A stretch of 56,336 nt of DNA from contig JBAZSG010000003.1 in the NCBI GenBank assembly GCA_041662585.1, positions 99,011-155,346 on the forward strand. The letters are read 5' to 3'. The notes beneath the pieces are model-generated. The model saw only the letters and a list, made by a program, of their open reading frames with translations. It did not search any database and was not told where the DNA came from. How positions within the stretch are numbered: position 1 is the first letter of the stretch; every line of letters starts with the position of its first letter. Of the stretch, positions 1 through 56,336 are shown in pieces. Source of the stretch: Patescibacteria group bacterium (GTDB lineage: Bacteria > Patescibacteriota > Patescibacteriia > UBA1558 > GWA2-36-10). The translations under genes and the position numbers were made by a program.

Positions 1-1562
1 CCAATAGCTCCTTGCTTTTTAGCCTCGGCTACGGACATTTCAGCAAAGCTGACAGTTAAACCAGTTTGTATTTGCTGATTGACAATATCTTCTACTTTTT
101 TTAGCTGCTCTAGAGTCATTGAGTCAGGGTGAGTAAAATCAAAGCGTAAACGTTCTTCATTGATATTACTACCACGTTGTTCTACATGATTACCTAATAC
201 ATTTCGCAAAGCTTGATGAAGAAGATGGGTAGCTGTGTGATAGCGAGTAGCCATGACGCTGTCATCAGCTAATCCACCTTTAAACATACCGGCGCTAGCT
301 GTTCTAGATAGTTCTTGATGTTTTTTAAACTCAGCTTCAAATTGAATTTTATTTATTTTGATATTATTTTCTTTGGCCAGTTCTTCAGTCATCTCTAATG
401 GAAAACCATAAGTAGAAAATAAAATAAAAGCAGTTTGACCATCAATATTTTTTTGTTTAGCAAATTCTCTAAGACCTTTGGTTAAGGTTTTGCCAAATTT
501 TTCTTCTTCTTTACTTAATTCATTAATTATAAAATTTTCATTTTGTTCCAATTCTGGATAATCAGTTTTATATAAATCAATAATTACTTCAGCTAACTCT
601 ACACAAAATTTATTTTGAATATTTATTATTTTGGCAAATCTAATAGCTCGTCTGATAAGCCTACGTAAAACATAGCCTTGGTCTTTGTTTGATGGAGCTA
701 TACCTCTAGGATCACCTAATATAAATACAGCAGATCTAATATGATCAGCAATTATTCTAAAAGCTTTTTTATCGTCTGTATATTTTTTATTGCTTAAATT
801 TTCTATTTTTTTAATTATTGGCTGAAATAATTCTGTAAGGTAGTTATCATCATAACCATTTAGTACGGCCAGTGTCCTTTCTAGGCCCATGCCAGTGTCT
901 ATATTTTTTTGCTTAAGGACTGTAAATTTTCCGTCTAGACTCTTGTCATATTGCATAATGACATTGTTCCAGATTTCTATCCATCTATTATCAGCTTCAT
1001 CAAAAATATCTGGTACTTTGTCTTGAGAGCTCCAAAAAAATATTTCAGTGTCTGGACCACATGGACCACTTTGTCCGGCTGGACCCCACCAATTGTCCTT
1101 TACTTTTTGAATCCTATTTTTATCTACACCCAAGTCAAGCCATATTTTTTCTGATTCACTATCATATTCAGGTACATCTTTGTTTCCAGCAAAAATAGAT
1201 ACAGCTAGTTTGGTTTTATCTAGTTTTAATATTTCAGTCAAAAATTCCCAAGAATAATTTATAGCTTCTTGTTTAAAATAATCTCCCAAGGACCAGTTGC
1301 CAAGCATTTCAAAAAAAGTATGATGAGTAGCATCGCCCACTTCTTCAATATCACCAGTCCTGACACATTTTTGGACACTTAGTAAACGCTGACCTTCTGG
1401 ATGTTTTTCCCCCATCAAATATGGTACTAGTGGATGCATACCAGCCGTAGTAAATAGGACGCTAGGGTCATTTTCTGGAATTAAAGAAGCGGAGCTTATC
1501 AAATGATGATTTTTACTCTGAAAATATTCAAAAAAATGTTTTTTTAATTGTCCGGAAGTCAT
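1..1562 (-). CDS. alaS: alanine--tRNA ligase, N-terminal ~520 codons (C-terminal part lies beyond the left edge)
   Basis: Not in the ORF track because it runs off the window. My minus-strand translation from ATG 1562-1560 reads MTSGQLKKHFFEYFQSKNHHLISSASLIPENDPSVLFTTAGMHPLVPYL. In frame at 1100-1041 it reads KDNWWGPAGQSGPCGPDTEI. Both are AlaRS class II hallmarks. Confidence 0.9.
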   Translation of the reverse strand, partial: MTSGQLKKHFFEYFQSKNHHLISSASLIPENDPSVLFTTAGMHPLVPYLMGEKHPEGQRLLSVQKCVRTGDIEEVGDATHHTFFEMLGNWSLGDYFKQEAINYSWEFLTEILKLDKTKLAVSIFAGNKDVPEYDSESEKIWLDLGVDKNRIQKVKDNWWGPAGQSGPCGPDTEIFFWSSQDKVPDIFDEADNRWIEIWNNVIMQYDKSLDGKFTVLKQKNIDTGMGLERTLAVLNGYDDNYLTELFQPIIKKIENLSNKKYTDDKKAFRIIADHIRSAVFILGDPRGIAPSNKDQGYVLRRLIRRAIRFAKIINIQNKFCVELAEVIIDLYKTDYPELEQNENFIINELSKEEEKFGKTLTKGLREFAKQKNIDGQTAFILFSTYGFPLEMTEELAKENNIKINKIQFEAEFKKHQELSRTASAGMFKGGLADDSVMATRYHTATHLLHQALRNVLGNHVEQRGSNINEERLRFDFTHPDSMTLEQLKKVEDIVNQQIQTGLTVSFAEMSVAEAKKQGAI

Positions 1563-1597
1563 ATAAATATAGTATATTTTAAGCTAAATTCTTATAT

Positions 1598-1626
1598 ATT
1601 TTAGTAAATTTAAGCTAAAAAGTCAA
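1598..1626 (-). promoter_or_regulatory. sigma70-like promoter for alaS (TTGACT-17 nt-TAAAAT)
   Basis: The minus strand reads TTGACT (1626-1621), a 17-nt spacer, then TAAAAT (1603-1598). This lies about 36 nt upstream of the alaS ATG and downstream of the RNA-gene terminator. Confidence 0.4.
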
Positions 1627-1641
1627 TCTAAAAAATTTTAA

Positions 1642-1910
1642 ATAAAAAAAGAAGCCCGACCTATGAGAGCGCCGGGCTTTTGGAGAACTACTGGGTTGCG
1701 TAGCCAGTTAAAGTTTAGTGGTCCGAAGGTGGACCACTGTGACACGAAAAAGGGGGTCCAATGAACACTGGAAAAAAGGGGTCCAGAACACTGGAAAAGT
1801 TTGCTGTCCTATACGAATGGACAGCTATACTACCTGCGAAGGCCAATAGTTCTCCAGAACTGCAATGAAACAAGAGTTTCAGTCCTGATAAATCAAGACT
1901 TAGACTCTTC
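1642..1910 (-). ncRNA. structured RNA of unrecognised class (~270 nt) with its own promoter and terminator
   Basis: G+C-rich patch in AT-rich DNA. A 13-bp closing helix (1855-1843 with 1694-1682) encloses four hairpins, including a tandem repeated hairpin motif. An upstream promoter and a downstream intrinsic terminator are present. The 76-aa ORF here (1715-1945) looks spurious. Confidence 0.55.
1644..1679 (-). terminator. intrinsic terminator of the RNA gene
   Basis: The minus strand reads AAAAGCCCGGC-GCUCUCAUAG-GUCGGGCUU followed by a U-rich tail (CTTTTTTTATTT). Confidence 0.7.
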
Positions 1911-1916
1911 ATAAAA

Positions 1917-1945
1917 AGCTTATAACAAAGTAAGAAACTTGTCAA
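1917..1945 (-). promoter_or_regulatory. sigma70-like promoter of the RNA gene
   Basis: The minus strand has TTGACA (1945-1940) and TAAGCT at 17-nt spacing. TATAAG at 15 nt is an alternative -10. Confidence 0.45.
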
Positions 1946-2033
1946 TAGAGTTTATTTGACAGTATAAGCCAATTATAGTAAAAATAGCTCATATAATGAT
2001 CTTTTAATCTTGCAACCTAGTTAGGAGCTTATA

Positions 2034-2732
2034 ATGCTTATTTTTGAATGGCTCTATCAAAAAATAGGGTACTTTGTCCATATATTCATACTAGAAAGTG
2101 CTGATAGATATATTGTCCGCTTTGACAATCATATGTCCAAACAGGGCAAACAATATATCAAAAAAGCTTATATTTTAGCTATGAAAATCCATTATGGACA
2201 GTACCGCGGAGATGGCGTTACTTCCTATTTTACCCACTGCTTGGATGTGGGCAATTATATCAGCGTCGAGCTTGGTATAAAAAATAATTGGGAAATTAAT
2301 GCTAGTGCTCTGCTGCACGACACAGTAGAAGACGGAGACATAAGTATAGATACGATCAAAAAGATTTTTGGCTCAGTAGTTGCTCATTGGACTGACTTGA
2401 TGACCAAGACAGAAAATAAAGCAACTTACATTCCTAGAATGTTAAGAGCCAAAATAATTGAGGTGTTTATCCTCAAGCTTAGTGATCGTGTCGTCAATCT
2501 ACGCACCTTAGGTATGAAGGCTGAACCAGAGTTTCAGATAAGGCAAATCAATGAAACAATAGAGATATTTTTGCCTATGGCAGACCTCTTGATTGATTTG
2601 ATTGCCAAATCTGAAAAATGGCAAAACAGAAAATACATTGGTCTTCACATCAAAGCTGCTTTGGAAAATCAGATACTTTCTTTTCGTGCCGAGTTTGGTG
2701 ATCGTATCATTTCTATCACCGATGACCACTAA
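2034..2732 (+). CDS. RelA/SpoT-type HD-domain (p)ppGpp pyrophosphohydrolase-like protein (small alarmone hydrolase type)
   Basis: HD hydrolase motifs are present: YFTHCLDVGNY, ALLHDTVEDG and LKLSDRVVNLRTLG (compare KLADRLHNMRTL). AGGAG lies 6 nt before ATG 2034. An alternative start is ATG 2133. G+C is visibly above the local background. Confidence 0.75.
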   Translation: MLIFEWLYQKIGYFVHIFILESADRYIVRFDNHMSKQGKQYIKKAYILAMKIHYGQYRGDGVTSYFTHCLDVGNYISVELGIKNNWEINASALLHDTVEDGDISIDTIKKIFGSVVAHWTDLMTKTENKATYIPRMLRAKIIEVFILKLSDRVVNLRTLGMKAEPEFQIRQINETIEIFLPMADLLIDLIAKSEKWQNRKYIGLHIKAALENQILSFRAEFGDRIISITDDH

Positions 2733-2736
2733 AATA

Positions 2737-2763
2737 CCTCGCAGGTTGTAAAAATTTGCGAGG
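2737..2763. terminator. hairpin between convergent genes (CCTCGCA...TGCGAGG)
   Basis: A 7-bp GC-rich stem lies between the stop codons at 2732 (+) and 2772 (-). It is followed by TGATTTATTT on the plus strand. Confidence 0.5.
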
Positions 2764-2771
2764 TGATTTAT

Positions 2772-3167
2772 TTATAAACAATCTTTGGCTTTGAACAAAT
2801 CAATAGCCGATGGAATAGCTCCATTTACTATTTCAGTAGTTCTGTCTTGACCCAATTTTTCAATAAAACACTTAGACATGGCTGGTGTAATTTCTGTTGG
2901 CAAACTAGCTACATCTACACCCATGTCATACAAAACTTTTTCTTGTTGATCTGGAATTAAAGGATTATTATAATTTGAAGCTTCGTAAGGAACTCTATCT
3001 TCTTTTGGTATTGCTTTATAACCATCAATTTGTTTACTCAAATAACTGTTGATAGCATTGGCAATCAATTTGTCTCTGGAGTTAGCTGGATTAAAAACAA
3101 AAATAATAATCAATCCTAAGATAACTAGTAGTACTAGTATTCCTAAAAATTGAAGAATTTTTTTCAT
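2772..3167 (-). CDS. hypothetical membrane-anchored protein (N-terminal TM helix, extracytoplasmic C-domain with 2 Cys)
   Basis: 131-aa ORF with ATG start and N-terminus MKKILQFLGILVLLVILGLIIIFVF. No family recognised. Confidence 0.6.
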   Translation of the reverse strand: MKKILQFLGILVLLVILGLIIIFVFNPANSRDKLIANAINSYLSKQIDGYKAIPKEDRVPYEASNYNNPLIPDQQEKVLYDMGVDVASLPTEITPAMSKCFIEKLGQDRTTEIVNGAIPSAIDLFKAKDCL

Positions 3168-3243
3168 ATATTTACTTTAATAATCTTATTGGCATTATAT
3201 CATATACTATCAAAAATAAAATATATCCAGTATAATATAAGCT

Positions 3244-3753
3244 ATGAGAGTACCCATTAGAAAAGGTGGACAATATACCAATATGAAAGACGATCCTGTC
3301 ATGACTCAGGGCAAATTTGATGAACTCAAAAAAACTTTAGAAAAGCTAAAAAAAGACATTCAACCTAAAATGGCTGAAGAAGTAAAAAGACTAGCTTTGA
3401 TGGGTGATTTTTCAGAAAATGCAGCTTATCAAATAGCCAAAGGAAGACTTCGTTTTACCAATTCTAAAATAGAAAATATCACCAAGCAAATTGCCGAAGC
3501 AAATATTATCAAGATCAACAAAAATAAAAATGTTATTGAAATTGGTAGCTTGGTGACTGTAAAAATAGATCAAGAAATAAAAAAATATCATATTTTGGGT
3601 TCCTCAGAAACAGATCCTAGCAAAGGTAAGATTTCTTATCAATCGCCTTTGGGTGCAGCTTTTTTAAATAAAAAAATTGATGAAATTGTTGAAATAAAAA
3701 TAAATGGACAAATAACTAAGTACCAAATAATAGCTATAGACTATCAAATTTGA
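3244..3753 (+). CDS. greA: transcription elongation factor GreA-family paralog with N-terminal extension
   Basis: The Gre coiled-coil tip GDFSENAAY retains the acidic D/E pair. The C-terminal domain carries GSSETDPSKGKISYQSPLGAAFLNKK. TATAAT lies 9 nt upstream of the ATG, so the mRNA may be leaderless. Confidence 0.8.
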   Translation: MRVPIRKGGQYTNMKDDPVMTQGKFDELKKTLEKLKKDIQPKMAEEVKRLALMGDFSENAAYQIAKGRLRFTNSKIENITKQIAEANIIKINKNKNVIEIGSLVTVKIDQEIKKYHILGSSETDPSKGKISYQSPLGAAFLNKKIDEIVEIKINGQITKYQIIAIDYQI

Positions 3754-3829
3754 CCAATATTTATAGCTGTGTTTAAATATTAGTAATAAAAGAACCTTTC
3801 ATCATCAATCCAAACCATAGGAGTATCTT

Positions 3830-4282
3830 ATGAGCAACAATGTACGGCGTTCACTGGCTGACGTGTCCTCCTTTTGGAGTTCAATACGTCATGACGGCAT
3901 GAATCTGACGATGGTTGTTATATATTTGGGGCTTTGCCTCATTTACCTTACGGCTGATTTCGATGCCGAAATCGACTGGAAAATCAAACTACTTCCAGAA
4001 ATAATGCTTGTAGGCATAGCAGTTCTCGCGCTTCTGAGCAAAATCACCGATCCTCTGTTTCAAATGCTTTTCCCGTGGCCACAAATCGGTCCTGGTAAAA
4101 CCAAGATCAGGCAAGTTTCCTGGATTTCCAAAGCCCTACTCATCAATGGGTATCGGCCACTCTATCTGTTGTTATCCGTGAACCCCTTTAACTGGTGGTT
4201 CACGAAGCTGAACGAAAGCCCATACTTGTATAACAAGCGTCGGGCAGCTCGAGCAGCTGCTAAAAAGGCCAAAAAAAGTTGA
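3830..4282 (+). CDS. hypothetical membrane protein (2 predicted TM helices, Lys/Ala-rich C-tail), compositionally atypical
   Basis: 150-aa ORF. Three 60-nt lines I counted contain 31, 24 and 27 G+C, against 16 of 60 in a neighbouring greA line. Confidence 0.6.
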   Translation: MSNNVRRSLADVSSFWSSIRHDGMNLTMVVIYLGLCLIYLTADFDAEIDWKIKLLPEIMLVGIAVLALLSKITDPLFQMLFPWPQIGPGKTKIRQVSWISKALLINGYRPLYLLLSVNPFNWWFTKLNESPYLYNKRRAARAAAKKAKKS

Positions 4283-4305
4283 GTCAGCAGAAGACCAAAA
4301 AAAAA

Positions 4306-4327
4306 TAGACCGAGCACCCTCGGTCTA
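4306..4327. terminator. bidirectional intrinsic terminator (TAGACCGAG-cacc-CTCGGTCTA)
   Basis: A perfect 9-bp stem, preceded by A9 on the plus strand (a U-run on the minus strand) and followed by TTAAAATATT. It sits between convergent genes. Confidence 0.7.
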
Positions 4328-4346
4328 TTAAAATATTCAAAATAAG

Positions 4347-4547
4347 CTAAAAACCAGCGTAAGAACTCGTTATTGTATTCATCATACTAGGTAATACAAA
4401 AGCTAAAATAATAAGCGGTATCACAAATAAAGCCACGGTTATGATCAAGCTCCATTTAATCATCGTTTTGGCTGCATTCATGGCTTTGTATATCTCGTCT
4501 ATCTTTGATTCCATGATTTGTATTTTTTTGTAAAATTCTTCATCCAT
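4347..4547 (-). CDS. small hypothetical membrane protein (one C-terminal TM helix)
   Basis: The ORF-track start at 4562 is TTG. I trimmed it to ATG 4547 (MDEEFYKK...), which removes the overlap with the upstream gene. Confidence 0.5.
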   Translation of the reverse strand: MDEEFYKKIQIMESKIDEIYKAMNAAKTMIKWSLIITVALFVIPLIILAFVLPSMMNTITSSYAGF

Positions 4548-4551
4548 ATAT

Positions 4552-5184
4552 TTATTTATCAAATGAAAAGCTATTTACTACTTTCTCAAAGATAGCTTCG
4601 TTTTTTGCATCACTATCAAGCATTTGATAAATTATCCTGAAAGTCATATCGCCTTTTGTAAAAAGATATTGAATTGTTTTTGTATCGGAAGTTTGTAATT
4701 CAAATCTAGTGGCTGATTGCCCAGCAATATTTACATCTTTACTAGCATAGGCACTCATATCTTTTTTTAACTCTGCTAAATCAAAACTTGATTTTTCCAC
4801 AACAATTCTTCCCAAATATTGGGACCCAAGACCAAGTAAAGGCACTTTATCCAATATCAAATAATCATCAATTGCTTCATTGAGACCAGCTTTGGTCAAT
4901 TCATTTTTCATAAAATGTCGCCAATACCATTTTTCTGGTATTAAAATTTTATAGCCAATTGCTTTGTTTTCATAAGATTGATAATTAATCTCCGTGCCAT
5001 CTGTCACATCATTATTTTGAAGATTATCTGAATCAATCACTTCTGAATCAGTATTGGAATTTTCATTGACATTGATAGTTGCTGAATCATCTTCGTTGGT
5101 ATTTATATTAGCTGTGTTTTTTGCAGTACAAGCTGCTCCGATTAATAATGGAACAAATAGTACAAAAAGTAATATTTTTTTCAT
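4552..5184 (-). CDS. putative lipoprotein, unknown function
   Basis: Signal peptide with a lipobox-like LLIGAAC, followed by an Asn/Asp-rich linker. Confidence 0.65.
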   Translation of the reverse strand: MKKILLFVLFVPLLIGAACTAKNTANINTNEDDSATINVNENSNTDSEVIDSDNLQNNDVTDGTEINYQSYENKAIGYKILIPEKWYWRHFMKNELTKAGLNEAIDDYLILDKVPLLGLGSQYLGRIVVEKSSFDLAELKKDMSAYASKDVNIAGQSATRFELQTSDTKTIQYLFTKGDMTFRIIYQMLDSDAKNEAIFEKVVNSFSFDK

Positions 5185-5226
5185 AGTTTTTATTTAATTT
5201 TTATAATTTTTTATATGTTGACTGTC

Positions 5227-6756
5227 TTATTCCCACTCTACAGTACCTGGTGGCTTGGAAGTAATATCATATAATACCCTGTTTATACCCTTTACTTCAT
5301 TGGTAATTCTAACAGAAATTTTTTTCAATAATGCATGTGGCAATACTGTCCAATCGGCAGTCATAAAATCTATAGTACTGACAGCTCGAATAATTATTGG
5401 ATAACCATAAGTTCTAGAATCTCCTTGTACACCAACTGACTTTATACTTGGCAATACTGCAAAATATTGTTGAGATTTTTTATCAAAACCAGTATGTTCT
5501 ATTTCTTCTCTAGCAATCCAATCAGCTTTTCTGAGCATAGTTAGCTTGTCTTTAGTAATTTCGCCAATTATTCGTACGGCCAAGCCTGGTCCTGGAAAAG
5601 GTTGTCTTTGTACTACAGATTTTGGTAAGCCCAATAACTTGCCTATACGTCTTACTTCGTCTTTGTACAAATAACGAAAAGGCTCAATCAAAGTAAAACC
5701 AAATTTTTTTGGCAAGCCACCTACATTGTGATGAGATTTTATGACAGATGCTTTCTTACCAATACTGACTCCAGAAGTGATAACATCCGTATACAAAGTA
5801 CCTTGTACCAACCATTTTACGCCACCTATTTTTTTGGCTTCTTTTTCAAATATTCTAATAAACAATTCGCCAATTATTTTTCTTTTCTTTTCCGGATCAC
5901 TTACTCCTTTTAATTTGCTTAAAAAAAGTTTTTCTGCTCGAATTACTTTTAGGTTAATTTTTTGATAAGACTTAAAAGTTTTTATTATTTGTGCTACTTC
6001 ATTTAGACGCATCATACCAGTATCTACAAAGATGCAATAAAGTTTTTTGTCTATCGCTTTGTTCACCAATGTAGCAGCTACTGATGAATCCACTCCTCCT
6101 GATAAAGCACAAACTACTTTATCTTTTCCTACTTTATTTCGAATATCTTTTATTTGTAGCTTTACAAAATCTTTCATAGACCAAGTAATTTTGGCCTGGC
6201 TTATTTTTAAAAAATTACTAATGATTTTATTGCCATTTTTGGTATGAGAAACCTCGGGATGAAATTGCAGACAATAGATATTTTTTTTCTCATTTGACAT
6301 CGCTGTAATTTTGCAATTACTAGAACTAGCGTCAACCGAAAAACCTTTTGGTACTATAGTGACTTGATCGCCATGAGACATCCAAGTAAGCTGATGTCTT
6401 GATAGTGCTTTAAATAACTTATTTTGTTTTATAATATTTATTTCTGCTGGACCATATTCACTATATTTAGCTTTACTTACTTGGCCACCAAATTCATGAG
6501 CAATCAGCTGCATGCCATAGCATATTCCTAGTATTGGTACAGCTAAATCAAAAATACCTTTATCAATTTTTAATGAGGCGGTGCTTGAAATATTTTGTGG
6601 TCCACCAGAGAGTATTATGCCTTTGGCGTTTAATAGATCCTTTGTTTTGGTATTATAAGGTACCAATTCAGCATAAACACCAAAATCTCTTATACGTCGT
6701 ACTATTAAGTGTGAGTATTGGGAACCAAAATCCAAAACATATATAGTATCTTGCAT
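5227..6756 (-). CDS. guaA: GMP synthase (glutamine-hydrolysing)
   Basis: GATase motif ILGICYGMQL, ATP-PPase motif SGGVDSSV, and the C-terminal ...PPGTVEWE. Position 6783 is a TTG extension, and ATG 6756 removes the overlap with add. Confidence 0.93.
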   Translation of the reverse strand: MQDTIYVLDFGSQYSHLIVRRIRDFGVYAELVPYNTKTKDLLNAKGIILSGGPQNISSTASLKIDKGIFDLAVPILGICYGMQLIAHEFGGQVSKAKYSEYGPAEINIIKQNKLFKALSRHQLTWMSHGDQVTIVPKGFSVDASSSNCKITAMSNEKKNIYCLQFHPEVSHTKNGNKIISNFLKISQAKITWSMKDFVKLQIKDIRNKVGKDKVVCALSGGVDSSVAATLVNKAIDKKLYCIFVDTGMMRLNEVAQIIKTFKSYQKINLKVIRAEKLFLSKLKGVSDPEKKRKIIGELFIRIFEKEAKKIGGVKWLVQGTLYTDVITSGVSIGKKASVIKSHHNVGGLPKKFGFTLIEPFRYLYKDEVRRIGKLLGLPKSVVQRQPFPGPGLAVRIIGEITKDKLTMLRKADWIAREEIEHTGFDKKSQQYFAVLPSIKSVGVQGDSRTYGYPIIIRAVSTIDFMTADWTVLPHALLKKISVRITNEVKGINRVLYDITSKPPGTVEWE

Positions 6757-6760
6757 CTTC

Positions 6761-7750
6761 TTATTTGATAAAAGTGCCTTCAAAAGCCCATTTAGTAGCT
6801 TGTCTTATTTGCGCTGGGCTAAGAATTTTATTTTTGATAAGTAAAGTCTGTTCTTGACAAATATTTGATTTATACATTTCGGGACCATCAGTATTGATAG
6901 TAAATTTTATATTATTTTTTAAGTATATTTTAAATATTTTTCTAAGCTCAGCTATATCTTTGACAATGCTATTTCTCAAATTGGATGTTGGACATGCTTC
7001 AAGTATTATATTTTGAGCCACAATGTCTTGCATCAATTTTTTATCTTTTACACAAAGTAATCCCTGTCCTATTCTTTCTGGTTTTATTTCTCGAACTACA
7101 TACCTCATTTCATCCAAACTTCCTTCTTCGCCAGTATGAATTGTAATACCAAGACCAGCTGCCCTAGCCTCTTTGAATAAATGAGCGTGTTTTTTCATAG
7201 AAAATGATTTTCTTTGTGGTCCACCAATATCTATACCCACTATGCCTTTATTTTTATAACGAATGGCCTTTTTTGTAATTATAGCGTTTTGTTCATAAGT
7301 AAGAGATCTGTCCATCATCAATATAATGCCAGCCTTGACTTGAGGATATTCTAACATTGCTCTATCTAAGCCCCATAATGCAGAAACAATAATATGATCA
7401 AGATCTTTTTCTCCTCCCCGATTTCTAAACATCGGATTAAATCTCAACTCCTGAAGAATAATATTGCATTTTCTATAGCCACCACCAATGACACTACTGA
7501 CAGCATCTTCAATTGCCTTGGGAGATGATTGTATCAGTTCTGTCCAATGAAAAAAATTGTTGTGCATATCATCCAAGCTTTTATTACGTTCTGCTCCGGC
7601 CATAGTAACCATATCTTCAAAATCCCAATAATCTTTGCTGGGCAAACGGATACCATGTTGATGAGCTATAGACCAAAGTATGGCTGGAGCAACCGATGAG
7701 CCAAGATGAGCATGTAATTCAGCTCTTTTAGTTGTATTTCTGGTTGACAT
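6761..7750 (-). CDS. add: adenosine/adenine deaminase family metallohydrolase
   Basis: ELHAHLGSS (metal-binding HxH) near the N-terminus, HTGE, and TINTDGP near the C-terminus. Confidence 0.85.
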   Translation of the reverse strand: MSTRNTTKRAELHAHLGSSVAPAILWSIAHQHGIRLPSKDYWDFEDMVTMAGAERNKSLDDMHNNFFHWTELIQSSPKAIEDAVSSVIGGGYRKCNIILQELRFNPMFRNRGGEKDLDHIIVSALWGLDRAMLEYPQVKAGIILMMDRSLTYEQNAIITKKAIRYKNKGIVGIDIGGPQRKSFSMKKHAHLFKEARAAGLGITIHTGEEGSLDEMRYVVREIKPERIGQGLLCVKDKKLMQDIVAQNIILEACPTSNLRNSIVKDIAELRKIFKIYLKNNIKFTINTDGPEMYKSNICQEQTLLIKNKILSPAQIRQATKWAFEGTFIK

Positions 7751-7754
7751 ATAT

Positions 7755-8816
7755 TTAATAGTTAGGAGCTTTTTTATTTATTGAAATAGTATGAGGATGT
7801 GATTCTTTCAAACTGGCCGTACTAATACGTATAAATCTAGCTCTAAGTGCCAACTGAGCTAGATTTTTGGCGCCAATATAACCCATACCACTTTTTAAAC
7901 CACCTACCATATTGAATATTACATCTTCAACTTTACCTTTATAGGGAATAATACCCTCCACTCCTTCTGGTACATACTTTGTATTACCTTTTTGAAAATA
8001 TCTATCAGAAGATTGTCCTTTTTGCATAGCCCCCAAAGAACCCATGCCTCTGTATTCTTTAAATGTTTGACCATTTTTTTTGATAATTTTACCTGGCGAT
8101 TCTTTGGTGCCAGCCAACATAGAGCCCAACATAACAGTAGATGCTCCAGCAGCCAGTGCTTTTACTATGTCTCCAGAATATTTTATACCTCCATCAGCTA
8201 CTATTGGTATTTTATGTTTTTTGGCCACAGCTACTACAGCTAATACAGCTGAAAGTTGTGGCACACCTATTCCAGCTACCACTCTAGTAGTACAAATAGA
8301 ACCCGGACCAATACCTACTTTGATAGCGTCAGCAAATTTGACAAATTCACTAGCAGCTTCTTTAGTAGCTAAATTACCAATCATGAGTTGGGCTTTTACA
8401 TTTTTTTTAATTTTTTTGGCATCAGCTATTATTTTTTTGTTATGAGCATGAGCGCAGTCAATCACTACAATATCCACTCCGGCTTTGTCTAGTGCTACAG
8501 CTCTAGCTATATCATGAGGACCAACTGAGGCAGCAGCTAATAATTTGTGAGATTTAATTTTTTTGAGCATGAGCAATTGTTGTTGTACAGTGCAATTTCT
8601 ATGTAGTACTGCCAATCCACCAAGTTTGCCCAAAGCAATAGCCATTTCAGCTCCACTAACTGTATCCATGGCTGCCGCTAAAATAGGAATAGCTATTTTT
8701 ATCTTTTTAGTAACTTGAGTGCTGAGGTCTACTTCGCTTCTAACGACATCTGAAAAACGTGGTTCCAATAAAACATCATCATAGGTAAAACCCATTAAAA
8801 AGTCATTATTTTGCAT
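7755..8816 (-). CDS. guaB: IMP dehydrogenase lacking the CBS (Bateman) subdomain
   Basis: Catalytic loop GIGPGSICTTR, YRGMGSLGAM, VPEGVEG and C-terminal ESHPH are IMPDH-like rather than GuaC-like. Only a short linker (LKKIKSHKLLAAASVG) sits where the CBS pair normally lies. Confidence 0.8.
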   Translation of the reverse strand: MQNNDFLMGFTYDDVLLEPRFSDVVRSEVDLSTQVTKKIKIAIPILAAAMDTVSGAEMAIALGKLGGLAVLHRNCTVQQQLLMLKKIKSHKLLAAASVGPHDIARAVALDKAGVDIVVIDCAHAHNKKIIADAKKIKKNVKAQLMIGNLATKEAASEFVKFADAIKVGIGPGSICTTRVVAGIGVPQLSAVLAVVAVAKKHKIPIVADGGIKYSGDIVKALAAGASTVMLGSMLAGTKESPGKIIKKNGQTFKEYRGMGSLGAMQKGQSSDRYFQKGNTKYVPEGVEGIIPYKGKVEDVIFNMVGGLKSGMGYIGAKNLAQLALRARFIRISTASLKESHPHTISINKKAPNY

Positions 8817-8890
8817 ATTTTACTAAAATTTAGTATTTAATGGCACAATTATATCATAAAATAGCCTTATATAAAAGAAATGGGTAATCT

Positions 8891-8919
8891 TTGACAAAAT
8901 GGCTAAAATATATTATATT
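8891..8919 (+). promoter_or_regulatory. consensus-like promoter TTGACA-17 nt-TATATT
   Basis: TTGACAAAATGGCTAAAATATATTATATT is nearly identical to the rnpB promoter at 41369-41397. Confidence 0.5.
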
Positions 8920-8994
8920 TTTATATTATAATAGTCCTTTTGGCAAAAATATACCACTTATATTATATAAACAATAAACTATAGGAGGTGTCCA

Positions 8995-9090
8995 ATGGCA
9001 CGCTTGGGAATTATCTTTACACAAAAAGAAGAACACCCGAAAAAAAATCCTGATGACAATAAAGACGAAAACGCTCATCAGATAAAATAA
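8995..9090 (+). CDS. candidate small protein, 31 aa (MARLGIIFTQKEEHPKKNPDDNKDENAHQIK)
   Basis: Below the ORF-track length cutoff. AGGAGGTG lies 5 nt upstream of the ATG, a promoter lies upstream and a terminator downstream. Confidence 0.4.
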   Translation: MARLGIIFTQKEEHPKKNPDDNKDENAHQIK

Positions 9091-9113
9091 GTTGAAAGGT
9101 TTGTTGTTAAAAA

Positions 9114-9139
9114 AGACCTCTAATCTTAGAGGTCTTTTT
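9114..9139. terminator. bidirectional intrinsic terminator (AGACCTCT-aatctt-AGAGGTCT + TTTT)
   Basis: An 8-bp stem flanked by an A-run and a T-run, between the sORF (+) and the end of mnmA (-). Confidence 0.65.
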
Positions 9140-9143
9140 GTAT

Positions 9144-10193
9144 TTATAATATATTAGCGCTGGCTATTAACTCTTTGGCTTTATAAATAGCCAACAACTG
9201 TCCACTAGCTACACCTTGTTGAGACTTTTTAAATTTAGCCTTATTGGCATATAAAATTAAATCTTGAGCTGCTTGTCTATATCTGATCTGAGCTTTGGCC
9301 TTGAGTGGTAGTTTGTATTGCTTGGCCAGCCAATGAAGATTATTAATCTGTATATTCTTGGTAGACAAACTTTTATCATCAGCATGAGCAACTATTAGTT
9401 TATTATTTTTAATATCTTTTTGAGCTACATACCAAGGTCCACTACCACCAATATTCAGTCCTTTTCTTTGACCAATAGTGTAATACCACACGCCCTGATG
9501 AGTACCTAGCTTGTTACCATCTATATCTACTATAGCTCCTATTTTTGCTTTTATTTTTTGTTGCAAAAATATTTTTAAGTCCACTTTACCAATAAAACAA
9601 ATACCTTGACTATCTTTTCTGTCAGCATTTGGCAATTTGGCTTTTTTGGCAATACGCCTGACCTCTGGTTTTACAATATCTCCTATAGGAAATATTGTAT
9701 AAGATAATTGCGCTTGATTTAGTCCAGCCAAAAAATAAGATTGATCTTTATTTGGGTCTTTGGCTCGTAATAAATGAAAGCCTATATTATCTTTTTTTAT
9801 TTTAGCATAATGGCCGGTAGCTATCTTATCAAAACCAAGTTTAGTAGCTTGCTCCAAAAATAACTTAAATTTTATTTCATTATTACATAAAACATCTGGA
9901 TTTGGAGTAAGTCCAGCTTTGTAGCTTTCAAAAATATAATTGACTATTTTATCATGATATTGTTTTTGAAAATCAAAGGTCTGAATAGGTATTTTGAAAT
10001 GAGCCGCTACTCTATAAGCCATCTGACGATCTTCTTTCCAAGGACACTCGCCTTTAATATTTACTTTTTCCGAAAAATTTTTCATAAAAGCAGCTTCTAC
10101 TTGATAACCTTGCTTTTGGAGTAAATACAAAGCAACGGCGCTATCAACGCCGCCAGATAATGCTACTAGTATCTTTGCTTTTTTAGCCAACAT
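9144..10193 (-). CDS. mnmA: tRNA-specific 2-thiouridylase
   Basis: N-terminal PP-loop ALSGGVDSAV, and the NPDVLCN and GHYA motifs. Confidence 0.9.
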   Translation of the reverse strand: MLAKKAKILVALSGGVDSAVALYLLQKQGYQVEAAFMKNFSEKVNIKGECPWKEDRQMAYRVAAHFKIPIQTFDFQKQYHDKIVNYIFESYKAGLTPNPDVLCNNEIKFKLFLEQATKLGFDKIATGHYAKIKKDNIGFHLLRAKDPNKDQSYFLAGLNQAQLSYTIFPIGDIVKPEVRRIAKKAKLPNADRKDSQGICFIGKVDLKIFLQQKIKAKIGAIVDIDGNKLGTHQGVWYYTIGQRKGLNIGGSGPWYVAQKDIKNNKLIVAHADDKSLSTKNIQINNLHWLAKQYKLPLKAKAQIRYRQAAQDLILYANKAKFKKSQQGVASGQLLAIYKAKELIASANIL

Positions 10194-10194
10194 T

Positions 10195-11694
10195 TTATTT
10201 GCTAATTTTAAATAAAGTTAATTTTTTTAAAGCTATATCGGCCAATCTTATCCTTTCTTTACTACGAGCATAAAGAGTGAACAATCGTTCGCCTTTTTTG
10301 ACACTATCACCATATTCTTTATTAAGGTAAATACCTGCTAATTGGTCTTTTGGAGCCCCCAAAATACGAGCTATAGTATTTATAGACTTATTGTCAGTAA
10401 AGGTAATTTTGCCCGACTTTACAGCATTGTAGTACTTTTTATGAGCTGCTAGTACTATATCATTAGGATCAATATCACATTTTCCACCTTGTGCCTTGAT
10501 AATCTCTTGCATTTTTCTCCAAGCAGCTCCTGATTCTAAGGCTCTCCAAGCCATGGTTACTCCATGACCTTTCTTGGCTTTTCCACAAAGTTCTAAAAGC
10601 TCTCCAGCTAAATGAATTGCTTTGTTGGCTAAATCAGCTGGATAATTATCTTTTTGTTGTAAAACTCTCAAAACATCACGAGCTTCTAGCGCTGGACCAA
10701 CACCCATACCAACCGGATCTTCAGTTTGAATCATTATTACCTTTATTTTAATACCAAATTTTTTAGCAATATAAATAAATTTATTTTCCAATTTTTTGGC
10801 TATTTTCATATTTGGTATTTTGGTAGTTTTACCAACTGGCATATCTATCACCAAATGTGTTACCCCAGTAGCTACTTTTTTGGCCATAATAGAAACCAAC
10901 ATTTTATCATATGGTTCCATTGATAATGGATAAGACACTTTAAGTATTTTGTCATCAGCTGGAGCCAAATTAAGACCACCACCCCAAACCAAACAACCAC
11001 CTACTTTTTTGACTATTTGCTTTATTTCGGCGGCATTAAATGATACAGGAGCCAATACTTCCATAGTATCAGCTGTCCCTGCCGGTGAAGTAATAGCGCG
11101 AGACGATGTCTTTGGTATTGTCAGTCCCAAACTAGCCAATATAGGAATAACCACCATAGTTGTACGATTGCCAGCTAATCCACCCACTGAATGTTTGTCA
11201 ACCACCATCTTAGAAGGAAATTTTAAAATTTCACCTGTTTCAGCCATAGCCTTAGTCATAAAATACAATTCTTCATTGCTATAATCACGAATAAAACTAG
11301 AAGCTACAAAATAAGTAATTTCTGTACGAGTAAGTACACCATTGGTAATATCAGAGAAAATTTGATAAAATTCTTCATACTTTAATTTTTTACCTAACAA
11401 TCTTTTCTTAATAGCCTGAATAGATTTGGCTCTTTCTAAAAACTCAATTTCAGCTATGACATTTTCTTCAATTTTTAGATTTTCCCAAATATCTTTATAA
11501 AAACCAATTTGTCCAAATTTGACTCTTTTTTCACTAGTATTAGCTTCGGCGATAATAGAATTTTTTAGCCAAGTTATTTTTACTTTATCACCAGCTTTTA
11601 TACCATAACGCATAGCTTCATCTACATTTAACAAGACAATGTTTGATTGTCCTGTTTTGATATCAAGTTTTTTTATTTTTAAATAATATGGCAT
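10195..11694 (-). CDS. AMP phosphorylase / thymidine phosphorylase family protein (long archaeal-type form)
   Basis: A 499-aa protein with an N-terminal extra domain (MPYYLKIKKLDIKTGQ...), the glycosyl-transferase family 3 core (DKHSVGGLAGNRTT, TSSRAITSPAGTADT) and a C-terminal PYNP domain. Confidence 0.8.
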   Translation of the reverse strand: MPYYLKIKKLDIKTGQSNIVLLNVDEAMRYGIKAGDKVKITWLKNSIIAEANTSEKRVKFGQIGFYKDIWENLKIEENVIAEIEFLERAKSIQAIKKRLLGKKLKYEEFYQIFSDITNGVLTRTEITYFVASSFIRDYSNEELYFMTKAMAETGEILKFPSKMVVDKHSVGGLAGNRTTMVVIPILASLGLTIPKTSSRAITSPAGTADTMEVLAPVSFNAAEIKQIVKKVGGCLVWGGGLNLAPADDKILKVSYPLSMEPYDKMLVSIMAKKVATGVTHLVIDMPVGKTTKIPNMKIAKKLENKFIYIAKKFGIKIKVIMIQTEDPVGMGVGPALEARDVLRVLQQKDNYPADLANKAIHLAGELLELCGKAKKGHGVTMAWRALESGAAWRKMQEIIKAQGGKCDIDPNDIVLAAHKKYYNAVKSGKITFTDNKSINTIARILGAPKDQLAGIYLNKEYGDSVKKGERLFTLYARSKERIRLADIALKKLTLFKISK

Positions 11695-11698
11695 AAAT

Positions 11699-13441
11699 TT
11701 AAAATTTTACAACTTCACCCGGATTCAATTTTTGGGCATTATTATTTTTATTATTAATATTTGTGACTATTGTCTCATTGTTTTTTTGTGCTAATTCTTC
11801 AGCCTTTTTTTCTTGGGCAGGAGTTATTTTTTTAACACTTATTTTTCTCCCTTTCAAAGCTTCAGCCAAAGAAGTAAATTCTTCTTCCTTACCACTATCG
11901 CTTATTATCCTAATACTAGATGGTGGTGGCACTTTACCAGCTCGAGATAAATCCAAACATTCTCGACAATAAATAGGCTTCGTTGGATCTGGTTCAAAAT
12001 TTATCTTGGTGTGTTTTCCACAAAGATCACAATTTACATCTTTGGAAATACCAGTAGCTTTTTTATTATTTTTTGCTTTTCTTTTTGTAGTATTAGTAGC
12101 TGTTTTTTTATTTACCACTATTTCTTCTGTATTGCTCATTTTACTTATATCATCTTCACCTCTACCTTCAGACCAACGAATAATTTTGTCTTCTATTATT
12201 TCTCTTGGTTTAGCATATCTTTCACGAGTAACACTTATAATTTTATCTTTGACGCCAGCTACTTCTTCACTAAGTGGTACTGGTGCTAAGGTATTGGCAG
12301 AAAATGCTTCAGAAGTAACACCATCAATCATTAATTTAATATAAATTTGAAATTTAGAAAGATTTACCAAATCTTCCTGAGTAAAAGTTGGAAAAAATTC
12401 CTTTTCCAAAAATTCTGCATCAGCAGCTCCTACTCTAAAAGCCACCAAGGTACCAACATTGCCAAATACTGCTGCTTGGATATTTTCTTCAACTTGTTCT
12501 ATGTATTGATGAGCTATAATAAGATTTAATCTATATTTTCTAGCTTCAGATAATATATTAGCAAAAGAATCTGTGGCAAAGTTTTGAAACTCATCAACGT
12601 ATAGATAAAAATCTTTTCTTTCTTCTTCTGGTGTATCTACTCGACTCATAGCTGCAAGTTGAATTTTGGTAATCATCATAGCTCCTAATAAGGCTGAATT
12701 GTCTTCACCTACCCTACCTTTGGAAAGATTCAACAATAATATTTTTTGATTATCCATGATATCTCTCATGGAAAAAGATGAATTTACCTGCCCCAATATA
12801 TTTCTGATTAAAGCTGAAGAAAGAAATCTTCCAACTTTGTTTTGAATAGGAGCTATAGCTTCAGCCTGAAAACGATCAGGATATTTACTATATTCTTCTA
12901 ACCAAAAAGCCTTTACTACTGGATCAGACAAATTTTCGACTACTCTTTTTCTAAAATTTTTGTCGGTCAACATCCTCATAATACCAAGTAAAGTAGAGCC
13001 AGGATATTCTAGTAAAGCTGAAATAGCGTGATGAAGTACATATTCTAGTCTTGGTCCCCAAGAATCAGCCCAAATCTTCTGAAATACACCAATAAGTCCA
13101 GAAACAACTAAATGTCTTTGACTAGAATCCACTTGTTCTAAAACATTAAAACCAATGGGAAAATCTAAATCTGAAGGATTAAAATAGATTACCTCATTTA
13201 TACGATCTCTTGGTACAAAATTTATAATTTTTTCTACCAAATCACCGTGAGGATCTACTACACAAACACCCTTGCCGTCTTGAATATCTTGAATAATCAT
13301 GTTTTCCAGTACTGTAGATTTACCCATGCCAGTTTTACCAATAAAATACATATGGCGACGTCGATCGTCAACTTTTATTCCAAAACGAACATTGGAATTT
13401 CTATAGTTTGTTTCAGCAAAAATTGTAATTTTATTATCCAT
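11699..13441 (-). CDS. TraG/VirD4-like (T4CP-type) P-loop ATPase with C-terminal CxxC-x17-CxxC zinc ribbon and Lys-rich tail
   Basis: Walker A GKTGMGKS, Walker B FYLYVDEFQNF, and RKYRLNLIIAHQY (TraG-D_C-like). The zinc ribbon is CDLCGKHTKINFEPDPTKPIYCREC. It is a paralog of the C-half of 27339-29792. Confidence 0.75.
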   Translation of the reverse strand: MDNKITIFAETNYRNSNVRFGIKVDDRRRHMYFIGKTGMGKSTVLENMIIQDIQDGKGVCVVDPHGDLVEKIINFVPRDRINEVIYFNPSDLDFPIGFNVLEQVDSSQRHLVVSGLIGVFQKIWADSWGPRLEYVLHHAISALLEYPGSTLLGIMRMLTDKNFRKRVVENLSDPVVKAFWLEEYSKYPDRFQAEAIAPIQNKVGRFLSSALIRNILGQVNSSFSMRDIMDNQKILLLNLSKGRVGEDNSALLGAMMITKIQLAAMSRVDTPEEERKDFYLYVDEFQNFATDSFANILSEARKYRLNLIIAHQYIEQVEENIQAAVFGNVGTLVAFRVGAADAEFLEKEFFPTFTQEDLVNLSKFQIYIKLMIDGVTSEAFSANTLAPVPLSEEVAGVKDKIISVTRERYAKPREIIEDKIIRWSEGRGEDDISKMSNTEEIVVNKKTATNTTKRKAKNNKKATGISKDVNCDLCGKHTKINFEPDPTKPIYCRECLDLSRAGKVPPPSSIRIISDSGKEEEFTSLAEALKGRKISVKKITPAQEKKAEELAQKNNETIVTNINNKNNNAQKLNPGEVVKF

Positions 13442-13443
13442 AT

Positions 13444-14934
13444 TTAAGCTATTGGTAAATTAGGTGGTGCCTGATCTTTATGAGTAGAAGAATGGCTGGT
13501 CTTGGTAGCTGTTTTTGCAAAACGTTCCTCAAAATGTTTGTCTGATAAATCTACATTAAAATTTGGCGTGAGTAGTTGTCTACTCAAATCTTTTTCAATT
13601 TCCTCTTTATCTATATCACCTGCTTTTGAAATAGGCAATGAAGAAGGTGGCTCAGATTTTTTACTTTCCGTACGTTTAAGAAGAGGCGCTTTGATAAACT
13701 TACTTGGAAAATGCCAAATAGTAGCTAGCTCTTCGGTATTTAAAATATAATAATCATGCCCTCTGCTACCACTACGGCTTTTGTAACCAGCGACCAAATT
13801 TCTTCGACGTTTAGCCACTAAAGTTTTTATAAAAAAATAGTCAATCTTTGTTTTGGTTTTTTTGTCTGGTTTAAATGAATTAAGATCCATGGTATTAAAT
13901 TGTTTTATAGACCCAAAAACAGAAGAAAGAACTCTAGCTGGAGAATATAATTCATGGGGAGAAATATAAATCAAACGCATTTTACATTCAAAGCCAGTTT
14001 TGGAAGCTTTATTTTCTATCGCAGCTATAGCATCTTTTTCACCTGGAGTAAGATGAAGCATCATAGATGGCATATCTTCTTTGGTTTTAGAAGCATGAGA
14101 AGCACTAAGGTCTTGTGGCCAGATCATAGGTTCGCCAGTAGATAAGAAAAATAAACCAGTAATGGGATCCATAATTCTAGACAACCATGATTTTTTTGAT
14201 GCAAATTTCTTACCAGCTATTTTATAGGCTTCTTTCATACTTCTTTGTGGCCATTCAAAACCAGTGGGTTTAACTATAATTTGAATCCAAACTTGTTCGC
14301 CAATATATACCTTACTCATAGTCTCAAGCAGTGAGGCTATCGGATCTTTAAATTCTCCTGAAACAGCATCTTCAAAAGATGGATAAGTACGAATAGGATA
14401 AACATCATTTTTAGCCAATATAACTTCTGTACCCCAAATATTGTGAGTGTCGTTTGGAAAATCATCTGGCAAAGTACCTACATAATCTTCAACTTCTGTA
14501 ATCTCTGCATCTGGATATTGAGAATAAATAGAGCTTTCTATTATATCTCTTGATTGACTAGGAGTACGAATTAAAAATTGTACATAACCATCAATACTGA
14601 CTATTTCAAAAGAAAAACTAAGTTGAAATCGCCCTTCTAAATAAATCTCTCTTAAATTGAGTGGATCATGAGCCCCTGAAATAGTAGAAAAAAGTTGTTC
14701 TACAGCCTTTGGTGTTTGCTCAGTATCTTTTGGTACATCTATAGCTAATATTACAAACTTATTGGTATTAAACCATTTTGTACTTTGATTTAAGTGCCAA
14801 ATCTCAAAAGAACCACGAGCAATTACATATAAAAACAAAATCCAACCCCCGCTTTTAAAGAGATACCAAGCTATAGCCAAGCTACCTTGATCCATAGCCG
14901 CATATAATGATGAAAAATCAAAAACTATTTCCAT
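13444..14934 (-). CDS. membrane protein homologous to the N-terminal half of the fused ATPase at 27339-29792
   Basis: N-terminal TM segments. FSFEIVSIDGYVQFLIRTP aligns with FSFEIVSMGGFINFYIATP. The gene ends ...APPNLPIA, 2 nt before the ATPase ATG. Confidence 0.7.
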   Translation of the reverse strand: MEIVFDFSSLYAAMDQGSLAIAWYLFKSGGWILFLYVIARGSFEIWHLNQSTKWFNTNKFVILAIDVPKDTEQTPKAVEQLFSTISGAHDPLNLREIYLEGRFQLSFSFEIVSIDGYVQFLIRTPSQSRDIIESSIYSQYPDAEITEVEDYVGTLPDDFPNDTHNIWGTEVILAKNDVYPIRTYPSFEDAVSGEFKDPIASLLETMSKVYIGEQVWIQIIVKPTGFEWPQRSMKEAYKIAGKKFASKKSWLSRIMDPITGLFFLSTGEPMIWPQDLSASHASKTKEDMPSMMLHLTPGEKDAIAAIENKASKTGFECKMRLIYISPHELYSPARVLSSVFGSIKQFNTMDLNSFKPDKKTKTKIDYFFIKTLVAKRRRNLVAGYKSRSGSRGHDYYILNTEELATIWHFPSKFIKAPLLKRTESKKSEPPSSLPISKAGDIDKEEIEKDLSRQLLTPNFNVDLSDKHFEERFAKTATKTSHSSTHKDQAPPNLPIA

Positions 14935-15051
14935 AATGTATTTATATTATACCCTTTTTTTGGCTTTTTTTAAAGTCTTTTTTAAAATAAAACACCCTCC
15001 TTATTTATTATAAAACAAATATATATATAGGAAGGTGTTTTTTAAATATTT

Positions 15052-16155
15052 TTATTCACTTTTCAATGAGTAACGGCCTTTTTCATCTCTAGAAAATCTA
15101 TCTTTATTCATGAGGGCTAGAGTAATAGTAGTTTCTTTGATCATACGTTTTTCAAGCACAGCCTTGGTAATTTCTTTTTTGGTCAATGCTTTGTCACTAT
15201 CGCGCAAAATATCAGCTATTACATCAGCTACTACACCTGGTTTATAACCCCATTCTTTTAAGGCATAAATACCACGACCAACTAAAACATATTTTTTATC
15301 CAAAATTAATTCATTGTGAATGGTAGCCGGATAAGCTTTACGATGATCAAAAGACATTTGATTGATAGTATCAGCAATTTCAGTAAAATGCATAGGAGCA
15401 CCATTTTTTTTCAATACTAAATATATTTTGTCATTCATCCTACGGGGAGTGATATTTGACCATTCTACTAAACCCCATTCTTCATAGGGATTTGATTTCA
15501 ATTTTTTACTTACGCTAATAAAGTTTATTACTACTCTATCAGTTAATTTATCATTACTAGTATAAAATTCAGCCTCTTCAATCTTGCTTATCAGTTCTTC
15601 CAAACTTAGGGCATTGCCATGATTTTCTATCAAATTTCGTATATTATCTATAGTTTCTTGAAATAAGTCTATATTGGCTTCGGGAGTTTTCCAAAAACCA
15701 TTGTAATGTTTTGATTCTTTTACAAAATAAAATCGATGATTCAAAAGTTGATTTAATATAAATCTAATAGCAGACTTATTTTCTTCTGATGAACCAGGAA
15801 TCATTAGTAATTCGTTTATTAAATTAACTTCAGACATCAAACCACCATGCTCAGATAATGTAGCGTTGGCTATATCTTCAATCTCTTTTAATATAGTTTG
15901 ATTGAAGCTTTTATTTATCTTTTTCAGAGAAGTGTTTTCAATTTGTCTAATTCTCTCACGAGTAACATCGTACTGTTTGCCGATGTCTTCAAGAGTCTTT
16001 TTTTCCAAACCAGACAAGCCATGACGCATTTTTATAATTTCTTGCTCACGCTCTGATAAAGCAGTCAAAATATTGATGAGAGTTTGATGAGGATCAAAAT
16101 CTGATAGTTTTGACAAATGTTTTGATGTAATTACTTGATCTAAAATTCCAGACAT
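15052..16155 (-). CDS. sigma-70 region 4-like HTH protein with C-terminal HARE-HTH/winged-helix domains
   Basis: SEREQEIIKMRHGL...TLEDIGKQYDVTRERIRQIENTSLKKI is sigma region 4. IYLVLKKNGAPMHFTEIADTI...GRGIYALKEWGY is HARE-HTH-like. Confidence 0.65.
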   Translation of the reverse strand: MSGILDQVITSKHLSKLSDFDPHQTLINILTALSEREQEIIKMRHGLSGLEKKTLEDIGKQYDVTRERIRQIENTSLKKINKSFNQTILKEIEDIANATLSEHGGLMSEVNLINELLMIPGSSEENKSAIRFILNQLLNHRFYFVKESKHYNGFWKTPEANIDLFQETIDNIRNLIENHGNALSLEELISKIEEAEFYTSNDKLTDRVVINFISVSKKLKSNPYEEWGLVEWSNITPRRMNDKIYLVLKKNGAPMHFTEIADTINQMSFDHRKAYPATIHNELILDKKYVLVGRGIYALKEWGYKPGVVADVIADILRDSDKALTKKEITKAVLEKRMIKETTITLALMNKDRFSRDEKGRYSLKSE

Positions 16156-16300
16156 ATATTTCTTTACAATTTATCTGATTTTATTTGTAATAATAAAATT
16201 CAACTATACAGTAACATATTTTTTAATATTAGTCAAGACCCACAGCTTTAAAAAACCGTGGGTCTTGAATTATTGGCTAATTTTAGTGAAAATATTGATT

Positions 16301-17206
16301 TTAAACTTTAATCTTGCGCCAAATTGTCAAAAGTGGTGAAGCTAAAAAAATTGAAGAGTAAGTACCCACAATAACACCAAAAATCAAAGCTAAAACAAAA
16401 TTTTTGATGCTCTCTCCACCAAAGAAATATATAGCTAGAAGTACCAATAAAGTAGTAAAAGAAGTATTTATAGATCTCACAATAGTTTCATTGACACTAA
16501 TATTTACTATATCCTCAAAACTCTTGTCTTGATTTTTAAACAAATTTTCTCTAATCCTATCAAAGGTAACTATAGTATCGTGAACTGAAAAACCAAGTAT
16601 TGTTAATAAGGCTGTTACAAATAATACATCTATTTCTGTGCCAAAAAAATACCCCAAAGCAGCAAATAGACCAGTAATTATTAAAATATCATGCACCAAA
16701 GCAATAATGGCAGCTAAGCCATATTTCCAAGAAGCAACTGGTTTTGATACTTTACGAAAAGCATAAGCAATGTATAAAATAATAAAAATTAATACTACTA
16801 TGATAGCTTCAATAGTTTTAGACTTTAATTCTTCACCAATTATTGGTCCGACAGCTTCAAAACGTAATTCAGTCAGAGTATTATCCTCTATTTCTTCTAT
16901 TTTGATATTTTCTAAATCACTAATAATGCTTTGATGAACATTTTCTTCTATATTTTCAAAACGTAAAATATAGTCACTATCTCCACTTGGTTGTATCTTA
17001 AGACTCTTAAGTCCTAGATCAGCCAACGAAGCTTGTATTTGTTCTACAGAAGGTCTTTGATTTGAGTAAGATACTTCTAAAAAACTACCACCCGTAAAAT
17101 CAATCCCCAATTTTAAGCCACCCATAGCCAAAAAAATTATAGACAATAACATCAAAAATCCTGAAATGCCAAACCAAATTTTTTGTGTTCCAATAATATT
17201 ATACAT
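16301..17206 (-). CDS. secF: protein translocase subunit SecF
   Basis: GIDFTGGS, six TM helices, and a position immediately downstream of secD. Confidence 0.9.
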   Translation of the reverse strand: MYNIIGTQKIWFGISGFLMLLSIIFLAMGGLKLGIDFTGGSFLEVSYSNQRPSVEQIQASLADLGLKSLKIQPSGDSDYILRFENIEENVHQSIISDLENIKIEEIEDNTLTELRFEAVGPIIGEELKSKTIEAIIVVLIFIILYIAYAFRKVSKPVASWKYGLAAIIALVHDILIITGLFAALGYFFGTEIDVLFVTALLTILGFSVHDTIVTFDRIRENLFKNQDKSFEDIVNISVNETIVRSINTSFTTLLVLLAIYFFGGESIKNFVLALIFGVIVGTYSSIFLASPLLTIWRKIKV

Positions 17207-17210
17207 AGAT

Positions 17211-18878
17211 TTATTCTTTTGCTTTTTTTACTCCAAATAAACCAAGTTTACCTTCTAAACGTTTGTTGACTATCAAACGTAAAAAAGTTCTAGTGACTGT
17301 AATAGCTGAAAACATAGAAATAAATATTCCAATACCAAGTGTAATGGCAAAACCCCTAATAATAGAACTACCAAACCAAGTCAAAATTAAGCAAGTTATA
17401 ATAGATGAAATATTGGAGTCTTTGATAGAAGGCCAAGCTCGTATAAAACCATTTTCTATAGCGGTATTAAGACTTTTACCTTTGCGTAACTCTTCTTTGG
17501 TACGCTCAAAAATCAATATATTAGCATCTACAGCCATACCAATAGACAATATAAACCCAGCTACACCAGCCAAAGTCATAGTAACTGGCACTATTTCAAA
17601 TACCGCTAAGTTTAATATGGCATAAATAAACAAAGCTATAACTGACAAAATACCTGGTAGCCTATAAAAAATAAGCATAAATAATGCAGCAGCCAACAAT
17701 CCAATAATACCAGCTAACAAGCTTTTGTTTACTGAATCTTCTCCCAAACTAGCACCAACCGTGGTTTGGCCAATAAGCTCTATTGGTACAGGTAAAGCTC
17801 CCAAATTTAAATTTTTAATCAACTCTTTGGCTTCGGTAATAGTAAAATTACCTGAAATTTGAGCTTCTCCGTCTTTGATTGGCTCATTTACTATAGGACT
17901 AGAAATAAGCTCGCCATCCAAAAATATTCCGATTGGTTTACCAACATTTTCTGTAGTTAATTTTGCAAAAATATCTTTACCATTGTCATTGAAAGATAAC
18001 AAAACCAATGGAGATTGCGTGTTTTGTTGAAAGCTAAGCTGAGCTTTGGCTACTTCGCGACCACTCAAAGCAGTATTGTCCCAAACAATATCAACTAAGT
18101 CTGCATTATCTTTTTGAAATAAAATATGAGCTGAATGTACTTCAATTTCTCCTTGTTCGTTCAATCTTTGATCTATCTTTTTGATAATATGATACCCAAA
18201 TTGAGATTCTATCAACTCAGTATGTACTTGATCAACTTTAAAATTTTCATTAAAAAGAGCTTCGTCAAATTCTGGTACAAACAAACCCTTTGTTGTATAG
18301 CCCAAGTCTCCACCATTTACAGCTGAAGCTTGATCCTCACTATATTCACTGGCTAGTGTAGCAAAATCTTCACCAGCCAAAGCTCGGTCTAATATTTTTT
18401 GAGCCTGTATTTTAATTTCATCTACTGTATCTTCTGGAGTATCGGTAATTTCTGGAACACCTTGAGTTTTAAATTCTAGATGAGGTGTCTTATCGATAAT
18501 AGCAATGGCTTCATTGGCATCTTTAATACCAGCTAGTTCTACAATAATACGATAATTGTCTCCACTAAAATTGGTTTGTACTATTGGTTCGGAGACACCA
18601 TAAGCATTGACACGACGTTCAATCACATCTCGAAGAGCTTGTACTCCTTCTCTTTTTTCAGCTCCCTCCAAAGCTGAAACATCAGCTTGGTAGACAAGAT
18701 GAGTACCCCCTTGTAAATCAAGGCCTAAATGTACTTTAAAATTGCCAAACCAGCCAGGAGCACTGGGCCAAACTATTAGGGCGGCAAAAATAGATAATAA
18801 AAAAATAAAGCCAAAAGTAACTCTGGTTTTAGTAGCTGTTACTTGCCCTTTATTTGAGGTTTCACTGTATTTATTCAT
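17211..18878 (-). CDS. secD: protein translocase subunit SecD carrying an inserted parvulin-type PPIase domain
   Basis: SecD motifs LGLDLQGG, RVNAYGVSEPIVQ and IFLDGELISSPIV plus the C-terminal TM bundle. The insert at aa ~153-257 reads GEDFATLASEYSEDQASAVNGGDLGY...VPEFDEALF...SQFGYHIIKK...HSAHILF. Confidence 0.9.
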   Translation of the reverse strand: MNKYSETSNKGQVTATKTRVTFGFIFLLSIFAALIVWPSAPGWFGNFKVHLGLDLQGGTHLVYQADVSALEGAEKREGVQALRDVIERRVNAYGVSEPIVQTNFSGDNYRIIVELAGIKDANEAIAIIDKTPHLEFKTQGVPEITDTPEDTVDEIKIQAQKILDRALAGEDFATLASEYSEDQASAVNGGDLGYTTKGLFVPEFDEALFNENFKVDQVHTELIESQFGYHIIKKIDQRLNEQGEIEVHSAHILFQKDNADLVDIVWDNTALSGREVAKAQLSFQQNTQSPLVLLSFNDNGKDIFAKLTTENVGKPIGIFLDGELISSPIVNEPIKDGEAQISGNFTITEAKELIKNLNLGALPVPIELIGQTTVGASLGEDSVNKSLLAGIIGLLAAALFMLIFYRLPGILSVIALFIYAILNLAVFEIVPVTMTLAGVAGFILSIGMAVDANILIFERTKEELRKGKSLNTAIENGFIRAWPSIKDSNISSIITCLILTWFGSSIIRGFAITLGIGIFISMFSAITVTRTFLRLIVNKRLEGKLGLFGVKKAKE

Positions 18879-18936
18879 ATATTGTTTATAATCTACAATG
18901 CCAGTATTTTAGCATATTCCTTGATTTTGACAAGTC

Positions 18937-19830
18937 TTATTCACTTATTACAGACTTAATCCAAATATCCAATAAATTGGCAAAATTTTCTCCCCCAGCT
19001 CTAATAGACTTGGGCAATAAAGAATTATTGGTCATACCTGGTATAGTATTTGTTTCTAAAAAATATATTTTATCATCAGCAACTATAAAGTCGCTACGAC
19101 TAATATGACGAGCGTTTAAAGCTAAGTGCATTTTAAGAGCTTGCTCTTGAAGTTTTTTGCTTAAAACAGTGTCTATTTTGGCTGGACATATTTCGTCTAC
19201 CAGTTTATCATCATATTTACTAGCATAATCAAAAAAATCATTTTTTGACACTACTTCTATCACTGGCAAGGCAAATGTGTCTTTATTTTTATCTACCACA
19301 GCCACGGTAAATTCTCTACCTTTTATATAATCTTCCAACAAAACTTTATCACTATATTTAAAAGCATTTTTTAAAGCCTTGTCTAAATCTGCTTGATTGT
19401 GTGCAATAGAAATGCCAATTGAGCTACCTCCTAGTAAAGGCTTTATGACTAGTGATTTTTCAAATTTTATTTTTTTTAAATTATTTAATACTTGGTCAGA
19501 AGCTACCAAAATATTATTTTGTTTGGCTAGATATTTGGTCAAATATTTATCCATAGCCACTGCATGAGCTTCAACATCAGAAAATATAAAAGGAATTCCT
19601 AGAGTTTTTAAAAATCCTTGCACTATACCACTTTCTCCACCTGGTCCATGAAAGACTGGTACAGCTACCACATATTCTTGCCGTAAATTTAAAAATTTGT
19701 TTAGATCACTAGGAAAATCAAAAACAGCTACTTCATATTTTGCCTTCAAAGCTTCAATGACATTTTTACTTGAAGCCAAGGCAACTTCTCTTTCTGAACT
19801 GTCTCCCCCTGTCAGTACGGCTATTTTCAT
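18937..19830 (-). CDS. ddl: D-alanine--D-alanine ligase
   Basis: MKIAVLTGGDSSEREVALASS N-terminus, an ATP-grasp core, and C-terminal ETNTIPGMT. Confidence 0.9.
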   Translation of the reverse strand: MKIAVLTGGDSSEREVALASSKNVIEALKAKYEVAVFDFPSDLNKFLNLRQEYVVAVPVFHGPGGESGIVQGFLKTLGIPFIFSDVEAHAVAMDKYLTKYLAKQNNILVASDQVLNNLKKIKFEKSLVIKPLLGGSSIGISIAHNQADLDKALKNAFKYSDKVLLEDYIKGREFTVAVVDKNKDTFALPVIEVVSKNDFFDYASKYDDKLVDEICPAKIDTVLSKKLQEQALKMHLALNARHISRSDFIVADDKIYFLETNTIPGMTNNSLLPKSIRAGGENFANLLDIWIKSVISE

Positions 19831-19855
19831 ATGTTTATATTTATAATAATTATAT

Positions 19856-19930
19856 TAATTGTGAGTATTACTGCACTAGATGTGACTTTGCGTAGCAACG
19901 GAACAGTCTGTGCAGTATACGAACAATTAA
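19856..19930. repeat. long imperfect inverted repeat / hairpin in a G+C-rich intergenic patch
   Basis: AATTGTGAGTATTACTGCAC ... GTGCAGTATACGAACAATT gives 8 + 3 + 6 bp arms with a bulge and an internal loop, around a 33-nt structured loop. Confidence 0.5.
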
Positions 19931-19938
19931 TAGTTAAT

Positions 19939-20733
19939 TTATTTCTTAATACTAAAAGCTTGAATAGCTAAACCTAAATAAGGAAATATTTTGGCTAGTG
20001 TCTTATGCTCAAAATTTAAATATGGTCTATAAAACTTTAATAAAAACTTGTTGTTTGTTCTAACAAAATAATCATAAGTATAAAAATCAACAACTTTAAA
20101 ATTGGTTGACTCTAATTGTTTTTTTAATTTCCATGGTTTATAACTTTCTGCGTCTGGCTCAATTTCTTCTTGAGAGGCTTTATTTAGCTTTAAAAACCCA
20201 AATAGTTTGTTTATTACCCTATTTATCGCCCAAGTATAAAAAAATGGATTATAGGGTTTTATAAATTGACTACTTGGTTCGCCAAGCAACACAAAAGCTC
20301 CACCTGTTTTAAGTACACGATAAGCTTCATTAAATGTTTTTTCTACAGCAAAAAAATGATGTAGTGAGCCATTGATAATGACCATATCAAAATAATCATC
20401 CTGATATGGTAGCTTTGTTACCTCTGAACATTCCAATTTTAAATTTGGATATTTTTGCTTAGCAATTTTAAGTACTTCCTCTGATATATCAACCCCATAG
20501 ACCTCGTCAGATATTTTAAACAAAGAATTGGCCAAACGACCAGTGCCGCAGCCCAATTCTAAGCTTTTATTAATATGCTTATCGCCAAGAAACTTTTTTA
20601 GATTTGCAAAATTCCAAACATCTACTATTTTTGCACTAGGAGGATTGATATGCCAATCATCATATTTGGCAGCTGTATCATTATAATATTTTTTCTGAAC
20701 TTTAGATTTTTGGCTATACAGATCTTGCTTCAT
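19939..20733 (-). CDS. class I SAM-dependent methyltransferase
   Basis: Motif I LELGCGTGRL, with downstream DVS and IINGSLHH elements. Confidence 0.8.
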   Translation of the reverse strand: MKQDLYSQKSKVQKKYYNDTAAKYDDWHINPPSAKIVDVWNFANLKKFLGDKHINKSLELGCGTGRLANSLFKISDEVYGVDISEEVLKIAKQKYPNLKLECSEVTKLPYQDDYFDMVIINGSLHHFFAVEKTFNEAYRVLKTGGAFVLLGEPSSQFIKPYNPFFYTWAINRVINKLFGFLKLNKASQEEIEPDAESYKPWKLKKQLESTNFKVVDFYTYDYFVRTNNKFLLKFYRPYLNFEHKTLAKIFPYLGLAIQAFSIKK

Positions 20734-20745
20734 TTTAAAATAAAT

Positions 20746-22815
20746 TTATAAATCCAAATCATTGACTTTTTCCCAGTCAGTTTCATTTAAAACTGCTATA
20801 TAATCATCAGCTAATATATACATATAGTCACCAAGATAAAGGGCTCTTTGGACATTTGGTACAGAAATAGCTCTAACCAATTCTAGATTATCATTGGCAT
20901 AAGAGAATATATAACCTCCGTTGTAAGATGGCAAGAAAAATACTTCATGATTTGGATCTTGTAAGAAAGCATGATGATTATATAAAACATCGCTACCGTA
21001 TTCAGCTAAAGAATATTTGGCTATTTCTTGTGGGTTGCTAGGATTTGAAACATCAAAATAAGAAAGTTTTACTTGACCGTTTTCCATACCAATCCCTAAA
21101 ATTTTATTTTCAGATATTGGGTGCAAATATGATGAATAACCAGGAATTTTCAATTCACCAACCATTTTTGGATTTTTTGGACTAGATAAATCCAATACAT
21201 AAAATGGATCAGTTTGTCTAAAAGTAACCAAATAACCCAAATCACCAATAAAACGGACAGCATAGATACGCTCACTAAGTCCCAAGTCCAAAATAGAACC
21301 TTGTATTTTTAAGTTATCATCAAGGATATAAACATCGTTGGCTTGGCTATCACTGGCAGATATACCCCATCTCCAACTCTCACCAATCGTAGTAGCCACT
21401 CTAAGATTACCATCAAACTCATCCATAGAAAATTGATTGAGTAAATAACCTGGCACACTAGTATTGGCTGTTATTTTAAAATTATTTATATCAATTTTGG
21501 CAATACCAGTACTGACAATAAGTCTTTTATTTTTTTCATAATAATTTTCAGCTCTATTTTGCATGTCATTTTCCAATTTGAGCATTTGGTCTTTATCTAA
21601 AGATTGCATCCACTCATCAAGTATGGTCTGTAATTCATTGAACTTTGAACTACTACTAATATCATAAGTACTAAGTTTGTTTAATCTAACTAACAAATTA
21701 GCTGGAATATAATCCTTCATCTCTGTGCTGACAAAATCAAACATAAAATCAAACATATCTACATTTTGTGTATAAGCTATGTACAAAGCCTCTTTTGACA
21801 TATAAATATTAGAGGTATTTTGATCACCCACAAAAGAAATTTTGTTATCCAAATTTCCTGACTTTGGATCTAAAATAATAGCTGTAAAAGTAGAATTTAC
21901 TTGTGTGGCAACACTTGGATAGTATATATCTCCACACGGTACAATCATAGTTTCACCCTGACGTATAAAAGGAGTTATTGGGCAAGGATTATATCTGTTT
22001 ATGCTGGTTTGAGTAACTAAATATACTTTATTATTATAAAGTCTAGAAGTCACCAAATATGTGTCATCATCCAATTTTATATCCCATTTTTTAGTTACTT
22101 CTTTTGGATTTGAAACATCATAGGCTACTATATTTTGTCCAGAAAATACCATCAAAATATTGTCTGCCAAAAGTAAATCACCAGTCAAATCAATCTCTGA
22201 ACTTAAAGCCAAATCACTTGGAGGCCAAGCATTTATAATATTTGTTTTATTATTATTTACAAATTCTGGTGCCAAACTTGTACCTTCAAAATCATCTTCA
22301 AACGTTACATCCATACGTACCGGAGTATCAATCCAATATCTACCTATATTATCTGAAAAATAAATTTGACTACCATCTGTTTTTACAATATCTGCTTCAT
22401 CAATGCCAGCTACCTGTACATTTGTATCTGATATTCTATCTGGAGCCCCTCCACCGCCAATGCCTATTTCTTTTGAAATACTCTCTGAATTGCCTAATGC
22501 AAAATCCATAGCATCATCTGTCATCATAGTTGGTTGAGCCAAAGTTCTACTAACGCCCATACCCATACCATAATAGGCCACTTGATCCATATCTTCTATA
22601 TATTCTCTAAATTCATCAACTGAAGTAAATTTTTTAAGGGTATTATTTTGAGTAAGTTTTTTGCTTATAGGCTTTAAATTTAGATAAGCCAAATTATCTG
22701 GCCTATCAATTTGTGATATAATAAATACCAAAGCAACTGCTGAAAATAATATTAAAACCACCAAATAAACTGGTGTAAAACCAAAGCTTGTATTTTTTTG
22801 TTTTACTTTTTTCAT
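20746..22815 (-). CDS. membrane-anchored beta-propeller domain protein (Beta_propel/PF09826-like)
   Basis: N-terminal TM helix. The C-terminal signature is IYAVRFIGDLGYLVTFRQTDPFYVLDLSSPKNPKMVGELKIPGYSSYLHP. Confidence 0.7.
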   Translation of the reverse strand: MKKVKQKNTSFGFTPVYLVVLILFSAVALVFIISQIDRPDNLAYLNLKPISKKLTQNNTLKKFTSVDEFREYIEDMDQVAYYGMGMGVSRTLAQPTMMTDDAMDFALGNSESISKEIGIGGGGAPDRISDTNVQVAGIDEADIVKTDGSQIYFSDNIGRYWIDTPVRMDVTFEDDFEGTSLAPEFVNNNKTNIINAWPPSDLALSSEIDLTGDLLLADNILMVFSGQNIVAYDVSNPKEVTKKWDIKLDDDTYLVTSRLYNNKVYLVTQTSINRYNPCPITPFIRQGETMIVPCGDIYYPSVATQVNSTFTAIILDPKSGNLDNKISFVGDQNTSNIYMSKEALYIAYTQNVDMFDFMFDFVSTEMKDYIPANLLVRLNKLSTYDISSSSKFNELQTILDEWMQSLDKDQMLKLENDMQNRAENYYEKNKRLIVSTGIAKIDINNFKITANTSVPGYLLNQFSMDEFDGNLRVATTIGESWRWGISASDSQANDVYILDDNLKIQGSILDLGLSERIYAVRFIGDLGYLVTFRQTDPFYVLDLSSPKNPKMVGELKIPGYSSYLHPISENKILGIGMENGQVKLSYFDVSNPSNPQEIAKYSLAEYGSDVLYNHHAFLQDPNHEVFFLPSYNGGYIFSYANDNLELVRAISVPNVQRALYLGDYMYILADDYIAVLNETDWEKVNDLDL

Positions 22816-22857
22816 ATTTTTATTTTAAATATTTTATCTATATATTATAGCACAAAA

Positions 22858-23544
22858 TCAATTTCCCCCAAAACGTCTTTGTCGTTTATTGTATTCTTCT
22901 ATAGCTATATCCAAATCTTTTTCGTTAAAAGCTGGCCAAGTTTTTTCAGGAAAATAAAGCTCACTATAAATAGATTGCCAAGTTAAAAATCCTGATAAAC
23001 GCTTTTCTCCAGAAGTACGAATTATCATATCTGGATCTGCTATACCCGCTGAATCAAGATTTTGGCTTATTAATTTTTCATTTATCTTTTTGGCACTAAT
23101 TCCTTGGGATACAATTTTTTTAAAAGCTCTTACCAGTTCATCTCTACCTCCATAGCTAAGACAAATATTTAATAGGCCATTTTTACCATTTTTTGTTTTT
23201 TCTTTAGCCTTGGCTATAGATTTTTGTAAATCTTTATCAAAATCAGCTAATCTACCAAAAAAATTTACTTTAATTCCTTGTTTGGCTAGAATATTTATTT
23301 CTTTATTGACCAAAATTCTAAACAAATTCATTAAATAGTTGACTTCTTTTTTGTCTCTATTCCAGTTTTCTGTAGAAAAAGCATAAACAGTCACTATTTT
23401 AATGCCTTTTTTAAAAACATAAGTAGTCACTTTTTTTAAGTTTTCAAAACCCTGTCTATGCCCCTCAAAAGTTGGCAAGCCTTTGGCTTTGGCCCAGCGA
23501 CGATTGCCATCTAGTATAATACCTATATGTTTGGGAATTTTCAT
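22858..23544 (-). CDS. uppS: undecaprenyl-diphosphate synthase (isoprenyl transferase)
   Basis: HIGIILDGNRRWAK, GHRQG and RTSGEKRLSGFLTWQ. The track start 23589 is TTG, so I trimmed it to ATG 23544. Confidence 0.9.
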   Translation of the reverse strand: MKIPKHIGIILDGNRRWAKAKGLPTFEGHRQGFENLKKVTTYVFKKGIKIVTVYAFSTENWNRDKKEVNYLMNLFRILVNKEINILAKQGIKVNFFGRLADFDKDLQKSIAKAKEKTKNGKNGLLNICLSYGGRDELVRAFKKIVSQGISAKKINEKLISQNLDSAGIADPDMIIRTSGEKRLSGFLTWQSIYSELYFPEKTWPAFNEKDLDIAIEEYNKRQRRFGGN

Positions 23545-23647
23545 ATTTAATTTAGCAACTTTAAATTTTTTATAAATTAATAATAGCAAAATTTGAGTTT
23601 ATTTAATAGAGCTACTTATATTATTTTATTATATGTTCACTTAATAT

Positions 23648-23670
23648 AAAAAAACCACCTTAGAGGCGGC
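23648..23670 (-). terminator. intrinsic terminator after the pilin cluster
   Basis: The minus strand reads CCGCCU-CUA-AGGUGG (one G-U pair) followed by a U7-8 run. The mismatch on the plus strand argues for minus-strand function. Confidence 0.6.
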
Positions 23671-23697
23671 TTTTTTATATTCACTTTAAAATTATTA

Positions 23698-24063
23698 TTA
23701 TACTGTCTGTTGAAATAGATTTAATATGACATATCTAGATATAGCATAAGCTGTAAGGACAATTACCAAACCAATTATGCCAGCCTGTATTAATTTTTTG
23801 GCCTCATCAATCTTATCAGAGCTTCCATAAGAAGTCATCCATTTGAAACCACCCCACAAAATGATAAGGGTTGTTAAAATACCCAAAAACCCTAAAATCA
23901 CATTTATAACTCCACCAATAGTATCTTCAAGTGGTCGTTGCCCTAAATTTACCTTTCCTTCAAGCTTATTATAGCCCCAATCATCTAAAGTCGGTCCAGC
24001 TGGTGCTTGAGCGTTAGCTATAGCCGGAAAGGCTAATAAAGCGAAAGTTAGTATTTTTTTCAT
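23698..24063 (-). CDS. TrbC/VirB2-like pilin-type small membrane protein, copy 3
   Basis: Signal peptide MKKILTFALLAFPAIANAQA, two TM helices, and the loop KWMTSYGSSDKIDEAKKLI. Confidence 0.7.
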   Translation of the reverse strand: MKKILTFALLAFPAIANAQAPAGPTLDDWGYNKLEGKVNLGQRPLEDTIGGVINVILGFLGILTTLIILWGGFKWMTSYGSSDKIDEAKKLIQAGIIGLVIVLTAYAISRYVILNLFQQTV

Positions 24064-24097
24064 GAATTTATAATTTATATAATAACTATATTATAAA

Positions 24098-24454
24098 TTA
24101 AGCTGTAGCTGTATAAAGTTCACTTAATACATATCTAGAGACAGCATAAGCTGTAAGCACAATCACCAAACCAATGACACCAGCGCCGATAAGTTTTTTG
24201 GCTTCATCAACTTTATCAGAACTTCCATAAGAAGTCATCCATTTGAAACCACCAAATAGAATGATAAGAGTAGTAAGTATACCCAAGAAACCCAAAATGA
24301 TATTTACCACACCACCGATAGTTTCTCTAAGATTTCTTGAGCCTAGAGCAATATCTGTGTCTGTAAAATCATTATATCCCCAAGCACCAAGATTTGCTTG
24401 AGCGTTAGCTATAGCTGGGAAGGCTAATAAAGCGAAAGTTAGTATTTTTTTCAT
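24098..24454 (-). CDS. TrbC/VirB2-like pilin-type small membrane protein, copy 2
   Basis: Same architecture as copy 3. The signal-peptide DNA is almost identical among the three copies. Confidence 0.7.
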   Translation of the reverse strand: MKKILTFALLAFPAIANAQANLGAWGYNDFTDTDIALGSRNLRETIGGVVNIILGFLGILTTLIILFGGFKWMTSYGSSDKVDEAKKLIGAGVIGLVIVLTAYAVSRYVLSELYTATA

Positions 24455-24483
24455 AGTATTTATGAATTACTAATTAATTAATT

Positions 24484-24511
24484 ATTATATCACTAAAGGA
24501 CTTTTTGTCAA
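24484..24511 (-). promoter_or_regulatory. promoter TTGACA-16 nt-TATAAT for pilin copy 2
   Basis: The minus strand has TTGACA (24511-24506) and TATAAT (24489-24484), 30 nt upstream of the ATG at 24454. Confidence 0.5.
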
Positions 24512-24527
24512 TAAATTATACATGATA

Positions 24528-24887
24528 TTAAGCTGTAGCATCATAAAGATTGCTTAATACAAATCTAGAAATAGCATAAGCTGTAAGCACAATCACCAAA
24601 CCAATAGCTCCTGCTACAACTACCGCTCTACCTTGCTCATTTTTTTCAGAGTTACCATAAGAAGTCATCATACTAAAACCTCCAAATAATATAGCAACAG
24701 TAGTAAGTATACCCAAGAAACCCAAAATGATATTTACCACACCACCGATAGTTTCTCTTAAAGGTCTGGATCCTAGAGTAATCCCAGTATCTGTAAAATC
24801 ATTATATCCCCATTCACCAAGATTTGCTTGAGCGTTAGCTATAGCTGGGAAGGCTAATAAAGCGAAAGTTAATATTTTTTTATACAT
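24528..24887 (-). CDS. TrbC/VirB2-like pilin-type small membrane protein, copy 1 (most divergent inter-TM loop)
   Basis: MYKKILTFALLAFPAIANAQA signal peptide and two TM helices. The loop is SMMTSYGNSEKNEQGRAVV. Confidence 0.7.
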   Translation of the reverse strand: MYKKILTFALLAFPAIANAQANLGEWGYNDFTDTGITLGSRPLRETIGGVVNIILGFLGILTTVAILFGGFSMMTSYGNSEKNEQGRAVVVAGAIGLVIVLTAYAISRFVLSNLYDATA

Positions 24888-24902
24888 AATATTACTTATA
24901 TA

Positions 24903-24931
24903 AGTATAGACTAAAATTCCAATTTTGTAAA
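24903..24931 (-). promoter_or_regulatory. promoter TTTACA-17 nt-TATACT for pilin copy 1
   Basis: The minus strand has TTTACA (24931-24926) and TATACT (24908-24903). The leader would be very short. Confidence 0.4.
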
Positions 24932-24949
24932 TAAATAAATTACTCTATT

Positions 24950-25095
24950 GCCCAGCATCTTAGGTCACTTCGCTGTTGGCAGTAAACCATTCGCTATGCT
25001 CAGGTTTACTGCATGAACCAATTTCTACTATGTTAAATTTTCTCAAAACATGGCAAAGCCATGAATCGGAGTGAACACAGTGAGCGACTGGTTCA
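24950..25095 (-). other. G+C-rich structured element immediately 3' of tRNA-Gln (possible small RNA or processing element)
   Basis: A perfect 10-bp hairpin (24979-24988 with 25003-25012), a 6-bp hairpin at 25049-25063, and a 9-bp long-range stem (25012-25020 with 25089-25097). No ORF is present. Confidence 0.35.
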
Positions 25096-25169
25096 TGGCT
25101 CGGGGATAGGGAGTCGAACCCCAATTCTCAGGACCAGAACCTGATGTCCTACCATTAGACGATCCCCGA
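25096..25169 (-). tRNA. tRNA-Gln (anticodon CUG), CCA encoded
   Basis: Manual cloverleaf of 74 nt: acceptor UCGGGGA/UCCCCGA, D arm GUCU-AAUGGUA-GGAC, anticodon arm UCAGG-UUCUGGU-CCUGA, T arm UGGGG-UUCGACU-CCCUA, discriminator G, then CCA. Confidence 0.92.
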
Positions 25170-25173
25170 ATAT

Positions 25174-26676
25174 TTAAAGCATCTCACCACCAAAAGTATC
25201 CAGTATTTCCCCTACTCCACTTTCACTTTTACCTTTAAAATTTTGGTGATTTTGTATATAGTTGGAATCGATCTCAAAACTCAAATCTATTTGTTTGGCT
25301 AATATATTACTAAAAGTGTTTATTAAATTTTGCTTTACCTCTGGCTTATCCAATTGTTCTTTATGAAAATCATATTCCAAGCCAATAATAAGTAAATTTT
25401 GTTCAATTGTCAAAGGATGACTAGTTTGTAGTATTGCCCCCAAACCATGATTTAGTGGTTTGGCATTTTCAACTACTTTTGACCAATTATTTTGTAATTT
25501 GCTTATATCTTGAGAATTTAAATTAATTTTTTTTTTATTATCTTCTGGAGATTGAATATCAATATTTTTTTGGACTACATTTTCTTTTTCGGCTAATAAA
25601 AACTCTACACAAGCCAATTCTAAAGGTAGCTGATCAATCATAGTTTCTTTGATTGATAATTTATCTAATATAATATTTAATAATTTAGCTATATCTTCTA
25701 ATAAAAAATCTGTAGCTTGTTTTTTGATAGCTTCGGTCAAAGCATCATCAAAATCAAGAACAAAACTAGGACCAATAATTTTATAGAGCATTATTTGTCT
25801 AATATAATCTATAAAATCAGCTATAAAGATACTAAAATCTACTCCCTCATCGACAAGTTTATTTATTTGATTTAAGGCGGTAGAAAGATTTTTGACTCTC
25901 AAGGCTTCGGTCAAAGCATCAATAGCCTGCCAATGACTATCTGGTAAAACCAAAGACGCCAACTCATCTGTTACTTTGTTTCCACTGATAGAAATAATTT
26001 GCCCAAACAATGACTCGGCATCTCTAAGACAACCTTCGCTACGACGAGCTATAATTGCTAAAATCTTTTCTGAAATTTGGACTTTTTCCCATTCAGCAAT
26101 TTCAGTCATTCTTTTAATAATATCTTTAATCGGTATTTTCTTAAAATCAAATCTTTGACAACGTGAAATAATAGTTTCTGGAACCTTGTGTATTTCGGTA
26201 GTAGCCAAAATAAAAATTACCTTCTTGGGTGGTTCTTCCAAAGTTTTTAATAATGCATTGAAGGCTGATTTAGAAAGCATATGCACTTCATCAATGATAA
26301 AAACCTTATAACCATTGTTATTAAAAGGAGGAATTTGAGAATTGGCAATAATATTGTCACGAACATTATCTACGCCAGTATTAGAAGCTGCATCAATCTC
26401 TATAATATCCATAGAACGATTGGCTAATATGGTTTTACAATTTTCACAATCATTACATGGTTCGTGTTCGCTATCTTTACGCTTGGTACAATTTAGTGAA
26501 CGAGCAAAAAGACGGGCCAAGGTAGTTTTACCGGTGCCCCGTGGTCCAACAAATAAATAAGCATGCGCCAAATTTCCGCTAGCTATTTCATTTTCTAGAG
26601 TAATTTTTATCGGCTTTTGACCGACGACCTCTTTGAAAATTTTTGGTCGATATTTTCTATAGATAACTTCTGACAT
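25174..26676 (-). CDS. dnaX: DNA polymerase III subunit gamma/tau
   Basis: YRPKIFKEVVGQ, Walker A GPRGTGKTT, a Zn module CTKRKDSEHEPCNDCENC, DEVHML and SRCQRFDF. Confidence 0.93.
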   Translation of the reverse strand: MSEVIYRKYRPKIFKEVVGQKPIKITLENEIASGNLAHAYLFVGPRGTGKTTLARLFARSLNCTKRKDSEHEPCNDCENCKTILANRSMDIIEIDAASNTGVDNVRDNIIANSQIPPFNNNGYKVFIIDEVHMLSKSAFNALLKTLEEPPKKVIFILATTEIHKVPETIISRCQRFDFKKIPIKDIIKRMTEIAEWEKVQISEKILAIIARRSEGCLRDAESLFGQIISISGNKVTDELASLVLPDSHWQAIDALTEALRVKNLSTALNQINKLVDEGVDFSIFIADFIDYIRQIMLYKIIGPSFVLDFDDALTEAIKKQATDFLLEDIAKLLNIILDKLSIKETMIDQLPLELACVEFLLAEKENVVQKNIDIQSPEDNKKKINLNSQDISKLQNNWSKVVENAKPLNHGLGAILQTSHPLTIEQNLLIIGLEYDFHKEQLDKPEVKQNLINTFSNILAKQIDLSFEIDSNYIQNHQNFKGKSESGVGEILDTFGGEML

Positions 26677-26679
26677 AAA

Positions 26680-27264
26680 TTAAAGACTAAAATCAAGTTC
26701 GTCAGTAGAAATCCCTCTATTATTATTTTTAATTATATTTTCTACAGCGGCAAAATTGCTATCAGAATCTTTTGGTACCAATATCACAACTTCGTCACCT
26801 TCTTCACCTTTGAAATAAGTAACTGAAGCCATAAGTAATTTGTATATCCTATCTCCTGCCAAAACTACAAATTCATTAGTGCTTTTATCTTTAATAAGAT
26901 GTCCTACTAACCTATTTCTTTCTACTGGCGATATTTGTTTAAAAATAAATGAACCGTCTGCGCTTATGGTCAACTTTAGAATATCCCCTTCTACCAATTT
27001 TGATTTTGAAGCATAATTGGCTGGTACACTATATTGCTTACCGTCTGGACCAATCATAATTTGTCCATTAAATATTCCCTCAACTACCAAGCCTTCATCA
27101 CCATCTATCTGCTTGCCCACTCGAGCAGCTTTAAGGCTATAATTGACAGCGTCAGAAGAACTTCTGCCTGTCAGCTCCCCTAAAACCTGCTTGGTTTTGG
27201 TAAGTTCTAATTCTAAATTATATACTAAAGCTTCCAAATCTTTTATTTTTTTTGCTTGTGACAT
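26680..27264 (-). CDS. hypothetical protein (N-terminal coiled coil, beta-rich C-domain)
   Basis: 194-aa ORF with ATG start, 3 nt upstream of dnaX. Contains the motif YSVPANYASKSKLVEGD. No family recognised. Confidence 0.6.
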   Translation of the reverse strand: MSQAKKIKDLEALVYNLELELTKTKQVLGELTGRSSSDAVNYSLKAARVGKQIDGDEGLVVEGIFNGQIMIGPDGKQYSVPANYASKSKLVEGDILKLTISADGSFIFKQISPVERNRLVGHLIKDKSTNEFVVLAGDRIYKLLMASVTYFKGEEGDEVVILVPKDSDSNFAAVENIIKNNNRGISTDELDFSL

Positions 27265-27338
27265 TTTTATTTTTGTTTACGAGCTTTTTTGGCTCTATTT
27301 CACTTAGTAATTTATCATAAAAATTAGCTCTTGGCAAT

Positions 27339-29792
27339 TTAAACAATAGCCATTCTTTGTTTGATTTCATTTTCAACTATATTCTTATCTCGACCATATT
27401 TTAAACGTGATAATTCTTTAATTGCCTGAGCTAATTCATAGTTACCTTTTTCTGGTAATATAGGATTAAAATTAAAAGCTGGTGGATTTTGATTATCTAT
27501 CAATAACTTTACATAACAAGTATATTTGGGCATATTGACCAAATCATACTCACTTACTACTGGTGCCATTTGTTTGGCTATCACCTCAGCATCCTCTACT
27601 CCGATTCTATAAGAAATAAGTGTACCGACGTTGCCAAAAACAGCATCCCTGACACTAGTATTTCCACCCTTGGTTAACTGTGCTAAGTATTGATGAGCTA
27701 ATATTAAATTGAGTTTATATTTTCTAGCCTCTGATAATATAATAGCAATACTATCGGTAATATAATTTTGAAACTCATCAATATACAAATAAAAATCTTG
27801 CCTATTTTCTTCTGCTATATCTACTCTACTAAGAGCAGCAAATAATATTTTACCAATGGCAATCATACCTAAAAGACTAGAATTCATTTCTCCAATTTTT
27901 CCTTTTGATAGATTAATAATAATAATCTTATTTTCATCCATCACCTTTCTAAAATTGAAAGCTGATTTTGTCTGAGAAATTATCGGTCTAATAGTATCAT
28001 TGGAAATAAAAGGTGTCAGCTTACTAGTAATATAAGGAACCATATTTGCCAAAGCTGCATCACCACCTGCTTTTTGAGCTTCTTTTTCCCAAAAATCTTT
28101 TACTAAATAATTTTTTACTTTGGCTAGTTTTTGTTTTCTATACGCTTCGTCTGCCAAAACTTTTGGGATTTCCAATAAAGTAGCTGGATTTTCTTTATCA
28201 TCCATCAAAAGCAACATGGTATTTCTCATGTATTGTTCAAACATCGGACCACCAGTAGCTTTGAGATCATAAAGTTTATCAAAAATAGCTATCATTTCAT
28301 TGATTACAAAACTTTTTTGTTCGTCGGTTTCAAACTCCAACATATTGATACCCATTGGTCTATTTATATCAGCAGGGTCAAAAAATATCACATCTTCAGC
28401 TCTTTCTTTTGGTACATGAGATAATACTGTTTCTGCCAAATCTCCATGGGGATCCAAAACACAAACACCTTTTCCATTTTGAATATCTTGAATAATCATA
28501 CTTTCCAAAAAAACTGATTTACCAGTACCAGTTTGTCCAATCTCATACATATGTCGTCTCCGATCGGCATCTTTAATACGAACCAAAGTTTCTTTACCAC
28601 GATATATACTCTTACCTAGTATAATACCTTCCTTTGGCATATTAGCTGGTGGTGCAGATTTTACAGCTTCTAACCAATTTATATTTGGAGTTTCAGTAGT
28701 AGCTAGTGGCAAATGAACTACAGAAGTCATTTCTTCAGAATTTAAAAGCATACTATTTTTGGACAAAAGATGACGATAAATAAAATGCTCTATATAGCTA
28801 TCCCCCTTGCTTGGAATATTGGCTTTAAAGCTGTTGCCAAATTCATAAATATTATACTGCGTATAAGAATTTAAAATATCTTTTAAAATAAGCTCTGATT
28901 TATCAGGACTTGGAGTAGATACCACTACTCTAATATTAACATCTAAACCAGATTTGGCTGTTTTCTCTTCCATACTTTTAGCACGTTCTTGCTCCATGGC
29001 AGACATAGCTGGTTGTTCTTGTTTTTCTTGATTGGGCTTATCTTTATTTGTAGTGCTTAAAAAACTAGCAAAAAACTTGAAAACTTTGCTTAAATTACCC
29101 CAAAAACCACCTCCTCCCATCTTAGCCAAAGCATCTTTATAGGCCATGCCAGTATACATGTATTTGGCTATTTGTTTGCCCCTAGCATGCCATTTTTTAG
29201 GAGCTGAACGAAAGACATATTGTACAGCCGCTCCTTCTTCTGATTGCAATTTACTAAGAGAATTGGTAATAGATTCTAATGGGTCATTTTCAAAATATTT
29301 ATAAGTTTTTATTGGCAAACTATAATCATTACTAAAACTAAGTGCCCCCACTTTGATATATCCTTGAGCTTGAAAAATATTATAATCATTGGCTTCTTCA
29401 AAATATATTTTTGGATAAACTGCTTGTAATTGTTGAATCAAAAAATCACGATAAATTCTAGGAGTGGCTATATAAAAATTGATAAAACCACCCATTGAGA
29501 CAATCTCAAAAGAAAAAACATCTGTTCGTTTAGCTAAAAACCTTTTTTGAACTTTGAGTCCACTAAGTGCGGAAAATAAATTTTCTACCTGCCCCAACTG
29601 AGCCTGAACAAATTCTTTGCTTTGTTGTTCTTTATCGTTTTTAGTATACTTTGGAACTTTTAATAATAATATTTCTAACTCAAGATTTTTGTTTGCTTGT
29701 CCACTAAAATGACCAAAAATAAAATATATCAAAATTATCAAAAAAATAATCCCAATCATTACAGCTATAGTTATTATCATAAAATCACTCAT
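27339..29792 (-). CDS. fused membrane N-domain + TraG/VirD4-like (T4CP-type) P-loop ATPase
   Basis: N-terminal TM helix, then a domain homologous to 13444-14934, then an ATPase half homologous to 11699-13441. ATPase motifs are GQTGTGKS, FYLYIDEFQNY and RKYKLNLILAHQY. Confidence 0.8.
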   Translation of the reverse strand: MSDFMIITIAVMIGIIFLIILIYFIFGHFSGQANKNLELEILLLKVPKYTKNDKEQQSKEFVQAQLGQVENLFSALSGLKVQKRFLAKRTDVFSFEIVSMGGFINFYIATPRIYRDFLIQQLQAVYPKIYFEEANDYNIFQAQGYIKVGALSFSNDYSLPIKTYKYFENDPLESITNSLSKLQSEEGAAVQYVFRSAPKKWHARGKQIAKYMYTGMAYKDALAKMGGGGFWGNLSKVFKFFASFLSTTNKDKPNQEKQEQPAMSAMEQERAKSMEEKTAKSGLDVNIRVVVSTPSPDKSELILKDILNSYTQYNIYEFGNSFKANIPSKGDSYIEHFIYRHLLSKNSMLLNSEEMTSVVHLPLATTETPNINWLEAVKSAPPANMPKEGIILGKSIYRGKETLVRIKDADRRRHMYEIGQTGTGKSVFLESMIIQDIQNGKGVCVLDPHGDLAETVLSHVPKERAEDVIFFDPADINRPMGINMLEFETDEQKSFVINEMIAIFDKLYDLKATGGPMFEQYMRNTMLLLMDDKENPATLLEIPKVLADEAYRKQKLAKVKNYLVKDFWEKEAQKAGGDAALANMVPYITSKLTPFISNDTIRPIISQTKSAFNFRKVMDENKIIIINLSKGKIGEMNSSLLGMIAIGKILFAALSRVDIAEENRQDFYLYIDEFQNYITDSIAIILSEARKYKLNLILAHQYLAQLTKGGNTSVRDAVFGNVGTLISYRIGVEDAEVIAKQMAPVVSEYDLVNMPKYTCYVKLLIDNQNPPAFNFNPILPEKGNYELAQAIKELSRLKYGRDKNIVENEIKQRMAIV

Positions 29793-30271
29793 TTTTGATT
29801 GATTTTTAATATTTTATCTGTTTTTATTTTTGCTTCTTGCTCTAAATAATATTTATTTACTTTTGGTATTATACGAAGCCATTCTAAAATAAGCTTGGTA
29901 ATTTCTCCAACTTTTATTTTGGCTTCGAGTAACAAAATGGTAATTTTAGTGGACACTTCTTCGCCTTTCAATTTAAAAATTCTTTGTGTACCAGCATCCA
30001 AAGATAAAAAAACAATATCCATACCATCTGATAATATATTTTCAACTTTTTTATGTATTATTTCACTAGTAGCTGGCTGTACTTTTTGAGCTTTATCATT
30101 GACTATAGCTACTTGAGCTGCTATTTGATCATCATCTAACTTTTCTTTACTTAAAAATTCTGTACTCTGCTCAATTTTTGTAGAATCTAAAATTTTTTCT
30201 GGTGATTGTTCACTAGAATTTGCTTGTTCAGGACTAATATTTATTTGTTCTATTTTTGGATCTTGAACCAT
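29789..30271 (-). CDS. hypothetical protein (acidic, low-complexity N-half)
   Basis: 160-aa ORF whose stop overlaps the ATPase start (ATGA, 4-nt overlap). Confidence 0.55.
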   Translation of the reverse strand: MVQDPKIEQINISPEQANSSEQSPEKILDSTKIEQSTEFLSKEKLDDDQIAAQVAIVNDKAQKVQPATSEIIHKKVENILSDGMDIVFLSLDAGTQRIFKLKGEEVSTKITILLLEAKIKVGEITKLILEWLRIIPKVNKYYLEQEAKIKTDKILKINQK

Positions 30272-30290
30272 GGCTATATTATACCAGATT

Positions 30291-30731
30291 TTAATGTTTT
30301 ATGTAAGAATTTAATTTATCAAATAACTTATCCACAAAATCAATTGATGATAAATAATACTTTTTATTTTTAGAAACAATAATGACGCTATTTTTATGTT
30401 TGTATACTTTATCAATATCTAAAAACCTAATAAAGCCTAGTGCTTTATAATCTGTACTTGAAATAGCTTTTAGATAAATCAGTCGTATATTTGTTAATAA
30501 ATAAATATTTTTTTGAGTAATAAGTTGTTTAATTAATAACACTATCAATAAAATTATCCAAAATACCCATAATATAAGGCCCTGATAACCAATATGCCAC
30601 ATTGGAAAAAGCATAAAAAAGGCCAATAAAAAAAGCAGAATGATAAAATATACTCCTGCCGAGCTTTTTTTTGATTTAAAAACCATTTTAAGGTCTTCCC
30701 GATTAATCAAAAATTTGCTAAAATTATCCAT
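30291..30731 (-). CDS. hypothetical membrane protein, two TM helices plus bPH (YdbS-like) type C-domain
   Basis: The track start 30752 is TTG, so I trimmed it to ATG 30731. The TM hairpin is followed by IYLLTNIRLIYLKA... Confidence 0.5.
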   Translation of the reverse strand: MDNFSKFLINREDLKMVFKSKKSSAGVYFIILLFLLAFFMLFPMWHIGYQGLILWVFWIILLIVLLIKQLITQKNIYLLTNIRLIYLKAISSTDYKALGFIRFLDIDKVYKHKNSVIIVSKNKKYYLSSIDFVDKLFDKLNSYIKH

Positions 30732-30832
30732 GTTATGAATAAAAAAACTCAAAAAATAATCCTAATTATACTATCAGTGTTTATAATATTTTCGATGGTA
30801 TTATTGACGTTTTTTGCTGGTGGACAATCTTA

Positions 30833-32605
30833 TTAAGAATTTCTCTTTAATACTGCCAAATAAGCTTCTTGCGGTATTTCTACTTTTCCTCCTTGGGCCA
30901 TACGCTTTTTGCCTTTTTTTTGTTTGTCTAATAATTTTCTCTTTCTAGTTACATCACCACCATACAATTTGGCTGTTACATCTTTTCGCAGAGCCGGTAA
31001 TTTGTCACCAGCTACTATCTTACCTCCCACAGCAGCTTGTAATTTAATCACAAATTGTTGACGAGGTAAAACATCTTTTAATTTACTAATAATATGTTTT
31101 CCTACTTTATGTACTTCATCTTTATAGACCAGTGAAGTAAGTGCCTCTACTGGATCCTCGGCTACTAAAATGTCCAATTTGACTACTTCACATTTTCTAT
31201 AATCGGCAAAATCATAATTTAAAGAAGCATAACCAGAAGATATACTTTTGATGCTATCATAAAAATCTACCAATATAGAAGCTAGTGGAATATCAAAGCG
31301 AAGTATCATGCGAGTCGTATCAATATATTCTGTATTTTTTGATATACCTTTTTGAGCTATTATATATTCCATCAAAGCACCCATATACTCTTTGGGTGTC
31401 AAAACCTCAATATGCATATATGGCTCATCAATATGGTCAATTTTTGTCACATCTGGCATTTCAGATGGTGAGGTCAACACTTCACTCTGGCCATTATTCA
31501 AATAAATATTATAGGCTACAGTCGGTGTAGTAACAATCAATTCAAGATTAAATTCTCTACTCACCCGTTCTTGAAAAATCTCTAAATGTAATAATCCCAA
31601 AAAACCACAACGAAAACCAAAACCCAAAGCTGGTGAAGATGCTGGTTCAAAAATCAAAGAAGCGTCACTCAATTTTAATTTTAATATTGCCTCTCGCAAT
31701 TTTTGATATTCACTACCTTCCTGAGGAAATATACCAGCGTACACCATTGGTTTTATTTCTTTATATCCTGGTAAAGCTGGCGTTTTTTTATCCAAAGAAA
31801 CAATAGTGTCTCCCACCTGAGCTTTTTCTAAATGTTTTATACTAGTAATAAGATAACCTATTTCTCCATCTTCCAAGTGTCCAGAAGAGACCCAGTGTGG
31901 TTTAAAATAACCAATCTCAAGGACTTCACTTGGTTCGTTAGTGGCTACAAATTTTATCTTATCTCCTTTTTTTATTTGACCAGAAAAAATTCTAGTATAA
32001 ATTACCACTCCTCTAAATTCATCATAGGTAGAATCAAAAACTAAGGCTTGTAAATCATCGCCTATTTTTTTTGGAGCTTTGACCTTTTTTATTATTTCAT
32101 CCAAAACCTTTTCTACCCCCTGACCAGTTTTGGCAGAAACCATGAGTATTTCTTCTTGCTTACAACCTAATAAATTTATAATTTCCTGACTCACTTTTTC
32201 TATATCAGCTGCTGGTAAATCAATTTTATTTATCACTGGTATAATATCCAAATCTTGTTCTAGAGCCAAATAAAGATTGGCCAAAGTTTGAGCTTCTATA
32301 CCTTGTGTAGCATCTACCAAAAGTATAGCTCCCTCAACAGCAGCTAAAGAACGAGACACTTCATAACCAAAATCAACATGCCCTGGGGTATCAATCAAAT
32401 TTAAAATTTTACCAGACCAATCCATTCTAGCTGGCTGGAGTTTGATAGTGATACCTCTTTCTCTTTCTAGATCCATTTGGTCCAATAGCTGAGCCTTCAT
32501 ATGGCGTTTATCAACAGTCCCAGTAATCTCTAGCATTCTGTCAGCTAGAGTTGATTTACCATGATCTATATGAGCAATTATACAAAAATTTCTAATTTCT
32601 TCCAT
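30833..32605 (-). CDS. lepA: translation elongation factor 4
   Basis: IRNFCIIAHIDHGKSTL, DTPGHVDF and NKIDL, plus the C-terminal LepA domain. ATG 32605 was chosen over TTG 32623. Confidence 0.93.
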   Translation of the reverse strand: MEEIRNFCIIAHIDHGKSTLADRMLEITGTVDKRHMKAQLLDQMDLERERGITIKLQPARMDWSGKILNLIDTPGHVDFGYEVSRSLAAVEGAILLVDATQGIEAQTLANLYLALEQDLDIIPVINKIDLPAADIEKVSQEIINLLGCKQEEILMVSAKTGQGVEKVLDEIIKKVKAPKKIGDDLQALVFDSTYDEFRGVVIYTRIFSGQIKKGDKIKFVATNEPSEVLEIGYFKPHWVSSGHLEDGEIGYLITSIKHLEKAQVGDTIVSLDKKTPALPGYKEIKPMVYAGIFPQEGSEYQKLREAILKLKLSDASLIFEPASSPALGFGFRCGFLGLLHLEIFQERVSREFNLELIVTTPTVAYNIYLNNGQSEVLTSPSEMPDVTKIDHIDEPYMHIEVLTPKEYMGALMEYIIAQKGISKNTEYIDTTRMILRFDIPLASILVDFYDSIKSISSGYASLNYDFADYRKCEVVKLDILVAEDPVEALTSLVYKDEVHKVGKHIISKLKDVLPRQQFVIKLQAAVGGKIVAGDKLPALRKDVTAKLYGGDVTRKRKLLDKQKKGKKRMAQGGKVEIPQEAYLAVLKRNS

Positions 32606-34178
32606 TTTTAAACAATAAAGCAAATTTTATTAACATTCGCTTGATAATATCAAGCTCATCAAGTCTGAATACTATACCTAAAAGCAGGTAGCTTAGCAAG
32701 CCTAGTATACCAGCTACAAAACCCTGTAAAAATATGCCTAAAAAAGTTTGCATATTTACTAAATTGTCCAAAACATGCAAGGCTCCATAAGCTATGGCAC
32801 CCGCCAACATAGAATTGAAAGATATTTTTAAAATAGAACTAATAATTATACCATCGTTTATGGTATTGATTTTAAAATGTAAAAATATATATAACAGCAT
32901 CATATTGATTATACTAGATATAGAAAAAGCCAAGGCCAAACCAAATACACCAAAATGTTGAGCCAGTTGCCAAGACAAAACAATATTTAAAATAATACTA
33001 ACAATACTAATGCTCATTGGTGTTTTTGTGTCTTCATAAGCATAAAATGAACGAGCCAAGAGTGGAATAAGACCTTGAGCAAAAATAGATATAGCAAAGA
33101 TTCCCAAGGCCTGTGCAGTCCTATATGTATCTTCCCAACCAAAAGCACCACTACCAAGTATTACTCTTACTATTTGTGCACGAAGAACTACTATCAAAAC
33201 AGATATGGGTATCAGCATAAATAATATTCGACGCAAAGACTTAGAAAAATTTTGACTAAACAAATTTGGATTTTTTTCATTGACCGCTTGTGTGAAAGTT
33301 GGAAAAACTGCTATAGCCAAAGAAACTGCAAAAAGAGATACGGGTAAGCTTTGCAAATTGTTGGCATAATTAAAAACTGCAATACTACCTACTGTCAAAG
33401 TAGAAGCAATCATTGTAATGATGACCAAATTTATTTGCCCAGCTGCCAAACCAATAGTGCGTGGTAACATTAGCTTTAATATTTTTTTGAGATTAACATC
33501 AAAATTTAAAATAAATTTATAATGCCAACCATTTTTATATACCTCTGGCACTTGAACCAACAAGTGCATAATAGCTCCCAATAATACTCCATAAGCTAAA
33601 CCACTGAGACCTATTTGGGGATAAAAAAATAAAATACCAATTATAATACCAATATTATAAAAACTTGCAGCCAAAGAAAAACTAAAAAATCGTTTAAAAG
33701 AATTCAATATTCCACCGATTAGGTTGGAAGCTACGAAAAATAAAACTGAAACCAACATTATTCTAGTCAAAACAATCACACTATCTATCTGTTCAGCTGT
33801 AAAGCCAGGTGTAATGAGTGGCATTATTTGTGGTGTAAAAATAAAAGTAATAAAAACTAATATACTAATAAAAATCAAAAATAAATTTAAAACCGAATTT
33901 GATAAATCCAAACCAGCATTTTTATCTTTAAGCCATACTCTTTGAAAAATTGGAATAAAAGCAGAAGTCAAAGCTCCTAAAACAAGTGTATTGAATATCA
34001 AATCTGGCAAACGAAAAGCCGAATAATAAACATCGGCCATTTGACTCGCTGCAAAATTGTGAGCTATTAGTTTTTCTCTGACCAAAGCAAATATTTTAGC
34101 TAAAAAAGAAAAAAAGGTGATTATCAGAGCACCTCCTGTGACACTATTGTTAATTTTATACCAAAAATTCTGCCACAT
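32592..34178 (-). CDS. murJ: lipid II flippase MurJ (MviN family)
   Basis: 528 aa, a multi-TM MOP-family pattern, and an N-terminal region with FLAKIFALVREKLIAHNFAAS. Confidence 0.88.
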   Translation of the reverse strand: MWQNFWYKINNSVTGGALIITFFSFLAKIFALVREKLIAHNFAASQMADVYYSAFRLPDLIFNTLVLGALTSAFIPIFQRVWLKDKNAGLDLSNSVLNLFLIFISILVFITFIFTPQIMPLITPGFTAEQIDSVIVLTRIMLVSVLFFVASNLIGGILNSFKRFFSFSLAASFYNIGIIIGILFFYPQIGLSGLAYGVLLGAIMHLLVQVPEVYKNGWHYKFILNFDVNLKKILKLMLPRTIGLAAGQINLVIITMIASTLTVGSIAVFNYANNLQSLPVSLFAVSLAIAVFPTFTQAVNEKNPNLFSQNFSKSLRRILFMLIPISVLIVVLRAQIVRVILGSGAFGWEDTYRTAQALGIFAISIFAQGLIPLLARSFYAYEDTKTPMSISIVSIILNIVLSWQLAQHFGVFGLALAFSISSIINMMLLYIFLHFKINTINDGIIISSILKISFNSMLAGAIAYGALHVLDNLVNMQTFLGIFLQGFVAGILGLLSYLLLGIVFRLDELDIIKRMLIKFALLFKNGRN

Positions 34179-34185
34179 TTAAAGA

Positions 34186-36612
34186 TTATTTACTCGCTAA
34201 AATAAATCCAAAATATTGATTTTGATCCAATTCTTTTGTATAAGTTAATAAATTATTGGTTATGTTTATACTCTCTTTGTCGCTGGCATTATTAAAAACC
34301 AATTTTACATTATCAGGAAAAATTACTGAAGAATTAAATAAATTATTTTTAATACCAGATTGAGATTGAACAACTAAAGAATAATTATCTAAATTGACAT
34401 CTTTTCTAAATAATTTTTCTTGCCAAGTATTTATCAGTGGATCACCAAAGTCAAGTTTGAAAGGTAATTTGTATTTTATAAGAGCTGTTTTGGTCTCACC
34501 AGCAGCCAAGGTCATCCAATTGGCAAAAACTGTCTTACCTAAAGAAGTGTATATCTCAGTTGCTGAATTATTATCAATCATTTTGATCTCTTCTGTAGCT
34601 AAATCTTTATCAGTTTCTGCATCATCATTACCAGCAAAATAATTATCTGGAATTTTGTCAAAACCAACTGCTTCTATAAATTTACTACCAAGTGGAGTAT
34701 ATATTCTCAAATAACTGGCATTGCCACCATAAATACCAGAAAATATATAATCTTTCTCTCCTCTATTTGAACGAGTAATTTTAATAGTATTTATTATTTC
34801 ACCATTTTCTGAAATATAGGCCTGATGGTCAATATCTTGATAAATATTATTATCTGTTTTACCACCAGCAATATTGGTAGCTATAACAGCCAAATAATCT
34901 CGATTATAATCCAACATTTGCCCAGCCCAATCAAAATCTACCAAAAATTTTTGTGTACTTTCATCTTGACTATAAATTTGAATATCCTTACGAGCCAAAG
35001 TTTTGGCCAAAACCTCAACTATATCAGCTTGTTTGTCAGTATTGGACAATAATTTTTCCAAAACTATAGGCACCAAATCAGCTATCACAGCTTTTGGTTG
35101 GTTTAATTCTTTATCATAATTTAATTCTACCTCTTCCTGTAAAACATCAAAAATATTTTCTTGAGTGATAGTAATGTTATACTCCTCCAATGTAACTGGG
35201 CCTAAAACTGCTAATAAATCAGCTAAAACATTGGCATTGATAGCAATCACACCATCAAGTGATGTAGCTCCAGCCTGTTGATAAAACCAAATTATTTTTT
35301 TGGCTGAAGTAGGAAAATCATACCACCAATTGGCATCCCAAATATTAAACTCAGAATTTATCAGAGAAAGTGCTTGAGGTGCTTTGAGTTTTATTTTTTG
35401 TCCAGCTTCCAAATCATATAAGCCACCTGTTGGTATCTCAAGATTTACAATCTTACCATGATAAACATCAAATAAAGCAAAGCTACCAATAAAACCACCA
35501 GTTGCTCTTATTTCGTTGTTATTTTGAAAAAGTACCACATACCTTTTTTCACTATCTTGTCCCAATAAATTAGCTGCCAACGAAAATATACTATTGAGCT
35601 CTTTCAAATCTTCAATGGTAGATGGTAAATATAATTTTAGACTATCAAAATAATCTCTAAAATTACTGGGCAATAAATTACTAGATATTCCTTCCAAATC
35701 TCTATTGGCCGCTTCTAAATATGGTAATGTTTTATTTATTTGTTGATTTATCAAAACAATGTACTCTGTTGGATCTCCTTCCTTTTGCAAAGTTTGATTG
35801 AGTACGGTGGCTGCTTCTGAAATGTTTGTAGCTACAGATATCATATTTTTACTCAAAGATATTGGCTTGCCTACTACAGGCATAAAACTAGCAGCTGAAA
35901 GCATCCATTTTTGATATTCGTCAAGTACATTTTGTGCTTGAGAAAAACTATTCAAAGCATTTTCAAAATTACTCTGAGCTTCTTGATATGAATTTTCAGA
36001 AGCTGATATAACTCCTGATTGTAAATTTAGTAAGCCTTCTTGTCCAAAATCCAAGATTTTTACTTTGTCATCATTGATTTTATCAAAAACAACCATAGCT
36101 CTAATAGGTAATAAAATAATAGTAATTACCAAAGCAAAAACCAAAGACTTGGTCAAAGCTTTGGTAATGTTTAATTTGGTTTTTATTTTATAAACATTAT
36201 TTATTTCTGCCTCTACTGAGACTAGTGGTTTTATTTTTTTTACTCTAGTTGTCAGGCCAGCTAAAGATATTTTATATTTGCTAAAATCAATTTTTTTATT
36301 TTCTGTTTTTTTGGCTTCATTGATTTGTCTTAAATCCAAAATATGAGCTGATCTTTGTGTGATTACCTTAGATGATTGACTACTGGCTACTTTTTCTATA
36401 TTATTTTTTACTTCTTTTTTAACCGTAGTTAAAATTTGAGAATAAGACAAATCTTGCTTAATCAATTTATCAAGCTCGGCTAAAGCCCGTTTTTTTTCTT
36501 CTTGGAAAGAATCAACAACAATATTATTATCAAATAAAAACTGATCTAAATCTTCAATTAGATCTTTTTTCAAATCAGCTATACTATTTTTTTTAGACAA
36601 TATATCTTCCAT
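34186..36612 (-). CDS. DUF4012 domain membrane-anchored protein
   Basis: A TM helix near aa 160 and the signature RYVVLFQNNNEIRATGGFIGSFA. Position 36624 is TTG, so I trimmed it to ATG 36612. Confidence 0.7.
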   Translation of the reverse strand: MEDILSKKNSIADLKKDLIEDLDQFLFDNNIVVDSFQEEKKRALAELDKLIKQDLSYSQILTTVKKEVKNNIEKVASSQSSKVITQRSAHILDLRQINEAKKTENKKIDFSKYKISLAGLTTRVKKIKPLVSVEAEINNVYKIKTKLNITKALTKSLVFALVITIILLPIRAMVVFDKINDDKVKILDFGQEGLLNLQSGVISASENSYQEAQSNFENALNSFSQAQNVLDEYQKWMLSAASFMPVVGKPISLSKNMISVATNISEAATVLNQTLQKEGDPTEYIVLINQQINKTLPYLEAANRDLEGISSNLLPSNFRDYFDSLKLYLPSTIEDLKELNSIFSLAANLLGQDSEKRYVVLFQNNNEIRATGGFIGSFALFDVYHGKIVNLEIPTGGLYDLEAGQKIKLKAPQALSLINSEFNIWDANWWYDFPTSAKKIIWFYQQAGATSLDGVIAINANVLADLLAVLGPVTLEEYNITITQENIFDVLQEEVELNYDKELNQPKAVIADLVPIVLEKLLSNTDKQADIVEVLAKTLARKDIQIYSQDESTQKFLVDFDWAGQMLDYNRDYLAVIATNIAGGKTDNNIYQDIDHQAYISENGEIINTIKITRSNRGEKDYIFSGIYGGNASYLRIYTPLGSKFIEAVGFDKIPDNYFAGNDDAETDKDLATEEIKMIDNNSATEIYTSLGKTVFANWMTLAAGETKTALIKYKLPFKLDFGDPLINTWQEKLFRKDVNLDNYSLVVQSQSGIKNNLFNSSVIFPDNVKLVFNNASDKESINITNNLLTYTKELDQNQYFGFILASK

Positions 36613-36630
36613 ATTTGATATCAAGCTATA

Positions 36631-37722
36631 TTATACCAGAATTTTATAAATTTCCAAAATGGCTTTTGTCATTTGATGCCACGAATATTTTTCAATTTGT
36701 TTGTAGCCTGCTCTAATCAATGTATTTCTAAGATCAGTATTATTTACAATCTCAAACATTTTATTTTTAAGGTCATCCTTATCTTGTGGGTCAAAATAAA
36801 GTACTGAGTGTCCCAAAATTTCTGGCAAACTAGTAGTATTGCTTGATAAAACCGGTAAACCATAACTCATTGCTTCAAGTGGTGGTAAGCCAAAACCCTC
36901 ATATAAAGATGGAAAAATATAGGCTTTGGCATTTTTATAATAATTTGGCAATTTATCGTCGGCTATATAACCAGCAAATATAACATTTGAATATTTTATA
37001 TTTTTGGCCAATCTTTGATAAAAATAATTTTTTTGACCAACTAAAATCAAATAATATTCTGGGTGCTTTTGCCAAAATTCATTAAAAGTATGCATTAAAA
37101 ATTCAAGATTTTTATGTGGATAAGCATTGCCAACATAAAGAAAATAATTTTGAGGCAACTGAAAAGGTGTCTTTTGACTACTATTATATTTACTTACTCC
37201 TTCATAAATTACATTTATTTTTTTGGCTTCATCATCAGTCAATTCAAAATATTCTTTTATATCTTTGGCTGTAAATTTTGAAACAGCAATTATTTTTTTT
37301 GAATTTTTTATAGCATTTCTAATCACCTGTTGATAAAACCAATATTTTATTTTAAACAAAATAGGGCTTAAAGTACTAGACTTTTGAGTAGGAAACTTAG
37401 TCATAATCAAATCGTGAATAGTAACTACAAAATTTCCATAATAAAAAATAGGAACATTGAAATGTGTAAAATGCACCAAATCTGGTTTTAATTTATACAA
37501 AAGCCAAGGTAAAACTAGTTGCTCCTTAAGACCATACCAATGACAGTCACATATTTTAATTTCAAAATTAGCTGGCAAACTTATATTTGGATCTTCTGTA
37601 AAAATCAAAATATAATGATTTTCTTGATCTAATTTTTTGAGATTATTTAAAAATTCTTGATTATAACGACCAAGTCCACCAGGTTTAGTACCAAATATCC
37701 TAAAATCAATTACTATTTTCAT
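36631..37722 (-). CDS. glycosyltransferase family 4 (GT-B)
   Basis: The C-terminal half has FPSLYEGFGLPPLEAMSYGLPV (EX7E motif). Confidence 0.85.
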   Translation of the reverse strand: MKIVIDFRIFGTKPGGLGRYNQEFLNNLKKLDQENHYILIFTEDPNISLPANFEIKICDCHWYGLKEQLVLPWLLYKLKPDLVHFTHFNVPIFYYGNFVVTIHDLIMTKFPTQKSSTLSPILFKIKYWFYQQVIRNAIKNSKKIIAVSKFTAKDIKEYFELTDDEAKKINVIYEGVSKYNSSQKTPFQLPQNYFLYVGNAYPHKNLEFLMHTFNEFWQKHPEYYLILVGQKNYFYQRLAKNIKYSNVIFAGYIADDKLPNYYKNAKAYIFPSLYEGFGLPPLEAMSYGLPVLSSNTTSLPEILGHSVLYFDPQDKDDLKNKMFEIVNNTDLRNTLIRAGYKQIEKYSWHQMTKAILEIYKILV

Positions 37723-38840
37723 TTTTTATAAGTATTAAATAAATCTAATAATTTTTGTGCCTGCTCTGACCACTTTGGCATCTTAAAATTTTTAGCTGAA
37801 TTATTTAATTGTTTTATCAATTTTTCATCTTCTGTCAAAAACTTTAAAGTTTGATATATATCCGAAACATTGTATGGATCAACATAAAGAGCTTGATGTT
37901 TGTTTACTTCGGGTAAAGAAGTTTTGTAAGAAACTATAACTGGTGTATTGTGAGCAATAGCTTCAAGTGGTGGAAAACCATAACCCTCATAAAAAGATGG
38001 CCAAATAAGACCTTGACTTTTAAAATATAAAGCATCCTTTACTGGACTAGTAACATAATCTAAATAGTGTATAAATGTTTTTTTTCTAATCTTTCTAAGC
38101 AGTTTATTATAAATCCAACCTTTAGCACCAACAATAAGCAAATGTGTATCAGGATATTCTATATTATACCTATCAAAAGCCTTGATAATACTATCTATAT
38201 TTTTACGTGGTTCAATTGTGCCAACATATATAAAAAATTTCGCTGGTAAATTAAATTTTGATAATAATAATTCAGCTTGAACATTATCCATTGGAGTGTG
38301 TTCTATGCCAGGGTTTATTATACTTATTTTATTTTCTTCTATGGGGAAAAATCTCATCAAATCTCTTTTTGTATTTTCAGATATAGCAATAATTTTACTA
38401 GCTGAATCAAGCAATCTTTCTACATTGATAAACTTGTGCCAATACCTTCTTTTAAGAGAATAAAATTCTCGGCTATGTAAAAAAGACAAATCATGAACAG
38501 TCAAAATCATTGGACAATTTTTTGTAGTTCTACAAAAATTTACATTTGGCATCCAAAAAAGGTCTATATTTTTAAAAAAAGCTTTACAAGCATTAGGATA
38601 AATACCAGTCAAAATATTCAAGTTTAATAATTTATTGGAAACTTTAATATGAATGTGTTTGACATTATTTTGTTTAAAATCAAAATCTGAATAAATTTGA
38701 CTATTCAAACCAGAACTAAATAAATAATATTGATTTTCTTTATCTAATTTTAAAATATTATCTATAGCATGAAAAATATACTTACCAATACCGGTAAATT
38801 TTTTGTTTCCTAAAGCTCTAATGTCTATGCCTATATTCAT
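37719..38840 (-). CDS. glycosyltransferase family 4 (GT-B)
   Basis: WPSFYEGYGFPPLEAIAHNTPV. There is a 4-nt overlap with the neighbouring genes. Confidence 0.85.
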   Translation of the reverse strand: MNIGIDIRALGNKKFTGIGKYIFHAIDNILKLDKENQYYLFSSGLNSQIYSDFDFKQNNVKHIHIKVSNKLLNLNILTGIYPNACKAFFKNIDLFWMPNVNFCRTTKNCPMILTVHDLSFLHSREFYSLKRRYWHKFINVERLLDSASKIIAISENTKRDLMRFFPIEENKISIINPGIEHTPMDNVQAELLLSKFNLPAKFFIYVGTIEPRKNIDSIIKAFDRYNIEYPDTHLLIVGAKGWIYNKLLRKIRKKTFIHYLDYVTSPVKDALYFKSQGLIWPSFYEGYGFPPLEAIAHNTPVIVSYKTSLPEVNKHQALYVDPYNVSDIYQTLKFLTEDEKLIKQLNNSAKNFKMPKWSEQAQKLLDLFNTYKK

Positions 38841-39919
38841 AGGGAATTTATAAAACTTAAAATTTTCTGCTTAAACTTTTCTTCATCAAAATTTTTGGCA
38901 TGTTCTCTGATAATGTTTGGATCAAATTTGTCTACATCAAATCGCAATATTTTATGAGCCAAAGATTCCCAAGTTTGTTCTTCAAAAAATACACCTGTTT
39001 TATCTTCTACTACTGTTTCCAAAGCTCCTCCTCCTCTAAAAGCTATAATAGGTCGTCCAGAAGCCATAGCTTCTAGAGCTGATATACCAAAATCTTCAAT
39101 TTGTGGATAAATAAAAGCCTTACAACGAGATAAATAATAATTTCTTTTTTTATCAGATAACTCTCCTAAAAATTCTATATTGGAATGAGCCATTTTTTTT
39201 AGTTTTTTTAATTCAGAGCCAGCCCCAATAATTTTTAATGGTAATTTTAAATTATTAAAAGCTTTAACAGCTAAATCTACTTTTTTATATGGTCTCAAAC
39301 GAGAAACTATCAAATAATAATCTCCGATATCATCAGACAACTCAAAATCATTTACTTTGACCGGTGGATAAATAACTTCTGAATTTTTTTTGTAATGTTT
39401 TTTTATTTTATCAGCTATAAAGTGTGAATTAGCTATAAAATAATCAACCTCTTGAGCTTTTGAAAAATCCCAATTTTGTAATCTATTTAGCACTTTTGGC
39501 AAAAAATTCTTCAATAGTTTACCTTCTGGAAGATTGCCAATATATTCTTCTTTATCATCCCACAGATACCGTGTTGGAGCATGACAATAACAAATATGTT
39601 TGCTGTTGTTACCAGTTTTGACACCCTTGACTAGACCAGAAGAGGAAGAAATAATCAAATCATAATCACTAAGATCTGTATTTTCCCAAATTCTAGGCAT
39701 CAAAATTAAAAAATATTTAAAAAGTTTGTTTATACCAGGAATTTTTTGTAAATTAGAAGTAACAATATTTTCTTGTTTTAATATCCTCTTACTTATTATG
39801 GGATCATTGATCAAAGTAAAAATAGGTGCATTGGGATCCAAGCTAGCCAAGGCTGCCAATATTTTTTCTGCACCACCTATCTGAAATAAATGATCATGAG
39901 CAAAAGCAGTTTTTTTCAT
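38837..39919 (-). CDS. glycosyltransferase family 4 (GT-B)
   Basis: YPQIEDFGISALEAMASGRPII. Confidence 0.85.
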   Translation of the reverse strand: MKKTAFAHDHLFQIGGAEKILAALASLDPNAPIFTLINDPIISKRILKQENIVTSNLQKIPGINKLFKYFLILMPRIWENTDLSDYDLIISSSSGLVKGVKTGNNSKHICYCHAPTRYLWDDKEEYIGNLPEGKLLKNFLPKVLNRLQNWDFSKAQEVDYFIANSHFIADKIKKHYKKNSEVIYPPVKVNDFELSDDIGDYYLIVSRLRPYKKVDLAVKAFNNLKLPLKIIGAGSELKKLKKMAHSNIEFLGELSDKKRNYYLSRCKAFIYPQIEDFGISALEAMASGRPIIAFRGGGALETVVEDKTGVFFEEQTWESLAHKILRFDVDKFDPNIIREHAKNFDEEKFKQKILSFINSL

Positions 39920-39920
39920 A

Positions 39921-41309
39921 TTATTCTTGATCCCCTTTTATAACTGCTACAGGAGTTTTTAATAAAATAATCAAATCAAGAAAAATTGACCAATTTTCAA
40001 TATAAAAAATATCCAACTTAGCCTCTTCGGCAAAAGCCAAATTAGCTCTACCAGAAACTTGTGCCATACCAGTGATACCTGGTTTAATAAATAATAATTT
40101 TTTATACCCCCGTTGATATTTATTTACTTCTTCTGGCTCATGTGGCCTTGGACCAACCAAGCTCATATTACCCTTTAAAACATTAAATAGCTGTGGTAAC
40201 TCATCAAGACTAGCTCTCCTAAGAAATTTACCTACTTTGGTTATTCGTGGATCATCTTTCATTTTAAAAAGTGGCCCGTCTGATCTTTGATTGTATGGCA
40301 TTATATCTGCTTTCATCTTATGAGCATCTTTGACCATAGAACGAAACTTATACATTATAAATTTTTTGCCTTTATTACCAACTCTAGTTAATTTTACAAA
40401 CACTGGTCCATTAGAATTTATCTTTATTACTATTGCTATAACAACAAAAACTGGAGATAATATTATTAGAAATAATAAAGATAATATTAAATCAAATATT
40501 CTTTTATATACTCTACGCCAACCATCAAGTGGTGTACCTTGAATCTCAACCAAAGGAACTCCAGCCACTGAGCTCATATTGAGATGCAAACTTTGTGTTT
40601 GAAATAAACTAGCAGCATACTTTAAGTCAATATGATTTTCTTGACAATAACTTAGGAGATTCAAAGCTCTGTCTTTATCAATAGAAGAGTCTGTTTGGAT
40701 AATATTGTCAATTTCTCTTTGTTTAATACTATATACTATGTCCGAAGAATTTTCTAAACTTTCTAAATCATCAAACTCATCTACAACCTGAAAACCCAAT
40801 TGTAAATTTTCTTTATAAGTATTTGCTATTACTTTTCTAGTTTCTGGCTTGCCTAGTATTATTACTTTGGAAAGTCCATAACCTTTTTTTAAAAAATAGT
40901 TTCTAATACTAAAAACTATTACTCGAACTAAAAATAAATATAATATAGTAATGGCCCAAGAGAATACTATAATAAAACGAGAAGGAAAATTTTCTCTTTG
41001 CCAAAAAATAGCTAACACAATAATAATCCCAACTGTAGAAACGCCAGTTATAATTTTGGGTAACTCTTTGGCTAATTTTTTATCCTCCATAGCATAAAAA
41101 CTATTAAGCGCAAAAATTATAATAGCTAAAAAAGCTACCTTTAAGACCAAAGGTAAAAAATCGTCAAAAGAAAGCTCAAATATAATGGGTCTTATTTCAC
41201 TGACAAAATCAGAAAATCTTAAAAAATAAGCTGACAAAGCAGCCACAATAACTATTGCAAAATCAATAGGCACTAAAGCAATATTTACAACAAAATTGGC
41301 TTTTTTCAT
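39921..41309 (-). CDS. polyprenyl-phosphate sugar phosphotransferase (WbaP-like priming transferase)
   Basis: N-terminal TM block, then KRIFDLILSLLFLIILSPVF...GPVFVKLTRVG...YKFRSM...DELPQLFNVLKGNMSLVGPRP. Confidence 0.88.
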   Translation of the reverse strand: MKKANFVVNIALVPIDFAIVIVAALSAYFLRFSDFVSEIRPIIFELSFDDFLPLVLKVAFLAIIIFALNSFYAMEDKKLAKELPKIITGVSTVGIIIVLAIFWQRENFPSRFIIVFSWAITILYLFLVRVIVFSIRNYFLKKGYGLSKVIILGKPETRKVIANTYKENLQLGFQVVDEFDDLESLENSSDIVYSIKQREIDNIIQTDSSIDKDRALNLLSYCQENHIDLKYAASLFQTQSLHLNMSSVAGVPLVEIQGTPLDGWRRVYKRIFDLILSLLFLIILSPVFVVIAIVIKINSNGPVFVKLTRVGNKGKKFIMYKFRSMVKDAHKMKADIMPYNQRSDGPLFKMKDDPRITKVGKFLRRASLDELPQLFNVLKGNMSLVGPRPHEPEEVNKYQRGYKKLLFIKPGITGMAQVSGRANLAFAEEAKLDIFYIENWSIFLDLIILLKTPVAVIKGDQE

Positions 41310-41368
41310 AATATAAATATAATATCATTTACCCTATATTTAGTAAATGTTTATTAATTATTCCAATC

Positions 41369-41397
41369 TTGACAAAATAGCTAAAATATTGTATATT
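41369..41397 (+). promoter_or_regulatory. promoter TTGACA-17 nt-TATATT for rnpB
   Basis: TTGACAAAATAGCTAAAATATTGTATATT ends about 9 nt before the P1 helix of RNase P RNA. Confidence 0.55.
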
Positions 41398-41405
41398 GTG
41401 CTTAC

Positions 41406-41796
41406 AAGGTCTAAATAGACTGAGATGATTGCTAGTTATAGTAATATAATTAGAGGAAAGTCCGAACACCAAAAAAAAGATAGTTGGTAACGCCAACCAT
41501 TTCTAATGCAAATTAGGAATAGGACAAGTGCAACAGAGAATATTACTCTACCCGAAGCTTTGTGCTAAAGGTAGTAAGGGTGAAAATGTCGAATAATTAG
41601 TCGACACGTTTATATGGTGACATATAAAAAGAGGTAAACTTCTATCTGGTGTAAAGCCAAATAGGTCCTGAGCATTGTCGAAGGACGGGTAGGCTGCTTG
41701 AGGTTACAAGCAATTGTAATCCTAGATAGATGATCATCATTTCGGTATTTATTTGCTGGAATACAGAATTCGGCTTATGAGGTCTATTTAGGCCTT
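41406..41796 (+). ncRNA. rnpB: RNase P RNA, bacterial type A
   Basis: The P4 strands are GAGGAAAGUCCGAAC and ACAGAAUUCGGCUUA. GGUAACGCC, GUGCAACAGAGA, AAGGGUGAAA and GGUAAAC are also present. The P1 pairing is 41408-41420 with 41782-41794. Confidence 0.9.
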
Positions 41797-41832
41797 TTTG
41801 TATTGATCAAATTACTATTACGAAAATCCTAT

Positions 41833-42927
41833 TTAATTTAAAATATAATCCAAAGTTTCCCTAGCTGTTTTAGACCAAGAAAAATTTTTGGCTCTCTTGA
41901 GTCCTTTATTAATCAACTCATTCCTCTTCTCTTCATCATTAAATATTATTTCTAACTTATCTTTTATATCCTCTATATTATTTGGATTAAAATATAATAC
42001 ATTGTCTTGAGCTACTTCTTGAAGTGCAGAAATAGCTGAGCAAGTCACCGGCACTCCACTAGCCATAGCTTCTAAAACTGGCAAACCAAAGCCTTCAAAT
42101 TTTGATGGAAACACAAAAGCAGAAGCTGCAGCTAATAGTTTTGGATAATTTATTTGACTTATATAACCCAATAATAATATATCATCTTTCAAATCTTCAG
42201 AATTAGCTAGGGTTTCTATTTCACTATAACCATAATTTCCTGGACGACCAGCCAAAACCAGTGGCCATTTACGGCTACTTTTTTGATAGGCTTTTATTAA
42301 GCTTAAAATATTTTTTTTATTTTCCAAACGACCGATATACAACAAATATTTATCTGGATAATCATATTGATTAATAAATTCTTTTTTATCTTCTCCTGAC
42401 ATAGCCTTAAACGAATCTTGATTATAACCCAAATAAATAACTTTTATTTTATTTTGAGCAGACGGAAAATATTTTATGATATCTTGTTTAGTAGTTTCAG
42501 ATATAGTGATTATTTTATCGGCTCTTTTAATGGCAAAAGAATGAGACAATTTTTGATAAATTCTTTCCAGTGGATGATAAAGCTCCGGGTTTTTATAAAA
42601 ACCCAAATCATGAATAGTAACTATCATCTCCCCTCTACCAAAAAAAGGTAAAGCATTGGTAGCAAAAAATTTATCTACTGGTCTAATAATAAGCTCCCAG
42701 CCCAAACGAAGATGCGTCCAAAATTTTTTGAAAGGCCAAGGCAAAGATTTGAAATAAAAATTATCCGGTGCATCTTTAAGATCACCGGCTATATATTTAT
42801 TATAATAGACATTAAATTTATTGTTTCTATCTATTTTTTTAAATTCTTGAAGCAAGTGCCAAGCATACCATTCTGTGCCGGTTTTATAGCTTTTATTGGC
42901 CCTAGTAGCTTCTAAACCTATATACAT
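41833..42927 (-). CDS. glycosyltransferase family 4 (GT-B)
   Basis: FPSKFEGFGLPVLEAMASGVPV. Confidence 0.85.
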   Translation of the reverse strand: MYIGLEATRANKSYKTGTEWYAWHLLQEFKKIDRNNKFNVYYNKYIAGDLKDAPDNFYFKSLPWPFKKFWTHLRLGWELIIRPVDKFFATNALPFFGRGEMIVTIHDLGFYKNPELYHPLERIYQKLSHSFAIKRADKIITISETTKQDIIKYFPSAQNKIKVIYLGYNQDSFKAMSGEDKKEFINQYDYPDKYLLYIGRLENKKNILSLIKAYQKSSRKWPLVLAGRPGNYGYSEIETLANSEDLKDDILLLGYISQINYPKLLAAASAFVFPSKFEGFGLPVLEAMASGVPVTCSAISALQEVAQDNVLYFNPNNIEDIKDKLEIIFNDEEKRNELINKGLKRAKNFSWSKTARETLDYILN

Positions 42928-42932
42928 ACTGA

Positions 42933-43946
42933 TTATTTAGCAGATAATATACTTCGTTTATATGATTCTAAATTTTCTAGTGCAATACCGGTGCCTCGCG
43001 CTACACAAAGAAGAGCCTCATCAGCCACATAAGCTGGCACTCCCGTAGCTTGCGCCAGCAATCTGTCTATATTTCTAAGAAGTGATGTACCACCTGACAA
43101 AACCATACCTTTGTCCATAATATCAGCCGATAGCTCTGGTGGTGTTTGATAAAGCACTGATTTAACAGCTGTTATAAGTCCTTGTAATTCATTTTGCAAA
43201 GCTTCTGTCACATCATCGGAACTTACTTTAATAGTCCTAGGCAATCCCAATACCATATCACGCCCTTTGATGTCCATTGTCAATTTTTCTTCTTTTGGTA
43301 AAAACTGCGCACTACCAATTTTTATTTTTATTTCTTCAGCACTACGCTCTCCAATAGCTAGATTATATTTTTTCTTAATATACTCAGCAATAGCTATATC
43401 ATACTTGTTACCACCAATTCTTACCGATGTGTTGGCTACTATGCCACCAAGTGATATAACAGCAATTTCGCTTGTACCACCACCCATATCAACTATCATG
43501 TGTCCTGAAGCAGACCCAATAGGAATATCAGCTCCAATAGCTGCAGCTATTGGTTCTTTGATAATATAAGCCGCTTTGGCACCAGCATTTAGAGTGGCAT
43601 CTATAACTGCTCTCCTCTCTGTAGAAGTAATACCCGCTGGTACAGCGATCATAACCTCTGGACGAAATATTTTCATTCCTCCTACTGCTTTATTTATAAA
43701 ATATTTGAGCATGATTTCTGTAGTACGATAATCAGCTATTACACCATCTTTGAGTGGACGAGCTGCAATAATAGAATCAGGGGTACGACCAATCATTTCT
43801 TTGGCTTCATCTCCTACAGCCAATACTTTTTTATCCAAAACAGAAACAGCCACTACTGATGGCTCATTTATAACAATACCTCTCTTTGGAATGTAGACCA
43901 GAGTATAGGTAGTCCCCAAGTCTATACCGATTTTCTTTATAAACAT
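42933..43946 (-). CDS. mreB: MreB-family actin-like protein, second paralog
   Basis: IGIDLGTTYTLVY, DMGGGTSEIAVISLGG and VLSGGTSLLRNIDRL. Confidence 0.88.
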   Translation of the reverse strand: MFIKKIGIDLGTTYTLVYIPKRGIVINEPSVVAVSVLDKKVLAVGDEAKEMIGRTPDSIIAARPLKDGVIADYRTTEIMLKYFINKAVGGMKIFRPEVMIAVPAGITSTERRAVIDATLNAGAKAAYIIKEPIAAAIGADIPIGSASGHMIVDMGGGTSEIAVISLGGIVANTSVRIGGNKYDIAIAEYIKKKYNLAIGERSAEEIKIKIGSAQFLPKEEKLTMDIKGRDMVLGLPRTIKVSSDDVTEALQNELQGLITAVKSVLYQTPPELSADIMDKGMVLSGGTSLLRNIDRLLAQATGVPAYVADEALLCVARGTGIALENLESYKRSILSAK

Positions 43947-43953
43947 TATTTGA

Positions 43954-44412
43954 TTATTGAATTTCTAAAATTTTACATTTTATTTTACCATTTGGTAAAT
44001 CTATTTCTATTTCATCATTTACTGCTTTGCCCATCAAAGCTACTCCAAAAGGTGATTCTAATGAAATCTTACCTTGTACTGGATCTGCTTCTGTTGAGCC
44101 AACAATAGTAAAATTCATATTTTGGCCATCTCTATTAATCTTCACCTGTGATCCGACTTGGACAATACCATTATTTTTTACAGTTTCAACTACAGCTGAT
44201 GTTTTTATCAAATGTTCCAATTCTAAAATACGGCCTTCAATAAAAGACTGGTCTTCTTTGGCTTCTTGATATTCAGCGTTTTCTGATAAATCACCCAATT
44301 CTTTGGCTGATTTTATTCTATCAGATATTTGAGGTCTTTTTTCAGTCTTTAAATACTCCAATTCTTCTTTGAGTTTGGCAAGACCTTCTTTGGTTAATAC
44401 CTTGTTATCCAT
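43954..44412 (-). CDS. greA: transcription elongation factor GreA (canonical length)
   Basis: LGDLSENAEYQEAKEDQ tip and GSTEADPVQGKISLESPFGVALMGK in the C-domain. Confidence 0.9.
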   Translation of the reverse strand: MDNKVLTKEGLAKLKEELEYLKTEKRPQISDRIKSAKELGDLSENAEYQEAKEDQSFIEGRILELEHLIKTSAVVETVKNNGIVQVGSQVKINRDGQNMNFTIVGSTEADPVQGKISLESPFGVALMGKAVNDEIEIDLPNGKIKCKILEIQ

Positions 44413-44460
44413 AATAAATTCTTTTATTTTATACTTATTTCCAAATTAAATCTTATCAGA

Positions 44461-46389
44461 TTATTGAGAAAAATACCACTCCATAAATTCTCTAGTAATG
44501 GTGACTGCCAAACCTATATCTCCACCCTCCTCTACTATGACTGCCGTCACTATCTTGGCATCATCATATGGAGCAAAAGCTGCCATCCAAGAATGTGGTG
44601 TTTTGTTTCTATTAAACTGAGCTGTACCTGTTTTTCCAGCAACATTTACCGCTACTGATTTCAAACTCTGAGCAGTTCCATCGGTCACTGTCATGCGCAA
44701 ACCCTTTCTAATGATATTTAAATTATCGGAAGAAATAATATTGTCCAAAAATATTTCTGGTTTATAAACTTCTGTCTTATCATCATTGGTTTTTTCTAGC
44801 GCTGCTGTTTTTATTTGTTCTATAAAATGTGGCTTATAAACTTGTCCATTATTAGCAAAATAGGACATTAGTGTAGCTGTTTGAAGTGGAGTAGTCAATA
44901 AAAATCCCTGCCCAATAGATAAATTATATGTATCACCCAAATACCATCGTTCACCAAATGTCTTCTCTTTCCAGTCTTTGGAAGGAAGAAACCCATCAGC
45001 TTCTGAACTCAAATCAATACCAGTAGCTTTGCCCAAAGAAAATTTCCTAGCATAGTCTATGATTTTATCAACACCAAGTCCCAAACTAAGCCATTGATTG
45101 TTTCCACCACCAATAGAATAAAAAAATGTATTTACTGAGTCCGCTAAGGCCCAATATATATTTGTCAGACCATGTCCTCCTGGTCGCCAATCTGGAAAAA
45201 AGTTAGAGCCAAGTTGTACTCCACCTGTACTATTGACTGTGAAGCTAGGGGTAATCAGTTTTTCTTCTAGTGCTGCTGATGATATTACTGTTTTAAATAT
45301 TGAACCCATTGGATATGTACCAGATATTACTCTGTTGAGTAAAGGTAAATCTTCATTTTCTATAATTTTTTTGTACTCTTCAGTATTTAAAACACTAGTA
45401 AATATATTGTTGTCATAACTAGGCAAAGAAACCATAGCCAAAACTCCACCGTCTTTTGGATCAAGTACAACAGCGGCCATTTTTGTTTTATCATAACGCT
45501 CAGAATTTTTTTGCATTATCTCAAACAACTTTTCTTGAGCCTTGGAGTCTATAGTCAATATCAAATCTGAACCATGCACTGGCTCTATCATAGACAAAAT
45601 ATTTTTTTCTCTAAACAATGCATCTACCTCAATTTGCCTAATTCCATCTTGACCCTTTAAAATATCTTCATAAGTCAATTCTAAACCAGCCTTAGCAATC
45701 CTATCATTATAATTATATTTACCATTTTCTATATCTTGTTCAGTAACTGACCCCAGATAACCCAAAGAATGGCTAATACCTAAATTGCTAAAATATTGCC
45801 GACGTGACTCATAAGCCACTTCTACACTAGGTTGATTTTCTGAAAAAATCATCACTTTCATAGCCAAATCATATGACAAATTTTCATATATCAATACTTT
45901 ATCCAGTTTAGATTTTTCGTCAAAAATCATTGTTTCTAAATCATCTTTAGGAATTTCTAAAATACTTGACAATTTATTAAATAAATCTTGTCTCAATAAT
46001 TCATCACTTGGTAAAATATCTTTATGAATATAAAGAAAAAAATAAGAAATATTTTTGACTAACAAATTACCAAAACGATCATATATCAATCCTCTATTGG
46101 CTTTTATTACATCTGATCTTATACGATTTCCTTCAGCCACATTTCTAAAATGTTCTCCGTTCAAAACTTGCAAATAAAAAGATCTAGAAAATAATATAAA
46201 CAAAAATAAAGCAAAAATAAAAAATAGAGATCGTATTTTTTTCTCCTCAAAAAATCTACCAAGCTGTTGTGTTTTATCTATTAGACCAAAATCTAAATAA
46301 TCACCACTTTTCTTTTGCTTTATAAAATCACCTACTTTAGAATCACGAATTTGGCCTTCCTGAATTTTAAAAGGATTGTTTTTTATCAT
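44461..46389 (-). CDS. mrdA: penicillin-binding protein 2 (elongasome transpeptidase)
   Basis: N-terminal TM helix and the motifs SxxK (GSIFKT), SxN (DSVN) and KTG (GKTGTA). Confidence 0.88.
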   Translation of the reverse strand: MIKNNPFKIQEGQIRDSKVGDFIKQKKSGDYLDFGLIDKTQQLGRFFEEKKIRSLFFIFALFLFILFSRSFYLQVLNGEHFRNVAEGNRIRSDVIKANRGLIYDRFGNLLVKNISYFFLYIHKDILPSDELLRQDLFNKLSSILEIPKDDLETMIFDEKSKLDKVLIYENLSYDLAMKVMIFSENQPSVEVAYESRRQYFSNLGISHSLGYLGSVTEQDIENGKYNYNDRIAKAGLELTYEDILKGQDGIRQIEVDALFREKNILSMIEPVHGSDLILTIDSKAQEKLFEIMQKNSERYDKTKMAAVVLDPKDGGVLAMVSLPSYDNNIFTSVLNTEEYKKIIENEDLPLLNRVISGTYPMGSIFKTVISSAALEEKLITPSFTVNSTGGVQLGSNFFPDWRPGGHGLTNIYWALADSVNTFFYSIGGGNNQWLSLGLGVDKIIDYARKFSLGKATGIDLSSEADGFLPSKDWKEKTFGERWYLGDTYNLSIGQGFLLTTPLQTATLMSYFANNGQVYKPHFIEQIKTAALEKTNDDKTEVYKPEIFLDNIISSDNLNIIRKGLRMTVTDGTAQSLKSVAVNVAGKTGTAQFNRNKTPHSWMAAFAPYDDAKIVTAVIVEEGGDIGLAVTITREFMEWYFSQ

Positions 46390-46870
46390 GATGCTTTAGC
46401 CAAAAATTATAATAAATTAAATGTAAAAATATTACTAACAATACATTAATACTCATCATTTTTAATACTGGTAAAAATATAGTAGCATTTAAAGTATAAA
46501 GCTCCCAATTGAAAATAAAATCACTAAGCCAAAATAATAACCAATACAAAATAAATGAAAACAATGTTAACAACACAATAGCCAAAATATTTTTTGAAGT
46601 CAAAATAGTAAGTTGAAAACTTTTTAATATAAATACAATACTAATAAATATAAATGCATGTAAACCAAAAATCCCAGTAAATGAATCAACAAAAAATCCA
46701 GCTACCATAGCAAATATATAATGTAACCATTCTGACTGAATATTAAAATAAACTAATAATGTAGCTATTAAAAATGGTTGTAAAAATTGCCAACCATTAT
46801 CATAAAAATTTAAAAGTAAAAATAAAAAGCTAGCTACAAAAAATATTAATACAAGATATAAATATCTCAT
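46367..46870 (-). CDS. mreD: rod shape-determining protein MreD
   Basis: A 167-aa polytopic membrane protein directly after mreC (4-nt overlap). Confidence 0.7.
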   Translation of the reverse strand: MRYLYLVLIFFVASFLFLLLNFYDNGWQFLQPFLIATLLVYFNIQSEWLHYIFAMVAGFFVDSFTGIFGLHAFIFISIVFILKSFQLTILTSKNILAIVLLTLFSFILYWLLFWLSDFIFNWELYTLNATIFLPVLKMMSINVLLVIFLHLIYYNFWLKHHDKKQSF

Positions 46871-47607
46871 AAACTTGTAATAACTGCTAAAATATTTAGT
46901 GCTTCATAATTAATCAATGGCACAACAGAGGCTTTTTTAAAAAGCTCTTCTTGAGAAAATTCAATGTTTTCTATTTGACCAACCACTAAACCAGCTGGAA
47001 TTTTTGGATTTATATCAGCAGTTACCACTAAATCATCTTTTTTTATTTCTTGTTCTTGAGGTATAAAACTAAGATCCATCACCAAACCAAGAGAACCAGT
47101 AAGTATTCCGGCGATGCTATTATGATTGGCAATTTTGACAGCCAACTTAGAAAAATTGTCAGTCAATAACCTAACCTTAGATGAATCAATGCTAACATCT
47201 ATAACCTTCCCAATGACTATACCATTACTTACTACTACCGCCTGTCCAATTTCTATATTTTTGTCTCGCCCAGCATCTACTATCAATATATTACGATTGA
47301 CCGGATCTCTACTTAATATGTTTACTGCTGCCAAACTATACTCATTTTTATTTTTCAAATCTAACAATTCATGAAGACTATTATTCTCTTGTTGCAATTC
47401 TTTTAGCTTACTATTTTCTATTAAAAGATTTTTATAGCTTTCTTCAATATTTTCTGGTGGATTGACAAGAGTACTGTTAAATTGATTGGAGCTAAAAATA
47501 TTTCTAAAGATAATACCCAAATCAAAAATTTGGCCATTTTTAAATAGCACAAATAAAGCAACGATCATTATAAAAATTAAAAAAAGTTTTAAATTTTGTC
47601 TTAACAT
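46867..47607 (-). CDS. mreC: rod shape-determining protein MreC
   Basis: TM helix, a coiled coil (ENSKLKELQQENNSLHELLDLK), and beta-barrel domains with GQAVVVSNGIVIGKV. Confidence 0.85.
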   Translation of the reverse strand: MLRQNLKLFLIFIMIVALFVLFKNGQIFDLGIIFRNIFSSNQFNSTLVNPPENIEESYKNLLIENSKLKELQQENNSLHELLDLKNKNEYSLAAVNILSRDPVNRNILIVDAGRDKNIEIGQAVVVSNGIVIGKVIDVSIDSSKVRLLTDNFSKLAVKIANHNSIAGILTGSLGLVMDLSFIPQEQEIKKDDLVVTADINPKIPAGLVVGQIENIEFSQEELFKKASVVPLINYEALNILAVITSL

Positions 47608-47622
47608 AAGCTATTTTTGATA

Positions 47623-48675
47623 CTAGCTTAAGCCCAAATCTTTACTAGAAGGCAATAATATTTCTCTCAAGTTATCTAAATCATCCAATACTTTACCAGT
47701 GCCACGAACAACGGCTGTAAGTGGCTCATCGGTGATATGTACTGGCATTTTAGTTTCTTGAGATATCAAAACATCCAAACCTTTAAGCAGTGCACCACCA
47801 CCAGTCAGTACCATACCTTTTTCATAGAGATCTGAGACCAATTCTGGAGGAGTATTTTCTATGGTATTTTTTATGTTTTCTACAATCAATTTTATAGGTT
47901 TGATAATAGCCTCTCTTATATTAGCATCTGTTACCTGGACTTCTTTTGGTAAACCAGTCAAAAGATCACGCCCACGCATAGTAGTTGTTATGGATTTATC
48001 TCCAGAAATAATAGAAGCAACCTCAATCTTTATTCGTTCGGCTGTCCGCTCTCCCAAAAGAAGATTAAATTTGTCACGAGCATATTGAATAATAGCCTCA
48101 TTTAATTTATCTCCGGCCAATTTAAGTGATTTCCAAGAAACTACTCCACCCAAAGAAATGATAGCTATCTCTGTAGTACCACCACCAATATCTACAATCA
48201 TTGAAGCACTGGCTTCTTGAATTGGCAGACCAGCGCCTATAGCTGCTGCCATAGGCTCTTCAATAAGCAACACTTCTGAAGCTCCGGCTCCCATTACAGA
48301 ATCTTCTACTGCTTTTCTTTCTACTTCTGTTACATCCAATGGAATACCAACTACTACTCTTGGTCTAGGCATAAAAGTAAAAGATTCGCGATGAACTTTT
48401 TCAATAAAATGTTTAATCATTTTTTCAGTGACTTCAAAATCAGAAATAATACCATCTACCAATGGTCTGGTCACTGTAATATGCTGAGGTGTTTTACCCA
48501 ACATGATTTTGGCATCCTCTCCAACAGCAACAATTTTTTCAGTACGATTGTTAATAGCCACAATAGAAGGCTCATTGATTACAATGCCCTGATCTTTTAC
48601 ATAAACCAAAATATTGGCTGTACCTAAGTCAATGCCAATATCTTTAGAAAATTTGTTAAAAAATCCTTTAAACAT
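47623..48675 (-). CDS. mreB: rod shape-determining protein MreB
   Basis: IGIDLGTANILVY, DIGGGTTEIAIISLGG and VLTGGGALLKGLD. Confidence 0.92.
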   Translation of the reverse strand: MFKGFFNKFSKDIGIDLGTANILVYVKDQGIVINEPSIVAINNRTEKIVAVGEDAKIMLGKTPQHITVTRPLVDGIISDFEVTEKMIKHFIEKVHRESFTFMPRPRVVVGIPLDVTEVERKAVEDSVMGAGASEVLLIEEPMAAAIGAGLPIQEASASMIVDIGGGTTEIAIISLGGVVSWKSLKLAGDKLNEAIIQYARDKFNLLLGERTAERIKIEVASIISGDKSITTTMRGRDLLTGLPKEVQVTDANIREAIIKPIKLIVENIKNTIENTPPELVSDLYEKGMVLTGGGALLKGLDVLISQETKMPVHITDEPLTAVVRGTGKVLDDLDNLREILLPSSKDLGLS

Positions 48676-49919
48676 TATGCGTAAAACTCTTTAATTTTCT
48701 TAACAGCGCCATCAATATCTACTAATTCTTTACTATGGTCTTTTCTATAAATAAGTTCTAATTTTGATTGTTTATCAGAAATGATTAACTGTAAACAATT
48801 GCCCAATAAATCAGCATCTTTTAATTTCTTACCATATGATATATCCCTGTCATCATATAGTACTTCTATACCATTTTTGACTAATTTTTCATAGATACTA
48901 TCAGCTTGTTCATTTGTCTTATCATTTTTTGAAAGATTTAGCAAATGAACTTGATATGGCGTAGTAGCTTTTGTCCATATAATACCGTCTTTATCATGAC
49001 TAGCTTCAACTACAGTGCCCATAATCCTACCCAATCCAATACCATATGAACCCATTAAAACTTCCTTCATCTTACCATCTTCAGTGGTATATTTAAGGCC
49101 TAAAGCTGAAGAATATTTTGTGCCCAATCTAAAAATGTTTCCAGACTCTACTGTCTTAACTTCTTCTGTTTTAAATCCACACTTTGGACACCTATCTCCA
49201 ACCTTAATCTTTGATATTTCTTTATTTTGAGCCCAAAAACATTTATTACACAAAATAGTAAGATCTTCGCCAGCTTCAGTCTTAACCATAAATTCATGAG
49301 AGAATTGTTTACTCATAGCCCCACCTGATGCTTCTACTGAAAACGCTTCTAAGCCTAATCTTTGAAATATTTTTAAATACACATCATGAACTACCATATA
49401 ATAATCATCTAAATCTTTTTCATCTGTATGAAAACTATATAAATCTTTCATAGAAAATTCACGACCGCGTAATAGTCCTGATTTGGCTCTTTTTTCATTT
49501 CTAAATTTATTTTGAATTTGATAAATATAAATTGGTAAATCTTTATAAGACTTTATTTGTTGTTTTGCTAATTCAGTTACCACCTCTTCATGAGTGGTGG
49601 CCAACCCTACTTCAGAGCCATGACCATCTTCAAATTGATACATTATTTCCTTCATATCAGACCAACGACCAGTACGCTCCCATAGTTCTTTTGGTTGAAG
49701 AGCTGTCATAAGCATTTCTTGACCGCCTATACTATTCATTTCTTCTCTTATTATATTTTCAACCTTACGAAAAACTCTAAGACCAAGTGGCAAATAATTA
49801 TATACCCCCGCCATATGTTTTTCTATAAAACCACAACGAGTAAGTAACTCAGCGTTTATAGATTTTTCTTCTTTACTGACTTCTCGTCTAGTTTTTCCAA
49901 ATAATTTTGATTGTCTCAT
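48675..49919 (-). CDS. proS: proline--tRNA ligase, bacterial type, without the INS editing domain
   Basis: Motif 2 is FRNEKRAKSGLLRGREFSMKDLYSFH, and motif 3 includes GSYGIGLGR. Only about 45 aa separate GED from GNIFRLGTKYS. The stop shares one nt with the mreB start (TAATG). Confidence 0.88.
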   Translation of the reverse strand: MRQSKLFGKTRREVSKEEKSINAELLTRCGFIEKHMAGVYNYLPLGLRVFRKVENIIREEMNSIGGQEMLMTALQPKELWERTGRWSDMKEIMYQFEDGHGSEVGLATTHEEVVTELAKQQIKSYKDLPIYIYQIQNKFRNEKRAKSGLLRGREFSMKDLYSFHTDEKDLDDYYMVVHDVYLKIFQRLGLEAFSVEASGGAMSKQFSHEFMVKTEAGEDLTILCNKCFWAQNKEISKIKVGDRCPKCGFKTEEVKTVESGNIFRLGTKYSSALGLKYTTEDGKMKEVLMGSYGIGLGRIMGTVVEASHDKDGIIWTKATTPYQVHLLNLSKNDKTNEQADSIYEKLVKNGIEVLYDDRDISYGKKLKDADLLGNCLQLIISDKQSKLELIYRKDHSKELVDIDGAVKKIKEFYA

Positions 49920-49921
49920 AA

Positions 49922-50206
49922 CTAATCTTTTAATAAATTTATAATGCGCTCTTTTTCTTTTTCTAATATCTCTCCATCATAGTCTCCACTATGAGCAGTC
50001 TGACCATCATAACAAGCTCCTTTTTGATCAAGATGCAATGAAAATTCCCAAGCATCTTTCAAATTTTTTATATAAATATGAAAACGTGGAAATTCACTCG
50101 CTCCTAAAAGTCTAGAAAAACTTTTATTATTTTTATGTGGATGATAAGAAATTTTTCTAATTAAATTTAAAATATTATATTTATTATTATTTACTATAAA
50201 TTTCAT
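49922..50206 (-). CDS. hypothetical small protein
   Basis: Trimmed to ATG 50206, which removes the overlap with rseP. Sequence contains ...RFHIYIKNLKDAWEFSLHLDQKGACYDGQTAHSGDYDG... No family recognised. Confidence 0.5.
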   Translation of the reverse strand: MKFIVNNNKYNILNLIRKISYHPHKNNKSFSRLLGASEFPRFHIYIKNLKDAWEFSLHLDQKGACYDGQTAHSGDYDGEILEKEKERIINLLKD

Positions 50207-50211
50207 ATCTA

Positions 50212-51321
50212 TTATACAAACCAAGATTTTACAGCTTCCCAAATACCTCTACCATAAATACCAAAATCTCTAAAAGTCACTGCTACTAGTATAGCTATCA
50301 AAATAATAAAACCACTGTTGTGTATCCAAGCTTCTACTTTTTCATTCATTTTTTTCCTAGCAATAGCTTGTACGGCAATAAATAAAGCTCGTCCTCCATC
50401 CAAAGCTGGAAATGGGAAAAAATTTATAACTCCCAAATTGATAGAAAGTATAGCTGCAAAATAAACAATATTTACAAAACCTAGTTTTACAACTTGTCCT
50501 GTTATGACGGCTACAGCTATTGGCCCACCAAAACCATCAGCTAATCCTTTACCAGTAATCAAGTCGGCAATCAAATTGTATAGTGCTTTGACAATGCTGC
50601 CAATCATAGAAATTGTGGAAACAAAACCTTGTTTTATACTACCAAAAAATCCATAATCTATAATACCAGTCTCTGTAATACCAATACCCAACATCAACTC
50701 ACCGCTATCTCCAATTGGCTCATGACGTAAATTGTAAACCATTGGTTTGGAATCAGTTTTTAAGACTGCTAGTTCTACATTTTCCCCTCTCAACATTTCT
50801 AATTGTGCATAGACATCTTCATAATTTTCAAAAGTTTGATTGTTTACTTTTATAATCTTATCACCAACTTCTAAACCAATTTTATCAGCTGGACTTTCTT
50901 TAGCAATCTGTAAAATAACCACATTTTTATCTCTGATATTTTGATTGTCCAAATCACTAGTAATTTCTTGAGGAAAACCAACCATAAAAACAGCCGATAA
51001 CAAAACAAAAGCTAAAACAAAATTCATAAAAACTCCAGCAGCAACGACAATAAGTTTTTTCCAAGCTGGTTGATTTACAAAACTTCTAGGATCATCAAGA
51101 CCCTCACCCTGCTCTCCTTTTATCTTTACAAAACCTCCCATTGGTATCCAATTGAGCGAATATTTTATACCTTTTTTAGTCCAAGAAAATATTCTTGGCG
51201 GAAAACCAATAGCAAATTCTTCTACATCAATGCCTAATTTTATAGCACTAATAAAATGTCCTAGTTCGTGAACTAAGATCAAAAGACCTAAAATTAAAAT
51301 AAATATAATAGCTGTATCCAT
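50212..51321 (-). CDS. rseP: RIP metalloprotease RseP (M50 site-2 protease with PDZ domain)
   Basis: HELGHF in TM1, a central PDZ domain (GLEVGDKIIKVN), and C-terminal NLGVINFFPFPALDGG. Confidence 0.88.
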   Translation of the reverse strand: MDTAIIFILILGLLILVHELGHFISAIKLGIDVEEFAIGFPPRIFSWTKKGIKYSLNWIPMGGFVKIKGEQGEGLDDPRSFVNQPAWKKLIVVAAGVFMNFVLAFVLLSAVFMVGFPQEITSDLDNQNIRDKNVVILQIAKESPADKIGLEVGDKIIKVNNQTFENYEDVYAQLEMLRGENVELAVLKTDSKPMVYNLRHEPIGDSGELMLGIGITETGIIDYGFFGSIKQGFVSTISMIGSIVKALYNLIADLITGKGLADGFGGPIAVAVITGQVVKLGFVNIVYFAAILSINLGVINFFPFPALDGGRALFIAVQAIARKKMNEKVEAWIHNSGFIILIAILVAVTFRDFGIYGRGIWEAVKSWFV

Positions 51322-51325
51322 AAAA

Positions 51326-51880
51326 TTAAATTGTCATTATTTCTTTTTCTTTAGCTTCACTAATTTGTTTAACTTTTTCATTGTATTCTTTGACCATCTC
51401 ATCAAGATCTTTTAAAGCAGTAAATTTATCATCCTCTGAAATTGTCTTGGCCTTTTCTATAGAAATAATTTCTTCTCTTACTTTTTCTCTATTATTTCTC
51501 AACCTAATACGAGCATCCTCTACTTTTTTATGTAAAATTTTTACCAACTCTTTGCGAGATTCCTCTGTAAGTGGAGGAAAATTTAATCTGATTAAATCTC
51601 CATCTACTATTGGATTGATATTTAAATCCGATTTATTAAGAGCTCTTTCTATGTTGGCCAAAATACCCTTATCCCAAGGCTTGATCGTCATGCTCTGAGG
51701 CTCAGGAGTAGTAATGGCTGCTAATTGCAAAAGAGCTGTATTGGTACCATAACTTTCTACAATTATGTTTTCTACCAAAGATGGCGATATCCTACCTGTC
51801 CGTAGTGAAGAAATATCCTCTTTAAAAGCCTCAATAGTTTTGTCAAATTGATCTCTATGTTGTGCTACTAAACTATGCAT
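51326..51880 (-). CDS. frr: ribosome recycling factor
   Basis: 184 aa with LRTGRISPSLVENI, ITTPEPQSMTIKPWD and IRLNFPPLTEE. Confidence 0.93.
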   Translation of the reverse strand: MHSLVAQHRDQFDKTIEAFKEDISSLRTGRISPSLVENIIVESYGTNTALLQLAAITTPEPQSMTIKPWDKGILANIERALNKSDLNINPIVDGDLIRLNFPPLTEESRKELVKILHKKVEDARIRLRNNREKVREEIISIEKAKTISEDDKFTALKDLDEMVKEYNEKVKQISEAKEKEIMTI

Positions 51881-51891
51881 ATATTTATATA

Positions 51892-53223
51892 TTATTTTTT
51901 TATGATTTGATAAGCTCCTAAATATAAAAACCTGTTATCCAAAGAAAAAGACAAAGAACGAGCACTATGATCTGTTGGTAAATTACTAATATTCCAACTA
52001 CCACCATCGTCTATGGAATGATAAAAAGCGGCTGAAGTGCCATAAAATAACTCCGCTGTATTTTTTGGATTTACCAAAACTGAAAATATGGCTTCACCTT
52101 TATTTGGTGGTGTAAGTAATTTTATTTGTTTCCACATCGGGCCATATTTGTCCTTTGTTATTCTATAAATAGCTCCGTTGTTTGCATAAATAACAGCGTC
52201 ATCAAGACTCCTATCTAAACTAGCTGTGATAACCACTGAAGAACCTTTTATTTTCCCCAATGGCAAATACTTATTTCTTTTTTCATATTCTATTTTTTCT
52301 TCTTTGGTCAAATACTTACAAGTTTGTTTAAATTTTTCTTCTTCGGCGGCTGCTAATAATTCTGTCCTGCGATCTACATCATCAACACCTTCAGTAATAC
52401 TCTTTTTTTCTGTACTATTCAATTTTTGACATGTTGCTGCTAATTTTGCTTCTTCTCTAGCAACTAAAAATTCATCAAATAAAACATCCTCGTCTATTTC
52501 TGCTCTATCCACACGCCAATCCAAAAGATTTTCCCAAGAAAGACCATCATCTGGACTCCTAAAAATACCCCTCTTTTGTGTGACAGCATAAACCACCCTA
52601 CTATTTTCATCCTCCACTACAAAAATATTTTTTACCATGTCACCAAAACGCTCGGTAACATCCCAATTTATACCCTGATCTTCACTACGAAGTAGTGACC
52701 CACTTAAAGTACCGGCAAATATTATATCATTATCATGACTACTGATGGCCAAAGAATTGATATATTGACCTTTACCTGGTTCAAAATATATTTTATCCCA
52801 AGTACGTGAACAATCTTTTGTTTTAAAAATTGCATTGTGTACAGCCGCAAAAATAGTACAGTTTCTTTCTCCATCAACTACTATATCATTGACTGTCCCT
52901 AGTCCTGAAAGTGTCCTAGTCCAACCGTCACCATAATCATAGCTATAAAATATACCATCATGAAGAGTCCCTAAATAAATAGCACTATCATCTAATGGAT
53001 CATAGGTCATAACTGTGACACTAGAAGCATCAAAAGTAGCTGTCTTATCACCAAGGGTATATAAAGTATTCATTTTATCCCAAGTATTTCCTAAATCAGC
53101 ACTTCTAAAAAATCCACCGGTCAATTCTGATGGTGCTGTTGATTTGTTGCTAATACCAATACTACAACCAGCTAAAAATAAAGGCAAAATAAGTATTAAG
53201 GATAATAATTTTTGTTTTTTCAT
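51892..53223 (-). CDS. lipoprotein with BNR/Asp-box (SxDxGxxW) beta-propeller repeats
   Basis: Lipobox LFLAGCS. Six SxDxGxxW-like repeats are present: SADLGNTW, SYDYGDGW, TKDCSRTW, SEDQGINW, SPDDGLSW and SIDDGGSW. Position 53235 is TTG, so I trimmed it to ATG 53223. Confidence 0.7.
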   Translation of the reverse strand: MKKQKLLSLILILPLFLAGCSIGISNKSTAPSELTGGFFRSADLGNTWDKMNTLYTLGDKTATFDASSVTVMTYDPLDDSAIYLGTLHDGIFYSYDYGDGWTRTLSGLGTVNDIVVDGERNCTIFAAVHNAIFKTKDCSRTWDKIYFEPGKGQYINSLAISSHDNDIIFAGTLSGSLLRSEDQGINWDVTERFGDMVKNIFVVEDENSRVVYAVTQKRGIFRSPDDGLSWENLLDWRVDRAEIDEDVLFDEFLVAREEAKLAATCQKLNSTEKKSITEGVDDVDRRTELLAAAEEEKFKQTCKYLTKEEKIEYEKRNKYLPLGKIKGSSVVITASLDRSLDDAVIYANNGAIYRITKDKYGPMWKQIKLLTPPNKGEAIFSVLVNPKNTAELFYGTSAAFYHSIDDGGSWNISNLPTDHSARSLSFSLDNRFLYLGAYQIIKK

Positions 53224-53227
53224 ATTT

Positions 53228-54229
53228 TTATTCAATACTTAAAAATAAGTTTTCCCACATCAGCTGTGGTGATATATTGTGATTTAATTTTTCTTTGGAG
53301 CTACTCAAAGATAATAAATTAGTTATCAAACTTTGTTTAGAAAATTTTTTAGATAGAGAATTTATTTCTTTAGTATAAATTTTGTTGATTATTGGCCTAT
53401 TGAGCTTGGCCCACAAAATATCTCTAAGACATATTTCAAATAAATCTAGATATTCTCGAGTCAAATTGCCCAACTCATACATTTTATAAGCTGGATATTC
53501 TTTTTTTAATATTCCAAACCACTTCTCAATGGCCTGCATATAATAAAAAGTGCCACCAGCTAACATATTGAGTATAAATTGAGAACTTTTTTTAAATTGT
53601 TCCATATTGTCAGTCATCAGTCGTAGGGCTAAACCTGGATGACCAAAAGAAAGATTGACTATTGTTTCTTTCTCCTGATCAGAAAATTCATAATTTTTGA
53701 GCCAAGCAAACATATCTTCTCTACTAAGAGACTTAAATTTTATAAGCTGAGCACGAGAAATAATAGTGGCTGGTAAATTGACTATGGAATTGGCAATCAA
53801 GATAATAGTGGTATTTTTTGGTGGCTCTTCCAAAGTTTTTAATAATGCATTAGCCGAAAAAAGATTTATGGTTTCTGCACCATAGACAATAGCTACTTTA
53901 CGATGACCACTAAAATTGGACATCGCTATTTTGTGTAAAAATTCACGAATATTATCAATGCTCAAATCTTCTCTATCACCAACTTTATAGATATCCAAAA
54001 AAGTACCTCTAGCTATCTTTTGACAATTATCACATTTTCCACAAGGTTTTACACTATCATCTAAACAAAAAATACTTTTTACAAAATAATCGGTAATTGT
54101 TTTTTTACCAAGCCCTTTTGAACCATAAAACAAATAAGTATTAGCCAATTTATTTTGACTGATAGTTTCTTCTAAAAAATTTAATTGGTTTCTATGACCA
54201 TAAATAGGCCACTTGTATTGTTGTGACAT
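53228..54229 (-). CDS. holB: DNA polymerase III subunit delta prime
   Basis: LANTYLFYGSKGLGKKT, a Cys cluster CLDDSVKPCGKCDNC, LKTLEEPP and SRAQ. Position 54265 is TTG, so I trimmed it to ATG 54229. Confidence 0.85.
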   Translation of the reverse strand: MSQQYKWPIYGHRNQLNFLEETISQNKLANTYLFYGSKGLGKKTITDYFVKSIFCLDDSVKPCGKCDNCQKIARGTFLDIYKVGDREDLSIDNIREFLHKIAMSNFSGHRKVAIVYGAETINLFSANALLKTLEEPPKNTTIILIANSIVNLPATIISRAQLIKFKSLSREDMFAWLKNYEFSDQEKETIVNLSFGHPGLALRLMTDNMEQFKKSSQFILNMLAGGTFYYMQAIEKWFGILKKEYPAYKMYELGNLTREYLDLFEICLRDILWAKLNRPIINKIYTKEINSLSKKFSKQSLITNLLSLSSSKEKLNHNISPQLMWENLFLSIE

Positions 54230-54297
54230 TACCTTTAAAATACCATTTTTAAGCTTAAAAATCAATCCCGTATAACATACTTACGGGACAATCTCTG

Positions 54298-54332
54298 TGA
54301 ATAAATAAAAACAGGCTATTATTAAGCCTGTT
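54298..54332 (-). terminator. intrinsic terminator overlapping the rnhA stop codon
   Basis: The minus strand reads AACAGGC-UUAAUAAUA-GCCUGUU followed by UUUUAUUUAUU. Confidence 0.65.
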
Positions 54333-54717
54333 CATCAAGTGCTTTATTAACCAGCGCATCAGCTTCTTGATTATATTCTCGTCTCACATGAGAAAAATCA
54401 ATTTTTTTAAACTTTAAACTAAGATTCCAAACTCTGACAAATATCTTAGACAACTCTTTATCTTTTACTTTGTATTCTTTATTAAGCTGTTTTGCGACTA
54501 ATTCACTATCTAAATAGCATTTTAAATCTGTAATATTGTTTTTTATAGCCAATTTTAAACCATGTTCTAAGGCTTGATATTCAGCTTGATTATTGGTTGT
54601 TTCACCAATATATTTGGAAAAATCGGCTATTTTATTATCTCCAGCAAAAAATACACCACCAATAGCTGCTGGTCCAGGATTACCACGAGAACCTCCGTCT
54701 GTAAAAAGTTTAACCAT
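54322..54717 (-). CDS. rnhA: ribonuclease HI family protein
   Basis: LFTDGGSRGNPGPAAIGGV, NNQAEYQALEHGL and NQEADALVN (DEDD catalytic pattern). Confidence 0.85.
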   Translation of the reverse strand: MVKLFTDGGSRGNPGPAAIGGVFFAGDNKIADFSKYIGETTNNQAEYQALEHGLKLAIKNNITDLKCYLDSELVAKQLNKEYKVKDKELSKIFVRVWNLSLKFKKIDFSHVRREYNQEADALVNKALDEQA

Positions 54718-56336
54718 TGTTTTTAATATCTTTGATGATTAATTGTATTTCTCTATTACCATTCCATTGATTAATACTCAAATTATAGACTATATCAATT
54801 TTATCGCCTAGTTCCAATTTTATATCCCCTAGTCCAAAAGCAATAGCTCCTTTTTTGTTGTTGCCTTTGGCTATTTCCAACTTCAAATGCTTACCATCGT
54901 TACCAACTTGTCTAAGACTAGTAACAGACAATCCAGTTGACATAAATAATGGCTCTGGATTCATCTGCCCAAAAGGACGAAATTTTTCCAATAAATCTAC
55001 CAATTCCCAAGATATATCTTCAAAATTTATACACAATTCTATATCTAGTTTTGCTTTAAATTCTACATTTTTAAGTTTATCAGTAGCCAAAGCCTTCATC
55101 TTTTTTTCAAACTCTTCTCTTTTGCTAGGATCCATAGAAAAACCACAAGCCTGAGGATGACCACCATATTTTACAAGCAAATTTTCATTGGCTTGTAAAG
55201 CTTCAATCACATTAAATTCTGGAATACTTCTGCCAGAACCTATAATATTACCGTCTACTTCCGTCATTACAAAAACTGGTCTAGAATGTTCACGAACCAA
55301 TCTTCCAGCTACCAAACCTGTCAGACCACTTGACCAATGTGGATTATAAAAAACCAATAAAGAATCATGTTCATCAATAATCTGAAGCTTAGCTTCGCGT
55401 ACAATATTTTCAGTAAGTTTTTGTCGATCCAAATTGGATTGATTTAATTCACTGGCCAATTTAGTAGCTTTGTCTTCATCTTCCTCAATCATCAAATAAT
55501 AAGCCAAATTGGCATGGTCCATGCGACCAGCAGCATTTATTCTTGGCGCCAATGAAAAACCAATAGCTCTAGTGTCTACTTTTTCAATTTCTAGATTAGC
55601 AACCTCTATCAATTTTTTCATTCCCAAACGTTGTGTTTTTTTCAAAACCAACATTCCATATTTTAGTAATGTCCTGTTTTCTCCCAAAAGTGGCACCATA
55701 TCAGCCACAGTAGCTACAGCTACCATGTCCAATAACCATTTTTCATTAATTTCTTTTTCTTTATCAGATAATTCATTTTTGACATGGGATAATAGTGCTT
55801 GAGCCAATTTAAAAGCCACCCCTCCACCAGCCAAAAATTTGAAAGGATATTTTTCTCCCTTTATCTGAGGATGAATAATGGCCAAAGCTTTGGGTAATTC
55901 ATCGGGAATAGTATGATGATCTGTAATGATGACATCAATACCTTTTTCATTGGCCAAGGCAACTTCTTTGGCATTAGAAATGCCACAATCGCAAGTAATT
56001 ATTACTTTGGTATTAACAGCCAGCTCCTCTACAGCTTTAAAATTTAAGCCATAGCCTTCTTTTTCACGATGTGGTAAATACACTTCTACATTGGCACCGA
56101 GATTTTTAAGCACTGAACGCAGTATAACCGACGAAGAAACACCATCGGCATCATAATCTCCATAGATGGTAATCAAATCTTGATCTTTGATAGCCTTATA
56201 TATCCTTTGACAAGCGATTTCCATATCTTTAAAAAGATGTGGATCATGAATATCCTGACTATAATCAGGATTTAAAAATTCATCAATTTGTTCTTGAGTT
56301 TTTAGACCACGATTGTACAATAGCTGAACTACAACT
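54710..56336 (-). CDS. recJ: single-stranded-DNA-specific exonuclease RecJ (5' end outside window)
   Basis: DHH motifs are GDYDADGVSS, DCG and ITDHH, and the DHHA1 motif is GGHPQACG. The frame stays open upstream of the TTG at 56320 (…VVVQLLYNRG), so the true start lies beyond the right edge. Confidence 0.9.
   Translation of the reverse strand, partial: VVVQLLYNRGLKTQEQIDEFLNPDYSQDIHDPHLFKDMEIACQRIYKAIKDQDLITIYGDYDADGVSSSVILRSVLKNLGANVEVYLPHREKEGYGLNFKAVEELAVNTKVIITCDCGISNAKEVALANEKGIDVIITDHHTIPDELPKALAIIHPQIKGEKYPFKFLAGGGVAFKLAQALLSHVKNELSDKEKEINEKWLLDMVAVATVADMVPLLGENRTLLKYGMLVLKKTQRLGMKKLIEVANLEIEKVDTRAIGFSLAPRINAAGRMDHANLAYYLMIEEDEDKATKLASELNQSNLDRQKLTENIVREAKLQIIDEHDSLLVFYNPHWSSGLTGLVAGRLVREHSRPVFVMTEVDGNIIGSGRSIPEFNVIEALQANENLLVKYGGHPQACGFSMDPSKREEFEKKMKALATDKLKNVEFKAKLDIELCINFEDISWELVDLLEKFRPFGQMNPEPLFMSTGLSVTSLRQVGNDGKHLKLEIAKGNNKKGAIAFGLGDIKLELGDKIDIVYNLSINQWNGNREIQLIIKDIKNNG

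Follow-up and report, generated by a model that had tools for sequence, protein, structure and literature searches.

The genome of a groundwater member of the Patescibacteria (0.94 Mb, 33.4% G+C) holds a 470-bp intergenic region between alaS and a divergent gene for an HD_4 hydrolase, and within it a G+C-rich patch that raises the question of whether an RNA gene is located there and, if so, of which kind. The original prediction described the patch as a structured RNA gene of unrecognised class. We analyzed it within a window of 56,336 nucleotides (G000:C3:99011-155346), to which all positions below refer unless another contig or locus is named, and in which the candidate RNA is read on the minus strand. 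The composition profile bears out the patch, with a G+C content of 0.42-0.45 across 1601-1900 compared to 0.27-0.33 in the flanks and 0.334 in the genome. The stretch 1644-1945 has 45% G+C, 12 points more than the genome average.

All features that had been described for the patch were recovered from the sequence, and further ones were added (Table 1). The explanation that we favor, and to which we assign a probability of about one half, is that the patch encodes a functional, stand-alone structured small RNA of ~270 nt that would act in trans. As a prediction from one sequence, the RNA gene of unrecognised class is well founded; it is not a demonstrated RNA family. That the candidate is a lineage-specific RNA is plausible but unproven.

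Table 1. Features of the candidate RNA locus, its neighbors and the reference RNAs of the same genome (window positions unless a contig is named)
Feature	Position	Strand	Details and basis
-35 hexamer of the RNA promoter, TTGACA	1940..1945	-	Sequence; same perfect -35 in slot units of relatives
-10 hexamer, TAAGCT	1917..1922	-	17-nt spacer from -35; sequence
Alternative extended -10, TGnTATAAG	1919..1927	-	Sequence
Predicted primary transcript	1644..1912	-	~265-270 nt; ends inferred from promoter and terminator
5' hairpin	1872..1909	-	Arms 1872-1889 / 1892-1909; -16.4 kcal/mol, z = -4
Closing helix, 5' arm	1829..1859	-	Perfect 13-nt core 1843-1855; folding and repeat search
Closing helix, 3' arm	1678..1708	-	Perfect 13-nt core 1682-1694; folding and repeat search
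Hairpin H1	1803..1825	-	GCUGUCC, 9-nt loop, GGACAGC; -12.1 kcal/mol, z = -5.4
Tandem 23/25-nt repeat	1746..1798	-	UUUUCCAGUGUUC(AU)UGGACCCC(C); repeat search, folding
Hairpin H3	1717..1738	-	AGUGGUCC, 6-nt loop, GGACCACU; -14.0 kcal/mol
Intrinsic terminator	1644..1679	-	9-bp stem 1652-1679, 10-nt loop, U7 1644-1650; -15.5 kcal/mol (stem folded alone)
Own promoter of alaS, TTGACT-17-TAAAAT	1598..1626	-	Listed by promoter scan; neighbor, outside the RNA
alaS	3..1562	-	Short AlaRS, 585 aa in the genome; gene runs past the window edge; neighbor
HD-domain hydrolase, RelA/SpoT HD_4 type	2034..2732	+	PF13328, E = 2.5e-11; divergent neighbor
RNase P RNA	41413-41793		204.6 bits, covariance model; in the window
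tmRNA	G000:C5:26712-27098		117 bits; on another contig

Transcription signals and independence from alaS

The promoter proposed for the minus strand, TTGACA-17-TAAGCT, is present, with the caveat of a weak -10 hexamer. TAAGCT agrees with the consensus at 3/6 positions, yet T-12, A-11 and T-7 are kept; it was not reported by the promoter scan because of this 3/6 match. From these signals the start site is predicted at ~1910-1912, where RNA polymerase would begin, and the candidate RNA is presumably transcribed. The strong intrinsic terminator with its U-run was also found. It was not listed by the terminator scan, which accepts loops of up to 8 nt and therefore passes over the 10-nt loop of this hairpin. 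Transcription would stop at 1644-1679, and the terminator would at the same time insulate alaS.

The terminator and the ATG of alaS are separated by 80 nt, and this stretch contains the separate alaS promoter that had been proposed and that the promoter scan confirmed. In an alignment by eye of alaS-upstream regions from 30 genomes of the order, the proximal alaS promoter TTGACTTTTTAGCTTAAATTTACTAAAAT was found to be kept across the genus, spacer included (L011-L018). This also holds where a protein gene abuts (L011) or where no G+C-rich unit exists (L015, L018). When the 470-bp intergenic region was compared to relatives by tblastx, the alaS promoter was the sole part with similarity. Since a conserved promoter lies between terminator and ATG, the upstream unit is transcribed separately rather than as a leader of alaS, in agreement with the original prediction; alaS itself would be transcribed from its own promoter, whether or not an RNA is located upstream.

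T-box leaders tune aminoacyl-tRNA synthetase genes in Bacillota, and the candidate might act in cis on alaS in a comparable way, as its leader, attenuator or insulator, with terminator read-through or promoter occlusion tuning the gene. The location directly 5' of alaS on the same strand, 80 nt from terminator to ATG, is consistent with such an element, as is the recurrence of structured units at the same position in relatives. We nevertheless consider it improbable, given that the conserved alaS promoter intervenes and is present even without an upstream unit, that no T-box was matched, and that the perfect 13-bp helix and the 9-bp terminator leave no evident antiterminator.

Predicted fold, internal repeats and coding potential

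Folding of the whole unit gave a minimum free energy (MFE) of -101 kcal/mol (z = -9.0), and 0/200 dinucleotide shuffles were as stable. With mononucleotide shuffles, the z score of the candidate was -8.0, compared to -3.7 for RNase P and -3.6 for tmRNA of the same genome, 0.1 to -2.5 for coding segments and a mean of -1.0 for 40 random windows. The sense strand is 6 kcal/mol more stable than the antisense strand and makes use of G-U pairs; the antisense strand also folds strongly (z = -7).

According to the prediction, the RNA would fold into a 5' hairpin followed by a 174-nt core, which a long interrupted helix (13 perfect bp, ~21 bp in all) would lock. The 5' hairpin was recovered by both repeat search and folding; its stem has segments of 6 and 8 bp, separated by a 3x3 internal loop, and is capped by a UUUA loop. 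The proposed 13-bp closing helix with one U-G pair exists, and the repeat search added longer imperfect arms of 31 nt with 74% complementarity. Both hairpins placed inside this helix are likewise present and stable on their own. For the 174-nt core, a four-way junction was predicted from the single sequence whether the MFE, centroid or MEA structure was taken; the closing helix would enclose a multi-branch junction with three to four hairpins, with the pyrimidine-rich linkers ACCCCUUUUUU and ACCCCCUUUUUCGUGUCACA staying single-stranded.

The original prediction had also placed two tandem mini-hairpins inside the helix, and here only the repeat itself held up. Its copies lie at 1746-1760/1771-1785 and 1763-1775/1786-1798 and allow two alternative folds, namely, two 4-bp mini-hairpins or one composite hairpin between the copies (1757-1795). 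The composite hairpin is 5.7 kcal/mol more stable, and separate mini-hairpins are disfavored, with a pairing probability of ~0.04 each. The pyrimidine-rich tails of the repeat are unpaired in the predicted fold. Two more degenerate copies of the motif were found: the 3' strand of the closing helix is one, and the other overlaps with its 5' strand. Counting variants, the motif thus occurs four times. The RNA appears to be self-duplicated in part, and a 23-nt module duplicated within it may have supplied some of its sequence.

Read as DNA, the same stretch contains two copies of TCCAG-N4-CTGGA, 23 bp apart, as well as AGTTCT-GG-AGAACT, and these sites might bind a dimeric protein or recombine. 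The palindromes are perfect, short and about two helical turns apart, as a DNA-level site would require. Such a role is very unlikely, since the palindromes are 130-190 bp away from either neighboring promoter, the motif is not repeated in the genome and occurs at chance level in other genomes, and only at the level of RNA is there a reason for G-U pairs, a terminator and 13 bp of long-range complementarity.

The region also contains a 65-codon open reading frame (ORF) that was absent from the original prediction, with its ATG (1912) at the predicted transcription start and its stop at 1715. We therefore have to consider a leaderless mRNA for a 65-residue orphan protein, a reading which the 65 open codons from the predicted start would fit and to which the single record of this ORF by a gene caller adds. 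Its GC2 of 0.47 and GC3 of 0.38 are 2.4-3 SD above the values of genome genes (0.32 and 0.24), however, and the codon usage of the candidate prefers no reading frame. Translation runs through the tandem nucleotide repeat in two different frames, a Shine-Dalgarno sequence is missing, and searches for the 65-residue product gave no Pfam match and no homolog among 5.8 billion proteins. The ORF is unlikely to be coding, and the leaderless mRNA is accordingly a far-fetched explanation of the locus.

If the candidate is a functional RNA, as we favor, the long terminal helix might protect the core or serve as an RNase III-type processing site. Action in trans could proceed through the exposed linkers or the repeated CCAGUGUUCUGG module, which would bind another RNA or a protein. 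Complements of the C-rich linkers were found in 0/415 ribosome-binding-site windows, so that Shine-Dalgarno pairing by the C-rich linkers is unsupported. Exact linker complements of at least 10 nt were no more frequent than expected by chance; one site of 12 nt lies at G000:C1:110674. Target prediction with RNAduplex returned long duplexes without physical meaning and was discarded.

The alaS-upstream slot in related species and searches for homologs

We examined whether the position upstream of alaS is occupied in relatives and found an unclassified G+C-rich unit in the same slot of at least seven loci from at least five genera (L012, L013, L014, L017, L021, L023, and L025). These units run from a TTGACA-type promoter to a terminator, contain a long closing helix, and are located on the same strand just 5' of the conserved alaS promoter; several of the loci hold a second such unit farther upstream. 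The units of the seven loci in the same slot have z scores of -5 to -9.5, and all units taken together -3 to -9.5; they are strongly folded and have no Rfam match. No RNA was found in the alaS-upstream slot of L011, L015, and L016. By eye, short end motifs are common to L021 and L023 and to L023 and L017.

The units of the sister species G002 and G003, here named type A (L013:2044-2357 and L017:1159-1412), are homologous, with 70% identity over 126 nt. In their P2 hairpin, 4/20 pairs are changed on both sides between the two species, i.e., in a compensatory manner, and a covariance model of P2 matches only G002 and G003 among 39 family genomes. Type A RNA and the candidate share slot, strand, TTGACA promoter, a short leader, a long closing helix around a variable interior, a terminator and the alaS promoter that follows, as well as the short words UUGGACC and GGUCCACC. 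In contrast to the candidate, type A RNA has a second long hairpin domain, and the two are not alignable. Membership of the candidate in type A was rejected, as the P2 model scored at best 4.1 bits (E = 7.3) in the candidate region.

Local alignment of the candidate to the slot units of relatives was not significant. The unit of G005 has 17 seven-mers in common with the candidate compared to 6 expected, some of them collinear; eight-mers and alignment scores for this pair were not significant, and we claim no homology. HD hydrolase and alaS are also neighbors in G003 and G020, where RNAs lie between the two, and an RNA gene in this gap is therefore probably ancestral. A within-locus comparison of alaS-upstream and other gaps, which was crude and small, did not show alaS-specific enrichment.

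Conservation or covariation in relatives had been named beforehand as the test of the candidate, and the searches did not provide it. BLAST of the RNA against 40 relatives and its own genome returned only the RNA itself; a covariance model built from the single sequence of the 174-nt core, when run on 38 family genomes and 85 order genomes, likewise found nothing else. With filters off, the best match of the core model in 11 alaS loci had an E value of 0.088 and covered the closing helix alone. No homolog was obtained with nhmmer in 110 alaS-upstream regions or with blastn in phage records, and the candidate motif is not repeated elsewhere in its own genome. The pattern CCAGTGTTC-N0-2-TGGACCCC had 85 single scattered matches in 596 Gb, none of them in Patescibacteria and one of them viral, with ~200 expected by chance. 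As no homolog was found, neither covariation nor a sign of purifying selection could be observed.

A metagenome scan with AlaRS yielded no locus above 64% identity, and thus no close relative is at hand. The AlaRS N terminus of the nearest genomes is 83% identical, and these are already too distant for comparison of the RNA. The candidate region was identical, with zero differences, in assembled contigs from two groundwater DNA runs, which may be the source samples of the genome; the runs therefore offer no population variation to draw on. Among the sequencing runs that contain the region, no RNA run was found.

Near-perfect helices and internal repeats can come from recent duplication or inversion without function. 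The patch might hence be young or decaying DNA without RNA function, either a duplication-inversion patch or the remnant of an older RNA gene, which folds since its arms are recent copies. Several observations are in line with this explanation: the four copies or variants of one motif together with the near-perfect helices, z scores more extreme than those of bona fide RNAs of the same genome, the orphan status among 85 order genomes, and the turnover of slot content among species, including the empty slots of L011, L015, and L016. We still consider it unlikely, although it carries some weight. The perfect -35, correct spacing, full terminator and consistent orientation argue against it, and without selection, a 33% G+C genome would erode a patch whose G+C content is 12 points above average. 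Furthermore, G-U pairs favor one strand, and analogous units of sister species are under structural selection.

We conclude that the slot holds fast-evolving or often replaced structured RNA genes, of which the candidate is a species-specific occupant. Going further, the slot could be one ancient RNA gene whose orthologs are unrecognisable within the genus, or a hot-spot of repeated RNA-gene birth. The candidate (1644-1912) would then be the local form, in part duplicated within itself, of an RNA with equivalent function. Such an RNA might regulate the polymerase in the manner of 6S RNA or be connected with the short AlaRS, which lacks the C-Ala domain. This broader proposal is rather doubtful at present.

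CPR bacteria have few protein regulators, and no CPR small RNA is known to have an assigned function. If real, the candidate would be one more uncatalogued, strongly folded RNA gene in these ultra-small bacteria. More unusual is that related species carry different structured RNA genes at the same place 5' of alaS. This may point to very fast evolution of RNAs, or to turnover of genes, at a single locus, and is the aspect most worth following.

Comparison with known RNA families

A cmscan of the whole window revealed only RNase P and one tRNA. No family reached its gathering score in the candidate region, and at E ≤ 10 the search of 1500-2100 gave only noise, with 17 bits at best, so that the class is indeed unrecognised. 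The genome copies of RNase P RNA and tmRNA are located elsewhere (Table 1), and the candidate is neither of the two, as had been stated. A description of small RNAs of CPR bacteria was not found in the literature searched, including Lui et al. 2021 (PMC8172020).

The candidate had further been set apart from signal recognition particle (SRP) RNA. Covariance models of SRP RNA (RF00169 and RF01854) had no match in the genome, in the candidate region or in 40 relatives. The protein side is missing as well: the Ffh M domain (PF02978) and the GTPase domain (PF00448) are absent from the genome, a six-frame search for SRP-type GTPase motifs found none (the only DTAGR is that of ribosomal protein L31), and none of the proteins with a GKTT P-loop is SRP-type. 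The same absence was observed in 40 relatives and in 120/121 sampled genomes of the phylum, and many CPR bacteria are reported to lack both SRP subunits (PMC8080830). A highly diverged 4.5S or large SRP RNA would account for the lack of any SRP RNA in the genome and in 40 relatives, and the length of the candidate is near that of large bacterial SRP RNA. Because the genome has neither Ffh nor FtsY, i.e., no Ffh M domain and no SRP54-type GTPase as protein partner, and because the candidate has no domain IV motif and no covariance-model match, we regard this identity as already refuted; the chance that it holds is next to nil.

The 6S RNA model (RF00013) had no match in 1500-2100, even at E ≤ 10, or in the whole genome, and detected no 6S RNA in 39 relatives either; as it finds 6S RNA in only 5/14 control genomes, this silence says little. 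A diverged 6S-type RNA of the clade is thus another candidate identity. Its 174-nt core would imitate an open promoter and tie up the RNA polymerase holoenzyme, and leader and terminator would be trimmed. The lack of a detectable 6S RNA in the genome and 39 relatives leaves room for such an RNA, and the candidate resembles 6S RNA in its core of ~175 nt, its ends paired in a long irregular stem, its stand-alone gene and a strong promoter as is typical for stable RNA genes. A test for the 6S rod gave a mixed result, with the interrupted ~21-bp closing stem present and a four-way junction predicted from the single sequence. The latter differs from the rod with central bubble and apical stem of 6S RNA. 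Moreover, 6S RNA is normally alignable within a genus, whereas the candidate has no counterpart in five congeners. Together with the silence of RF00013 at E ≤ 10, this makes a 6S-type RNA improbable.

Two other types of RNA were tried and rejected. For a retron msr-msd, an adjacent reverse-transcriptase gene on the same strand is missing, the neighbors being alaS and the HD_4 hydrolase gene. For a type III antitoxin RNA (ToxI-like), there are just two repeat copies inside a larger fold, and the downstream gene is alaS and not a toxin gene.

T-box leaders (RF00230) resemble the candidate in that it is located directly 5' of an aminoacyl-tRNA synthetase gene, has a length of ~270 nt and several stems, and ends in an intrinsic terminator. 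Unlike them, it has no apparent antiterminator alternative, and alaS keeps its own conserved promoter. RF00230 had no match even at E ≤ 10, and this, together with the conserved promoter between terminator and alaS, upholds the view that the candidate is not a T-box.

RsaE and RoxS are base-pairing small RNAs of Bacillota that act by C-rich motifs. The candidate shares with them repeated unpaired C-rich tracts beside small hairpins as well as its own gene and terminator, but is far longer and more structured and has no Rfam match. Membership in this type was rejected, as complements of the tracts (AAAGGGG and similar) occur in 0/415 ribosome-binding-site windows of the genome.

A general resemblance in kind is offered by the "GC-rich intergenic region" class of orphan structured noncoding RNA candidates in A+T-rich bacteria, in which raiA, HEARO and ROOL were found (e.g., PMC8632094). 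Those motifs have many covarying homologs, whereas the candidate has none and matches none of their Rfam families. Like them, it is a G+C-rich island with no credible ORF, its own promoter and terminator, and dense predicted structure. The candidate is in no described family; as a G+C-rich orphan gene of a CPR genome that encodes a small RNA and is bounded by a terminator, it is of a familiar kind.

Structured RNA units upstream of alaS in related genomes

In two congeners of the source genome (G000) that are sister species of each other, an unclassified RNA, here called type A, lies immediately upstream of alaS. Both of its long helices carry compensatory changes, including 4 of the 20 pairs in the conserved long-hairpin domain P2. 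The covariance model of this RNA matched only these two species among 39 genomes of the family.

Farther upstream in the same intergenic region, relatives carry second structured units of 150 to 460 nt that run from promoter to terminator. Their folding scores relative to shuffled sequence were z = -3 to -6, and none of them was assigned to an Rfam family. The motifs AGGAGGG-AA and GAUGGUAG-ACCAUCAA are common to the two largest units.

Table. Coordinates of alaS-associated features and other structured units (C, contigs of G000; L, alaS regions of related genomes)
Feature	Location	Strand	Remarks
alaS, short-form AlaRS	window 3-1562		585-aa open frame; gene runs past window edge
Conserved stretch upstream of alaS	window 1563-1631; L011-L018 and L025		in L loci, 100 nt upstream of alaS
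Type A RNA	L013:2044-2357	-	~250-310 nt; sister species
Type A RNA	L017:1159-1412	+	~250-310 nt; sister species
Second unit	L013:2396-2859	-	
Second unit	L017:746-1114	+	
Second unit	L014:952-1103		
Second unit	L025:981-1136		
Second unit	L023:2310-2468		
Second unit	L021:403-577		
Double-hairpin element	C2:103640-103760	+	
Double-hairpin element	C2:146900-147000	-	
Double-hairpin element	C5:25470-25580	+	
Double-hairpin element	C5:104020-104130	+	
Double-hairpin element	C6:37180-37290	-	
Double-hairpin element	L028 ~1120-1240	-	upstream of alaS, another genus
~480-nt unit	C3:45851-46340	+	outside window

The alaS promoter and its product

The alaS promoter is conserved at the nucleotide level including its spacer (TTGACTTTT-AGC-NAAATTTACTAAAAT), both genus-wide and beyond. 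In most relatives, the 5' UTR of alaS also contains a small A+T-rich hairpin followed by a U-run (e.g., AUUUACUGUAAAAACAGUAAAUUUUUU), an element that is absent from G000. This could represent an operator or attenuator through which AlaRS regulates its own expression. The AlaRS of G000 ends shortly after the HxxxH motif of the editing domain and has no C-Ala domain; this short form was found in 40 of 40 relatives, in most of which it comprises 578 to 626 amino acids.

Other structured elements in the source genome

G000 carries five copies of a G+C-rich element made of two hairpins, all of them outside the window. It consists of CUCCCCUUAACAGGGGAG ... GUCCCCCUGUUAAGGGGGAUUUAGGGGGUUA followed by a U-run, and yielded only weak, terminator-like matches in Rfam (Phe_leader, E = 0.002). 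The ~480-nt unit on C3, with 48% G+C and z = -7, has a promoter close to consensus and ends in a strong terminator. Because a Shine-Dalgarno sequence and the ATG of a small basic ORF lie inside it, this unit is a structured mRNA or else an RNA with a dual function.

6S RNA and SRP components

The 6S RNA model (RF00013) gave no match in 40 genomes of the order (G000 and 39 relatives), which does not show absence of 6S RNA, since the model has low sensitivity and detected it in just 5 of 14 control genomes. Ffh, FtsY, and SRP RNA were not detected in the whole genome of G000, with PF00448 and PF02978 absent. PF00448 and RF00169 were likewise absent from 40 relatives, and PF00448 from 120 of 121 sampled Patescibacteria genomes. 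This pattern is known rather than new, as it has already been stated that SRP subunits are missing from many CPR bacteria (PMC8080830).

Follow-up and report, generated by a model that had tools for sequence, protein, structure and literature searches.

Genes and features

The window, that is the whole stretch of 56,336 nucleotides of Patescibacteria DNA that was analysed, specifies a fused protein (F) and two adjacent gene products (A and B) homologous to its two halves (Table 1). The ORF coordinates and lengths of all three were exactly as claimed in an earlier note on this DNA. The residues of the ATPase motifs are invariant in the family alignment. The hydrophobic segment of F spans residues 1–33 on the Kyte-Doolittle scale and the AF2 model places a helix at residues 3–30; the N-terminal helices of the F family have a median score of 3.03. 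The helix of A is only borderline hydrophobic (1.49 versus a family median of 1.76–1.97), and a hydropathy scan revealed no hydrophobic segment anywhere in B. The AF2 models of F and A have pLDDT values of 85.8 and 78, respectively. The zinc finger of B is present in 34 of 49 complete homologues and absent from the other 15.

Table 1. Features of the fused and split loci and their conserved neighbours (window coordinates)
Feature	Position	Strand	Basis
F, fused 817 aa protein: predicted N-terminal membrane helix, DUF8128, VirD4/TrwB-type ATPase	27339-29792	-	ORF, Pfam, AF2, Foldseek
F N-terminal helix (residues 3-30), strongly hydrophobic, predicted membrane anchor	29703-29786	-	Kyte-Doolittle, AF2 model
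F residues 39-360, DUF8128 alpha/beta domain	28713-29678	-	BLASTP, PF26449, model, phrog_5156
F linker motif PPANMP (residues 381-386), shortly ahead of the ATPase	28635-28652	-	Motif survey, model
F ATPase, residues 390-817	27342-28625	-	BLASTP, Pfam, model, Foldseek, hhalign
F Walker A, GQTGTGKS	28515-28538	-	Motif location
F all-alpha insertion	~27933-28325	-	Model
F Walker B, YLYIDEF	27771-27791	-	Motif location
F AHQY motif	27687-27698	-	Motif location
A, standalone 496 aa DUF8128 protein: N-terminal helix, core, disordered tail	13444-14934	-	ORF, AF2
A DUF8128 core	13675-14757	-	ORF, homologues, AF2 model
A C-terminal PPNLP, residues 490-494, two residues ahead of the stop	13453-13467	-	Motif conservation
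B, 580 aa: VirD4/TrwB-type ATPase (residues 1-420) and 160-residue Lys-rich tail	11699-13441	-	ORF, BLASTP, Pfam, PDB
B Walker A, GKTGMGKS	13316-13339	-	Motif location
B Walker B, YLYVDEF	12587-12607	-	Motif location
B AHQY motif	12503-12514	-	Motif location
B residues 471-495, CxxC-x17-CxxC treble-clef zinc finger (PF23477 / TIGR04272)	11957-12031	-	Profile matches, motif
A-B upstream partner, 367 aa: sigma-70 region 4 and RNAP-delta-type HARE-HTH	15052-16155	-	Pfam, NCBIfam, PDB
p160, 160 aa conserved protein; stop overlaps F start by 4 nt	29789-30271	-	Conserved position
p194, 194 aa conserved protein between F and dnaX	26680-27264	-	Conserved position
dnaX (DNA polymerase III tau/gamma), downstream of the F module	25174-26676	-	Pfam listing, homologous loci

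Collinearity and the gene break

Using BLASTP, residues 41–386 of F align with residues 62–434 of A (27% identity, E = 2e-27) and residues 391–810 with residues 7–420 of B (45% identity, E = 8e-120). The same collinearity was reproduced independently with a phage profile of 824 positions (phrog_5156), on which F occupies positions 68–806, A 42–362 and B 391–806. The homology and collinearity that had been proposed from alignment by eye are borne out for both halves, and the peptide pairs quoted for them all fall inside the BLASTP alignments.

The stop codon of A is separated by 2 nt from the start codon of B (TAA, AT, ATG), and the break falls directly after a conserved PPxNLP linker motif. 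The spacing varies across loci, commonly being 1–6 nt, though 4-nt overlaps also occur. P-x-N-L-P followed by 1–4 residues forms the C-terminus of 51 of 52 standalone homologues, and the motif is present in 70/77 standalone proteins from metagenome loci and in 101/143 from a set of diverse representatives. Among fused homologues PPxN[LM]P lies about 10 residues ahead of the ATPase half in 11 of 16, one of them having the variant PPMEMP. These family-wide data support the earlier claim that the split lies exactly at the homologous linker, 'SAPPANMP' of F being the counterpart of the terminal 'QAPPNLPIA' of A. BLAST aligns 'SAPPANMP' with an internal 'SEPPSSLP' (residues 427–434) instead; the family-wide pairing leaves A with an extra segment of approximately 55 residues between its folded domain and PPxNLP. 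The linker blocks of F (residues 361–390) are ordered in the AF2 model (pLDDT 85–91), while the same motif in A, modelled alone, is disordered (pLDDT below 50). We propose the PPNLP tail of A as a candidate docking peptide for the motor protein B.

The ATPase half

Judged by sequence and model, the ATPase half is of the coupling-protein (VirD4/TrwB) type within the FtsK-HerA superfamily, in agreement with the TraG-like motifs noticed earlier. PF10412 scores 48.3 bits with B and 31.7 with F (cut-off 20.5), PF02534 scores 35.9 bits with F (cut-off 20.1) and PF12696 is also above its cut-off; the Pfam matches of F are T4SS-DNA_transf, TrwB_AAD_bind, TraG-D_C and DUF87. TrwB was the sole match in a PDB sequence search with the ATPase half, and hhalign gave 95.6% over 263 columns against TrwB versus 15% over 28 columns, covering the P-loop only, against TrwK. 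Foldseek superimposed F upon TrwB with a TM score of 0.69 by target (rmsd 4.5 Å, ~435 columns); full-length F had its best E-values to TrwK/VirB4 (E = 8e-15, ~920 alignment columns) at a TM score of ~0.3.

The proteins share with the type IV coupling proteins (T4CPs; VirD4/TrwB/TraD/TraG, with the same three Pfam families) a RecA-like nucleotide-binding domain (NBD), Walker A and B motifs, the ARKY...AHQ region, an N-terminal hydrophobic tether and the all-alpha insertion, which is modelled in F as a helical block at residues ~490–620 between Walker A and B. They differ in that the two-helix membrane stub directly ahead of the NBD is found in neither F nor B, its place being taken in F by one helix plus the DUF8128 domain of ~350 residues. 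Unlike T4CPs they number about two to a genome, one of these being split into two genes, and show no conserved association with virB4 or Mpf genes; no relaxase/Dtr or virB4 association was found in the window or in Pfam-annotated homologous loci. The tail of B, with its zinc finger and lysyl residues, contrasts with the acidic TraM-binding tail of T4CPs. NCBIfam scores are far below the TraD/VirD4 equivalog cut-offs (best 50.6 bits versus 366 for TIGR03743) and that of the CD1115 family (33.9 versus 250).

Membership in the FtsK/SpoIIIE/SftA group is unsupported: it shares the ATPase superfamily and a membrane-tethered, chromosomal, housekeeping character, which would permit a functional analogy only, but its PF01580, gamma (KOPS-reading) and multi-pass membrane domains are all absent here (no PF01580 or gamma-domain match at E ≤ 0.01; at most one hydrophobic helix). 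Bacillus subtilis provides a precedent for two paralogues of this type in one genome.

The DUF8128 domain

F (product P0121) and every homologue listed for A or for F carry a precomputed PF26449 (DUF8128) tag, and A was assigned to this family via its homologues, of which there are at least 3,690, all tagged. The earlier description of a membrane N-domain holds for the predicted N-terminal membrane helix; the rest is modelled as a soluble alpha/beta domain.

The top 14 Foldseek matches of the A model in the PDB are all to TrwK (E = 5.8e-5 to 1.5e-2), with a probability of 1.00 in the first 13 and 0.84 in the 14th, though with TM scores of only 0.30–0.35 and an rmsd of ~10 Å. VirB4, in the form of TrwK of R388 (PDB 7O42, 7O43, 8RTB, 8RTD), is the sole significant solved-structure match (E = 6e-5 to 1e-3, probability 1.0) and shares the two-module plan of an N-terminal alpha/beta domain followed by an FtsK-HerA-type ATPase, as well as similar overall size. 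No counterpart was found in sequence. DUF8128 has no PF03135 match in Pfam, the A profile found nothing in PDB at E ≤ 1, and hhalign against TrwK and a 33-sequence profile of the VirB4 N-terminal domain (NTD) scored 15–22, column-shuffled controls scoring 14–21. The model weakly resembles VirB4 alone among solved structures, and the domain is, as had been stated, not assignable by sequence to VirD4, TraG or VirB4. Further differences from VirB4 are a motor nearer to VirD4 and the absence of VirB3, VirB6 or VirB8 genes alongside F and A-B. TrsD of pGO1, remotely similar to the N-terminus of VirB4 (PMC12102498), is like A in being encoded immediately upstream of an ATPase; TrsE keeps its own N-domain, which B lacks, and profile comparison detected no similarity of DUF8128 to TrsD or TrsE.

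The closest structural relatives of DUF8128 are fused homologues in Bacillus phages, among them phage G gp156, 0105phi7-2 gp32, D6E gp23 and PBC5_050. phrog_5156 matches F with E = 2e-85, tblastn alignments cover 80–93% of F, the N-domain HMM comparison with the phage proteins gave E = 5e-28 down to 1e-13, and a structural match was found in BFVD (E = 7e-18). The architecture is shared by 41 phage records. These proteins are homologous over both modules in the same fused order and have DNA-related gene contexts, adjoining ParA-type partition genes or heading replication/recombination modules; they differ in lacking the N-terminal hydrophobic helix and PPxNLP, in their identity of 19.6–24% and in having hosts in the Bacillota. 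No split version was seen among them. Each of the five phage homologues studied is a fusion and gives the better score with the F-type N-domain HMM, on which ground fusion is probably the original state and splitting the derived one. The system had been called lineage-specific, which does not fit the occurrence of the domain in fused form in Bacillus phages; Pfam has already catalogued the domain. HMM and structure searches placed it in no well-characterised system with a known role.

A search of 2.9 million viral contigs (IMG/VR) gave matches in only 7, each limited to the B-like ATPase half. PADLOC gave weak matches to the mad8 and HerA ATPase domains, confined to the ATPase part, and none for A.

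Distribution and selection

Among 147 diverse representatives the N-domain subfamily follows architecture without exception, 143/143 standalone proteins being A-like and 4/4 fused proteins F-like. Each form also has its own neighbourhood. F and A+B are two ancient paralogue lineages; neither is a recent duplicate, nor a copy in decay. This description is preferable to the phrase "same system encoded twice" of the earlier note.

Of 73 metagenome loci that could be evaluated, with intact orthologues as distant as 38% identity, 65 have B as the next gene downstream of A; at the other 8 loci A has no adjoining B. F and A-B are on the same contigs in three assemblies, and in six further A/F pairs the longest contigs match in size. 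Both forms are chromosomal and widely conserved in Patescibacteria. The dN/dS ratios are 0.11–0.24 for A and 0.12–0.16 for B (0.07–0.24 for A, B and F together), and 0.08–0.15 for DnaX; all three genes are under purifying selection comparable to that on DnaX. The earlier note had allowed for the split copy being a decaying pseudogene, which the intact orthologues and these ratios contradict.

Conserved neighbours

Two conserved modules were recognized, in neither of which the neighbours are T4SS genes: sigma-region-4/HARE-HTH, A, B; and p160, F, p194, dnaX. The sigma-region-4/HARE-HTH protein (TIGR04567, 43.5 against a cut-off of 42; PDB match to sigma region 4) lies upstream of A-B on the same strand in 55 of 57 loci. 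p160 directly precedes F in 64/78 species; p194 is found downstream of F in 55/80 (dN/dS 0.07–0.13) and dnaX in 67/80. Neither p160 nor p194 has a family or solved relative in Pfam, NCBIfam, PHROG, PADLOC or PDB searches. Syntenic housekeeping genes (SecDF, dnaX, LepA, MurJ, MnmA) surround both loci in many species. Neighbourhood is only guilt by association: the sigma-region-4/HARE-HTH protein might act as a factor of RNA polymerase, and dnaX, being a housekeeping gene, need not be functionally tied to F.

The three genes at 23698-24887 described as specifying VirB2-like pilins are above the gathering score of PF18895, T4SS_pilin (38.8, 36.2 and 34.1 bits; cut-off 26.6), and below that of the NCBIfam Mbov_0395 pilin model (33.5–34.8; cut-off 40). 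As reported earlier, no VirB6, VirB8 or VirB1 was found, nor VirB4 or relaxase, among the window proteins (most coding-strand ORFs of ≥110 aa). No integrase or phage structural gene was found in the window either, and its one tRNA gene adjoins no such marker. The pilins lie 2.5 kb from F in this lineage, but pilins occur within 10 kb of F in only 4 of 80 species, all close relatives, which speaks against the proposed connection of F and A-B with a type IV secretion system (T4SS) or pilus. So does the literature: only 148 of 5,713 Patescibacteria T4CP homologues are near virB4 (PMC12102498). T4CP homologues are present in 2,918 of 3,035 genomes (96%) versus 2,417 (80%) for VirB4, and in S. epibionticum the T4CP is non-essential while the T4SS is essential (PMC12102498). 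An essential T4SS cluster without a recognisable coupling protein has been described (Wang 2023).

Possible function

The reading that we favour, with about an even chance of being right, is that F and A+B are two membrane-tethered, T4SS-independent translocases, probably DNA-handling, with the tail of A holding B in the split one. By analogy with TrwB, each motor would be a ring-shaped NTP-driven translocase that the N-terminal helix keeps on the cytoplasmic side of the membrane. DUF8128 would serve as a cytoplasmic scaffold between membrane and motor, where the VirB4 NTD sits, and A would recruit B non-covalently via its C-terminal PPxNLP, the equivalent of the ordered linker of F. Nucleic acid is the most likely substrate; hints of a DNA-related job are the zinc finger and Lys-rich tail of B, the sigma-region-4/HARE-HTH partner, the dnaX linkage and the partition and replication contexts in phages. 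Most likely the machines are independent of the canonical Patescibacteria T4SS and act in DNA segregation, partition or replication-linked transport. Independence is suggested by the rarity of nearby pilins, the lack, pilins apart, of a T4SS family in the window, the two published studies cited above and the homologues in phages, which have no T4SS.

Less probable is that these are genuine T4CPs serving the Patescibacteria T4SS and pilus, DUF8128 docking the motor on a VirB3/VirB6/VirB8 platform and each of the two paralogues selecting its own substrates, protein or DNA, to be exported to the host cell. The motor is unmistakably of the VirD4/TrwB type, the VirB4-like N-domain could equally dock it on a platform encoded elsewhere, the pilin genes lie 2.5 kb from F here and in close relatives, and the frequent separation of t4cp genes from virB4 (PMC12102498), together with the VirB4 complement of 80% of genomes, would accommodate such an arrangement. 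Against this, pilin adjacency is restricted, few T4CP homologues are near virB4 and they occur in about 500 more genomes than VirB4, the S. epibionticum homologue is dispensable, no relaxase was found, the genes conserved beside F and A-B are of replication or transcription type, and homologues with the same architecture exist in phages, which have no T4SS.

We consider it improbable that F and A+B represent strongly diverged assembly ATPases of the VirB4 type that draw T4SS pilins out of the membrane for pilus building, the N-terminal helix mimicking a VirB3-VirB4 fusion and A+B resembling TrsD + TrsE. The Foldseek matches of F and A to TrwK, the size and domain order and the pilin genes near F in this lineage would fit, but by profile and structure the ATPase is nearer to TrwB than to TrwK/TrsE, the N-domain comparisons are at noise level, most Patescibacteria already have a canonical VirB4, and pilin linkage is not conserved.

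Still more doubtful is an origin in a mobile element, prophage or anti-phage defence island, not the core genome: the phage records, the PADLOC matches and the B-like ATPases of viral contigs would be in its favour, yet in many species syntenic housekeeping genes flank both loci, no integrase, relaxase or phage structural gene was found in the window, and the viral-contig and PADLOC matches are few or confined to the ATPase. That decay of a duplicated fused gene, or a frameshift introduced in sequencing or assembly, accounts for the split copy could be imagined from the 2 nt between A and B, which a simple frameshift might produce, but is effectively refuted by the two-gene arrangement in 65 independent metagenome loci and in separate assemblies, by DnaX-like dN/dS, by the family-specific C-terminal motif of A, the own start codon and zinc-finger tail of B, N-domains only 27% identical, and by a variable spacing, which excludes a conserved frameshift or readthrough as a means of restoring the fusion.

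The window carries two separately conserved versions, fused and split, of one motor design, and the genes conserved beside each suggest a DNA-handling job apart from the T4SS.

Fused and split forms

The three open reading frames specifying A (the standalone DUF8128 protein), B (the ATPase encoded next to it) and F (the fused protein) have the extents that an earlier note on this DNA had given them, and all lie on the minus strand. By BLASTP, residues 41–386 of F align with residues 62–434 of A (27% identity, E=2e-27) and residues 391–810 with residues 7–420 of B (45% identity, E=8e-120). These alignments contain every peptide pair on which the earlier note had based its claim of collinearity, and an independent check with the phrog_5156 profile (824 positions) gave the same order, F matching positions 68–806, A 42–362 and B 391–806.

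The A/B junction consists of a TAA stop codon, two bases (AT) and ATG. BLAST pairs the linker of F, SAPPANMP, with the internal SEPPSSLP of A, and not with the terminal QAPPNLPIA which the earlier note had chosen in placing the split at the homologous linker. The family-wide data back the latter pairing: the C-terminus of 51 of 52 standalone homologs consists of P-x-N-L-P plus one to four further residues, and PPxN[LM]P lies approximately 10 residues ahead of the ATPase half in 11 of 16 fused homologs (one of the 11 with the variant PPMEMP). The gene break thus comes right behind a conserved linker motif, ahead of which A contains an extra segment of about 55 residues.

Features of the window
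Feature	Position	Strand	Remarks
A	13444-14934	minus	ORF, 496 aa
B	11699-13441	minus	ORF, 580 aa
F	27339-29792	minus	ORF, 817 aa
p160	29789-30271	minus	companion of F; conserved part is the C-terminal half; dN/dS 0.29-0.42
p194	26680-27264	minus	conserved companion of F
p153	30291-30752	minus	two-helix membrane protein upstream of p160; close relatives only (8/80)
T4SS_pilin (PF18895), three tandem genes	23698-24887	minus	near-identical signal peptides MKKILTFALLAFPAIANAQA
SecD	17211-18878	minus	PpiC/parvulin-type rotamase insert (PF13616/PF00639), residues ~147-237, within periplasmic region
GreA-family paralogue	3244-3753	plus	
GreA-family paralogue	43954-44412	minus	
MreB paralogue	42933-43946	minus	
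MreB paralogue	47623-48675	minus	
DUF4012 protein, 812 aa	34186-36624	minus	adjoins MurJ and glycosyltransferases
Beta_propel (PF09826) protein, 689 aa	20746-22815	minus	between uppS and a methyltransferase gene

The ATPase half

Judged by its sequence and predicted structure, the ATPase half is a motor of the coupling-protein (VirD4/TrwB) type. It scores over the cut-offs of the Pfam families TrwB_AAD_bind, T4SS-DNA_transf and TraG-D_C, the last in agreement with the TraG-like character noticed earlier, and the sole solved structure reached from it by sequence is the coupling protein TrwB. The motor profile matches TrwB with 95.6% probability over 263 columns, whereas the match to TrwK, the VirB4 of R388, is limited to the surroundings of the P-loop. 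The AlphaFold model of F (pLDDT 85.8) superimposes on TrwB with a TM-score of 0.69 (by target) and an rmsd of 4.5 Å. The Walker A, Walker B and AHQY motifs are intact in B and F and invariant across the F family. B also carries a lysine-rich tail of 160 residues with a CxxC-x17-CxxC treble-clef zinc finger.

The N-terminal half

No match to the N half was found in the local Pfam and NCBIfam libraries; its homologs all carry the precomputed tag PF26449 (DUF8128), showing that it is catalogued though uncharacterised. The earlier description of a "membrane N-domain" holds for one N-terminal helix, the remainder being an alpha/beta domain of about 350 residues in the models of A and F. The helix is strongly hydrophobic in F, with a family median KD of 3.03; the A family has lower values (median 1.76–1.97), and the A of this window is borderline (1.49).

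When the model of A was compared with solved structures, the top 14 matches were all to TrwK/VirB4 of R388 (E=5.8e-5 to 1.5e-2; probability 1.00 for the first 13), and nothing beyond them was significant. The best E-values of the full-length F model are also to TrwK, over some 920 alignment columns. The TM-scores between the DUF8128 model and TrwK are only 0.30–0.35, and every sequence-level test of a tie to VirB4, TrsD or TrsE was negative: the A1 profile retrieved nothing from the PDB at E≤1, hhalign gave probabilities below 1% for DUF8128 against TrwK, TrsD and TrsE, and in profile-profile comparison with the TrwK-NTD family the scores were no better than those of column-shuffled controls. 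The likeness of DUF8128 to the VirB4 N-domain is therefore a structural lead from models, and homology is not established. A near-invariant YPDAE in A (residues 140–144, window 14503–14517) recurs at residues 90–94 of the TrwK N-domain, its Y-P being conserved in both families; the segment was insignificant by hhalign, appeared once and was absent again with a broader, more diverse profile, and was put down to chance.

Two maintained paralogues

F and A+B are old paralogues, both of them maintained, and the statements on their identity and evolution, taken together, are made with high confidence. At least 3,690 hits were obtained for the standalone family and at least 5,153 for the fused one, and a profile search gave 5,276 clusters at 50% identity. 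A published count gives 5,713 VirD4-type homologs, or about two per genome, in 2,918 of the 3,035 Patescibacteria genomes surveyed (PMC12102498). Three assemblies have both forms on one contig, at distances of 8, 12 and 20 kb, and in six more pairs of fused and standalone hits the longest contig is of identical size within the pair. Architecture follows the N-domain subfamily, 143/143 standalone proteins being A-like and 4/4 fused ones F-like in a representative sample skewed to A-like sequences.

Among 80 metagenome loci, each centred on a standalone homolog with 38–85% identity to A, none has the fused form. A homolog of B lies directly downstream on the same strand in 65, most commonly after a gap of 1–6 nt (29/65, by a start-codon heuristic); of the others, four end too early to judge, in three A extends past the contig edge and eight, each with at least 1.3 kb of downstream sequence, lack B. 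Of the 77 standalone proteins of these loci, 70 have the PxNLP tail. The eight loci without a following ATPase (L121, L123, L128, L130, L131, L134, L146 and L155) keep the PPxNLP tail and contain no ATPase gene within 1.3–6 kb downstream, indicating that the two genes are unlinked in some lineages.

Against relatives, dN/dS is 0.11–0.24 for A, 0.12–0.16 for B and 0.07–0.21 for F, compared with 0.08–0.15 for the DnaX control; the values are approximate since dS is close to saturation. On the strength of conservation and dN/dS, a pseudogene or frameshift was rejected as the explanation of the split copy.

Gene neighbourhoods

In the window, housekeeping genes of the minus strand follow one another, including guaA/guaB, mnmA, secDF, ddl, uppS, dnaX, lepA, murJ, mreBCD, frr, holB, recJ and the gene of a PBP2-type transpeptidase. 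No VirB4, VirB6, VirB8, VirB1, relaxase or integrase family turned up in the window proteins scanned, as had already been remarked for VirB6, VirB8 and VirB1.

Neighbours of F were counted in 80 GTDB species. A homolog of p160 directly precedes F in 64 of 78 loci (the stop of the window's p160 overlaps the start of F by 4 nt); p194 follows in 55/80 and dnaX in 67/80 species; LepA (8/80) and MurJ (7/80) are near F in close relatives only. Searches of Pfam, NCBIfam, PHROG, PADLOC and the PDB found no relative for p160 or p194. Upstream of A on the same strand is the gene of a 367 amino acid protein that joins sigma-70 region 4 to an RNAP-delta-type HARE-HTH domain (sigma-r4/HARE). Of the 57 loci long enough to judge, 55 have it there, and its median distance from A is about 120 nt. 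These counts define two conserved units, sigma-r4/HARE–A–B and p160–F–p194–dnaX, and neither is a T4SS cluster. Between 11500 and 16400 promoter-like sites are not enriched (31 versus 23.7 ± 4.4), and on the minus strand the scan found no terminator-like site in the intervals that separate the sigma-r4/HARE gene, A, B and the gene that follows, a pattern compatible, if weakly, with their co-transcription.

The earlier note had also associated the ATPase system with the pilin genes, a link that is not conserved: T4SS pilins lie within 10 kb of F in just 4 of the 80 species, all at 70% identity or more. The position of the three pilin genes between uppS and tRNA-Gln/dnaX is likewise restricted to close relatives (4/80 species; L175 has two there), and their near-identical signal peptides suggest recent tandem duplication or gene conversion. 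SecD with the rotamase insert has the same architecture in L001, L174 and L176. Two GreA-family and two MreB paralogues are found within one 56-kb window of an apparently small genome.

Phage homologs

Matches to F occur in 41 phage records, of which 35 are from Bacillus phages; in 18 of the 41 the alignment spans 80% or more of F (19.6–24% identity). The structural matches of the N domain to viral proteins are much stronger than that to TrwK, namely Bacillus phage G gp156 (E=7e-18) and proteins of phages JL (5e-16) and Slash (3e-13). With the N-domain subfamily HMMs, gp156 (E=5e-28) and proteins of D6E, PBC5 and 055SW001 (E=1e-13 to 3e-15) were recognised, so that the DUF8128-plus-motor architecture is shared with these phage proteins. 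Unlike the Patescibacteria family, the phage homologs possess neither the N-terminal hydrophobic helix nor the PxNLP motif. All five that were inspected are single-chain proteins and get their better score from the F-type HMM, which makes fusion the probable ancestral state and A+B the product of a later fission.

The gene contexts of the phage homologs are DNA-related. That of 0105phi7-2 adjoins a ParA/RepA-type partition ATPase, that of D6E comes after a "partition protein", and those of PBC5 and 055SW001 head a Gam/single-strand-annealing/replisome-organiser/helicase module. In phage G (L182, 3249–7391), gp156, a fused DUF8128+ATPase homolog, is adjacent and related to gp155, a 549 amino acid protein noted by the depositor as "VirB-like" and matching the DUF8128 model more weakly (E=2e-7); gp155 was rejected as a standalone DUF8128 partner of gp156 since it contains Walker A and B motifs itself.

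Seven putative viral contigs of IMG/VR (L167–L173) carry B-like standalone ATPases, with 40–63% identity to B in six and about 32% in L173, and no detectable DUF8128 gene nearby. A viral or mobile source of the window genes was dismissed, as these are the only IMG/VR contigs that match and the window is syntenic housekeeping DNA.

Proposed function

Both paralogues are VirD4-type motors with intact catalytic motifs, preceded by DUF8128 and an N-terminal helix either in cis (F) or from the neighbouring gene (A). By analogy with TrwB, the motors would form rings on the cytoplasmic side of the membrane, with a DUF8128 scaffold lying between the two. For the split form, it is proposed that the C-terminal PPxNLP peptide of A docks onto B; this is suggested by the peptide being a confident linker in the F model (pLDDT 85–91) and disordered in that of A alone (<50), and by its retention at the extreme C-terminus family-wide, also where B is not adjacent. 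The substrate is probably nucleic acid, as hinted at by the basic tail of B with its zinc finger, the partner gene for a DNA-binding protein, the linkage to dnaX and the partition or replication genes near the phage homologs, and both machines would operate independently of the T4SS. Taken as a whole, this functional reading could equally well prove right or wrong.

The main alternative, possible at clearly lower probability, is that these are T4SS coupling proteins, as the motor family, the VirB4-like fold of the N-domain and the pilins close by in this lineage would suggest; yet the linkage is not conserved, the distribution is broader than that of VirB4, dispensability has been reported in S. 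epibionticum (PMC12102498) and there are homologs in phages. A divergent VirB4 is improbable, the motor being VirD4-like and a canonical VirB4 already present in most genomes. Membership of a mobile element or defence system is more improbable still, contradicted by synteny and family scans: the PADLOC matches are confined to the ATPase domain, with mad8 and HerA as the families hit, and to sigma region 4 of the protein encoded upstream of A, with MzaA and PglW, and there are none for A, p160, p194 or p153, and a defence role was rejected on this ground. A pseudogene or artefact, against conservation and selection, has a negligible chance. Phages are not known to have a T4SS.

Beyond the proposed T4SS-independent translocases lies a more speculative, and doubtful, extension. 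DUF8128-T4CP proteins might represent a third, hitherto unrecognised branch of the VirB4/VirD4/FtsK radiation, a VirB4-like N-domain on a VirD4-like motor, and thus a living intermediate from the descent of coupling proteins from a two-domain VirB4-like ancestor; the near-universal fused/split pair would be T4SS-independent, replication-linked DNA pumps serving segregation or an exchange of DNA with the host, and the PPxNLP tail a new trans-docking device assembling a split translocase.

Significance

Much of bacterial diversity belongs to the Patescibacteria, in whose reliance on host cells the secretion and DNA-transfer machinery is believed to play a central part. DUF8128 existed previously as a Pfam entry, and its fused members were annotated as [quoted passage not shown]. 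A 2025 survey recorded about two orphan VirD4-like (T4CP) genes per Patescibacteria genome which could not be placed with a T4SS, suggested exaptation of these homologs and did not decide whether they had been recruited to a different role (PMC12102498). In the searchable literature we found neither the pairing of fused and split paralogues, the gene break at a conserved PPxNLP motif and the weak VirB4-like fold of DUF8128, nor the two gene modules of A-B and F and the homology of the DUF8128-ATPase to Bacillus phage proteins.

The orphan VirD4-like genes hereby gain a concrete anatomy: a conserved fused/split paralogue pair with a shared DUF8128, weakly similar in predicted fold to the VirB4 N-domain, and a conserved tail motif at the fission point, two conserved gene modules in which the ATPase has a partner gene related to DNA binding or replication, and homologs in Bacillus phages. 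This opens testable questions, namely whether the tail of A holds B, whether DNA is the substrate and whether the machines act without a T4SS, and it bears on the kinship of VirB4 and VirD4 ATPases. Should the proteins be ordinary T4SS coupling proteins, the finding would still have a real, if smaller, value, since such a coupling protein would carry a VirB4-like domain for docking within its own chain.
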